Below are positions 1-64,000 of a stretch of DNA of 64,000 bases, one piece after another. Below the pieces are notes generated by a model. That model had not been told where the DNA came from and ran no database searches. It saw only the letters and a list, made by a program, of their open reading frames with translations. Within the stretch, counting starts at the first letter, position 1, and every line of letters begins with the position of its first letter. The DNA lies in NCBI GenBank assembly GCA_012295275.1, contig CM022666.1:13020001-13084000 (forward strand), given 5' to 3'. The position numbers and the translations under genes are program-made. Origin of the DNA: Chrysomallon squamiferum. Its lineage: Eukaryota > Animalia > Mollusca.

Positions 1-216
1 TCATTTCATTTTTTCTTCTTTTTATGTATTATCCTTTTCAAGAAATTTTAATCATCCTTTTAAAATTATATTTAATTAAAATGTAGTTATATTTTTCCTA
101 ACTTGTATTTTTGTATCTTGGGGGTTTCTTCTATTTTTTCCTCTCTTTTTTGTAGTGGTTGTTTTTCTTTTATAATTTATTTCTGTTTTTATTGTTCATA
201 TTGTTGTTGTTATTGT

Positions 217-258
<42 letters not shown>

Positions 259-1370
259 TATTATTATTATTATTATTATCATTATTACGATGATGTAAAA
301 TAAGAAAAATGCAATTTAAGTAAAATACAGAAATATAAATAAAATTAGAGTAGTCAGCTATTCCTCTGTTTATTGAATATTGACAAGAAAAAGACAAAAA
401 TACTGGTGCGTGTGTGTGTGTTATAGTACTTGAAACCACAATCACACAACACATTCTTACATAAACTCAGTCTCACATATACACATACATTCAACACACA
501 TTTATAGATGCATATACATATATATACAAATACAACACTCAAACAAACACAAACACACATAATCACACACATACATACACTATATACACATACATACATA
601 CATGCACATGCACACAGACACACATACATACACACACATGCACACCCTACACACATACACACTTGCACACACACACATATACCACACCACCATATACTAA
701 CCTGTACATAAATTCCCTGACACCTCACAACCAATGTTTAATCTGTAACCAGGCTGAACTGTAAGTAGAGAAAGTGAGAGAAAAACAAATAATCTTCACC
801 TTGATCTGTGAACTGACAGGTATGTGTGAATCGTTTCATAGACTGGAGGCCATTCAAACAACTCAGGAATTTCTTACAGAATGTCACTCTCCATCCATCA
901 GTTCAGTCAGAGCAGATTAAATGTAAAACAAAAACCCATCTGAGGCCTTCAGTTATTACATAACATTAATCCCAGGTTGAATATAGGCTCCAGCACTGCA
1001 TTCATTACTTGTAAATCAGAAATAACAATCGTTATGTAAGACGGGTTGGTTAGAAGTTGTTTTTGTGTTATTTTTTTTTATTTATTTATTTTATTAATTT
1101 ATATATTTTATTTTATTTTATTTTATTTTATTTTATTTTATTTATTTATTTATTTATTTTATTTTATTTTATTTTATTTTTTATTTCTTTCTTCTTTTTT
1201 ATTTTTTCATTTATTTATTTTATTATTTTTTTTTTTATTATTATTTTTATTATTATTATTATATTTTATTTATTAACAATAAGTCATGTTTGGAAATTTT
1301 ATTTTTTAGATATTTTACAATGTTTAAATGTAAATTTGTTTTTTTTATGTATTCCATTTGTTTTGTTTGT

Positions 1371-1410
<40 letters not shown>

Positions 1411-1548
1411 CACACACACATTCAGTGCATACATGTATCACATATTGCATATATGGGAAGTTACACAAAAAAACAAAAAACCTTCCTGCTTCCTAATAAA
1501 TATCATGTAGTTTCCACTCATTTTGTCTTTACATGAGAAATATATTAC

Positions 1549-1591
<43 letters not shown>

Positions 1592-1639
1592 TATTATTAG
1601 TATTATTACTACTATTATTCTCTTTTTTTTGATGGGTTG

Positions 1640-1900
1640 TTGACTATATTATTAGGACAGCTGTCACTGTGAATGACTCTATTTCTCTGTAGATCACTTC
1701 TTGTGCCTACAGCTTCTTCTGGAGAGTTGTTGTAGTTGTCCAGGCAGTCTCCCTCAGCTGCTGCAGGTTAATGCAGTTTAGGATGACATGTTCAGATGTC
1801 CAGTTGTCTGTTCTGCTTCTCCAAAGGAGCACTTGGAAGAAGATAACAGTTGGAAGCTCTTATATATGTGCTGGCTGAGCCTGTTGTGTCCTGTCCCCCT
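1640..1900 (-). mobile_element. Degraded 3' fragment of a non-LTR retrotransposon (I/Ingi/Nimb-like ORF C-terminal zinc-knuckle region)
   Basis: The minus strand translates, with frameshifts and a stop, to GTGHNRLSQHIYKSFQL..SSKCSFGEAEQTT..EHVILNCINLQQLRETAWTTTTTLQKKL*. This resembles the RTGH...CxCG..EQTxEH...C motif that follows RNase H in I-group LINEs. An A-rich/(TAA)n tail follows. Confidence 0.65.
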
Positions 1901-2101
1901 GCTACTATTATTATTATTCTAATTATTAAATTATTATTATTACTGTTGTTGTTGTTATTATTTTTATTATTAAATTATTATTATTATTATTATTATTATT
2001 ATTGCTATTATTTGGGTTATTAATTTATTATTATTATTATTATCCTTTTAATTATTATCATTGTTATTGTTATTATTAAGTTATTATTATTATTACTGTT
2101 G

Positions 2102-2145
<44 letters not shown>

Positions 2146-3214
2146 GTTATTATTATTATTATTATCCATCTACCTCTACAGTATGTTCATTTTTATCTAC
2201 CTGTCATTTCAACTCAGTGTATTCATGAAAACACTAACTGTCCAGACAATACAGGTGACCATAACTCAGGGTTTATCTTTCTTGGAACAAGCACAGGATA
2301 AAATGTGTTTGTGAAGTGACTGCTTGTCTTAGCAAGGTTTTCAGAAGCGGCTTTGCAAATACATCATGTTTGTTCAGTTTTTCTCAAATAATCCTCCATG
2401 TTGTTTTTTTGCTGGAAATAAAAACAAGATTTTTTTTGCTCGGTACAGAAACGAGTGTAGAGTGTTTGATGGTTGCTGTTCTCTGTTAGAGTCACTTGTT
2501 TGTCATCTGTAGTAAAAATGGCAGTTGAATGTTAATTATGATGAATTACAGTGTGAAGAATTAATGGATAAATTTGCATATCAACATTTTAGTCCTGTTT
2601 GTTATACCTGGTTGTTAGGTGTTGTATACTTGTGTGTGTGTATACACACATACACACATGGACATATAGAACATATACACATATACACATACCTTTATAT
2701 GAGGTACATTGAAATATTTAATATTATATTGGTTAAGTAATGTTTGTGTGTTTGAGAGAGAGAAAGGGAGGAAGACAGTGTGTGTGTGTGTGTGTTATAC
2801 ATATAGAAATACATATATATATACATACATGCTTATGTATATATGAGAGGTTCCCAATCTTTTTTTTTTTCTGTCCTCTTTACCCCTGACAACATTTTAA
2901 AAGTACATTTACCCACACCCTTTTTTCTTCTTTTTTTTTTTTTTTTCTAATATCAGACATAAAGCTGGCTTTGTATATAGTTGAAATGACATATTTGTAC
3001 ATGATAGATAAATATTATAAACTGTTCAGCTTTATTTGCTTGAACCTTTTTAATCTACAATTACATTAGATCAACTAACTAAACAAGGAAGTTTACTTTT
3101 CTCCTAACAAATTGAAATTATAGATATTAATAAGAGAATTCTTAAGTCTGTATTAAGGTTTGAACCACTAGTCTTTGTGAAATAGTTTCAAATGGTAAAT
3201 ACATTATCTTTATT

Positions 3215-4020
3215 CTCTTCCATACTCTTTATTTTTGGATTTATTATTATTGTAACTTTATCATAACCTGAATTATTATTACTATTAAATACAGAATTAA
3301 TTTCTTTGGCCTATAAGGATGGCTAAGTAAATTGTTTGTTATTTCTACTACAAACTCTTCTGAATTTATTTTATTTTCACACATATTAAACACTTTTTTA
3401 TAGAATATCCATTAAACACTGAATTAATTAGTTTGGCCTGTAAGTATGACCATTTGAATTGTCCATTCTTGTATTTCTACTGTAATCTGCACCTTTCTTC
3501 ATCATAATCTCAATTTGTTTGTATTTCACATTTGTTAAGCACATTATAGATTTTGAATCCATTAGATGCAAAAGTAATTTGTTTGCCCTGTAAGTAAATT
3601 ATCCTTTTATCTATATGCTACTGTAACCTAGACCCTATCTTTTTTTATTTATCATAATCTGAATTCATTATATTTCCACACATGTGAAACACGTTATATC
3701 TCTGATAGGCATTAAACACAGAATTAATTTGTTTGGTCTATAAATAAATTATCCCTTCTATTTGCTATCCCCAACTCCCCTATCTTCATCCTGATCTGAA
3801 TTTATTTTATTTCCACGCATGTTAAACACATTATATACAATATGCATTAAATACAGAATTAATTTGTTTGGCCTGCAAATATATTGTCCCTTCTTCTACT
3901 TCCTATCCCCCAACTCCCCTATCTTCATCCTGATCTAAATGTATTTTATTTTCACATGTTAAACACCTCATATACGAGGTCCATTAAACACAGAATTAAT
4001 TTGTTTGGCCTATGAGTGTG
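3215..4020. repeat. Degenerate minisatellite, about 6 units of 128-150 bp
   Basis: The core TTAAA(C/T)ACAGAATTAATTTGTTTGGCCT and variants recur at about 3284, 3412, 3562, 3712, 3847 and 3983. Confidence 0.85.
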
Positions 4021-6867
4021 GCTTCAATATCCCCGTGGCCACAGCAAGTTGTTTCGTGTGTCACTGCCTCACACATTTGTTGACAGGCCTGGCAGACGTC
4101 ACACCATGATTTACTGCAACCATCTGTTACCTTTGTCAGTCACAGACCTGTCTTAACTTCCCCAAACTCAAAACTGCAAACTCTGTCAACAAGAACAGAC
4201 TCTTAAATTGATTCTGGTGAGTTGGTTTATTTGAAAATATACTCTTTTTAGCATAAAAATTGCATTTTTACATGTGTTAGATTTTTATGTCAAATATTTG
4301 TGAAATTTATTCTTTTCTTTTTTTTTTTTTATTCATAAAACCTCTCATGCTCTATATGTTAAATTGTATGTCCATGTAGTTATCAAAGATTTGTAAAATG
4401 TATTCTTTTGTTTTTCTTTCTTTTTTTTAAATTTCACAATGATTCATGTGTGATAGATCTCATGTTCGACCAGAACAAAGATTTAAAAATTTATTTCTTT
4501 TTAGTTTAAAAAAATTTGCATTCTGACATGTTGTATGTGATAGAATTTATAACCAGGTGTCATAGATTTTTCAAATTTATTATTATTATTTTTTTTTTTT
4601 AGATCTTTCAATGTGTCACATCTGTTAGGTTTTATGTTCCAATAATATGATAATGTGATTGATTTTAAAATTTATTTTAAAAAAAAAAAAAAAAAAATAA
4701 TAATAATAATAATAAATTAGATCTGTCATCTTTTATGTCCAAATTATTCTGAGACAGACAGACAGAAAGAGGGAGGGAGGGAGAGGAAATCTGATGACAA
4801 AATTAAAATTTCATAACTTCATAATCTCATCTGTTTACCAAGTATTTAACACCTCAATCAACAAACCTTCCTAAAATGTCATTAATGTCAGAAGTCAACA
4901 AAACCTTACAAATGTCTGTGTATATAAATACTAGTATTGTCAGAACTGCATGGCTCTGTGTTAGCATTGTGTACACATACATGTGTTTGCTGACCTGACC
5001 TGTTTTTAAAGTGAGAATGTGAACTTATAATCCCACTTCTGGTCAGTTCATTCAGGTGGGCTGTGTTTGTAGCTGGTTTGTATAACAGACCAGGTGTCAA
5101 CTGCAGCCATTGTTAATATTAAAAATGTCTCTCTCAGTAAAACAGAGCATGAAGTGGATGTATATGACAAGTTCATATTTACATGAGAAAGAGAAAGAAA
5201 ACTGATAAAATTCCTCAAATTATTTTATGCTGGGTAAAAATGGAGAAAGATATTGATTTTGTTTGTTTTTTTGATTTTTTTTTTTATCCTCCTTTGACAT
5301 CTGGATATTGTTGCTGCAGATTCTTAAATATCTTTTTATTGTTGTTGTTGTTGTTTTAATTATTATAATTTTAGTTGTTGTTATATTATAAGACAAATTT
5401 AAAAAATATATATATATAATAATATTGTCCTCACATATTTTATTATTATCATCATCATCATTTTTTTTAATTGTTATTGTTATTATTATTAATATAATCA
5501 TTATATAGACAGAATTAATATATTCTAATATTTCTAACTTGCAGAAAGTAGGTGACTGTGATATATATTTATATACAATTATGTTTTATTTTTTAAATTT
5601 TATTTATTATTTTTTTAAAAATAATAAACACTTTTATAATTGCTATCAGTCTGTTTTTTTTTACCTGTATACAATTGCAGTCCACTTAAAGATATTTCTA
5701 CTTTTTTTTTTTTTTTTTTTCTGGCTGCAAAAAAACAACATAATTATGATCCTCTACAAACTTAGACTATCATTTGTTATTAAAAAGAAAACATGTTGAA
5801 TAAGAAAAAAAGTATACTCGTGTATGTATAAACTGTAGACTCATAAAAAATGTAAGATATGTAAGAGATAACAAAAAAATCTCCAATCTGCGACCTAACA
5901 AGAACATTTCATTCATTAAGCCTACTCATTTTTTTTTTTTTTTATCAGTTATCCGAAACTACTGGTGCAAAAAATTCTGATAACAGGAACTGTAGCTACG
6001 TTTTGTTGGATGGAGTTACTTCCCTTTACTGTCAAAAATAATTTATGGCGATGTTGTTCGATTTTTATTTTTTATTTTTATTTATTTATTTATTTATTTA
6101 TTTGTTGTAATTTGGCTTAGTTTCAAGTATATGCTGTTACTGATGCTGAGTTATTTTAGACATAAACATGTTTTGTTTTGGAAAAAAATGTGTAACTGTA
6201 AAAACGTATATTATTTACTTCTTGTTGCTTTTCTTTTCTTTTTTTTTTTTTTTACTATTATTAGTATTATTTATTTATTTATTTATTTATTTTTGTCATA
6301 TTTATACTCTTGCTAGTATGCATTATTTTTTCTTGAAATAAAAGATCTTCTGGCATAGGAATGTTTCCTTATTAAGATATTCATCATTATCATCTACATC
6401 ATATCAAATGAAACACGTTTCATTATAATTCATATGATTTTCTTAAGAATCTTTTAATAAACCACATCTTATTATTATTTCACAGAATTTATTCTACACA
6501 TCTTCATAAAATGAAACATATTTCATTATTATTTCGGTATATATCATGAAATGAATCATGATTTTTCATCATTTTCTTCTGAATTGTTAGCTTGATCATT
6601 ACAATTTTCATAATCATCAAAATGAAACAAATTCATGATGTGAACCATTATCAGTATAAACAAAAAAAAATAATAAAAAATAAATAAAAATATAATGATG
6701 ATAACAACAGTAATAATGATGTGTTAACAATAATAATAATGATAAAAACAAGTTTTAATGATGATGATGATGATAACAACATTATTTTTAAACAGTCCAG
6801 ACATAATATAACCGAGTCTTTCTAAAAATGTTTATTGTGTTTCAGAAATAACAGTTTGAAATACAAC

Positions 6868-9800
6868 ATGGGTAACTGGCGATCTCAGCCATACATTGTT
6901 GATGAATATGATTCTGAAGGTGAAGAGTTTGCATCTGCTGTGTGTAATGAAACTAGTGCTGAAGTGATTAAGAAAGAAGATAATTTAACTTCTGATGATA
7001 GTGGGACTTCTTTAGAAGAACAGATATCTCTAGAAAATCAGGCATCTCCAGAAAACCAGACATCTGTAGAAAACCAGACACAGAAAACACCTGTAGAATG
7101 CCAGGCGTCTGTGGATGTGAACATAATCAGCACTCTGGTGCGCGAGGTTGAGGAGCTGCTGTCACATCTGGCCAATGAGGACTACCAGGCAGCCAGTCAG
7201 GTAGCTCAGTCGCTCAGGTGTGGAACTCAGGGTATGAGCAGCACAACCAGAGAAGGTCAGTGTTACACATGCATGCATGCACCTACACATGCACATGCAC
7301 ACTCTCACACACACAGTGATGTCATTTGGGACAGTTGTGTGTGTATGTTTAGAGATTTGAATATTTTGTTTTGAGATTTGTTGTTAAGATATTTGAAGAG
7401 CTAATAACTAGGTTAAATGTATTTATATATATATTTTTTTAATTCTTTGTTCTGCTAAATTTATTTATATTTATTTTTATTATTCCTTTATTCTTAAAAA
7501 TGTATTGATATTTATTTTTTTAAGTTTGTTTAAATTTTTATAATTATTTTATATTATTCACAGAAAAAAGCAAAGAGAAAACAACACCAAAACGAACCAT
7601 TCCAAAGCTGAGAATAAGAACGAAATCGAGGACAGAGAGTAATTCACCAGACGTGGGCAGAAAACAGATGAATAGTCCTCTTGAAAGTGAAACACTAGAA
7701 ACAGAATGTGAGATGAGTCCTGAACAGAATGAAACACTACACACTTCAAATGAAACACTAAACACTGAACTTTGTAACAGTCCTCTACAACGAAAAACTT
7801 GTGTTGAATATGATAACGGTTCTGATAAAAATGAAACACTCTATGAATCAGAGAACAGTCAGATCCAAAATGAAAGCCTCTCACCTACTCACACATTCGA
7901 GTTAACTGAATTTGATGATTCCATTTTGAGAAAAGAAGATGATGTCGTATTCTGTGAAGCAGATCTTTCAAGACAATCAGATTCTAATGACGTCAGTTGG
8001 AACAGTGCTAAAGAGAACAATTTTAACGAGAACAACACGAGCCAGGTTTCTGATCAGACTGAATGTCAGAGGCAGTTAAACATGACAAGTGGATCAAGCA
8101 AGAAGGAGCACAATTTAGCTTGGGAAATTGATTTTAACAGCACAAGTGAAAAGAAACAGACAAAAAAGAAATCAGGTAACTTTATTTTGAAATATGCTTT
8201 TTTAATTCTTTCAATGAAAATAATTTTTAAACTTTAATTTTATGATTTTTTATTTGAATAATGTGTATTCACATCAAAGCTTAAATTTTTAAACCACTTT
8301 ATTTATTTAAATTCATTTTTAAACCACTTTATTTATTTAAATTCATTTTTAAAAACTTCATTATTATTATCATCTCTTATCATTTTTTTCAAGCCATTCC
8401 TTCATTGAGCAATCACTCTGGCAAAGATGTTTCCATGGAGACCATACCCTATGAACCACCCAGAGTGTCAGTGACCTTGGAAGATATAGTTATGCGCCAT
8501 GTGTTAGATACAAAGAGATGGTATGTAGTGTGCTGAAATAATTCCTATTTTATATATAGTTTTTATACCTTATGACCATGATTTAATGAACAAAATAACT
8601 AATTTTGATAATTTTACTTTTATTTATCATTTGGTTTATCACACACACACACAGACACATGTACATATATACAACACACACACATTGTATAAATAGGTGT
8701 TGAATGTATATGTTTGTATATATGAATGAGTGACTGTGATTGTCTGGGCATATATTTTTGGCGTTAATTTTTGATGGAGCGATGGCTGATGGTTTTTCAT
8801 TTATGGAATGTGAGATTTTCTGGTAACTACAAACAAAAGCTTGTTTTCAGTTTTTATCTTTTTCTTTATTTCTTTATTTCTTTATTTATTTGTTCATTTA
8901 TTTATTTTATTTTTAATTTTAATTTTTATTTTATTTTTTTATTTTTTATTTTTTATTTATTTATTTTTTTTTTCATTATTATTATTAATTTTTTTTTTTC
9001 TCCTGTCAGGTACTGTATGAGCAGACCTCAGTACAAGAAGTCTTGTGGTCTCTCAGCCTTGGTTTCATGTTGGAACTACCTGTTCAGTTCACTGGGACAT
9101 GGAAGGTTCGTGTTATTTGCTTTAAACTGGGTCACAACGTTTTTTTTGTCAGAAAGAGCTGTTGATATATTAATATAAACAAAGTGCCATCTGTCAGTGA
9201 AAGCTATTGTTCAAATGATTATAGTTTAGTTGGGGTTTTTCTAGTCCTGTTAAAACCAGACAAATTGTTAAATGAGTTTAATATTATGATTTTGATTTAT
9301 AAGTAAACTGAATTTAATTGAAGTTTAATAAAATTATTTTGTTTATTTGATTAGAAATTGGTTTTCATCTTTCAATTTTTCTTTGTTTTTAGTGTTCTTT
9401 TTTGTTTGTTTGTTTGTGTGTTATATATATATATATATATTTGGTTTTTATATATGGCTAAAACAATTTCTTTAAATGCTGCATTTTTTGTATAAACTTT
9501 TAATTAAATGCTATTTCTGTTATCATTATTGTTAATATTTGGTTCAGAGATTAATTAAAATTTGAATTATAAATTATAAAGTTTCAGTTAATTAAAATTT
9601 GAATTATAGATTATAAAGTTTCAGTTTATTAAAATTTGAATTAAAATTTTTAAAATTACAGTTAAATAAAATTTAAATGATAAATTTAAAAATTTGAGTT
9701 ATTAAAATTTGAGATATAAATTTTAAAATTTCAGTTTTTAATTAAAATTTAAATGACAAATTTTAGAATTTCAGTTAATTAAAATTTAATTATATAAATT

Positions 9801-10665
9801 TTAAAATTTCAGTCACCAGCCTATCACACAAGAAGAAGCTCTGACAATTCTCGGATTTAAACCTCCATTTGCAGAAATACGATTTGGTCCTTTCACTGGC
9901 AACATCACTTTAATGAAGTGAGTTCTAGAATAAACATTATACAGTTAATGTGAAATTAATATTAATGTTTAAGATGAGATTAATTATATTCTTATTATTT
10001 GAAAATTAAATAAATATTTAATAAGAGAAAATAAGCATAAAATCTAATAAATATTAATGATATCTTCAGTACATTTTGTTATTGCTATTTTTTTTACTTT
10101 ATCAGCTTTTATTTATGGTATTGTTGTGTTTTTTTTTTTTTTTTTTCTGTTGTATGTTTTTATAAATTTATCTTCTCAAAGAACAGTTAAATAATTACAT
10201 CATAAAGTTAATTAATTTTTTTTTATAATATTCTTATTTTAATAAATATTTTTATCTTCCATTTCTTTTTATTTATTTATTTTTCCATTTTATTGTATTA
10301 TTTATTTACTTTATAATTATTATATTACTTTATTGTATTCTTTATTGTTTTCTTTTTCTTTTCCTTTTTTCTTTCTTTTTTCTTTTTTTTTCTAATAAAT
10401 ATTTAAAAACTTTTCACAGATGGTTTCGTAAACTGAATGACTATTTCAAAGTGAAAGGGCGATGCTACTTTCTATACAAACCTGTTGGAAAAAACAAAAC
10501 ATATGGAACAACCTCAGCTGATGCCCTGGCTTCACTGAAAAAAGGTCTGAAAGATTCAGGAACAAGTTTTATTTACCACTGTAATAACCATTATTTCTGT
10601 CCCATTGGATACGAAGATACTCCATTAGAATGTGAAAAAGCATACAGGTATTTGTTTGTTTGTAT

Positions 10666-10696
<31 letters not shown>

Positions 10697-12023
10697 TTTA
10701 TTATTATTATTATTATCATTATTATATTGATAACAGATTATCTTAAGGTGAAAAATAGCAACTAATGATTATCTTAAGGTGAATAGTGAATGATCTTTAA
10801 GTCAGACAATAATTAATATTAAAACTAAGATGGCAAGAGTTGGATTGTGAAAATTGTTTGATTTAAAAACTGTACTGTCTTTGTGGATATCAAAATACAT
10901 TGCCCAGCTCTGTACTTTAGAATCTGATGTTAGTTTACACAACTGATAAATATTAATATTAATTTGAATTAACAGGTGAAAATTGGTGTGTATGTTTGGG
11001 GGGTGGGGAAGGTGAATGAGTGTGTGAATGTGAGTTAGTTTATTTCTAATTGAAAAGAGCAGTCTGTGTTACATACAGATACAAATATATCCATGAATTT
11101 ACATGTAGACAAGTTTAATTTTACTCTGTGTTGAAAGAGAGGTGTGGAATGTGAGGCAAATAACTGTATGAGAACTAAATTTTATTCAATATTTTTCCAG
11201 TGGAATATTGCCACAGGAAGAAGTTGAAACATGGATTTACATTGGTGAAACAAGTCGAAAGCATCCAGCAATCCACTGCAAGAAGTAAGCTATAATAATG
11301 TTTTGTATGTGTCTGAGTGTGTATGTATGTGTGTCTGTGTGTGTGTTTCTGTGTGTGTGTGTGTGTGTTTGCTGTATTTGTGTATTCATGTGTGTGTTTC
11401 TTTGTAGCTTGTATTATAGAAAAGGAAAGAACAAAAGATAAAGTGAGAGGGAGAGAGAGAGATTGATTTTCTAACTAAATAAAGTAGCCCTGAAATAGCA
11501 ACAAAAACATTCCATCTTTGATAGATTCATTATATAGTCTACATTTGATATTGTTAAAATTAAAATGTTTTAATTAACAAATACTCTCATTTTTTTTCAT
11601 TTTATTTGTTTAATTGTTTTATTCATCTGTTCATTTTATTCATTTGTTCATTTTATTCATTCACTCTTCTCAATTAACAGATGGTCCGACATCTCGACCG
11701 ATCTTAACTGTAAAAGTCCAGAGTTTCTGAACATTCGTGAACTTTGGAAAGGAGTCCAGAAGAGAAACACAAAGAAAGTTGGTGGCAATCTCCACTGTAT
11801 AATGTCATTCCAACGCAGTCAAAACACCATTCCGAAAAGAACACTGATTCCCAGAGTTTCAAATCTACCAGTGCGAAGAACAAGCAGTAACAGTTCCAGT
11901 ACTGATGGTGAAGGAAACAAGTCTCCTGGTGTCCTGCTGGGGAGAGCAAGAGAAGAGGAGGAATTTAATAACTACGAAGAAGAGGAAGTAGAAAGTGGCT
12001 GGGATGATGAAGATGAAGAATAA
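6868..12023 (+). CDS. BIVM: Basic immunoglobulin-like variable motif-containing protein (BIVM), 8 coding exons
   Basis: Exons 6868-7255, 7564-8175, 8394-8520, 9010-9105, 9813-9917, 10420-10647, 11201-11284, 11681-12023, all GT-AG and phase-compatible. The spliced protein contains [66 protein letters not shown] and KVGGNLHCI, matching the conserved BIVM domain. The acidic N-terminal exons are less certain. Confidence 0.92.
9540..9812 (+). repeat. AT-rich minisatellite (about 30-bp unit) ending at a BIVM splice acceptor
   Basis: Units like TTCAGTTAATTAAAATTTGAATTATAAATTATAAAGT repeat about 8-9 times. Confidence 0.8.
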
Positions 12024-12282
12024 TTAAAAAATAATTAATTGTTTCTGTTTGACTCGAATATATATATATATATATATTTTTATAAATTTTCTATTCTATA
12101 TTTAAAGATAATGAGAAAATATTAATATATAAAATATAATTATTTTTGATATTTTAATATTTAAAAAATAAATTAACAATTGTGTTATTTATTTTTGTTT
12201 TTTTTTTTTTTTTTTTAAATTGTGGCCATCCTAGTTTTAAACTAATAAGTTTCTAGGTATTTAAATGTTTAAGTATATATAA

Positions 12283-12337
<55 letters not shown>

Positions 12338-13495
12338 GATATATAGACACACACACACACACACACATATATACATTAAATATGTCTTTAAAAATAATAA
12401 CATTCTATACTGTTTTTCTTTATATCCATGATCTCTCAGAGTTATGTCCCTTACATATAAAATTTGTTTGAATCTCTTGTTATTCATTAACAGCAATGTT
12501 AATATCAGTTCTCAATGATTTAGAGATTTGGGAAGTTCATTAAATAAAAGTATATTTATTTTATAATACTTTATATCATAATTTTTATCACTAATTTTAT
12601 CATAATGTGTACCATACTGTTTATCCTAATTTTATTATTATATTTGTCATCATTTTATTTCAGTATATATCAAAATATTATCAAAATTGTATCATAATTT
12701 TAGTTACGGTTCTGAACTCTTAAAATTTTATAAACTAAAAAAATGTTGCATAATAAAAAAGTTTTATGAAATACTGCAGATTTGAATCAAACACATTTAA
12801 ATAATTAAAAATAAAATTATTTTTAAAAATTTTACTTCTTAGCTAGTACCATTAATTTTTAGAATGTGACTGTCATACTTCTGATCATGTATTTTTATTT
12901 TTTTATTTTTTTTTTTTCACATTTTTATTCATTAAACCATATATGGAATACTCTATCTCTGATTAAAAGAATGTGTTATGGATGTTACAGGAGAAAGTAA
13001 ATGTTTTACAATTAGCTGGATGGACTGACAGATGGATGTACAAAAAGGTAGAAAACAAAATTATTGCCACATCACTGTATCACAAGATTTTATTTCATTT
13101 GGATAAAAACAATTGGTTCTGACAGCAGAAAGATAAATGGATTAACTGGAATTTGTAGAAAAAAAAAAAATGGATTATTTGACAAAAGGAAAATGGATGG
13201 ATATACTGAATTTTCTTGAACAAGATGCAAATGAGTGGATTGAAAGACAGTTGTTGATATTTAGAAAAATGAATTAAGTTTGCTGTGTGCTAATAGTCTG
13301 GGTATAGAAGAAATGAGATTTATTTTAAGATTTAGGAAATCTGTAAGTTTGAATTTTATGGTTTTTACAATAAGAAATTATATATTAATGCAAATAATTA
13401 CAGTTGACCTTGAAATACTAACTACTTTTTGTTTTTTTGTTTTTTCTTCATCTTATTCCACCTTCTCCTTGTTTTTCTTCTTCTTCTTCTTTTCA

Positions 13496-13553
<58 letters not shown>

Positions 13554-14014
13554 TGGTATTATTATTATCATTATTACTACTACTATTATCTTATTATTAA
13601 TATTATTATTAAACATATTATTAATACATCATATAATATTATTTTTATTAAATCACATTACAATGGCTACATGATAATAATTTACATCTGAGTTCACATA
13701 AACTGTATTAAACTAAAATTCTTATTTTTTAAATTTTGTTTTCAGTAATTAAAGAGTTACACATAACAAAAACATTCCTTGATTTCAGAGTATATTTAAT
13801 ATTGACAAGATCTCATACCATGTGGAATTTGACTGCATAAATACTTGTTTTACCTTTTCATTATGTTTTTAATATATAATTAGCCTAATAGTAATTTCAA
13901 AGAAGGTTGATTTATGGTAATGTGTAATTGTTTTTCCAAATAATTTTTTCATTTTCTTTATTAAAGATAAAATTTAAGCCAAACAAAATGTTATAGTTTC
14001 ATTTATCCATTCAA

Positions 14015-14082
<68 letters not shown>

Positions 14083-14398
14083 TTATTATTATATTGACTG
14101 AATATTCAGAACACATTTAGTTCAGACATTTACAATGAGTGTATTAAATGCAGGATATTGTAATAACGGTATTGTATTAAATATACATTCTGAAATGTTT
14201 ATGGGATATTAAAGCAATAACATTAAATTAAATTTTTGTTTTATTGTTTTGTATTCAGGGAGGTCTGAACGTGTGTGTATGTGTGTGTATATATATAGGG
14301 GTTGCTTTTTGTATTATTTTATTTATTCATGTCAGGTGCACTCTAACTGAAAACAGAACTCATAAAAGTTAAAAAATAATTTAATTGAAAAAGAATTA

Positions 14399-15209
14399 CC
14401 GTATATACTTGTGTACAAGGCGACCTTATGTATAAGTCGATGTGTATTTTAAGACCAAAAATTGCGTCATTTTAGGTATTACTTGTGTATAAGTCGATTG
14501 TAGGTTCCAGGCACCGTCACTATTTTTAGACCAGTGTGATAGTGCCATGAAGGCCTACATTGTACGCCTACTGTAACATAACATGCACAAGCTGTAACTT
14601 GCACGAACATACCATAATAACATAAATGCATGTATTACACGAGCTATAGCCTAAATGTATCATAAATAGTATCTCTTTAATGTAATAGGTCTAACATGGA
14701 GACCTAACTTACCGTTATATTTAGCCGTTCTATGATTTACAAAATTTGTCGGTAGTGGATATTAATGACGATTGCAATATTATTTCACCAAATTCTTTAC
14801 AATTAAACAAGTGAGTTTTGTTTATGAAATTAGGACCGATATTTAGTGCAATTTGGCAGAGAAGTCTGCATTCCTAGATCACTGTAAGACGCCATAAGGC
14901 ATAACGCGCCGTACTGACGGTTTTCTCGCTTTAAAATGTATTTTTATGTCATTAAACGGAAGAATATCATGTTTTACATTCATATTTGGTTTTGTTATTT
15001 AATTTTTCAAAATTTTTTATATGATAAAATTATATTTTTGAAAAGCTGAAAGACTGCGATTATTTTAGATGCATCCTGTAGGAAAAAATAGTCAAAATGG
15101 CGACTCTTCAGCAACAGCTACAAAAGCATTACCTATGTATAAGTCGACCCCCAAAATATTACCTTAATATAGTCTCCCAAAAATTCGACTTACACACAAG
15201 TATATACGG
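14399..15209. mobile_element. Non-autonomous Tc1/mariner-superfamily (Tc2/Kanga-like) DNA transposon (MITE), 811 bp
   Basis: The left TIR CCGTATATACTTGTGTACAAGGCGA matches the right TIR (reverse complement CCGTATATACTTGTGTGTAAGTCGA). TA target duplication lies at 14397-98 and 15210-11. Subterminal TGTATAAGTCGA repeats are present and no transposase ORF is seen. Confidence 0.9.
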
Positions 15210-15422
15210 TAATTCAATTGCATCATTTTTACTATCAATAAAGAAAAAATGTTTTATTTAAATCTCCATTTTGAAATCCTCTGTTACATCTCTTCATTCA
15301 TTATTACAGACACTATAAAGAAAGGGACATTACTGCTATTGCATGATATTATTATTATGTATTTATTTTTTTATTTTTTTATTGTTTAATCTTTTCTTCT
15401 TTTTTTTCTTTTTTGTTTTAAT

Positions 15423-15525
15423 GATTAGCAACAAGGGATCTTTTATGTATACCTGCCCATGGTGGGCAAAAAATATATACCATAGCCTTTTTTAAACCAA
15501 TTGTTTAGGACTAATTGGAATCATA
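15423..15525 (-). mobile_element. SINE core fragment (MetaSINE-like)
   Basis: GATTAGCAACAAGGGATCTTTTATGTATACC resembles a SINE core common in molluscs. Similar degenerate pieces occur near 24980-25140, 41990-42110, 58730-58860 and 63128-63170. Confidence 0.5.
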
Positions 15526-15826
15526 AATAACCTTGTACCTCAGTATGCTCCTTTATCAGTGAATTTAAGGCTATTCATATTTGTATAATGGCATTTATAT
15601 ATTCATTCATTCATTCATTCATTCTTTCTTTCATTCATTATTATTATTATTATTATTAAAATTATTATTATTATTGTTGTTATTTATTTAATTATTTATT
15701 TTATATTCATTTTTTTATTATGTTTGTTTATTTTTTATTATTATTATTATTATTATTATTGTTGTTGTTATTTATTTATTTATTTTTTATTTATTATTTA
15801 TTATTATTATTAATATTATTTATTTA

Positions 15827-15895
<69 letters not shown>

Positions 15896-16175
15896 GTTAT
15901 TATTGTTATTATTATTATTATGTTTTAATATTTTACCTCCCCCTCCATGGTTGAGATTTATTGTTCTTGTAATCTAAAGTTACAAGCTAAATATTTTAAA
16001 ATTAAGATAAGAACAGAACATTGTTATCCCAGCATGAAATAATTTAGAATTAAACTCTGTATGTAGGAGTGGACTATTAAAAGAAATCTTGTTAGAGTGC
16101 ATTTCTACTGATCTTGTTTATACTGGATTTTTCTGTCTGTTACAAATTAAATTAGATGATAGAAAACCAGACAAC

Positions 16176-16211
<36 letters not shown>

Positions 16212-16381
16212 TATGTTATTTTAATTATATTTAATTTTAGTTTTATTATAATTATAAAAATTATATTTATTTAGTTTTGTATCTTTCATTTAATACTATT
16301 AGAATTATTTATTATTTTATTTACTTATATTATTTTTATTATTTCTTTAATTTACTGTTGTTGTTGTCATAATAATTATTA

Positions 16382-16437
<56 letters not shown>

Positions 16438-16812
16438 TTTTAAATTTTTCTTCTTCCTTTTTCCTACTTTTTTTTAAAAATTCTTTTTTCCATATCCTGA
16501 ATCTATTTTATTTTATTTTTTTATTTTTATTTGTTTAATTCCTTCTTCCGTAAAAAAAAAAAAAAAAAAAACAACATTTTTCTTTTTTCTCTTGTTATTT
16601 TAACAGAAGACAAGTTTTCAAAAACATTTCTAAATGCGTCTGTATTTATAAATAGCTGAAAGCAAAAATATCTTCTTCCTCTGAATTTAATTCCCATCAT
16701 GTTCAAGGCTGATGGGTTTTTTATCTGTATTATATTTTAAATCAATACAGCATCAGAGACAATTCATACAGTATATGAAATGAATTTGTGGAAAAGCATT
16801 GTGTTTATGTGT

Positions 16813-16859
<47 letters not shown>

Positions 16860-17169
16860 GTTGGTGTGTGTGGGGGGTGTATTTGTGTGTGTGTGAGGAT
16901 GGGTGGGTGTATGTGGGTGTGGAATGTGGATGTATGGGTGTGGGTGTACATGTGTATACAAGAGGGTATATGTTGTGTTGTGTCTTTGAATGTGTGTGCA
17001 TACTTATTGTGTAAGTGGGTGTTATCTGTTGTGTGTGTGTGTGTGTGTGCATGTTTGTTGGCTGTGTATATATATTGTGTGTGTGTGCAGATGTTTGTCT
17101 TTGGCTGTGTTTGTGCAATTGTATGTGCATGAGTTTGTTTTTGTGTGTTCTTTTCATATTTGTTGTTTT

Positions 17170-17220
<51 letters not shown>

Positions 17221-18923
17221 CCCTTTTGTTTTTCTGCATTAAGGGTTAATCTACATTTAAAATATGAAATAAACAGTTAAAATATACTTCTGAGTCTGGT
17301 TTTCTGATAATTCCAATTCTCTGATATCAGAAAACGTTGTTTAATATGTGAAATATAGTAAATTAACTAAAGTTTAGTATCAAAAACAGGTATTTACTTT
17401 GTTTTAGATATCAGTAGAAACATGAGTAAATAAATAAATAAATTATATAACATATGGAAGTGTAACCCATGCTAGAATAGTGTTAGTATTTTCATAAAGT
17501 ATTGTTAGTTTTATTAACATAGCTATAAATGTATTAGATCATGTTTCAGGCTTCCAGATAACTGGCTTTAGAAATGTATAAATTTATATCTATTAAATAC
17601 AGGTTTTTTCTTTACCTTGTATTCTCTGTAGTATATATTAAGAAATGCATGTCACCTCTGGCCTAATCTTGTCAGATAAATGATCTGATATAGTATATAT
17701 TTTATTTTGAAAAACAGATAGAGAAATACTGTACATGAATTGAATAAATAAACAGGTTATTTTGTACGGAGCAGCCTGATCTAATTGTAATACTTCAGCA
17801 AACTTTTAACAGTTGGATCATCAAACAACAGCCCATGCAGATGAAAATGACCTCTGTGTCAACTGTGAATCACAAATTACTGTCTCCTGTTAAAAACTTG
17901 ATGTAACTGTTAGCAGAGATGGGAAAGTTTTATCCACAAAAAAAAAAACCAACAAATAATAATTAAAAAATAAAAATCATGACAAATACAAAATAGTTTC
18001 TTTGACAGTCAGTTTTGTCACTGGACACAAAATGTTTAAAGATTCATGACAACATAATATTAATTTTACTTCTGAAAATCATATAAAAATTCAGAATAAT
18101 TGCCAATGGCAATGGAATTTTTATCTTTATGTTATTATACATTTTTTGTACCCTCACCCTGAAGATGTTGTGGATCTTGAATTGCAGAAGCTGGTGCTTC
18201 TAATAATACTATTTGGAGTTTTAACCAGTTAAGGATATTTTTGCAGTTTACTCAGTCCTGGTCAGATTTCCCATTCCAAATGGGACTCATCAAAGTTCAT
18301 GGTATATGCTATCCTTCTGTGAAAAGTTTTGTACAAAAGATTGTTTGCTTCTAACCAATAACTGCAACAGATGTGTGACTTTATATATATATACACACAC
18401 ATATTTGTCAGTGTCAGCATTAAAATGCTGGAATGTAATTACTGTCACTGTTTACAAAAGATACTGCAGGTTTATATTTAACTTTAACTACATTTTCACT
18501 GAAATAAAACACACTTCTAAAACATCCAGTTTCTTCAGTTTTTGATGTTTTCTCATTATTTTTTCATTTATTTATTTATTTATTTTTTAATACAAAGCTA
18601 AATTTGCCTAGTTTAACATGATACAGTAATAAAATACAAATTATTTGGATTATGTAAAGAATTATAAATTAATCTGGATGTAAAGGAGTGATATTATACA
18701 TTCATGGCTTTAGGCTGTATGCTGGTAGGAAAGTTTTTATTTGTGCATGGTGACGTGTAATGTACATTTAGGTTAATTTCGTGACAAATAATTATTCTAA
18801 ATGGTTTTTTTTAAATTTGTGTATCTTCTGTTGGGACTGATATTAAATGTTTAAATATTAAATTTTAGGTTTTTGTTTTTTTCTATTAACAATAATTAAT
18901 AAAAATTAAAATATAATCCAAAT

Positions 18924-18954
<31 letters not shown>

Positions 18955-19098
18955 CATGATGATGATGATGATGATGATGAGTATAAGAATAATAACAATA
19001 ACAATGATAACAGTAAGAAGTAGAAGATGAAACAGAATGAAACAGAAGTAAAATTATCTTTAACAAAGTTAACCAAAACACCAAATGTTTGATAAATT

Positions 19099-20559
19099 TT
19101 AATCAACTTTATCTTTATAAACAAAGAGAGCAATAAATTTCAGACCAATATGACCAATTTTTATAAATATGAGAAACAGCAGCAATACAACAAAATACTG
19201 TAATGTGTCCTTGACAACCATGAACAGTTCGGAATCATCATCTATAGTCTTCACCTCCAGGCAAAATCCTTCCTCTTTCAACATACTCAGCTTTGAGGGC
19301 ATTCCTTTAACAACTAGTGTACAGACAATGTAGGATGTTGCAGGTTTCAGTGATTTTATTGTGTATTTCAAAGTATCAAGATTAACAGAATAATATTTTC
19401 TTTCATCTTTGTGTCCGAATGGATGAATTTTAATAAGAACAAGATCAGAACTTCTTATTTTGACGTCATTCAATTTCCATTCAACAGTCAGATAATCTGC
19501 ACCTATCACGTTAATTGTTGCATTCAAACCTTTCAAAATGAATTTGTTATCTTTCTCCTGATTGGTTGTATCATGTGAATCTGAACAAATGAAGTTTTTG
19601 TCTGGTAAAGAGTTCCAATCTTTGTTGTGCAATGACTTGGGAGTGATACAAACAGGAACAAACATACTAACATTAACATCCAGGAATTTTAGCTGGTATT
19701 TTTTAGTGTCATAAAATTCTTTTAGCCAAAGAAGTTCGCAGTCACAGTGGAATGGATTCTGACCTATGAGAAACACATCATGTGGATATATGTCATTCTT
19801 CTGATCTTCTGACACTCTCACAATTTCATTCTGGGAAATATCAAACCATTCCATAATTGGCAGCTTTTCTGGAACAGAAGTTATCTGGTTACCAGCCAGA
19901 GACAAATACTTCAGGTCATGAAAATCAAAAAATGTTCCACTTTCCACAGTTTTTATCCCGTTTCTTGAAAGGTCTAAATATTTCAACTTTTTAAAAGAAG
20001 AAAATGCATGTGCGTCAATATTTTCTAATTTATTGTTTGTTAACTTCAGATAAGCAACACTGCATTCACCATCTTTAGGATTACTGATGACATTTTTGAT
20101 TTTGTTATTGTTTAAAAATAATGTTCTGAGATTCTGAAGATAACAAATCGTGCTCACATTAAATACAGTTATTTGATTATGATTTAATTTAAGAACAGTG
20201 AGATGTGGAGGAAGACTGTCTGGTATTTCTGTTAACAGGTTGTTTGAGAAATTAAGAGCTGTAACAGTCCTTGGCAGGTCTGGGACATTTCTAACAGGAT
20301 TGTGACTCACATCCAAAACTTCAATTTTTGAAAAACGTTTCATTGCAATATTATCTATTTCTTTTAGATCGTTGAAGCTAAGATTTAAAACTTTTACTGT
20401 CAAATGTAAATCATTTGGAACAGAGGAAAGATGACTTCCTGTACAAGAAACTGACTTCCACTGATTTTTATCTCCATCGCAGACGCAGCCCATGGGGCAT
20501 TGGGTGTTGGCAGTAATCAGTGTCTGTGTCAGAACAATGAATAAGCAAATGAGACCCAT
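19099..20559 (-). CDS. Leucine-rich-repeat / fibronectin type III single-pass membrane protein (vasorin/LRRN4/FLRT-like architecture), 486 aa, single coding exon
   Basis: Signal peptide (MGLICLFIVLTQTLITA), LRRNT (CPMGCVC..VSC), multiple LxxLxLxxN repeats, LRRCT (NPFHCDCELLWL..C), FN3-like motif (LTVEW..YTIKSLKPATSYIVC) and a C-terminal hydrophobic helix. A TTTCAG acceptor lies at 20586 just upstream of the ATG, and a probable 5'UTR exon donor (GG|GTAAGT) at 22405. Confidence 0.9.
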   Translation of the reverse strand: MGLICLFIVLTQTLITANTQCPMGCVCDGDKNQWKSVSCTGSHLSSVPNDLHLTVKVLNLSFNDLKEIDNIAMKRFSKIEVLDVSHNPVRNVPDLPRTVTALNFSNNLLTEIPDSLPPHLTVLKLNHNQITVFNVSTICYLQNLRTLFLNNNKIKNVISNPKDGECSVAYLKLTNNKLENIDAHAFSSFKKLKYLDLSRNGIKTVESGTFFDFHDLKYLSLAGNQITSVPEKLPIMEWFDISQNEIVRVSEDQKNDIYPHDVFLIGQNPFHCDCELLWLKEFYDTKKYQLKFLDVNVSMFVPVCITPKSLHNKDWNSLPDKNFICSDSHDTTNQEKDNKFILKGLNATINVIGADYLTVEWKLNDVKIRSSDLVLIKIHPFGHKDERKYYSVNLDTLKYTIKSLKPATSYIVCTLVVKGMPSKLSMLKEEGFCLEVKTIDDDSELFMVVKDTLQYFVVLLLFLIFIKIGHIGLKFIALFVYKDKVD

Positions 20560-22405
20560 GAAATATCTGACTCAGAATAGTTCACCTGAAATCATTAATA
20601 ATTTATTTTAATACAATTATACATACATACTTAAACACACATGCATGCACACACAAATACATTCATAATGAAGAGGCACACATACACACACTTAAACATA
20701 CATACAAGTATACAAACATACATACACATACACAAATGTACACTTGTTGTCTGCTATTGAAATAAGACCATGTAAGTTCTCTCCCTTTACTTGCAACAAA
20801 ATTTTGAACAGGGCTTAAAAATTCCAAGCACTTTTAAATCAAATATTTTAGTCTTTTGATATATGTCATCTATAATTTAATCAACACATCTATCTGTTTA
20901 CAATAACTTTATCAAATCAATTCTGTAATAAATAAACATTTTAAATATTTACTCTCATAACATATGCAACATCTTTCTCTGACGGAATGACAAAGTTCTT
21001 GGATGAGCATACTAATCAGAAATACAATAATCGATGTAGATCAAAACCCTCCTTAAAATAAAGCACATATAACTGGGACAAGTAAGGAATTAGAACAAGT
21101 AGAAAGAGCATACTGAGGAGAAATGATCCTACAGTGAACTGTTCCCCAAATGAGATATGCTTCCTGCTTGACAGTGCAGTGTCACTCAGGTATTTAGTTT
21201 ACAAATATTTGAATTTTCTTTCTGGTGAAAATTTGGAGTAATATTTACATGCTGTTTTTATTAGCTAGTAGTCTCAATTGGTTTTCTTATGTCAGAGAGA
21301 GAGAGAGAGAGAGAGAGAGGTTTGAAAATTGTAAATACTGAACTCCTCTAGTGAAAGTTAAAATAAATGAAATTAGGTAGCTACTGTAAACTGATCTATT
21401 GTAAATCATATATAAACGTTGACAGTCTGTACTTCAAATTACAAAATTTACCCTACTTTACCTTAATGAAACTGATTGTAAGGACATATTAAATTTGCAT
21501 CATCACAGGAATGATGCAATGTCGAAACTAAAATCCTAATTATCTAAAAGTTGTGACCTTCTTTAGTCAGTCTCACTCAAATTTAATAGAGCATGATACT
21601 AATGGTATGGAAATGAGTTATCCTTTATTTATCAGAATAAATTGGGATTGGGCATTTTGTAGTTCTAAGGAAAAGTAATACATGAAAATGTCACATTATT
21701 GCAAAAATATACAGGGTTGTTGTTGTTTTTATTATTTTTAGTTACACACACACATACACATTTTATGTTATATATATTTCTTTTCTTTTTTTTTTTTCAT
21801 CTTCTTATTATATCTTCTATATCACAGTTCACTTTCATTTTATATTTCTATAACTTTAATAATGTATATGACATTAAAATGTCCTCCTTTCTTGTACTAT
21901 AGTATACGTCATTGCCAAAAATTAGTTAAAAATGAATAAAATCCATAATAGCTCATTTAAGGGATTTAGTTAATGTTACTAGTGTTGAAAATTTGTATAC
22001 ACTTTTGTCTGATCATTTTCATTCATTTTGTTCCGTATCACGTTGTTGTATTACCGTAGACGGTAGTGCAAGGAGGGTAGTCGAGCATAATATCAGTTCA
22101 TAGCAAGCTGAAATTTTCCTCTCTCTCTCTCTTAAATGCTTCATTTAAGTTGTCGATATTTATCATGTAGTCATGAACGTTAAAACATCAATGAGACTTT
22201 GGAAAGTCTAACATAATTAAGGATATTTATTTAAAAAACAAAAAAAACAACAAAATGGAATCCTGATTCAGCACGATATTTTCAGCTAAATGTAAAACAC
22301 TATATTCGTTGCTTATACAAGGATAAATATGTCACGCTGAAGCTTCACTCTGATTTAAAGAATCAGTTAAAAATCAAGAATAAATTCACATCTTCTGGCA
22401 CTTAC

Positions 22406-23075
22406 CCAATGCCAAATTACTATTGTTGTCAAATACGAACTTCCCCGATAGTGAAGGGTTCTATATATAGATATCATCCGGGTTTTTCTTATGACACCTG
22501 TAATATTATATCAGTTTTTATTTTCATAAGCAGTTTATTGTCTGTGATTACCTAAATCAAAACTAAGACAGCACCACAATTAAATATTTGGTATTTGTAC
22601 AACCAAACAATCGAACATGCACAAAGGAAACTACCTCAATAAAAAGTGCCGATGCCTTTTGAAAGGAGGCAACATTAACAAAACAATTATTATTTGTCGT
22701 CATCATGAAATAAATGTAATTTTACTGTAGCTAAAAAAATTCTGTGCATTGGTATCAATAATATACCATTGTTAATTCAGCTAGTCATATAAAATTAATT
22801 TATTTTTGCAATGCAATGAGTGCATAAAAACAATCATATATGTATATTAAGTTACAAAAATAACATCTCCCCCTTTCTTCACTACCAGCCAATGAAAACT
22901 TCAATGGCGATGAGGTCACGTGCTCAGTGTTCGTGGCGTGCTCGAAGTGTTCCAAGAGCAGACAGTCGATGTGCGCCATTGTTAAAGGGAAGGGGATTGT
23001 CGGTCCTCCCGATATAATGCGCCGTTTCTCGCGGCCGGTGACTAGAATTGACTTTAAAAGTGATATGAGAAAATA
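22406..23075. promoter_or_regulatory. Probable bidirectional promoter between the LRR gene and INTS6
   Basis: Divergent genes; locally CpG-enriched; CCAAT box (AGCCAATG, about 22887); ATGGCG (YY1-like) and TGAGGTCACGTG (E-box/NR half-site) at about 22904-22922. Confidence 0.6.
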
Positions 23076-26000
23076 ATGACGATCATATTATTTCTAATTG
23101 ACACTAGTGCGTCCATGAATCAACGCACATTTATGGGGACAAGTCTCATGGATGTTGCGAAAGCCGCAGTAGAAACATTTATGAAGGTAAACTAAAAGAT
23201 GCGGAGTCATGAATTGAACATGATCGATTTTGTACCATAACATTAATGGCCACTGATGAAGCCACTACATCTAAAATATTTATTTTATTTCTTTTATTCA
23301 GATAAGATCCCGCGATCCCAATAGCCGATGGGACAGATATATGCTTCTGACATTCGAAGATCCACCAGCTAATGTCAAGGTAAAAATCCGTAATGGGCAA
23401 CTTGTATCCCTTATTTTTTCGTCTGAAATTTTAATAATGATCGTTGCTATAGCCGTTTTTATATGTAACGAATATCCAAAGGTTGTATAAATGCCATGTG
23501 TGGCATAAATATGCGGATCCTGTTATTTCCGACTTCACGTCCGCCATTTCCCTATTCTCTGACGATGAGGATTGTGGGAATGCTAAGCAACCAGGTCTCA
23601 TTAACATATTCAAATTAGACCATTTTGGGCGGATCCAGTTGTTGGAACTGTAAAGGAAATACCGTTGAAGTGTTTATTAGCTTTTTGTTGCAACTTTTTA
23701 GCCCTTATCTGAAACCATATTTTGTAATAAAAATGAGATGCGTTAAAAAAAATAGGTTGAAGAACTTTGTTGTTCAGGGGGGAAGTAGCTTTCAACAACG
23801 CAAATGTTAAGGGAAAAAAATTGACCTTCGTTCGTTCGTTCGTATCACACAATTCACAGCATTACTGTTCGATTACAAAACCATGTTCATGTCGTACGAA
23901 TGCAGAATGTTATGCAATAACTTTAATTATTTGTTTTATATAATTCATAGCAGTTGAATATAACTTAATCCTTGTATAAGATAGTTTACATTTGTATTAT
24001 TATTTACAAAGGTGCTTTCAGCGGACTGTATGTGTATCTAGAAAAAACAACAAATTTGTTTGTATTTAAATAGAAGCATGATAAGTCAATATTATCAATA
24101 AACTGACTGCTGCCTGCAGGATAAAAATCCTCCTTAGAGATCAGAGTTTCTAAAACTATTTCAAATTATTCATCTTCAATTCATAGTTTAAAAAACGTCC
24201 TTTGCCAAAACTAAATACCTTTGTGTTTTTGTTGATTAAGATCCTATATCCCCAAGTATTATTCATCCTTCAATGAATCATTCATCAGTTTAATGAGCTA
24301 TGCCTTAACTGTGCTGATATAAACACATTTAAACATGTTTGAGTTACTGTAAGATACTTTTGACGTTGATCAGTCTTTGTTATTAATAAAGCTACAGAAT
24401 TATTTCAACTAGGTCATTTTTTTTCCCCCCACTGCAACTGTTATATCTGTAATACAGTTGTATTGTTTCTGTTATTTGACATTATAGTCTTTTTGTAGGT
24501 CAACTTTTATTTTTCTTCCCCAGTTAGTTACTTCCAAAAATATATAAAATTATAAGCATTAGGTATGTTGATAATTCACTGAGAATGTGTCTGCTTCCTA
24601 AAAGCCCAACATATCTGTACACTGAAAGAAACGCTGTAATTCTTAACACAACAAGAAATGTGAACCCATTGAAACTCTACTATGTAACAATCTAACGACA
24701 GTATAGAATATTCTGTACTATGGATACCTGCTTTAAAATATCATCCAGTCACTCTGAAAAAGAAACACTTTCCAACATCACATAACAGGGCAAAGTATGA
24801 AATATTAAATAACATAAGTACAGTAAAAAAACAATCAAAAAAATATTTATTTTTGAATCACAAAAAATGCAGGTCTGAAAGAGTTAATAATCATTACGAA
24901 ACGTGTGTTATATTTTTCTTGTATTAATAATTTAATATAAAAAGAAGCATGCTGCATATGTTACTCTGTCAAACTCAGACATCTTTTTATATGGTCCTTC
25001 CCACAGAGAAGTCTCCTTTCAGGATCTTTAGTAAGCTGGTCATGAGGCACTGGTTAGAATGGGAAATAAGTCCAGGTGCTTACTGTTAATGATTGATCAG
25101 TAATTCAACATTTCTTGGTCTAACCACCACTGATATGCATCTCACTAATTTAATATAAGAGAAAAAAAAAAAATGTATAGTGTGTGTTTGTGTGCCTGTT
25201 AAAGATTGTAGAATATATTTATATAAAGTTAATACCTTGTATGTTTTGTTCTAGGCTGGATGGAAAGAAAGTCACGCGACATTTATTTCTGAGTTGAAGA
25301 ATCTGCACGGCAGCTCTTTATCCATGATGGGTCCTGCCATCAAGAATGCTTTTGATCTTCTCAACATCAACCGAATGCAATCTGGTATTGACACCTATGG
25401 TCAGGTAAAAATAATATTAGTTGTAAAAAAAAAACCTGTTTAAAAGTAATGAACGTTGTTGACCAAAGTCTAGCCTGTTAGGATGTGAGCGAGAGGGGTC
25501 CTGGTTGACATACTGGGTTATTTCTTATTGCTGTTGAAAAAACAGATTGTATGATAATGTGCATTCCTACCTAAGATATGGTGCATATCAATGATCACTT
25601 ACTGCTAATTCAGAAAAAAGCCTGGAATAATCTCAAAACATAGGTTAGAGACGAACTGTTTTGTTTAATTACTTCATATCATTAAAATGTTTGCTTAATT
25701 GTTATTTTCAAATTTTAATTTTATTAAACAGTTTTTTAACTGTTATATTAAAATTAAAAGTTGAATGTTTTTTTTATCTCTTAATACACAGGTCAGGTTA
25801 ATTATAAATCATTTCATTTAGATATTTGATATTGTCAAAATTTTGCTTAAATTTTATTACAGTTTTTTAACAGTGATATAAAATATAAATATAAACAGTG
25901 AGTTAAATAAATTATAGATGATTTTTTTTTACTTGAATGATAAAAAATAGAATTTGAAAAAAATCTCTATCATTTCTTACTTTTCAAAAATTGATTGGTA

Positions 26001-29000
26001 AAAATTTGTTCAGATACTTGATATTGTTAAATGTGTGCTTGAAATATATTTTAAATTTCTTGTAAGAATTATATAAAATAAATAATTGTTAATTGTTTTC
26101 CCTTGTATTGTTAAAACTGAAACTAATTTTGTAATTTTTATTTCAAAGGGTCGTAGTCCCTTCTATCTTGAACCAGCTGTGATAATAGTGATAACTGATG
26201 GAGGGTACTTAACTACCAGCAATGGTGTTCATCCAGAGGTAAGTTTTACAAGAATTTTTATTATTTATTTATTATTCTAAATTAAATTATTTTAAGATAA
26301 GATATATGGTTAAACTTGCATTTTATTCATTTCTGTAGTGGTAGTTACTTGTTTTCACTTATTTCTTAATATAACTGTTACTTAATTAACAGATAGGCAA
26401 TTTTTTTAATTTTTAAATCGTCCAATAAACAACATGTCTGTCAAAACACAGAACTGCAGTCATTCAAAAGATGAAAGTCATAAAAATAATTTTAAAATAT
26501 TACATACTTTTGTTATTAGTAAATAGATAAATAGATAGCTTTAGTGGCAGAAAAATATTTTTAAAAATTTCTGTGCTCTCACCTGTGCAGTAATGTAGGA
26601 ACAGACATTAATGATTAAACATTGCATCATTGATTTTTCCTATCTTCTGATTTCTCTTGATAATTAACAGCATGTTAAAATCATTTGTTTAAATGGGAAT
26701 TTAATTACAAATTACTGTAAGGAATCTGTAACCAAAAGCTTTATAACAAAATAATGGCGTATCAGGTAGTGAAAGTTCTTATTATTGTTACAAACATCTG
26801 CTTTATTTTCTTAACTGTAAACTACTTCAGTCAGTGTGTTAGAGGTTTTCCAGTTTAAGTTAATTTTAGCTGTTCTGTGCATGTGTGAACGGAGTTGACT
26901 CTGTTTTCAGCTCAACCTGCCAATGAACAACGTTGTACCAGGCACTGAGTTGACAAAAGAACCATTCCGCTGGGATCAGCGAATTTTCAGCCTTGTTTTG
27001 AGATTACCAGGCACCGTCCCACCAGAAACACCATTCACATTTATCCCCAACGCTGAAACTCACCCCATTGATGCCATGTGTGAAGTTACAGGAGGTATTT
27101 AGTGTTCAACTCTTTCCTTTGTGCTGGAATTATTTAGGCTTACTTGTTTTGTTGTTGCTGCTGGGGTTTTTTACTGGAGAAGAAGAATTGTTTGTTCATT
27201 ATTAAACTGTTTTATTCATTCCCCTAAGGTATTAGGTATAGGTTTATCTTTAAAAAAAAAATTATAGTTATATTTATTTTTGTGTTTAAAGTATTATGCA
27301 GATTATCTGATTGGTTTTATGTTGTTAGGTATACCATTCATTAAAAAAAAAAAAAAAGGACTACAGAATAATAAATAAAAGTTGTGCATTTCTCCATGAT
27401 TAGGAAATAAATTAAACCATTTTATTTTAAGCTTTATTTTTATTTTTATTATTATTTCATTCTATTTACTTTTAAGAATTTTTTTAAATTTTAATTTAAA
27501 TTTATCCCTTGTTTCATTTAATAAAATATTTTTTGCAGTTACAGGAAATTCATAAATCTAATTCATTCTTTCAGGCAGGTCCTATGCTATATTTACACAG
27601 AAAATGTTGAATGCAGCACTCGAATCTCTAGTACAGAAAGTTCAAAGTGGTGTGGTGATAAACTTTGAAAAAATAGGAAGTGACCCACCTCCTTTGGCAG
27701 ATAACTTCAGTGCTGATTCTAATGGAAATTTAAAAGGTTTGTGATTTCTAAAATATAAACTAAATTATTTTTTTTAGCAGTCCATATAATATTTTATAAA
27801 ATCAACATTACAAGATTTGTCATTGGTTAAGAATATATCAAATATTTGAAAACTTAGTTATCAATCTTTATATAAATATTTTTAAAAAATCATCATTACA
27901 AGGTTTATGATTTCTGAAATATTTATCTAACTTTTAAAATTAGGTTATCAATCTTTATAAATATTTTATAAATATTTTACAAGATTTGTGATTTCTGGAA
28001 TAGATCTCTAATAATCTTTTTGGACCGACAGATATCACTTTATTATAAACATTTTATAGACTCCTAGCACAGTTCTGTATTAATAAATATTCCTGCACAT
28101 TAATTTTGCAATCGCATTCAATTCAATATTTTTTTTTTCTTAATTAAAACTGAATTCTTCTCATTCTTACAGAAAATCAGGACATCAACAAGCCAATTGT
28201 GAATGAGAAAGAACCATCCATCATGGAAGAGAAAAAGAATTTGCAGCAACAGCAACAACAGCAGACAAATTCACAAAACCTTGCCTGGCAGAACTGTCGA
28301 CGTCTGATCTACGTGCCTCGGTCAGCGCAGAAGGGCTACTCTGTTGGCCACTGGCCAATACCTGAAGGATACTGGCCTGATCCTAGTAGTCCAACTCTAG
28401 TAAGTGTTTTAAAATAAGCCTAGTAATATATGTATTGTTAAATAAACCTAGTATTGTAGATAAGTGAAAGATTTTAAATAAGCCTAGTAATGTAGATATG
28501 TGAAAGATTTTATTTTCAATGTAGGCATCATTTTTATATTCTACTTTCAAATACCAAAAACTGGTTTAAGACTGAAAAATTATCAGACTGCTTTTTATAC
28601 TTAATTGTTTTACTACATTTTATTTTTACCACTGTTTTGACTGAAATTTTACATAGTAACTGATTGGTGTGTATGTGCATGCATGTGAGACATGGAAACA
28701 GACAGAATTAAAAAAAAAAAATATATATATATATATTTCATTAATAACTAAAATGTTATTTAATAGATTTCAAAAGAATATATTTTTCAAATGCTTAACT
28801 ATGCATGACATAGCTAACAAAGAAATTAGAAATTCATTTAGTTTAAATCAAGCAAAATTATTGATAATAATCATATTTTGTTTGTAATGTATGTATGTAC
28901 ATCTATGAAGCACTGTTAGTTTGAATATTTAATTGGACTTAGGCATATTTTATGGCCAGGAAATGTTGATGATTGTCAAATAACTACAGTGATGATGTTT

Positions 29001-32000
29001 ATAAACCTAGCTCTCTGAATTAAGCAAGTGAAGACAACAAAATCTGAGTAGTTATGAATTCCTGACATTTTTCTTCCCCCTTGATTATAAATGCGTAGAT
29101 AAAAAATGCTGATTTATCTAGTTAACAAATGTGATTTTTTCCTTTCTTCTTTCCAGCCTCCACGTACTGCACACCCTGTTGTTAGGTTTTCATGTTCCCC
29201 CTGTGATCCAATTGTGATAGAGAATTTACCATTTGACAAATATGAACTGGAACCGTCACCTTTGACCCAGTACATTTTGGAACGACGCCAACCAAATTCT
29301 TGCTGGCAGGTAACCATTTTAACTTGAAGCGTTTCACAATTTTAAATTTTGATCAAATGCAGAATTTTCTTTGATACAGAGTCAAAAATGCTTTCAGGTG
29401 GAAAGGGTCAGAAACTCCGTGACCATGTTACTGGTGGTATTGAGGATTTTACTAGTACTTTCAGATATTAATCTTAAATTGCTGTATTCAACCAGTCTGT
29501 AAAAAGTATAAATTTTAAATTTTAATCTGTCTATAACAGAATGATCATAAAAATGTGCAGTGGAAGAAATAGGAAATGCTGATCATTGAACCCTTAATAT
29601 TTGATAACTGAGAAGGGAGATAAGTCTGTACATGAACCATAGTTAGATATTTAAAATGATAAAATGGTATAAACAGAACTGTATCTTTTAGAGCACCTGA
29701 GAATGACAGTTAAAACCATCCAAACAATTGAAAATATCTACTTTATTCGTAACTACTCAATTTCAGAATTCATGTTTGTGGTGTTTATTTATTATTCTCA
29801 ATTTTTTTTTTTTTTTAAATTAAATTTCTGTGTTTTAAAACACCAGATAATGAAAAGTAACTTAAGCATATACATTTTTATCCATTTGTACAACTTTAAT
29901 AATTTGGTCTTAACTACCTAAACTGAGATTTGTCATGGCCTTTTTTTTTTTATTATTCTTTTTTTTTTTTTTTTAATAAAATTCTGCTTTTTATTGATAA
30001 ATTTTAAATAAATAACATTTTTGTTTCAGTGTAGTCTTGGTTTTTACTTTCAGGTTTTTATTGGCAATAGTGCTAAATACAGTGACATATGCCATCCATT
30101 TGGCTATCTCAAAGCCAGCAGTGCTCTTTCATGTGTCAACCTGTTTGTGATGCCATACAACTTCCCAATCCTTCTACCATTACTAGGTGAGTTGAAGACT
30201 TTCTATTCAGTAAAACAACAAACGTTTAGAAATAAACTTTAACAAAATGAGACATAGTGGACAGTTAAAATACAAAATTTACATCTGAAGTGATCAAAGT
30301 ATGCATTAAGTAGTTCCTAGTTAGTCCTATGGATTCATAAACAACAAACGTTGACAAATATAGTCTGATTACAAGGTGATTCATGGGAATTTGCCCAGAA
30401 TGAAAAATAAGCTACTTACAAATTTTAGATATGTCAAAACGTTTTTTAAGTATCTGTGTATAAAACAAATTTAAAACAGTTACAGGTTTGTGTTGATGTC
30501 TTTATCATTAGCATCTTCTTGTAGCCATTCACAAATACAATAATTACTGGAAATATTCAAATGTTGTTAGCTTTTGTCACAATGCTACATTCTTGAATTG
30601 GATGGTATTAATAACATTATACAATCAGACAACAAAAAAACAACAATGGAATTTTGTTTCACAGGCAGAAATTAAATTTAAAAAGCACAAGTTACTCATT
30701 TATCATTCTCAGTGTTTCGGTTTTATCTTTTTTATCTTTTAATTCGTGTGACCAAAACTGAAATTTTTATATATTTTTTTTTTTTTAAATGTATCCCCCA
30801 CCCCTCTTTCCCTGCTTCTTTGACAATTGGTTCCATTTCTATATTCAGCATGAACCTCTGTCGCCATTCTGTGATCATGTGACCTCAAGTCGAATGACGC
30901 AGGAATCAAGGCGATGGACGCAGGGTCAGCTCACACGTGAGACATTTATTTTAGAAATGTCGTATGGGTTGCAGATTGTTTAGTGTTGCTATAGTAACCA
31001 TAATACACTGTGTCCACTTTTCTAAATCTTCGTTATAAATTTCGCAAATCATTTCTAAGTCATTTCAAGAATTTTTGTTATAAATATTATTTTAAAAGTT
31101 ACATACGAATAATGTTTCCATAGTAACTTTATGGAAAAATACTGGTTAATCATTATCTACATTATTCCAAAAAGATGTGCAGTAATTTTAATTTGTGTTC
31201 AAGTAATTTCTTATATAAATATGATCTGTCTTTGTTTTGTTTTTTTTGTTTTTTTTCTTCTATCTAAACTCTTGAGAACCTGTAGGGACAGCCATAGTGG
31301 TTATTATTTTTTATTTTCTTAGTATCTCACTTCATCTGTGACAGTATATTATGACAATCTCTATCTTATCTCTTTCAGTACTGTGCCTGAGTATTGTTTT
31401 ATTTTTATTGTATTTGAAATATTTGTCACTTGAAGAATCAGTTACAAAACATATCTTACTTAAAATATCTGAAATGAATGATTATATAATTGTAATAGGT
31501 TTTTTATTTATTAATGTTCAAATAATATATATTCAGGACTTGAAGTAATAGCTGTATGCAAAAATAATAGACATTTTTTTAAACACTGATATGTCAAATC
31601 TTTTTTAAGGTTGTTTTTTTATTACTTTAATGAAACATTGCAGATAAGAATCAGCCAGATATTTTACAAATCAGCTTTTATTACTGTCAGTGAGCTAGAT
31701 AAAATCTAATACACGTTATTTAACTCTGGGATTATTATTATTAATTTTTTATTATTTTTTTAATGATTTGCTTGCAGGTAATCCAAATGCAATATTAATA
31801 TTCCTTTAGTTTTTATTATTATTATTTTTTTTTTTTTTTTCCAAAGAAATGGAATCACTGGATATTTTCATTTCTATAACAATATATGATTATTTAAAAA
31901 AAAATTATATTATATTATGTGTTTGTTGGATTTTTTATATTCATAATTTTTTTTTTTTTTAATCTTTTTTTTATTTTTTTTTTTTTTAATGTTACACAAA

Positions 32001-33065
32001 TAAGTATTCAGTCAGTCATTCTGAGTTTATTTCTTAAATGGTTTTAGAAATAATGTTACCATAGTAATGAAATAATAATACTGATTCCACTTAATGATTA
32101 TTTAATCTGAATTTGCAGTATTATTTCTACATAATTCCAGAAATATACACTACAGTTTTGATCTGTTTGAATATTTTACTATATAAATATGATCCCTTCT
32201 TTTTCTATTTCTTCTGCAATAATGTAGACATTATACTGGTTGATGTTAAAATTATTTTTATTTAAAATTGGAAATGGTTTATAACTTAAGATGCATACAA
32301 AAATACATCAATATCAAAAGGGTCCTTTTTTCTTATTACTAACCTTATTTATTTGTTTATTTTTTTTTATTTTTATTTTTTATTTTTATTTTTTTGTAAA
32401 AATGTTTTTTTACATTTATTTATTTTTGCTAAGTTCTAATGGCAAACATTTCTTTATTATCTCAGGCAAATACAAAAACACAAAAAGCTATTAAAAACAT
32501 ATAGGTTTTTAATATGGATATGTGCGTTTGTATCAATAAATACAAAAGCAGTACATTAAGTTTTAACACTTCTTGATTCAGAAATTAAAACATTTTCTTA
32601 AATTTTGTAGCAACAGTCTGACTGGAATTTTATTTTACGAATAATTAGGTTTCTTTTTATTTTATTTTGTTTTTTCAGAGGAACTGTTTAAAGTTCACAA
32701 GTTAAAACCAACTCTGAAGTGGAGACAGCAGTTTGAAAATTATCTCAAAACAATGCCAGGTTATTATGCTGGGGTATGTGTCACTTGATTCATCTACCAG
32801 AAACTTCATTTATATATATTACATATACAGAGAGAGAGAGAGAGTGAGTGAGTGAGTGATACACAGTAGTTTACATGAATTACAGACAAAATAATAACTT
32901 TGATTAATTAGTAGTGGAGCAGTGGTTGTAATGGGAAATAAGCCCACAGAGTATTACTCAATATCTCATTTAACTACAGTGATGAGTTTTATAAACCTAG
33001 CTCTCTGAGAAAAACAGACTGAAGACAAAATAAAACTGAGTAGTTAAAGTGGAAATGCATATATA

Positions 33066-33104
<39 letters not shown>

Positions 33105-36100
33105 TCATTATTATTCTTTAATACTGTCAGCTACATAGTTAGCTGCCCTGAATAATGTAAACCATTGATTTATTTATAAAAAAATATATTATTTTTTATT
33201 TATTTTTATTTTAATTTTAATTTTCATCCTTTTTTTTTTAAATTTTGTTGTTTAATGTAAGTTTTAATGTTTAATTTATTATATACAGCTGTTCAGGTTA
33301 GCACTGGCCATTGCTGTATTTTCAGTTTTTACTTTTGTTATTATTATTTTTACTATTATTATTTTTATTTTCAGCCATTGAGAAGAGCGCTGGCAAGAAT
33401 GGGTGCATCAAACCTAGTCCCTGACAACATGGACAACTGCCTCAGCTACAGTGTCATCACCTACCTGAAAAAACTGAAGAACCAGGTACGTCTATTGTCA
33501 CCTGTGATAGGCAGTGTGTAAAGGTGTTTAAAAACCCACCAGAATTAACTTTCAGAAAAGTTGACAGCTTCATCATTAACCTGCTATTCTGTTTTCACAC
33601 TATATTCTGAGGCATTTTACGAAATAGTGTTTATTCACTAATATTAGGTGATTAAGCCCTTTTTACTAATATTAGCTGATTAAGCCCTTTTAAGCATTAT
33701 ACAGTATAATACATTTTTTTATTACTTTTTAATTACTATTTAACAGTGTATAAGTAAATTTTAAACAAAAAATAAACGTCAAATGCAGATGTACATAGAT
33801 AAGTTATTTAAAAAAAGAAAAAGAAAAAGAAAAAAGTTCAGTGTTAACCACAATGACGACAATTATATACCCAGCTCGCTTAAGCCAAAGGCACTGAAGA
33901 GAAAAAAATCTGAGTGGTTATTTTTAGTAACTGCTAGCACATGAAATAATAAATGTACATTTAATTAAATGCAGCCAGTGAGTCAGCAGAAAACTAATAA
34001 ATTGCAAACAAGAATTAAAATCTTGCCAGATAATTTTGTATGTAGTAGTATCAATCAAATTAAAAAAAAAATATTTATAAAAGTGATTGCTGTTTGCTGT
34101 AGATTTATGTCAGAATTGAAAAGTTTGAATTTACAGAGCAGAGCCTCCATTAAAAGGGTAGTCTGAATCATAATTGTTTATTTAAACTATTTTATTATTT
34201 GCAATAAGTGTGTGTCTGTGCGTGTGTGTTGCTTGAAATGTATTAAACCTCTCACTGACAGTAGGAATTGTGATTTAGTGTGAAAAATCTCAAGAACAGT
34301 AGATCACAGAAGGCAAATTGTGACCTTTTCTTATTTAATAGATGTACTGTAACTGATACAGGTAATTTCAGAATGCAAGACTATTACACTGATATAAAGT
34401 TAGAGATTTGCACCACAAGTACTCCACAAATTGTTTTTAATCCATTATACTGCTCTGCAGTGTCTTTAAAATTTGAATGCAGAAATGGAAAGTAAAATTG
34501 CTAATTTCCATAATAAATTTGTTTAGTTTTAAAATATACAGTATTGACCAAAGTGATGACATTCATACACCCAGCTCGCTTGGAGCCTAATGGCAGTGAA
34601 GAGAGAAAAATCTGACTGGTCAATTACAACCACTGAAAATGTAAAGTGGTTCTAACATTAGTTACTAAATGTCTTTCAGTAAGGTTTTGAAGTATGTGGG
34701 ACACATTTATCAGTTTTTAGTGGTCTTTTTGGTGATTGATTTATTATGGTTTTTTACACATAAATATTTTACATTTTGCTGTTGTCAGACTTGTTTATTT
34801 TTCCTATGTCCAAGTTATTATCGCCCAAAATTTATTTTTAGTTCTTTATAATGATGTCCAGTCAAATCACTCTTCAGATTTTTAACTCATTACCTAAACT
34901 ATTAGATGGGCTAGTTAACTTCAGTTTAGAAAAATACTTAGTATTAGTTATCAGTAAAACTTCAGTTATCAGTAAAACTTCAGTTATCAGTAGATTGTGT
35001 CAGTAACAGGATCTGATTCTAGTACTGTTGATCTGTTGTTCTTATGTGTTTTTTTTGATCATTATGATGACATTTATACATCCAGCTCGCTTGGAGCTTA
35101 ATGCAGTGAAGAGAAAAAAATCTGAATGATCTGTTGAAATCAAAGTTATTTCAACTGCAGAGATTAAATTTCCTTATTTTTAGTAACTGTTAGCACATGA
35201 AATAATAAATGTACATTTAATTAAATGCAGCCAGTGAGTCAGCAGAAAACTAATAAATTGCAAACAAGAATTAAAATCTTGCCAGATAGTTTTGTATGCA
35301 GCAGTATCAATCAAATTAAAAATATATTATAAGAGTGATTATGTTTGCTGTAGATTTGTCAGAATTGAAAAGTTTGAATTTACAGGGCAGAGCCTTATTA
35401 AAAGGGAAGTCTGAATCATAATTGTTTATTTACTTAAACTATTTTGTTAATTGCAATAATTCTGTGTGTGTGTGTTACTTGATCAGAGTTGGAATTGTGA
35501 TCTAGTGTGAAAAATTTGAACTAAAGTTAAAGTAGATGACAGAAGGCAAAATATGAGCTTTTCAGATTTAATAGATGTACTGTAACTGATAAAGTGGTAG
35601 ATACAGGGAAATCAAAATGATACTGAAGATAATCTCAGAATTCAAGACAATTACACTGATATAACGTTAGAGATTTGCACCACAAAACTCCACAGATTGT
35701 TTTTAATCCATTATACTGCTCTGCAGTGTCCTTAAAATTTGTATGCAGAAATGGAAGGTAAAATTGCTAATTTCCATAATAAATTTGTTTAGTTTTAAAA
35801 TATCCAGTATTGACCAAAGTGATGACATTCATACACCCAGCTCACTTGGAGCCTAATGGCAGTGAAGAGAGAAAAATCTGACTGGTCAATTACAACCACT
35901 GAAAATGTAAAATGGTTCTAACATTAGTTACTAAATGTCTTTCAGTAAGGTTTTGAAGTATGTGGGACACATTTATCAGTTTTTAGTGGTCTTTTTGGTG
36001 ATTGATTTATTATTTTTCAGACTCTTGTTTATTTTTCCTATGTCCAAGTTATTATCTCCCAAAATTTATTTTTAGTTCTTTATAATGATGTCCAGTCAAA

Positions 36101-39100
36101 TCACTCTTCAGATTTTTAACTCATTACCTAAAATATTAGATGGGCTAGTTAACTTCAGTTTAGAAAATTATTTAGTATTAGTTATCAGTAAAACTTCAGT
36201 TATCAGTAGATTGTGTCAGTAACAGGATCTGATTCTAGTACTGTTGATCTGTTGTTCTTGTGGGGTTTTTTTGATCATTATGATGACATTTATACACCCA
36301 GCTCGCTTGGAGCTTAATGCAGTGAAGAGAAAAAAATCTGAATGATCTGTTGAAATCAAAGTTATTTCAACTGCAGAGATTAAATTTCCTTATTTTTAGT
36401 AACTGCTAGCACATGAAATAATAAATGTACATTTAATTAAATGCAGCCAGTGAGTCAGCAGAAAACTAATAAATTGCAAACAAGAATTAAAATCTTGCCA
36501 GATAGTTTTGTATGTAGCAGTATCAATCAAATTAAAAATATATTATAAGAGTGATTATGTTTGCTGTAGATTTGTCAGAATTGAAAAGTTTGAATTTACA
36601 GGGCAGAGCCTTATTAAAAGGGAAGTCTGAATCATAATTGTTTATTTACTTAAACTGTTTTGTTAATTGCAATAATTCTGTGTGTGTGTGTTACTTGATC
36701 AGAGTTGGAATTGTGATCTAGTGTGAAAAATTTGAACTAAAGTTAAAGTAAATGACAGAAGGCAAAATATGAGCGTTTCAGATTTAATAGATGTACTGTA
36801 ACTGATAAAGTGGTAGATACAGGGAAATCAAAATGATACTGAAGATAATTTCAGAATGCAAGACTATTACACTGATATAAATTTAGAGATTTGCACCACA
36901 AGTACTCCACAAATTGTTTTTAATCCATTATACTGCTCTGCAGTGTCCTTAAAATTTGTATGCAGAAATGGAAGGTAAAATTGCTAATTTCCATAATAAA
37001 TTTTTTTAGTTTTAAAATATCCAGTATTGACCAAAGTGATGACATTCATACACCCAGCTCACTTGGAGCCTAATGGCAGTGAAGAGAGAAAAATCTGACT
37101 GGTCAATTACAACCACTGAAAATGTAAAATGGTTCTAACATTAGTTACTAAATGTCTTTCAGTAAGGTTTTGAAGTATGTGGGACATATTTATCAGTTTT
37201 TAGTGGTCTTTTTGGTGATTGATTTATTATTTTTCAGACTCTTGTTTATTTTTCCTATGTCCAAGTTATTATCTCCCAAAATTTATTTTTAGTTCTTTAT
37301 AATGATGTCCAGTCAAATCACTCTTCAGATTTTTAACTCATTACCTAAAATATTAGATGGGCTAGTTAACTTCAGTTTAGAAAATTATTTAGTATTAGTT
37401 ATCAGTAAAACTTCAGTTATCAGTAGATTGTGTCAGTAACAGGATCTGATTCTAGTACTGTTGATCTGTTGTTCTTGTGGGTTTTTTTTGATCATTATGA
37501 TGACATTTATACACCCAGCTCGCTTGGAGCTTAATGCAGTGAAGAGAAAAAAATCTGAATGATCTGTTGAAATAAAAGTTATTTCAACTGCAGATTAAAT
37601 TTCCTTATTTGCTGTTTCAGTTATGGCTGCCATAACCTTTTACATGATCGGTTTCTGTAGTAACTTTCTGCTGCTGTTAAAACACGTTTTAATCATTTAT
37701 TTATTTATCTATTTGTTTCATTTTTATTTTTTATTATTATAATTTGTTGTTTTTTAATTAACTATTGTTGATACTTAGATAGTTAGATACCACTTAGGAA
37801 ATAAATATGTATACTTCATGACTTATGTAGGTGTATCATTCTGTGGATCCCAATATAGGTCAAAATGTGTATTAGTGCATACTCCATTTATTTAATAATA
37901 TATCTTTTATTTACTTTACACTCACTGAGTATTGTTATGACAAATGCATTGTTTAATTTAAAAACTAAGCCATGAAATCACTACGTGACTTTAACCAGTG
38001 TTCATGTTAAACTTGCTTTTATTTAGAAGTTGGTACATGAGTGAGAAAATGTATATTTAGATCCTGTTAGTTTTATATTCATCTTTTATCATCTGTAATT
38101 AAGTATTAAGATTACCAATATTTAATTGTAAAATTATTACTGGATCATTTTCTAGTGAAGAATGGTAAAATAATTATTATATAATGAATTTATTTTAATG
38201 ACCATGGTGATGACATTCATACACCCAGCTCGCTTGGAGCCTAAAGGCAGTGAAGAGAGAAAAATCTGAATGGTCATCCATTCCCCACATAAAAATGTAT
38301 AAATTCTGTAAATATTAATGCTGCACAAAGTAATTTTACACATAATAACTGAAATAAGAATTGTGAAAAAAAGTCTGAACTTAAATGTTTGGAAAAAAAG
38401 TCATCACTGAAAAGATTTTAACTATTTGAAAGAACCAGTTTTAATGGTCCTTAACATGTGACCTGCATTTTGAATAGAAGGTTGCTTGATTTTTGTAATT
38501 TTGTGAGTACGGTTGCAAACATGCTTGGTTTTTACATTTATATTTATGGAAAGTTTGAAGCAAATACAATTAACCTCTTTAATTTGGTGTTTACAAAAGA
38601 AACCCTCCAACTGCACTTTTATTATTATTTATTTATATAGCTTTTTCCGTCAAATTTGATATTCATGGTCACATTTAATTTGGTTACAATTCAAGAATCT
38701 ATTATTTGCTTGTGTCACTAATTTTTATTTAGAAGACCTTGGAACTGACATTTCTGTGCTAGTTCTTATCCAGAGCCAGTTATGGATATATTAAATTATT
38801 ATACCTTATTTTCTGTCTAACCAGCAAAACATTGTGTTAGGTACAACATTAAGAATTTAATAGTAGCCTAAACAAAATGTTTTGTGCATGCTGATGATCA
38901 GGATAGGTTTGGTGGTGATGTTGAATTTAACATTAATATTTCCACTTACAAACCTTTAGACCTTTGGCTTGCATTATGTATGTCAAAATTTTAATTATTA
39001 TTGACCATGGTGATGACATTCATACACCCAGCTCGCTTGGAGCCTAATGGCAGTGAAGAGAGAAAAATCTGAATGGTTGATTAATTAAATTAGAATGTAT

Positions 39101-42100
39101 ATTAATTAGGTGATGACTGGTTATTTCTGGTTGCACATTGTGTTAATGAGTGCGTATGTGCTTAATGACTCATTTCATAGCTTCATTTTTTTTTTTTTTT
39201 TTTTTTTTTTTAGTAGAGATTTGATTTTTGATTTTTTCTTCAAGTTTCTTGCAGTGATTTGTAGTTTTCCAGTATGGTTTTGAAGTACTTGGGACGTATT
39301 TATCAGTTCTTTTTGGTGACTGATTTATTAACATTGTTTTACATACTCATTTACATATTTTTTGTTTCAGCAGATTTGTTTCAAATGCCAGCAATTTATA
39401 CTTTTGTCTAGAACATCCCATAAATTTTTGTTTCCTTATAAAGACCACAGTGATGACATTTATACACCCAGCTCGCTTGGAGCCTAAAGGCAGTGAAGAG
39501 AAAAAAATCTGAGTGGCCAAGATTGTACTGCATTTCCACAACCATTGTCTTAAAACTTATTTTTGCTAAATTTTACCAGTTCTTTTGTAACATTTTAATT
39601 TTAGTTTTTAACAACCCACTTAAAACACTTAGGTTGAGAAATGAATGAAAATTGTTTTTTGTTTTTCCAGGCTAAAATAGAAATGGACAGACTGATAGCA
39701 TCAGTTGGTCAGATACCTCCACCTAATGAAGGAATAAAAGTTGATTCCAGGTATGAATATATTTGTGATGGTGGGAAGTGGGTACAAATAGGACAAGAGA
39801 TATTTAGTTAAAAGATTTATGGTGATCTATTACTTAATTTTGAAAATATTTAATTATATGTTTGCTTGTATTTCAAATATCTGTTTTGCTGTCTTCAGGA
39901 TTTAAGAATCGTCTTTGTGAAACTTTTTATTCTTAATAAAGTATTGCCTTCTACACTGAATTGTATACATATTATTACACAATTGTTATAATATCTTCCT
40001 TAGAATCTGATTAATGTTTTCACAACAAAAAAAGTATTTTTAATGTTACTAATTTTCAAACTTTTAAAAAATGTTTAAATAATATTATTCACTTACAGGA
40101 ATACATTACATGGTTATTTCCTCTTTTTTTTAACAGAAGCACTACATCATTTTTAGAGAGAAAAGACTTCAATCAGCTGATGAAAAACATGGGTAGCAAT
40201 ATGTCTTGTCTGAAACAAGAACTCAAAGAATTCAACTCGTTTACGATAGCTGTCCCAGACAAAGAAATAAAACCACAGTACTACAGGTAACATACCACTC
40301 TGTTAAATATAGAAGTCAGTTTTCAAGATTTTCTCTAATCATTTAGCTATTGCAGTATTTGTTCATAAATGTATTTGTTTTGTTATGGTTTGTTAGTATT
40401 AATTTCATTTTTTAAAGAAGTAAAATTGTAAATATATTTATTTGTTCTTGTTTTTGAAAATCAGGATTTCTATTTTACTTTACTTTACTTGACTTTACAT
40501 TTGTAATGAAGTATAAAGTTACTCATCCAAATATTTCATAGTAAAATTCTTTCTGGATCATTTTCTAGTGAAGAATGGTAAAATAATTATTATATAATTA
40601 ATTTATTTTAATAACCAAAGTGATGACAGTGGATGTTTTGTGCATGTTGATGATCATATTAGGTTTGGTGGTGATGTTGAATTTAAGATCTACTTACCAA
40701 CCTTTAGATCTTTGGCTTAAATTATGTATATCAAAATTTTAATTATTGTTGACCATGGTGATGACATTCATACACCCAGCTCGCTTGGAGCCTGGAAAAA
40801 TGGCAGTGAAGAGAGAAAAATCTGAATGGTCATCTAGTACCAGTTTCTTTTTTCTTTTATTTTTTGTTCCCCACATAAAGAAAGTATACATTTTATAAAC
40901 ATTAATGCTTCCCAAATAAATTTTACACATAATATTGTGATAAAAGTCTGAACTTGGAAAGACTTTAACACTATTTGAAGGAACTGGTTTTAAAGCACAT
41001 TAGTATGTGACCTGCATTTTGAATAGAAAATTGCTGTATTTTCATAATTTTATGGATGTAGTTGCAAGCATCCTTAGTTTTACATTGAAAGCCTACCTCA
41101 CCTCATCTCACCTTACCTCACCTCACCTCATCTCCACTGACCGTACCGTACCTTACCTTACTTCATCTTACTTTACTTTACATTACATTACATTACATTA
41201 CCTTACCCACCTCACCTCATCTCACCTGACCTTACCTTACCTTACCGTACCATACCTTACTTCATCTTACTTTCCTTACATTTCATTACCTTACCTTACT
41301 TTACTTTACTTTACATTTCATTACCTTACTTTACCTTACTTTACCTTACCTGTACCTTTACCTTTTGCGTATACAGAAACCCCTACGATATTCCTCGGAC
41401 AAGCCTGCTAGATCAGATAACAAGAATGAGAATGAATTTTCTCCAGAGTTCTTACTCCAACACTAAAGTTGTTGATGAAGGTAAGTTTATTTTTTGTTTG
41501 TATTTTTTATTCAGGCCATTATACTATCAGTTATTAAAGTAACGATAAGATCATAAATTATTTCAAGCCGTTTACTATGACAATTTTTATAAAGTAATCT
41601 AAACACTAGCATTCAATACAGACATTGTTAAACTGTAAAACAAAAATAGAAGAATAAAAGATGATGAGGATGATGATGGTATTTATAATTCAATGAATGA
41701 AATAATGGAATTATAAAAATTGAATCCACAAGTTGTTAACAAATAGGTTTTGCAGATATATATTTTCTTGTGTTAACAGTGAAACCACGGTGATGAGAAA
41801 TATACGCAATGAGCTAATACCTCTGAAGAAAACTAAATATCTGAGTGGCAACTGAAACTTATGAAACATTTAAAAATAATTTATCTATACTTCAAAGTGA
41901 AAAATACAGAATAGTTACAATATGCAAAATGGCTTTAATTCAGCCAACAGCATACAATTTTAAATGTTCATTATCCTGGTGGTTATGTTCAAGTCCATGA
42001 GGAGGATCAATCCTGTATAGGGCCACCAGAGGGCTTTTTCCCATTCCAAACAGCTTGTTAAAGTTTTTTTGTTGTTCTTTCCCATCTGTGGGAAGTTATT

Positions 42101-45100
42101 TTAGGATACTCTATACAGATTATTTTGGTTTATCATTATACAAGAAACAATACTGGCATCTAGTAATGGTTAATATTAAAATGTGTTTAAGGAACTGTTA
42201 AATATTTATTATCAGCTGTTGTTGCTTTTTCATATCCCAGTATTTAAAAAAACCACCACAACAGTTAGTAACTTGATGTTAGTTTTATTAAACCTGCATT
42301 CATTTACTATTTAAATATAGATATGTTTACAAATTTCTACACTTGATTCTCAGTATTTTTAAAATACACATATTTCTATATTTTTTTAAATATATCTTGA
42401 TATTCTTATCCACCATGATGAGAAATATACGCACTGAGCCACGTGCTTTGAAAATGACAAAAATCCTGAGTGGCACAAATTAATTTTTTGAAATAATTAA
42501 AAATGATTATTTATATAGATAAATAAATAAATAAATGTTTTTCCGTAGCTTGCATTTGAGCACTTAATTTCATTTCATATGTGACTGAAATATATGACAT
42601 GCATACATATTTTGAAAGATGAACAAAATGGCACATACATGGTTGAATGAATATGTTTACAAGTATTTAAATTTTGTTTTTGAATTTCTCTTACAAAATG
42701 AACAACATTTTTGTGTTCCAACCCAATATAGTTTTTCTAAATAATAAATGCTTATCATATATTATATTTTCCAAATAACAATAAGTTCTGACATGTACCC
42801 TAAATTGGTTTCTTTAATTTCAAATTATTTTACCAGTAATACTTTCAGAACAAAATGTTTTCTTTTTCAGATCAGCTACACAGTATACCTGTACAGCAGA
42901 TGGGTAACTACCAGGAATATTTGAAAAAACAGCCCTCCCCTCTCAGAGAGCTGGAAAACGCCCCAGTCAGACTGCACATGTTTGGAAATCCTTTTAAAGT
43001 TAACAAATCTGTAAGATATCTTTCAAAAACACCCATTTGTATTATTATTACTCTTGTTGTTATCGTTCATCACACAGATTAAATTTTAAACTTTAATGAT
43101 GTTTTGTTATTAGTCTGTCATTTTTGGATTTTGTTTAGTTTTGTCTGGTTGATGACAGTTTGTGAATGTATAGCATAGTACAGTCAAGAATTTTCCACAT
43201 TTATAGTGATGTTTGTCTAGTCTGTTTCCTAGAGTGTTTATCATATAATTTACATTTAAGTTTTCTTTTACCAGTGTAGAAGGGATATTAGCTTTCAAGA
43301 TAGAATTATTTATTTATTTAATTTATTTAATTTATTTACAGCAGCAGAACTTCATGACAGATGAGGTGGATGATGCTATGTTTGGAACACAAAACAAAAA
43401 AAGACCTGCAGAAAGTCCACCACCTTCTCCTGGGCCTCGGAAGAGAAAGCCTGGTACGTGTTAATCTGTGGCAAATAGAGATTGGGTTCTATTTGGCTTT
43501 ATTTTATTTCAATTATTTTTTCTTCCCCCTTCTAAAACACATTTTCATGTTTACTGAAGTGTTTGCTTAATTAGTACTTATAATAGGTATTGTAATTTAA
43601 AATCAAAATCAAAAAAAGACATTTAAAAACAAAAATTGTAAGAGCATTCAGTTAATAGATCAAATAAAATTTTAAAAAAAATATTGGTAATTATTTGTTT
43701 TCAGATCATAACATCAGACTTCTATTACAAATAAGGTCACATTGAAAATATATAATTTTATACAATTATTACCTCGACAGTGAATTCAGTGAGCAAAAAA
43801 ATACTAATAAAAAAATGAACAATTCTTGACTTCAGGTCCATTACCACGTGATATTCCAGTAAGGCGCCCCTCCACACCTCTACCCACACCCCCACCATCC
43901 CCCCTGCCAGAGGAAACCCCCATGAAGACAGAGGAGGAGAATGAAGAGCCTGTCCAGAATGTTTGAAGGTAATTACAATTTTATCTCAGCTGATTCACTC
44001 TGTTAATCAATCTCTTTTTATTACACTAAGGCTAGTACTGTGTATGAAGCCCAGTTATTCCCATGTTTGAATGGATTTCCACAATTTGTTAATTATACAG
44101 TTTGCCTCATAAACTTTATATATTACAAAGACCACAGTGATGACATTCATACACCCAGCTCGTTTGGAGCCTAATGGCAGTGAAGAGAGAAAAATCTGAG
44201 TGGCCAAGATTGTACTGTTTGAAAATTTCCCATATTTAAGCAGCATCTTAATGAAATATTTTAGTATTTATCTGCCTTGTATCTGTGTTTGTTCATGCAC
44301 AGACATATTCATTGTTTGACATACAGTTAGATTTATTCATACACATCTCTTTGATGTTTTATAAAATAGTGAATTTCATTTATGGAATACTTATTCAGTT
44401 GAAACTGGATATATTTCTAGAATATTCAAACATCCATATACGTCCCATATTCCAGTATATTTTAATAGGGGGTTTTTTAGGTTTTTTTTTAACAGTGATG
44501 GTTAAATAGTTAGATAGTTTGTTTTCTTAATTATTAAAATTTAATGTGTTTATTAATAAATCACGATTTAAATGCTTTGTCTGTGTGTACATGTGTGACA
44601 AGAGTGGCGATAGATCAAAATAAGTGTTCCTTTAATATAGTGGATCAGTATTTCTTCTACTGCTGATGATTTATAATGAATTTATCAAGTCTGTGTATTT
44701 GTATAAAGACCACAGTGATGACATTTATACACCCAGCTCGCTTGGAGCCTAATGGCAGTGAAGAGAGAAAAATCTGAGTGGCCAAGATTGTACTCATTAA
44801 TAAATCTTAGTTGCCAAAAATAGATTAAAAACAAACATATTGTACTTGCTCAAATGTATTTGAATTAAATATGCAACAGTTTAGTTTAGAAAAGTTTTGT
44901 AGTGGATAAATCCTGGGTATATTCATAGTTATTCAAAATTTTCATTTTTATTCTTTTGAGACATCTTTAAAAAAGGTCAGATAAATTTTTATTACTTACA
45001 GAGAAATAATTTAATTTTACAGACTGATGGTATTTTTAAACTAAATCATTGAGGATTATTTTCAAGGTGTTCAGAATTTTACACATTTCAAACATTATTT

Positions 45101-46322
45101 TATCTTGGATGTTGCAGAAAATGGAGATTTGCACATTGTGATAGAGGACTATACCCCTATAAAAAAGACTGAGAAGAAAAGTGAGGTGATTAAAAAAGAG
45201 AAACCAAACAACATGTTGAGAAAGAGCAGTGCTGAAATGAACAATGTAGACTCTAAACTTGTGAACAGTGTGGATAGGACGCCTCCCTACCCAGTCACTC
45301 AGTTTGTGAACAGCAAGCGAGAGACGCAGGTGTTGATAGACAACACAAAGTTACGAGACATTCTGTGCAAGGAGGTGAAGAGACCGGGAAGGAGTAAGTT
45401 GTGTTTTGTTGTAGTTTGTGTGTTAGAGCAGTGGCTGAAGTTTCATTGGTCATGTAGTCAGTTCTCCTCAGGTATCATCTTAGGATATTTCCAGCTCTCT
45501 CTGTGATATTTAATTTGTTTCTCAGTGGGTTGTATCACTTTCGCAGTCTGTGGGAGGGTGAATATAAAATATATTTTATTGCTAATCAGAAGATAAATTG
45601 TTTGACAAGATACAAATAATTTATCTTTTATAATTTGATAAATGTTACATGTTAGTGTTATATATGCTTTCATCTAAAGATATTTAGAAATGTTAGAGAA
45701 AATGCTTTTATTTTATTTTTGTTTTTTTGTTCATACATAAATGTCTTAATTATGCTAAATTTTGTTAGTGAAAATAAATAAATGGGTTTCAGGCCAACAC
45801 ATTTTTATGTTTATTGTTATTGAAATTGCTGTATCTCAAGTTATTTGAAGATTGGGGAAGAAATGATTTCATTTTTTTTTTTTTTTTTTTGTTCGTACAT
45901 AGTGTATAAATTACAAATTTTAAGATAATACTAAATATACATTAATTTTATTAAAAAAATGTATTTAAAGCCAATTTATTTTAATTAAATTTTGGATTAT
46001 TAAAATTGTTTAAATTAAAAATATTTAAAAGTATGGGTAAGAAAGAGTTTATTTCATACAAAATGTATTAATAACAAATTATAATACTAAATATAAATGT
46101 TTTTGTCTTTCAGACTATGATAAATTATTCAGCACATTAAACATGATTCAGGGAAGTCTAGAAATTCGGTGCTTGTTTATTCGGGACATAATTCGAGAAG
46201 CAACACGCTTTAAAAAGAAACTTCTTATTCGTATGTTAGAGGACTTTCAGCAAAACCTGGTTAATAACACTGATTCACCAAAACGGACAGCAAAATCTTA
46301 CTCTTCTTCAGTGTCAAGGTGA
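23076..46322 (+). CDS. INTS6: Integrator complex subunit 6 (vWA domain plus C-terminal INTS6/SAGE1/DDX26B/CT45 domain), 19 coding exons; apparent frameshift in exon 17
   Basis: Exons 23076-23186, 23302-23379, 25255-25404, 26149-26238, 26911-27094, 27575-27736, 28173-28399, 29157-29309, 30054-30186, 32679-32773, 33375-33485, 39671-39750, 40137-40286, 41377-41480, 42871-43010, 43342-43453, 43836-43968, 45118-45393, 46114-46322. Diagnostic peptides: MTIILFLIDTSASMNQRT, GIDTYGQGRSPFYLEP, ELTKEPFRWDQR, GHWPIPE, LPFDKYELEPSPLTQYILER, HSIPVQQMGNYQEYLK, KEVKRPGRNY..REATRFKKK. Confidence 0.95.
28980..29055 (+). ncRNA. Box C/D snoRNA, snR69-like (28S C equivalent to yeast Cm2948), copy A, INTS6 intron 7
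   Basis: Stem ATAACTAC/GTAGTTAT, C box GTGATGA, guide TAAACCTAGCTC complementary to 28S GAGCUGGGUUUA, D' CTGA, C' GTGAAGA, D CTGA. The D'+5 nucleotide pairs with the C of GAGCUGGG. Confidence 0.85.
32969..33048 (+). ncRNA. Box C/D snoRNA, snR69-like, copy B, INTS6 intron 10
   Basis: Stem TTTAACTAC/GTAGTTAAA, C box GTGATGA, same guide TAAACCTAGCTCT followed by D' CTGA, C' TGAAGA, D CTGA. Confidence 0.85.
33845..33920 (+). ncRNA. Box C/D snoRNA SNORD29/snR71-like, copy 1 (divergent boxes)
   Basis: Stem TAACCAC/GTGGTTA, C-like ATGACGA, guide ACCCAGCTCGC, altered D' region, C' TGAAGA, D CTGA. Confidence 0.7.
34543..34624 (+). ncRNA. Box C/D snoRNA SNORD29/snR71-like, copy 2
   Basis: Stem ATTGACCA/TGGTCAAT; C GTGATGA; guide ACCCAGCTCGC against 28S GUGAGCUGGGU; D' TGGA; hairpin GCC-TAAT-GGC; C' GTGAAGA; D CTGA. 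Confidence 0.85.
35057..35131 (+). ncRNA. Box C/D snoRNA SNORD29/snR71-like, copy 3
   Basis: Stem GATCAT/ATGATC; C ATGATGA; guide ATCCAGCTCGC (U.G wobble variant); D CTGA. Confidence 0.82.
35809..35890 (+). ncRNA. Box C/D snoRNA SNORD29/snR71-like, copy 4
   Basis: As copy 2; guide ACCCAGCTCAC is a perfect 11-nt complement of 28S GUGAGCUGGGU. Confidence 0.87.
36273..36347 (+). ncRNA. Box C/D snoRNA SNORD29/snR71-like, copy 5
   Basis: As copy 3; C ATGATGA at 36280, D CTGA at 36338. Confidence 0.85.
37026..37107 (+). ncRNA. Box C/D snoRNA SNORD29/snR71-like, copy 6
   Basis: As copy 4 (CTCAC guide); C box at 37036, D box at 37095. Confidence 0.87.
37490..37564 (+). ncRNA. Box C/D snoRNA SNORD29/snR71-like, copy 7
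   Basis: As copy 5; C box at 37497, D box at 37555. Confidence 0.85.
38198..38277 (+). ncRNA. Box C/D snoRNA SNORD29/snR71-like, copy 8
   Basis: Stem ATGACCAT/ATGGTCAT; C GTGATGA at 38207; D CTGA at 38266. Confidence 0.87.
39001..39080 (+). ncRNA. Box C/D snoRNA SNORD29/snR71-like, copy 9
   Basis: Stem TTGACCAT/ATGGTTGA (with G.U pairs); C box at 39010; D box at 39069. Confidence 0.85.
39445..39516 (+). ncRNA. Box C/D snoRNA SNORD29/snR71-like, copy 10
   Basis: Stem CCAC/GTGG; C box at 39450; D box at 39509; last copy before the 39671 acceptor. Confidence 0.87.
40750..40832 (+). ncRNA. Box C/D snoRNA SNORD29/snR71-like, copy 11 (INTS6 intron 13)
   Basis: Stem TGACCAT/ATGGTCA; C box at 40758; enlarged internal loop GCC-TGGAAAAAT-GGC; D box at 40822. 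Confidence 0.85.
41092..41365 (+). repeat. Degenerate pentanucleotide repeat (CCTTA/CCTCA/CTTTA/CATTA)n
   Basis: Directly visible; abuts the acceptor of INTS6 exon 14. Confidence 0.9.
41785..41848 (+). ncRNA. Box C/D snoRNA, third family (guide GAAATATACGC), copy A, INTS6 intron 14
   Basis: Stem CCAC/GTGG; C GTGATGA; guide GAAATATACGCA; D' ATGA; C' TGAAGA; D CTGA. Confidence 0.8.
42410..42473 (+). ncRNA. Box C/D snoRNA, third family, copy B, INTS6 intron 14
   Basis: Stem CCAC/GTGG; C ATGATGA; identical guide GAAATATACGCA; D' CTGA; D CTGA; the spacer has diverged from copy A. Confidence 0.8.
44132..44203 (+). ncRNA. Box C/D snoRNA SNORD29/snR71-like, copy 12 (INTS6 intron 17)
   Basis: Stem CCAC/GTGG; C box at 44137; guide ACCCAGCTCGT; D box at 44196. 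Confidence 0.83.
44710..44781 (+). ncRNA. Box C/D snoRNA SNORD29/snR71-like, copy 13 (INTS6 intron 17)
   Basis: Stem CCAC/GTGG; C box at 44715; D box at 44774. Confidence 0.86.
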
Positions 46323-49300
46323 TGAAAGGATTGACTAAATCAAAGCTTAATCTGTGTTCTTTCAAAGGCAGCCAAACTTAACAAATTTTTTGACTTTTGT
46401 TGTTTTGTTTTTTTTTTCTCCTCAAATTCGGATGTTGTGTGCTGGAGATGAAATTAAAAATTAGTGCTATCAGTATAAAAAAAATTAAGACTTTTCATTA
46501 CATCAAGCTCTTTCATACGTTAATTTTTTTTAAAATTCAGTAAAGTGTGTATTTGTGAATTTTAACTTTTGATACTCATTGCAGAGAATAGTTTTTTTGA
46601 ATCTTCTTGTCATTATAACTCAGAATCGATGCATTTCATTCTTTTTAAAATGTATGTCTAAATTAAGCTACATCCAGTTTTTTTTGTTTTTTTTTTTGGT
46701 AACTTGTATCAAGTTAAAAAGCAGAAGTAAAAATCATTTTAAATGTGAAAAAAAAAAAAGTTAAATGTTATTGGTTTTCTTTTCTAAGAACAAAAAAAAA
46801 ACGTTAAAAAATAAAATTGCTAATGAAAAATTAACAGTTCAATTAATTTTTGAAAATAAAATCATTCTCTGCATTGATAACATTTCACTGTATCATCCAA
46901 AAATTAAACATTTGTATATCACAGGATATTTCATCACACATTTAAAAAAGTGAATTAAAGATTGTTACCAATGTTCTTTTTGCATTGCTTCAGTTTTTAA
47001 AATAAATTTGCAAGTCATGAAAATCAATATGTATTTGTAAACATACAAAGTTTTGTTTTTCTTTAAATACTTTTTATAGAATAACTGATTTAGAAATATC
47101 ATATTTACAGTTCATGAAGAATGAAAATCAAGCAATGACGACAAGCATTAAAGTGTATCTTTGTTGAGACCAAAGTTTAAATTTATTTGTTTATTTTGCA
47201 TTGTCCAATCATAATTAATACTAAAGGATAGCAACAAGAGAGTACAGATTAAAATGTTAATTATGGGATCTGCTTTTTTTCTGTATTTATGATATCATAT
47301 AGACATCAGATTGGACTGTACTCCTTTCTTACAAAAAAGTAAAAATCTTGTCAGTCTGTGTATGTAATGATGTCATGACTCCAGTTTCTTGATACTGTTT
47401 TTGAAACATCCTAGCAGATGATTAATTAATAGCCCCCATTCAATCATCTAAATAGAAATTTTCATTGTTATATAAAGTCATTAAGCTGATTGGAATTCTC
47501 AAAGAAGATGTTTTTCTTTTAGCCAAAGGTATTAAACTAATTTCCACGAAAAAGAAGTAATAAAATGGACTACATACTGAACTAAGATAATTTCTTGTAA
47601 GTATCTGGTGTTCTACATGCAAGTGGACAAGTTCATTGATTATGAGATAACTACTTGGTCAGTTGTTTATTTGAAAGATGTATGGTTCGTTTTGTTAGTT
47701 AATTGTCCTTTTAAAAAAATATAAATAAATAAAAAAAGATAAGAAGAAAGAAAACAGAAAGCTAATATTATTATTTGCTTGTTAAAAGAAACGAAAATTC
47801 CTACTAGATTTTACTTTTTAAGTGAAACCTGCTTGTTATCTGACCAGTATTCTCTGTATCCTATAATTATTTATTTCCAGTTCTTACCAAGGCTCCCAGT
47901 TGTGAAATTAAAGCTTCTTCTAATTTCAGCTGTAATATAAAAAAAAGGGCCTATACACAATTTGATTTCAATCCTTTGAACCCTGATTTCACATACAAAT
48001 ATTTCTCCACATCCCAAACTGCCCAATCAAAATGGCTGAAATTTACAATCTTTCAGTTTTTTCTCTCTGCAAGCTGATTGGCTGAATATTTAATGACCAT
48101 GACATTTTCTAAAAAAAAAAAAAAAAGGTTTGAAAAATTATTTAACATTTATTTAATTTGGGGTAAAATATTAACTGCTCATGTGCAAAGGGTTTAAAAC
48201 AAAAGCCAAAGAGTTAACAGTTATGAAATTAGAAAACTTGTTTATACACATTTTACCTTGAACCAACCATTCTTTAACTCATTTTTAAACAGAAATAAAT
48301 AAAAAAATAAAAAAAATAAATGATGATGATATTGATCGTGTTAATAGTAATAACAATAAATAAATAAGTCTGTTAATCAGTTATTTATGGATACAATGTT
48401 AAGAATTAAGAAATACAAAGGAAAATCATGTCTTTAATATTTTTTTCCAGTCTGACCTCATTTTACCAACTTTATTATTGCAGATGCTGAAATCAGTTCA
48501 GATTGTTTTGTGTGGAACTAATGCTAATTTGATGCTGAAACTTTTTTTTTTAGTTAAATTCAGAATGTTTTGTGTGGAACAGAGTAAGTGCCTTTATTCA
48601 AAGGAATGTCACTGAAGTAATGAAAATGCAGCTAAAATTAGTCATTGTTATAGCCAAATCAAAATTTTAATCTGAACGTATGTTATAACTGAATAAATAA
48701 ATGTTATTTATTATCCACATTCATGTATGTATTTGTTGTGTGTTTGTTTGAAAAGACAACATGATTTCAGAGGTAGATAATCTGCACTGACAAAGATACA
48801 AAGTGAGTGGTACAAAGCACACTAGAGGGTGGCTGAGGATATAACCCCATTGACCCACCCAAAACATTTTTTAAAATAAAAAAAATTGTGTATTTTCTGT
48901 CATTCACAAGTGAAAAATACCACCAATCAGTAATAATTTACTGTTTTACACACACACACACACAATAGTGCCATTCTAAAAAAAAGTACTTAGTTGTAAA
49001 ATCAAGTAACATTTTCCTCTTGAAACTATATCTGATCAGTTTATCAGAGCTCGACACCTCAGTTATCAACCTTCTGAATAAACCTACCAAACTGTCTGCA
49101 ATTTCTCTTTACAATAATCTCTTTGTTCTTTCTAGCCAGCTTTATCTTAACAAACTTGTCAATATCCTTTAACTGATTCTTCTTTTTTCAACACCACAGT
49201 ATTTATCATAATTGTAATTAGACAGGTCAGGCCATATTTTGATGGCAAAACTGTACAGTGTCCTGATGTATACCAAAACCTCAGTTTTATTGACTGTCAT

Positions 49301-50289
49301 TTTTTATCCTGGTTTATTTCATACAGGGACAAATGATCATGTAGATTCATTCTACTGAAACAAACAAAATGAGTGAGTGAAAATCGCATGTACATGAAAC
49401 TTTCAAGACATAATTTTGCGAATTTTTATAGGCCACAAGTTTTTCTATAGAATCACATGTACACTAACTCTTCATTTTGCTGCAGAAACCAAGTTGAGGA
49501 CAGTAACTCCTTAGTTTAATGGCATAAACAAGGAAAGAAATAGCCTGGGTGGGGTTTTTAAATGTCTTCATTTATCACTCAGGTGTATTAGTATTGAGTG
49601 TCTCTTGAACTGTTCATTATGCTGTTAGTTCATCACTAATGTCTATCTTTATGTCTGTTTAATCTTGTCTAAATTTTGAAAATAAAATAGTATCAAGTAG
49701 TTTTTGGGGGTAATGTTCAGACATTTGAACACAGGAATAATTTTTTTTTTAAATTGCTCTTGGTCTGTTCTCAAATGTTAAAATTGTTTTTTTTTTCATT
49801 TATTATTTATAAATTTTGAAATTGGTATTTTCCTGGGGGTTCATGAATCTAACCTTGCCTAGAGCACTAGCCTGTCCATTCTGTAACAGTGGCAGTCTGG
49901 TATCTGTAATATCTTGATACCACGATGAGCTGATACCATGATGACCCTTCATTTGGTTATTTTCATGATGAAATTGTTTGGTATTTAACATTAGGCATGT
50001 TTTAAATCATTAGTCACTAAAATGACAGATCATTATGACAATTCAAAAAAATTTAACTTCAGAATAATTCAGTAGTTTTATCTGTAAGAAATGGGTTTTG
50101 TGTTTAATATTTGTTTTCAATTTTATAAATTTTAAAGTCATCAAAAGTATAGTCCTATTTTCTCAAAGCTTTTTTAAAAAAAAACCAAACAAACAAAAAA
50201 ATGTTAAAATTGAGAATTTTTAAAAATCTGTTATTTCTGAATCATTGTATGAAGTTCAAATAAAAATCAAAAATGATTAAACAAATATT

Positions 50290-53200
50290 TTATTTACCAC
50301 TTTTCTTTAGCAGCTTTTTTTTTTTTTTTTTATCAGGATTTTTAATTTGATGTCCTATTCTTGTTTTCTTGTATTTAAAGTTAGAAAATCCACTCAAATT
50401 TTCCAAAACGTCACCACTAGCAGTCAAATGTCTTTTCAGTTTCTTTGTCTCTGGGGCTACATCAGTCTCCTGTAGACTCTCTCTCTGTAGTAATATCTGT
50501 TTGTAAGTTAAATGCTCCGAGTCTGAATCATCATCTGAATAATCTCTGATGGAGATAAATTCTCCCAAATCACTTAATTTCTTTTTCTCACTTTTGAACA
50601 CATACAAATAAGAATAATCGTCTTTCGGAACAAATTTCACAGCTGCTGTGGACAGATTCTCAGTTTCGTCTTTAGATGAACTTTCCATCTGTTCCTCACC
50701 ATCTTTGACTCCAGAATCGGAGTTTTCTCTTTCTGACTGTTTTTTATTTTCCTCTGTCAACTCCTGTGTGGAATCGGTGACTTGGTCAGCAGTGTTCGTC
50801 GGAGACAACACTACAACATCTTCAGTGTCATCATCCCAAGGCATGACAATTGAAACTGCTTTGTTTTGACAAAATGAAACCAGTTCATTGAATTCAGACT
50901 CTTCCTTAGAACAACATTTCTGGGGAAAAAATATAAATTATATATATGAAAATAAACAAACAGACAAACAAATAATTAAATAAAATAAACTAAAACAAAT
51001 ACATAAATAAATTTAAAAAAATAATATCTTCTTTAAATCAAAATCTAATAATTTTTATTTTTTATTTTTTGGTGAAGTCAATAAATGAAAGAAGAATGAA
51101 CAAATAAATATTACAGTACAAGAGTATATTGACTTCCACTTAAAATACACTCATATCTGAATTTATCAAAAAATAATGTATGTAGTTTTATGCCACATAA
51201 AATATAAATGAAATGATATAAGTTGTTTGTATATTTGTCTTTACCCTAACAACAAATGGTAGAATTTTATTTTATTTTTAATAAGATAAATAGCTGGACT
51301 GAACTTTTTTACTGAATGAGAAATAATGACAATTTTAACCAGTCTCAACTCACTGACAAATATTTATAAGTGCAGAAAACAAAATTTTCTCCTTTTAACT
51401 GATAAACTGAATTATAAATATTAAAATCCTGACAAATTTATATTTTACCAATATTCATCTAAGACAAAATTAAATATATATATTAGTATTTCATTTCTGT
51501 GTATGCATTTGTGCATACTTATTAACTTGTAAAAACATCTACTCCTAAACCTTGCTGTTGCCTACACATTCCCCAGAAAACAACATTTTTACCTTGAATC
51601 CAACTCCAATAAGAGACTTGAAGCCGAAGTAAGGAGCAATTTTCTCACTGAACCGTGGAAGGCAGAGGGCGGGGCAGAGTCTGGAGGCAGCGAGGGGGAT
51701 GAGATGTTTTGTGATGAGCGGAGGCTCAGCTGACTGACACACGATGAACAGACTCAGCTCATCTTTCTCCAGTCCACGCGTGATCGCATTAACTCCGATA
51801 GCAAGCTGTGACCTGCAGTCAAACAACAACCACAGTTCACTCTGTGTTTTACTATATACATATATGTTACAAGATATAAATAAACTTGTCAAATTGCATG
51901 CCTTTCACAAATTTTCTTTATCTTCCTGGGTCTCTGTGTGTATAAATGTACATATACTATTACAGTGGTCTCGCCAGCTTTTGTGAAAGGAATGGAGGGA
52001 ATCAGAGCAACTGGTGCAAGTTAAACGAAATCAAAGTGTCTATTGACAACAAGTTTTGTCTGGTTGTCTGTGAATTATATTCTTTATTTATACAAAATAT
52101 ATAGTTTTGTAACCTTCTGTACATATATATATATATTATATATACATGTGTGTGTGTCTGTGAGATTGTTTTTACTGCTCTGAAAGAAAAAGAACACCAC
52201 GCAGCATGATAATGAACATTTATATGAATGTTGAGTTGGCAATGCATTGTTGATAATAATTATTTTTATATTGTGTGGATCAAGCGCGTATCTGTTAAAG
52301 TTATTTATGTATCTATTTTTTTTTTTACATAATTATTATACATTTAAAAAATGTGTAGCAATCATTGAAATTCATGTGCATTAATTTAGCCATGCAGTAC
52401 CTGCTACAGCAGCTTTGATTACACAGGCATCGTGAGTAGCAGCAAATTTCAGAGGAATCTGATTGCGTCCCATCAAAATGCAGGAGAGGGTAATTTGTAA
52501 ACATGACAATCGCAGCTTCGCACTACATTTATTTTGTTTAGGGAGAAGACACATGAACTGCTCACCCTGAAAGTGCAAAACAATGGCTGCCAGTCTAAAT
52601 AAACGGGTGGCAGATATTGCTGCTGTTGCTGCTGTTGCTGATGAATGGTGGGTGAACTTGTAAGTGGTAAGTGATGGCAGGCCTGCCATCTCTTACAGTA
52701 TGTAGCGAGACCTCTGAAATTACATGTATAATCTGAAATTCAGATAAAGATATCTGTCTTGCTATTAATCAATATCATCATTTTATTGATACCATTCGTA
52801 ACAAGGAAAAAGAAAGTCTTTTGTGTTGAGTTTCTGTGGACTGTAAGATCTGTTCTGCTCAGTGTGTTATGTCTGTTCAAGATAGATGCTAAAACTGCTT
52901 TTTCAAAGGCCACAGTATATTATTCCCTCCAGGTATTTTACTAGATTACGTGTCCATCAATGATTACATAGCATCAGCTTTTATCTTAAATTATACAAAA
53001 ACAAAAATAATGTTTTTCACTTAATTCAAATTTTAAAAATAAATATACATATATATTCATTACCTAAGACATTTTCTTTTCTTCTCATCTTCAGTTTCTT
53101 CAGTGATATGTCCATTTTTCAACTGTTCTTTTCTTTTCTGTTTTTCTTTCCAAGTTATTTTTGGACTAGCTAATGGCAATGTCTGCAATAAACTAAAAAC

Positions 53201-53497
53201 ATAATGTATTGCTTCATATGTTTTTACTGACAAATTACTTATTATTATTATTATTATTATTATTTTTTTATTGATATTTGTTTTGACTACTGTTGTTAAT
53301 TAATGCCAAAATATATAATTTCAATATGGGGTGGGTGTCTCTGTCTCACGTTCAAGTTATCATAAACAGCATGGGATGTTGAAAACAGTTCGTGTAAACA
53401 TTATCATTATGAAATACCTGCTTATTTTTTCTATCACTTCCTTAGACACCACTTTATCTACAACAGGCCTGAAAAACGAAAATATTTTCCAGTTAAT

Positions 53498-53580
<83 letters not shown>

Positions 53581-53798
53581 TAGAAAAGTAAACAAATGAA
53601 TTATTAAATATTTTACAGCGAATTAATTGAAAAGTTGTTGTTTTTTCAAGTTGTAAAGAGTATGTAAAGAGTAATCTGATACCATGTGTACGAGTATGGA
53701 TTGATGAGATAAGCCTTAGCTTGGGCACTGGTTTTTGTTTTTGACCTTTCGCGTAATGTTTTTTGAACATCTCTGTCGGTTAACGTGGGCACAGCCAT
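50290..53798 (-). CDS. RPP38: Ribonuclease P/MRP protein subunit p38 (L7Ae family), 5 exons
   Basis: Exons 53798-53683, 53468-53418, 53192-53064, 51812-51593, 50919-50290. Peptides YLINPYSYTW, LLQTL and QLAIGVNAITRGLEKDELSLFIVCQSAEPPLITKHLIPLAASRLCPALCLPRFSEKIAP..GFKSLIGVGFKK match RPP38. The Lys-rich C-terminus KIKNPDKKKK-like tail suggests a nucleolar localisation signal. Confidence 0.9.
53504..53578. repeat. (GA)n microsatellite in RPP38 intron 1
   Basis: Perfect dinucleotide run. Confidence 0.95.
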
Positions 53799-53930
53799 TT
53801 TTGCGGAAACATAAAAGTCTCTCTAAATAGAGCACATATTTGTCTTATATTTCTAATAATGGTCTTGGTTAACGAGGCTAAAAAAAGTTACCGCCAAGTT
53901 GTCTTGCTTTCGTTTTGTATCTAATTAAGT
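53799..53930. promoter_or_regulatory. Very compact bidirectional promoter and 5'UTRs of RPP38 and RNASEH2B
   Basis: Only 132 bp lie between the divergent predicted start codons. A GCGGAAA motif is at about 53803. Confidence 0.7.
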
Positions 53931-56764
53931 ATGCGACCACGACGATCCTCTTCTAAAAACAACAGTACTGCAGCTACTATGCAAAAACCGACGTCATCAG
54001 CAACTTCTCAATGGGTATTTTTATTGGAAGGTAAATGTTATTACTGTTATTAATAATGAAAACTAAATAAATTTGCCTAAATCTGAGATGACCTGATAAT
54101 GATACCAACGGCTTGATAATCAAGTCTAAACTTATTAAAATTTAAACTATTACTTATGTATACAAAGCTGCTGCACTAACGTTCTCTTTTTCTAGCTGAT
54201 CTTCTAAATCTTTAAGCTGCAAACACACTGCCATATATTGTTTGAATTTTTAATAACTCGTTTATCCAACCTATTTCAAGATTCATTATAATTTTTTGTC
54301 ATACGTTCAAACTTGTACAGCTTTGATGTATTTGAATTTGTTCAATTGTTGACAGAATCAGTGATACTGGAAGATGACAACAATGACAGCAAACCAGCCG
54401 TCTGTCCTCTCAGACATCCTAAAACAGGTCAGAGATCTTATTTTTGTAAATAAATATGCTAGTATTTATTTATTTATTTATTTATTTAGACTGTCATCTC
54501 ATTCACTTGTGTTAGTTTGGTTAATCCTGTTCATACACTACTTTTTCTAAGGGCAGAATCAGTTAATGATAGTTTGCCTTTTTTTCTACTTGAAGCTTGG
54601 CCGTAACTCACTTAGACTGTGGTCCTACAAATCTCAAATTTCAGATCTCAGATATCTTGGAGAATATTTAAAAAGTTTCATATAATAAATTATTATTAAT
54701 AAAATAATATTCATCATGTACAAAACATAAAAAAATGTCTTACTACTAATTAGTCATTTCTGAGATATGATAAATATTGGTAACAATATTCTTATTTGCA
54801 TTAGTGTATCTTGAAATGTGGAAAAAATATGAAAATTTATATTAATTATGTATAATTTTTCTTATATGTTTTTCCCAGGTGACAAAGCAATGTTTATGTT
54901 TGCCAAAAACAATAGAATTGTTTATGAACTGATCAAATTTAAAGAAGAATTCAGATCTTGGGCTGTTGATGATCACATTCTACAAGGTAAATAATCATTA
55001 GATTTAGAAAAAACAAAGCCACTTTTACTTATCATCATGTTCCTAATCCAAAACTGAATGTTTTATGCAAAAATAATTTCCACAAAGCAGATTTTAAAAT
55101 TTAGATAAAAATATATTTTTTATTATTTTTATTTTATTTCATATTATTATTATTATTATTACAATGTTTATATGTTTTTAGATTCTTTATAATTTTAAAA
55201 TATTTTTCTGTGTGTTTTGAATCTTTATAATTTTAAAATATATATCTGTTTTATATTCTTTATAATTTTAATATAAATTTTTATATATTATTAGATGGCT
55301 CTCTAATCATCACAACACAAGTTGATCCACTTTTTCTTGTTCTTCCTTATCTCATGAAAGCTGCTAAGGTTAGTGTGATGGGAAAAAACAACGTTTATAA
55401 ACAAAACTGAATTGCATCAAAAAAGGATTTATCATTTTCTATTTTCTTTTGTTTATTTAAAAAAAAAATAACATAAAAGAAAAGATTTTTGATTCATAAA
55501 GTATTTTTTCTAATGAAACATTTTTATAGTGCTTCAAGTACTTTTGTCATGTACATGAATAGAGCTGTCATTTAAGATAGTCTTCCATTACAAGTTAGAT
55601 AACTCTTGAACACCTAATTTTTAAACATAATGGTTACAGTTACTGCCCTTTAAATACAAACAGATCTGAAGATTTAAATTGGACCTAAGAATGATTTTTT
55701 TAGTTTGATTTTTTATTTGGGGTGGGTGGGTGAGGGTTTCTTCTTAATAATAAAAATATAAAAAATTAGGAACCTGCCTATCAGCTGATAACTAAGAAAA
55801 ATAACAGTATTTTTTAATATATTTTTATTTTAGCTTTTTTATTTTAATTTCTTTTACAGAATCAAAAGTATATGACATTAGACCAGATAGTAATTGATGA
55901 GGATTACCCAGAATGCACTAGGCTTCAGTCTTGTTCAGGGCTTGATGAATTACATCAAATTACAGACACCAAAGGTCAAATATCACTTAAATATTTATTT
56001 TGGTTTTATTATTTTTTTATTTTTTTATTTATTATTTTAATTTTATTTCCATTTTTTTTTTTTTTTTTTTTTTTAGCCACTTGGTAAATCATTCACATTT
56101 TCATATTTATTTTTATTTTTCATGGATGTGATTTTCTGAACCTTTTCTAATCTGAATAAATAAGTTTTCACTTCAAGCTGGAGAAAATGTGGAATATCAT
56201 GAAAACTGTAATAACATTGTAATCATGCAAGTGATAAATGAACACATCAGAACATTATTAACAGTTGTTATATGTTTTATGTATATTTTACAGGCAGCAT
56301 TCATTTTTTTTTTTTTTTTTTTTGTAATATTTTTATTTTATTGTCATACATTATAACCAGCAAGAACAGATCACAAAAAATTATAAAAAATAACTTAGAA
56401 ATACAAATAATTTTATTCGGCCATTTATTCATCCCACCTTTTAAAATTCAGTACTAGTTTATCACATGATTTATGCAATTGTGATGCCCAGGCATAGAAA
56501 TTTTATTTTTTATAATAACCTGAAAGTTGATAATTGGATGCAGAATTAACAAAAATAAATAGAATTAATGTCAGGTTTTTTTCTTTTTTAATTTTAATTA
56601 TATTTTTTTTCCAACAGGGCATGATGATACAAAGGCATACAAATACAACCAAGACAAAACGTTGTCATGGTTACGATTAAAGGTGGGTAGTATTATCATA
56701 ATAAAAAATAATAAAATGTTTTTGTAAATTTATTTATTGTTTTTTTTTTTTTTTTTTTTTAATT

Positions 56765-56800
<36 letters not shown>

Positions 56801-59611
56801 CAGTTAACATTTTTAGCACATTTTAAATGTTTTATTATATATAAATATTTGTCAATTCTCAATATATTTAAAAGTTTAATCAGTTATTTTTTTCAGATAT
56901 TGTATGAATAAGTAATCGTCTTTTAAAGAAATTCTTTGTCAGCGAAATATTTTATAGATATTATTATTATTTGTTTATTTTATTTTATTTATATATTCAT
57001 TTATGTTTTAATTTGGGGGAGAGCATTTTTTTATTTAGTTTTATTTTGTTTATTGTTTTATTTATTTGTAAATTTTAGTTTTATTTCGAACAAAACGTGG
57101 ATAGAAAGAAGGTGAAATAACTTTCTAAACGATATTTATTTTTGCAGAGTTTATATTATTGTTATAATAATATTATTATTAAATTATTATTATTACAGTA
57201 TGTATGTTTATTTTTCAGTTTATGTTTTCAGGTTGAGACTCTGACAGACTCACTGGTAGAAAACAAGATGAATCTAACAAACTCTACAAGTTCTATTTTC
57301 ATTAAAAGCAACAAAACTGAAAAACTTGATCGAGGTAATTTGTGTGTCATAAATTGTGATTGTGTGTGTGTGTGTCTTGCGTGAATATATATGAATTGAT
57401 GTGTGTGTTGTGGGAATGTGTATGAATTAATATCTGTATTGTGTGTTTGTGTGTGCGTACATGTGGCTATTTGCTGTATTCATGTATTTGAATGACTTTA
57501 TGTGCTGTGTGTATGTATAAAGATATATATATGTACATCTTCATGTATAAATGTCTTTGCACATATGTGTGTGTTTTGTTTTTAGAAAAGAATATGTTTG
57601 TAAATGTAATCAGATGCTATATATAGACATTCACATATTGTTTTAGATAACTATTTGCAGTGTCAGTGTGTAGTTTTGTTAAATGTATCTAAGCTGTAAT
57701 TTATATTTAGTGCATTAATGCATATTATATATAAATTTCACACATGATGCAAAGAACAGTTTTTGTTTTTTCTGTTATTTGATTTCATATGCTTTTTTTA
57801 TATTCATATATTCAAAAATTACTGCTTATGGTTGCCATAGTGAAAGCAAACATAAATATGTATATATGTATGTATGTACATATAATTGATAATTGTAAGA
57901 AATATTCATAAACTTGATATTAATAAATGTAAAATAAGAAAAGAAAAAGTTGATTATAAAGATAAACAGACCTCTGTAAATATGAGTGACTAACATTAAA
58001 TAAATTTTTTACAAGAAATAAGTTAATGTTTAAGTATTTTCTGTGTGAATAAGTTAATTTTGAAATGCTGTAAACATATACATATATATTTATATATTGT
58101 ATAGAGATAATCACTTACTGTTTTTAGATAACTATTTGCGATATTCTTGGGGTATCGTTTCTGACTACCTGTCATCAGAATTATCAGAGACTTTGAGAGA
58201 ATATCTGGGGTGAGTTATTTCAGTTCTTATCAGTTTTATTAACATTTTATTTTATGGTTTTGCTTCTTATTTTTGTCATATTTTATATTTTTAAATTAAA
58301 CCAGTACCATTTAAATTGTTTAATTGTTTCTGTACTTTTTTAAAAATAATTTTCTTCTTTTTTTTTCATTATTGAAAAGATTAAATATAATAATTATCTA
58401 GTATTATTGTTAATTTGACTTCAGTAAATTTCATAAAACATAATAACTGTCTTTTTAATTTCTTTCTTTTCTTTTTCTATTATTTATTTCAATACAGAAT
58501 TTCTCTGCCTGTTTCTAAACCAGAAATTAAAACAGAAGAAGAACCTCCAGCAAAGGTAAGAAACTTTGACATTTGTAAAATCAGCAAACAAGAGACAACC
58601 ACTGTTTGTTATACTGGAGGGCAGGACTGATGCTAATTTCTACACAAATAAGATTTTCACTTAGTAAACAGATATAACTGAGCAAACTGTAATGTATTGG
58701 TTAAAGTGTTATTATAAGGTATACAGGATCAATCCAGCTTAGTGGATCTTATAGACTATTTTTCTTGTTGCCTGTACCCAACAACTGGTTTAAGGAAAGC
58801 CATGATGTTAGCTTTGGGGAACCTCTGAGAAGGTATAACTTTAAATTATATTTTGCTAATAATCTTTAAAATAAAAGATTAAACGATGACACTGTATCAA
58901 TGGTTTTTGTTTCTTAATCATTTTTGTGTGTGAAATATACCACAGAAATGTTATAACTGTTGATAATAAAAGATTAATAATAATTAAATTTTTGATCAAT
59001 TTTTAATTTGTTTATTTATTTACAGAGAGCAAAGGTTGAAATTGCACCCATTGATGATTACACTAAATCAAATGTGGTGAAGAAAATGTCAAAGGTAATA
59101 TATAGAATTTACTTTTTGCTTATTGCTGCTAATATATCTTAATAAATTTTAGAATTTCTTTTTTCTGATAGTTAAGAATATCTTATTAATAAGCAATAAT
59201 AATTAAAATATGAAGTGCATTAATTAAATGTCAGTATGCATTTTATTATAATTTCTTGATTAAAAACAGGGACAGACATTTTGTGTTTAAAAAAAAAGAA
59301 AAAATTTCTATATATTATCACAAAGGTTTCATTTATCATTATTTTTATTATTATTAATTTATTTTTTATTATTATTATTTTATTATTTGCATTCTTTATT
59401 ACTAGTAAACAACTATAGCTGTTAATATACATTAATCATTTAAAGTTATTCTGTATTTACAATGTAAAACTGTACAGACATTGTTATATTTTAATATTTA
59501 TTTCAAAAATATTTTTAGGATGTAAAGATGACCCAGGCTCAGAAAAAACTGAGCAAAACTGACAAAAGTGGAATGAAATCTTTGTCACATTTCTTCTCTG
59601 CAAAAAAGTAA
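53931..59611 (+). CDS. RNASEH2B: Ribonuclease H2 subunit B, 11 exons
   Basis: Exons 53931-54030, 54356-54427, 54879-54986, 55295-55368, 55860-55974, 56618-56682, 57232-57334, 58128-58209, 58498-58555, 59026-59094, 59519-59611. Peptides LRHPKTG, EEFRSWAVD, TQVDPLFLVLPYL, TLDQIVIDEDYP, YKYNQDKTLSWL, IVSDYL and a C-terminal PIP-box DKSGMKSLSHFF. Confidence 0.93.
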
Positions 59612-61609
59612 AACTTGAAACAGCCATTCATTTAGTTAATTAAAACATATCAGATATTTGTTTTAATTTGTCTAGGGCATGGTTAAAAATATCTAATGAT
59701 TTTCTTGAATTTTGAAACATTTAGTTTTTAAATTAAATTAAAACACTTGAATGAATTTTTTGGGTGTCTCTGTGTGTTTGTGAAACACATTCATTCTTTT
59801 AAAAACTTAAAATAAATTTCACATGTTCGTCTCAGTTAATTAAAACATATCTGATAATTTCTCCTATTGTTTGTTTGAAATATTTAGTTAAAATAAATAA
59901 TGCACAAAATGGCAAATGTTGATGTTTGTTACATTATTTTAAAAAAATAATAATTTGCATACAAAATGTTTGTTTATATATGTCCATGCCTGTGTTGTAT
60001 TCTTTTTATTAAATTAAAATAATATAGGTATTTTTTACGAATGTCCAGATGGGATTATTTTGTTAATTAAAATAACTGTCTAAAAATGCATGTTGACATA
60101 AAATTGTGAAATATTTTATTTGGTTATTTTAATTCATTTGCATGTTTATTCATACTTATATATATATTTATATAATTTTGATAAACATTTATTATATAGA
60201 AAAAACATTTGATTGATACCACTTATTACAAAAATTACATTTTATAAATGATATACTACAAGCAGAATTGTAAATCAGTATAATAAAAATAAAGTAAAAA
60301 ATATTGAAAAACAAATGTATTGAAATAAGGGATGTAATATAGTTAATATTACAGTTTTGGTATTTTATAAACATTAGTTATATCCCTTTGCTTACCCTGT
60401 CATTTAAAACAGTTTTCATGTATGTATATACTTGTATGTTTTGCATGAATACAAAAGTTACATACTTAACTGTATATAGGTATATACACATATTTATCTC
60501 AGACACTTTGCCTTGTTATTTTAAAAAAAGGTTTATATTATATGTATGTACATATGTTATTCATATATTCAAACATACACATATACATTTGAAACTTGCC
60601 TTGTTTTAAAAGAAACATTTATGTAATATATATATATATATGTGCGTGTGTGTGTGTATAGATATATGTTGGGCCTGTTTGCAACCATATACCACATACC
60701 TACAAAAACACACACACACAAACACACACACACAAACACACACACACAAACACATTATAGCAAACACAGTGTCAGTTACATTAATTAAACATATCACTTA
60801 CACATGCAGACAGGTGATTTGAATATGATCAAGATAAAATTTAAATTTTGACAGTCCTGACAAGGGAGAGAACTCTGTTTTTTACATATTTTAATTTACA
60901 ATACAGATATTCCCACATACTCACTGATCCCTACTGACACAATTTTTTTTTTTTTTTTTTTTTAATTAAGTAATTAATATTGTGATGTCATTATGGTACA
61001 CCAGTGCTGTTATAGGATAGGGGTGTGTTTCAGTATACATGTTGTTGACTAACTTAGGGGTTTGTACTCTTTTTTATTAGTATCTTAAGTGCAGATTATA
61101 ATGTAACATTATTTTAAATGTTGACTTAAAGCTTACCTTTATATCTGAACACACCTTTGTACTGGCTAATGACTCCACTTGTGGTACACACACAAACAAT
61201 GCAATGTTAATGTGTGTGTGTGTGTTTGTGTGTGTTTGTACGTCACAAAAGTTTGGCATAACAGACAAATGTCAAAAGTGATAGAGATCTTTTAAGCACA
61301 CGCTACTGAAGAAGTGAAGAGTATTTTTATTCTTGTTATTGTTACTTATGTGAATCTTTATATATGCACACACACACACATACACACAGACACCGATTAC
61401 AAGGGCATTATATTGTTTTGTATTAAATTTGAATTTGTAAATATTTTGTGACAAAATATACAAAACAGTATTCATATACAATATTAGATAATTGTTTTCT
61501 ATAGTTTTTTTAAATATATCAGATCTAATATATTTAAACTATAGAACCTTTTTTGTTTTGTTTTTTAAATTTAGACCTGTATTAATTATGTATTTGTAAA
61601 TATATAACA

Positions 61610-61905
61610 CAGGTTGAGAATCCCTTATCTAAAATTCTGAAATCCAAAACCTTTCCAACTGTCTAAATAGTGATATTTTGTGGTTTTAATATGGCTTAGC
61701 AGGCAAAAACTTTATTTAATTCACAACATTATGAATACATCTCCTATAAAAAATATCTTCATACTGTGTTGTATAATGAATATAAAAATATTTTGTGTTT
61801 AAACGTGGATTCTATATGTTTATGTTCCAAAATAAAGAAAATAAAAATTCATAAATCTGAAACGTTTCTGGTCTGAAACATTTTAGATAAGAAATGCTCA
61901 GCCTG
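61610..61905. mobile_element. Tigger/pogo (Tigger4/Zombi-like) MITE, about 296 bp
   Basis: The left end CAGGTTGAGAATCCCTTATCTAAAAT and the right end (reverse complement CAGGCTGAGCATTTCTTATCTAAAAT) form TIRs resembling Tigger4 ends. The flanks read CA/TG rather than a clean TA duplication. Confidence 0.75.
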
Positions 61906-62653
61906 TGTAGTATCTGAATATACATGTGTTACAGATAGAATTGTGTTTATAAATTAAATTAAGTGTTTCGAATAAAATTTGAACGTTTTGCGTGTTGAAT
62001 TATGTTTAGTCCTAGTTCCTTTGTTGACTTTGTAATTAAATCCTTTTAGTGTGTGTGTGTTAATAAAAAAGCGAATTTCTTATGGATCAGAATATACTAA
62101 AGATTACAGAATAGCTGTTTCTGATGCATTGTTATTTAAAATTAAGTTCATTTTAAATTAATATAAACGGCTAGGGATTAATTTATGTGCGTTTTAGATT
62201 TACTTTTACAAATAAACTATCATTTTGTTTATGCAGATTTAATTTGTAAAACAATTGTATTCACCATATAGCATTACGTACACAAATGAAAAAGGTTTAT
62301 GTAATATATATGTACATATATTAGGTCTGTTTGCAACGACACACACACACACACATATATATATGTGCTTGTTTTATTTCCAGTTAAAAAAAAAGTTCAG
62401 TAAAAAAATACTCGTTAAACATAGGTTTGTGTATACTGTAAATTGTGCAATTTCATTACCAATAGTGAAAGTAGGTTTTCCTTGCTTGGCTCATGTTATA
62501 GTTAAGAAAAAGTATGAACGTTTCAAACTTGACAGCTGTTTCTATTGAAACACGCTAATAAAACACTAATACTGAAGTATTTAGTAAATCTGTTGAGAGG
62601 TATCCTTTGATGTCCTTTACATTTCCTCAAATGGAACAACAAAATTAAATCTG

Positions 62654-62657
<4 letters not shown>

Positions 62658-62736
<79 letters not shown>
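62658..62736. repeat. (TC)n microsatellite
   Basis: Perfect dinucleotide run. Confidence 0.95.
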
Positions 62737-62739
<3 letters not shown>

Positions 62740-63124
62740 ATTCTGAAATTCTGACAGTTGCAAATAAGAAATAATGGTAAGACAGATTTAGCAATTAATT
62801 TCTAAGAACATGTAGAAATGTCGACAGTAACATAAAACGTCAATAACTTGAATACAAACTGCTAAATTAGCATAACTGTAATTTCATTTGAAAGGAAAAT
62901 GAATGGTCTTTGCAAAATAGTAAAAATCAATTTCATGAAACGATGCAATATGACTTATTTCGGTGGGCAGGGTCACATTTTGCAAGCATTTTATTTTTAG
63001 CCAGTCTCGGATCCAGATTTAACTTGACGGTCGCTTTGTCGTGACGTCAGCATCTTCAACAGATTAAATTAACTCTGTACTGGAATGAAGGAAAGACGCA
63101 GTGAACAAAATAAACACGTGTATC

Positions 63125-63290
63125 TCAGTAGCAAGAGATCTTTATAAGTTCCTCTCTCCCTTCAGATGAGGTATATCAATGCCTGGGATAATGGCAGAAC
63201 TACAAAACAACTCGATGTGTTCACTAGGGAGGATCGAACCTGATTCTAACCAATGCATCATTTTCGCGACTTAACCACTGACCAAACAAG
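63125..63290 (-). mobile_element. Degenerate tRNA-derived SINE
   Basis: The minus strand shows an A-box-like TGGTCAGTGG (63284-63275) and a B-box GGTTCGATCC (63240-63231), followed by the SINE core motif also seen at 15423. It does not fold as a tRNA. Confidence 0.55.
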
Positions 63291-64000
63291 ACAATTCAAA
63301 TTTCAGAATCGTGTTAACAAAACAGATACACTCCGCAAATAAACATCTGCTGAAACGTCAAAAAAGATTTCAAAAAATAATAAAACTTTAAAAAAAATGA
63401 AAAAAAAAAAAGAAGAAAAAGAAGAAGAAGAAAAGCTACGCTTATCACAAGAAAACCACTGGTATCGTGTCTACCACATTAACATGACGTCTGATTTAAC
63501 AAAAGCCCATGTAGACCTCTGTCAACGTAACAGAGATGTGTTAGGTGTGCAGAGTCTTTCAAGGCAGACATAATCACTGCTCGCAACACTGATTATTAAA
63601 TTTGTCACAGACTTTGAACACCAAAAAAGAAATGCAGAGCACAAACGCTTTGAAACAGCAAACCACGCCAAAACAGATTTGTGGTTTCATAAAATTTCCA
63701 CGTGTTCTGATTTCAATATACTATTAAATACCCTATCATATTCTTCTCTACTCCGTATTCCTACAGTTTGAGAATACATTTATATTATTATACATCTGTA
63801 GTATATTATTCTCTGTTTTGTAATGCTACAGTTTATGAGAATAAATCCATTGTCATTGTCGTTCATGTGATTATAAAATATCGCTAGTTTGCCGTTAATT
63901 GATAAAGATTAGTCACCCGGTTTTTTATTTCGATATCTGTACGCTGTTTAATAGTATATGTTACTCAATCTAAATAAATAAATATAAAGGAGTGGAGTGG

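Follow-up and report, generated by a model that had tools for sequence, protein, structure and literature searches.

An intronic cluster of ten box C/D snoRNA units in the INTS6 gene of the mollusc Chrysomallon squamiferum

Ten box C/D snoRNA units in sense orientation share one true intron of a coding gene, intron 11 of INTS6, in Chrysomallon squamiferum. With at least two sense snoRNAs between consecutive host exons, this intron appears to be an intronic snoRNA cluster. New here are the scale for C/D guides, the occurrence in a mollusc and the three multi-snoRNA introns in one gene; it is neither a new RNA class nor a new target. As an explanation of the whole, we hold with moderate confidence that ten SNORD29/snR71-like copies were locally duplicated and would be transcribed with their host, cut apart and trimmed to RNAs of ~70 nt.

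We scanned the window, the whole stretch of 64 kb that was analysed, for RTGA[T/C]GA followed 45-130 nt on by CTGA, with a terminal stem of at least 4 bp. This yielded 17 matches on the + strand and 4 on the - strand, and all 17 + strand units sit within INTS6 introns, sense to the host. Intron 11 holds ten of them (C boxes at 33853, 34553, 35064, 35819, 36280, 37036, 37497, 38207, 39010 and 39450), as had been claimed in the original prediction, compared to a mean of 0.11 and a maximum of 2 in dinucleotide shuffles of this intron (n = 300); its antisense strand gave 0 units in the same scan. The two further snoRNAs predicted for each of introns 14 (41790, 42415) and 17 (44137, 44715) were likewise recovered, and single C/D units occur in introns 7, 10 and 13 (28989, 32979, 40758).

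28982..29054 (+): paralogue, solo in intron 7; D' 2 nt earlier, snR69-like guide (yeast Cm2948 site)
32972..33046 (+): second snR69-like paralogue, solo in intron 10
33375..33485 (+): INTS6 coding exon 11, directly 5' of the cluster intron
33486..39670 (+): INTS6 intron 11 with the ten C/D units; GT..AG, open frame, homologue junction
33846..33920 (+): copy 1, diverged family member (C box reads ATGACGA, D' is degenerate); terminal stem of 7 bp, guide match of 11 bp
33918..37610 (+): three ~1.22-kb units in head-to-tail tandem, each with one A and one B copy; unit starts ~33918, 35175, 36391
34546..34622 (+): copy 2, the type A member of repeat unit 1
35057..35132 (+): copy 3, the type B member of unit 1; guide changed at one position, pairing over 9 bp by a one-GU rule
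35812..35888 (+): copy 4, the type A member of unit 2; in its guide a G-U has become an A-U pair
36273..36348 (+): copy 5, the type B member of unit 2
37029..37105 (+): copy 6, the type A member of unit 3
37490..37565 (+): copy 7, the type B member of unit 3
38200..38276 (+): copy 8; flanks akin to those of the intron 13 copy
39003..39079 (+): copy 9; shares 84% identity with the intron 13 copy in the upstream flank
39443..39519 (+): copy 10, 158 nt upstream of the 3' splice site; ~95 nt in common with both intron 17 copies
39671..39750 (+): INTS6 coding exon 12, in frame with exon 11
40751..40832 (+): SNORD29/snR71-like family member, solo in intron 13; internal loop 5 nt longer
41785..41849 (+): unrelated C/D unit, first in intron 14; 9-bp 18S match (SNORD65/snR77-type site, weak)
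42410..42474 (+): second intron 14 unit; 74% identity with the first and an unchanged 12-nt guide
44130..44206 (+): SNORD29/snR71-like family member, first of the intron 17 pair
44708..44784 (+): SNORD29/snR71-like family member, second of the intron 17 pair

Box C (RUGAUGA; ATGACGA in copy 1), box D (CUGA) and the terminal stem are present in 10/10 intron 11 units. C' (TGAAGA) is invariant in 15/15 aligned units, and D' (UGGA), followed by a 2-3-bp stem, is found in nine of the ten intron 11 copies and is degenerate in copy 1. At the gathering threshold, Rfam gave no match in the window, no C/D unit reaching it, and its E-value scans returned generic C/D matches only. The host contains the Pfam domains Beta-barrel_INTS6 and INT_SG_DDX_CT_C, and its exon 5 is 97% identical to that of INTS6 from Gigantopelta aegis, the closest named relative; exon 17 seems to carry a 1-nt indel in the assembly. 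Intron 11 (6185 nt) lies exactly where the original prediction had placed it. The spliced reading frame stays open across it and the exon 11/exon 12 junction aligns free of gaps in 16/16 INTS6 homologues tested, indicating that it is a single intron.

The ten intron 11 bodies comprise 7 distinct sequences, copies 2-10 being 89-100% identical and copy 1 76-83% identical to the others. Six copies (2-7) derive from a 1.2-kb two-gene unit triplicated in tandem, and copies 1, 8, 9 and 10 have unique flanks. Copies 10, 44137 and 44715 show, by eye, no target-site duplications or poly(A) tails; the ten copies likely arose in intron 11 by local DNA duplication.

Nine of the ten copies can pair over 11 bp with a single LSU site, and copy 3 reaches 9 bp under a one-GU rule. 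The rRNA compared (5.3 kb) is that of another eukaryote (L001) and was retrieved by a pattern containing the site. Guide shuffles (100 each) matched the duplex in 0, 0 and 2 cases for copies 1, 10 and 4, and the D-box-side guides gave no target (5-7 bp, reached by 57-100% of shuffles). The D' guide register is that of the Rfam SNORD29 guide, in agreement with the proposed relation to SNORD29/snR71, while the SNORD29 (RF00070) scores of 14.6-18.5 bits stay under the 48-bit gathering cut-off; judged by sequence, we file the copies as one SNORD29/snR71-like family rather than as RF00070 members. Under the D'+5 rule, a D' box UGGA would select the A equivalent to A2946 and a D' box CUUG the snR69 C, two bases off; UGGA is degenerate, and this reading of D' fits the SNORD29 register and the stem geometry. 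The predicted target is the LSU A equal to yeast 25S A2946/human 28S A4523, which the D' guide would direct to 2'-O-methylation; human Am4523, yeast Am2946 and Drosophila Am3478 are equated in rows of Table S4 of PMC11014333. With the intron 7 and 10 paralogues, one guide family appears split into two target specificities by a 2-nt D' shift, inside one host gene. The intron 14 guides reach only 9 bp of pairing with 18S, matched by 6-10% of 60 shuffles, and "SNORD65-like" is a weak label for these units; the pair is old (74% identical), yet has kept its boxes, stem and identical guide.

Units 1 and 2 differ at 2/152 body sites and 57/1020 spacer sites (Fisher p = 0.026), units 2 and 3 at 0/152 and 16/1062 (p = 0.25). 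In three of five older pairs the bodies are 91-97% identical with flanks at chance level (~0.5), and sequence conservation ends at the stem ends. Four of the seven terminal-stem base pairs are changed on both sides, with a covariation score reached by 0/500 shuffles (14 distinct rows), in a test that is inflated by taking the structure from the same related sequences. Three compensated pairs vary among the intron 11 copies themselves, type B copies carrying two compensated changes. As bodies are conserved over spacers and terminal stems are compensated, the internal copies look selected. Body likeness could also come from gene conversion, and random loading of a single copy per lariat, with exonucleases alone at work, would account equally well for selection on all copies.

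The release route of the copies is inferred. In the spacers, 360-730 nt long, weak tests found no RNase III hairpins (folding z-scores from -1.2 to +0.4; helices of at most 10-14 bp, G-U pairs included); no long inverted repeats were found, and no 6-8-mer is shared among the 12 flank lineages beyond the null. Between the ends of the three solo snoRNAs and the 3' splice site lie 109, 335 and 551 nt rather than the ~70 nt given for fly and vertebrate C/D snoRNAs in passages of PMC1821038 and PMC5054931, suggesting that these solo snoRNAs are not coupled to splicing. The copies are likely transcribed from the host promoter within the INTS6 pre-mRNA, and snoRNP assembly would be independent of closeness to the 3' splice site. 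Spacer cleavage and subsequent trimming by exonucleases would then likely yield separate ~70-nt RNAs. Since no sequence or hairpin signal was found, the internal cut is probably structure-independent, by nicking of the lariat or of sno-lncRNA-like intermediates. With amplification, the dose of a single guide to the peptidyl-transferase centre would rise. That the host belongs to Integrator had been taken as a hint at the nuclease, but the nuclease subunit is INTS11 and not INTS6, no sequence tie of Integrator to the spacers was found, and the titles and abstracts searched held no work on Integrator as a snoRNA-releasing nuclease.

It is conceivable, though in our view rather unlikely, that exonucleases alone release the copies: with only some copies loaded per debranched intron, a single loaded copy would give a mature snoRNA and two or more a sno-lncRNA stall, with no need for an endonuclease. 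Such a route would fit the apparent selection on every copy, the lack of a detected cleavage signal in the spacers and the unspliced RNA contig sequence spanning two copies; copies distant from the branch point may load poorly, and two snoRNAs in one human intron yield sno-lncRNAs, as described in parts of PMC5054931 and PMC11028025. However, extra copies would then make molecules with a single loaded copy less frequent, except where loading is rare, so that amplification should pay little, and copy gains that recur in three introns suggest that each addition contributes product.

The original prediction had also offered hidden non-coding exons or recursive splice points; used in a minor NMD-sensitive isoform, these would restore one snoRNA per intron. 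Spacer 1 does contain a candidate exon (34137-34361, 225 nt) whose 17.5 bits lie above all 150 null draws, and a 372-nt candidate in spacers 3 and 5 (16.9 bits) is within the true-exon range (15.5-29.2); NMD-sensitive variants are common among human snoRNA hosts, according to parts of PMC4233243. In 8/9 spacers, in contrast, the score is equalled or beaten by 15-77% of snoRNA-free intron windows, and all 15 AG|GT points in intron 11 have negative acceptor scores, the splice models resting on 17 sites each, with 3/17 true acceptors missed leave-one-out and a null from few introns, so that weak sites may escape. RNA contigs run unspliced from copy 6 to copy 7 and over the candidate splice sites 36602, 36974, 38641 and 38774; 13 such contigs are listed, covering 2.8 of the 6.2 kb of the intron, and 0/3 listed joints are GT..AG. 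These contigs come from long-RNA libraries of one study at a depth of ~1-13, with DNA carry-over uncontrolled, 7 loose ends and 144 pieces beyond those listed; being assembled, they cannot reveal RNA ends, and gaps in their cover carry no meaning. By these weak tests the splicing options found no support and we regard them as improbable, which leaves cleavage-based release or long products of the sno-lncRNA type as candidates.

We give still less weight to the idea that function is confined to the solo copies and the one closest to the 3' splice site, with the remaining nine left over from duplication and homogenised by gene conversion. The boxes of copy 1 are variant, the guide of copy 3 is changed, units 2 and 3 have diverged only very recently (1.5%), and depth ratios hint at a unit number that varies among individuals, all of which such by-products might show; yet the compensated stem changes are specific to internal lineages (two in type B), conservation halts at the stem ends and bodies change less than spacers.

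Nematodes have independent intronic snoRNA genes, and each copy could by this precedent be driven by a Pol II or Pol III promoter of its own. This seems very improbable here, though the tests are weak: the 12 flank lineages share no upstream 6-8-mer beyond the null, copies 10, 44137 and 44715 share just ~10 nt upstream, no Pol III terminators were found, a T4 run within 40 nt downstream occurring in only 3/12 lineages, and 17/17 units are sense to the host.

Least credible of all is an assembly artefact from uncollapsed haplotypes, as might be read from the allele-like units 2 and 3 (16 substitutions and 4 gap columns), the depth of ~1.9x in run X2 or the apparent indel in exon 17, since the unit-to-unit junction is present in 4/4 public runs compared over 36395-39170 (2 DNA runs from 2 studies, 2 RNA runs from 1 study; runs X9-X11, with a share of 0.19 or 0.00, are left aside), run X1 gives two junction contigs, as predicted by three units, units 1 and 2 differ by 5.6% and a further 129 gap columns, and copies 1, 8, 9 and 10 have unique flanks. 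At worst, 8 copies remain. The junction in all four runs establishes that the tandem duplication in intron 11 is not an assembly artefact, a concern raised beforehand. Unit depth relative to unique sequence, ~2.5x in X1 and ~1.9x in X2, is not copy number and provides only a hint that unit number differs between individuals.

Vertebrate and fly box C/D snoRNAs are described, in the sources as excerpted, as lying one per intron near the 3' splice site. The ten-copy layout breaks this usual arrangement and likely means a cutting step not yet identified in animals; PMC12508059 states, in the part consulted, that the nuclease separating co-hosted animal snoRNAs is largely unknown. A constitutive intron with ten apparently selected C/D copies of seven distinguishable sequences is a ready-made test of which positions mature. 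Quite tentatively, and with more doubt than conviction, one may go further and propose that this gastropod lineage dropped the splicing-coupled rule of one C/D snoRNA per intron altogether and uses a dedicated endonucleolytic step that frees many C/D snoRNPs from a single intron. If so, it could thereby tune how much of one methylation guide to the peptidyl-transferase centre is made, through a tandem copy number that still varies between individuals.

Compared with SNORD29 (U29)/yeast snR71 (RF00070, clan CL00051), the INTS6 copies are alike in D' guide register and predicted site, and differ in D' UGGA and in scoring far below the 48-bit cut-off. INTS6 has 13 such copies here, whereas human and zebrafish SNORD29 are listed, in the rows at hand, as the only snoRNA in their intron, within a non-coding host; the snR69 site would be served by two separate paralogues with D' shifted by 2 nt, whereas one Drosophila gene set is assigned both sites in the listed rows. 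Plant intronic clusters, as in rice, and the Rnt1/Pac1-processed yeast polycistronic clusters also place several C/D genes on one precursor and need internal cuts (PMC12508059, in part); in INTS6, by contrast, spacers of 360-730 nt with no RNase III-type hairpin found separate members of one family. Human sno-lncRNAs (SNORD116 region, LNC-SNO49AB, SLERT) share the feature of more than one snoRNA per intron, but in the accounts seen two snoRNAs, mostly orphan, cap a lncRNA from a non-coding host, as opposed to ten predicted rRNA guides in a constitutive coding intron. Among the titles and abstracts searched, no mollusc or large C/D intron cluster was found, and INTS6 has 0 occurrences among the listed rows of a snoRNA-host supplement table; precedent may be larger. 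Tandem rRNA-guide isoforms sharing coding-gene introns are known from the Drosophila clusters in Arpc2, RpS5a and dom, which are H/ACA and not C/D; for Arpc2, 17 rows of the PMC11028025 supplement are classed as "intronic_cluster", the table leaving a single shared intron unstated, and fly C/D genes are said, in passages of PMC3089462 and PMC1821038, to keep to one per intron. The original prediction overstated how exceptional several snoRNAs per intron are in an animal, given the H/ACA genes of Arpc2 and the two or three C/D genes per coding-gene intron annotated, among the rows listed in PMC11028025, in C. elegans top-2 (K12D12.6-8) and Drosophila RpL28 (Or-CD11a-c) and RpL13A (Me28S-U2134a,b). 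These small invertebrate C/D clusters, known by annotation only, hold at most three genes among the rows listed and are exceeded by the ten of INTS6 intron 11.

The scan of the 64 kb for C box, D box and terminal stem recovered 17 sense units, all in introns of INTS6, and four scattered antisense ones. Intron 11 holds ten sense units, as the original prediction had it, where 300 shuffles gave 0.11 on average and never more than 2, and the further pairs announced for introns 14 and 17 were both found. The main family has thirteen members, the ten of intron 11, a single one in intron 13 and two in intron 17; the intron 7 and intron 10 paralogues each stand alone and are 65-72% identical to the intron 11 ten, and intron 14 carries an unrelated pair. 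The Rfam cut-off was reached by none of the units in the window, and folding z-scores of six copies ranged from -3.3 to -0.1.

Features of the INTS6 locus
23076 to about 46322, +, INTS6, 19 exons
33486-39670, +, INTS6 intron 11, GT..AG ends
33918-37610, triplication: a unit of about 1.22 kb holding one type A and one type B copy, present three times head to tail
35133-35155, 36349-36371, 37566-37588, hairpins 3' of type B copies
28982-29054, snR69-like paralogue, intron 7; D' two bases earlier, perfect 12-bp guide
32972-33046, snR69-like paralogue, intron 10; D' two bases earlier, perfect 12-bp guide
19099-20571, -, single-exon gene in head-to-head orientation to INTS6; product a leucine-rich-repeat protein of membrane type, 490 aa
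49500-58900 and 6826-12023, neighbours of INTS6: L7Ae-family, presumed RNASEH2B-like and presumed BIVM-like genes

Exons of the host gene match Pfam VWA_2, Beta-barrel_INTS6 and INT_SG_DDX_CT_C; the top named match for exon 5 is Gigantopelta aegis (97%), which places the animal among the gastropods. Since the protein is gap-free across the exon 11-12 junction in all 16 homologues tested, of 69 found, intron 11 lacks no coding exon. As assembled, exon 17 (43836-43968) contains an in-frame stop just 5' of its strong donor, which assuming a one-base indel would remove; in G. aegis the protein continues past this position into exon 18, and the stop is probably an assembly error. A weak SNORD22 match over the exon 11 donor (33469-33596; 20.6 bits against a cut-off of 50, E 0.26) is probably due to chance, and 54 TACCT pentamers (41094-41364) occupy the last part of intron 13, right to its acceptor. 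Among the neighbours, the leucine-rich-repeat protein is 52% identical to a G. aegis protein, and the L7Ae-family gene (Pfam, minus strand) we take to be RPP38-like; the RNASEH2B-like and BIVM-like labels are our assumption from the translations, and in human INTS6 and RNASEH2B also lie near each other.

Whether the ten copies are real or an assembly artefact was examined in contigs of public runs over 36395-39170. The unit-to-unit junction is present in all four runs, namely the DNA runs X1 (two junction contigs) and X2, from two studies and one of them possibly the source sample, and the RNA runs X6 and X7. Because units 2 and 3 are only 1.5% apart and could be alleles, eight copies are secure and ten are likely. 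Depth of the repeat unit (33918-37610) relative to unique sequence was ~2.5 in X1 and ~1.9 in X2; these ratios are not copy numbers, and their difference is a weak hint of copy-number variation.

Six of the ten copies derive from the triplicated units, copies 8 and 9 have flanks in common with the intron 13 copy, and a stretch of about 95 nt is common to copy 10 and the two intron 17 copies, with neither a target-site duplication nor poly(A) seen there. Copy gain thus fits DNA-level duplication with short-tract copying, the cis route that the excerpts of PMC11028025 propose for C/D genes. An ~80-nt spacer segment of the repeat units (34671-34758) is 76% identical to one 5' of copy 10 (39264-39343), and is either what remains of an earlier duplication or a conserved element. 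Each type B copy, and no other, is directly followed by a hairpin of 8 perfectly paired bp and a 7-nt loop, either chance or a local processing signal.

The snoRNA bodies, terminal stem included, show signs of selection on internal copies. Units 1 and 2 differ at 2 of 152 body and 57 of 1020 spacer sites (p=0.026), units 2 and 3 at 0 of 152 and 16 of 1062 (p=0.25). In older pairs, bodies are 91-97% identical and flanks 47-53% in three of five pairs, 63-84% in the other two. Four of seven terminal stem pairs carry double changes, three of which vary among the intron 11 copies themselves; the covariation score, reached by 0 of 500 shuffles, is inflated by sequence relatedness and because the structure was derived from these very sequences.

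Targets were sought in the Rfam-typed 18S, 5.8S and large-subunit rRNA of L001, another eukaryote's rRNA locus retrieved by a pattern containing the site. The stretch 5' of D' forms an 11-bp duplex with a single large-subunit site of this rRNA in nine copies; in copy 3 the duplex has 9 bp. Guides after shuffling equalled the match in 0/100 (copies 1 and 10), 2/100 (copy 4) and 11/100 cases (copy 3). With D' read as UGGA, followed by a short stem, the Rfam SNORD29 consensus falls in register, and the D'+5 base is an A two positions before the C that the paralogues in introns 7 and 10 select. The ten copies are predicted to target the A equal to Am2946; reading D' as CUUG would shift the target to the C. 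In the paralogues D' lies two bases earlier and the 12-bp guide matches the snR69 consensus, so sister guides for neighbouring rRNA sites share a single host gene. We take the predicted A and C to be yeast Am2946 and Cm2948, a link in numbering made partly through the Rfam registers, and their spacing fits. The predicted targets are ordinary and conserved. Table S4 of PMC11014333, as excerpted, lists snR71 for yeast Am2946, human SNORD29 for Am4523 and snR69 for Cm2948, and assigns a single Drosophila gene set to both neighbouring sites.

How the copies are released was approached through hidden exons, recursive splicing, promoters and nuclease signals. By small splice models with a null from few snoRNA-free introns, eight of nine spacers scored within the null, spacer 1 being the exception (candidate exon, 34137-34361); by the same type of model, none of 15 AG|GT points had a positive acceptor score. 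Thirteen RNA contigs, of low depth, from two runs of one study and with DNA carry-over uncontrolled, cover parts of 36395-39170; one spans 569 nt without a break, from copy 6 through copy 7, and others span four candidate splice sites. At this depth, none of three listed joints is a GT..AG joint (two reflect differences between paralogues and the third is the tandem junction). No flank motif common to the copies was found that would mark own promoters, T4 occurring in 3 of 12 flanks, and no RNase III signals were found in the spacers. Solo snoRNAs end 109, 335 and 551 nt from the 3' splice site, whereas excerpts of PMC1821038 and PMC5054931 give ~70 nt for vertebrates and fly; this suggests that at this locus assembly does not depend on the branch point. 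From these distances and the exon, promoter and RNase III nulls, we favour, with middling confidence, a proposal in which the copies would be transcribed from the host, snoRNPs would load independently of splicing, and an as yet unnamed nuclease would make internal cuts. Random loading with exonucleases only, leaving sno-lncRNA by-products, ranks behind it as a rather doubtful option. The suggested link of Integrator to this locus is unsupported.

Excerpts of PMC11028025 and PMC12205218 recognise the intronic cluster as a category with its own name, and the nucleases for co-hosted snoRNAs are described as largely unknown outside budding yeast (PMC12508059, excerpt). The portions of PMC13736004 and PMC5932544 consulted hold nothing on multi-C/D intron layout, and among the titles and abstracts searched there was no mollusc or ten-copy C/D case. 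According to the excerpt of PMC3089462, fly C/D genes stay one per intron. In the supplement of PMC11028025, among the rows listed, Drosophila clusters are large for H/ACA, with at least 17 rows in Arpc2, whereas invertebrate C/D clusters have 2-3 members, against ten copies in INTS6 intron 11; the mammalian C/D rows (30 of 108 listed) mainly belong to SNORD114/116 arrays with non-coding hosts or come in pairs. The layout in intron 11 is real and well supported, and what it adds to the known intronic snoRNA clusters is a large one of the C/D class, located in a coding gene of a mollusc, whose internal copies show signs of selection.
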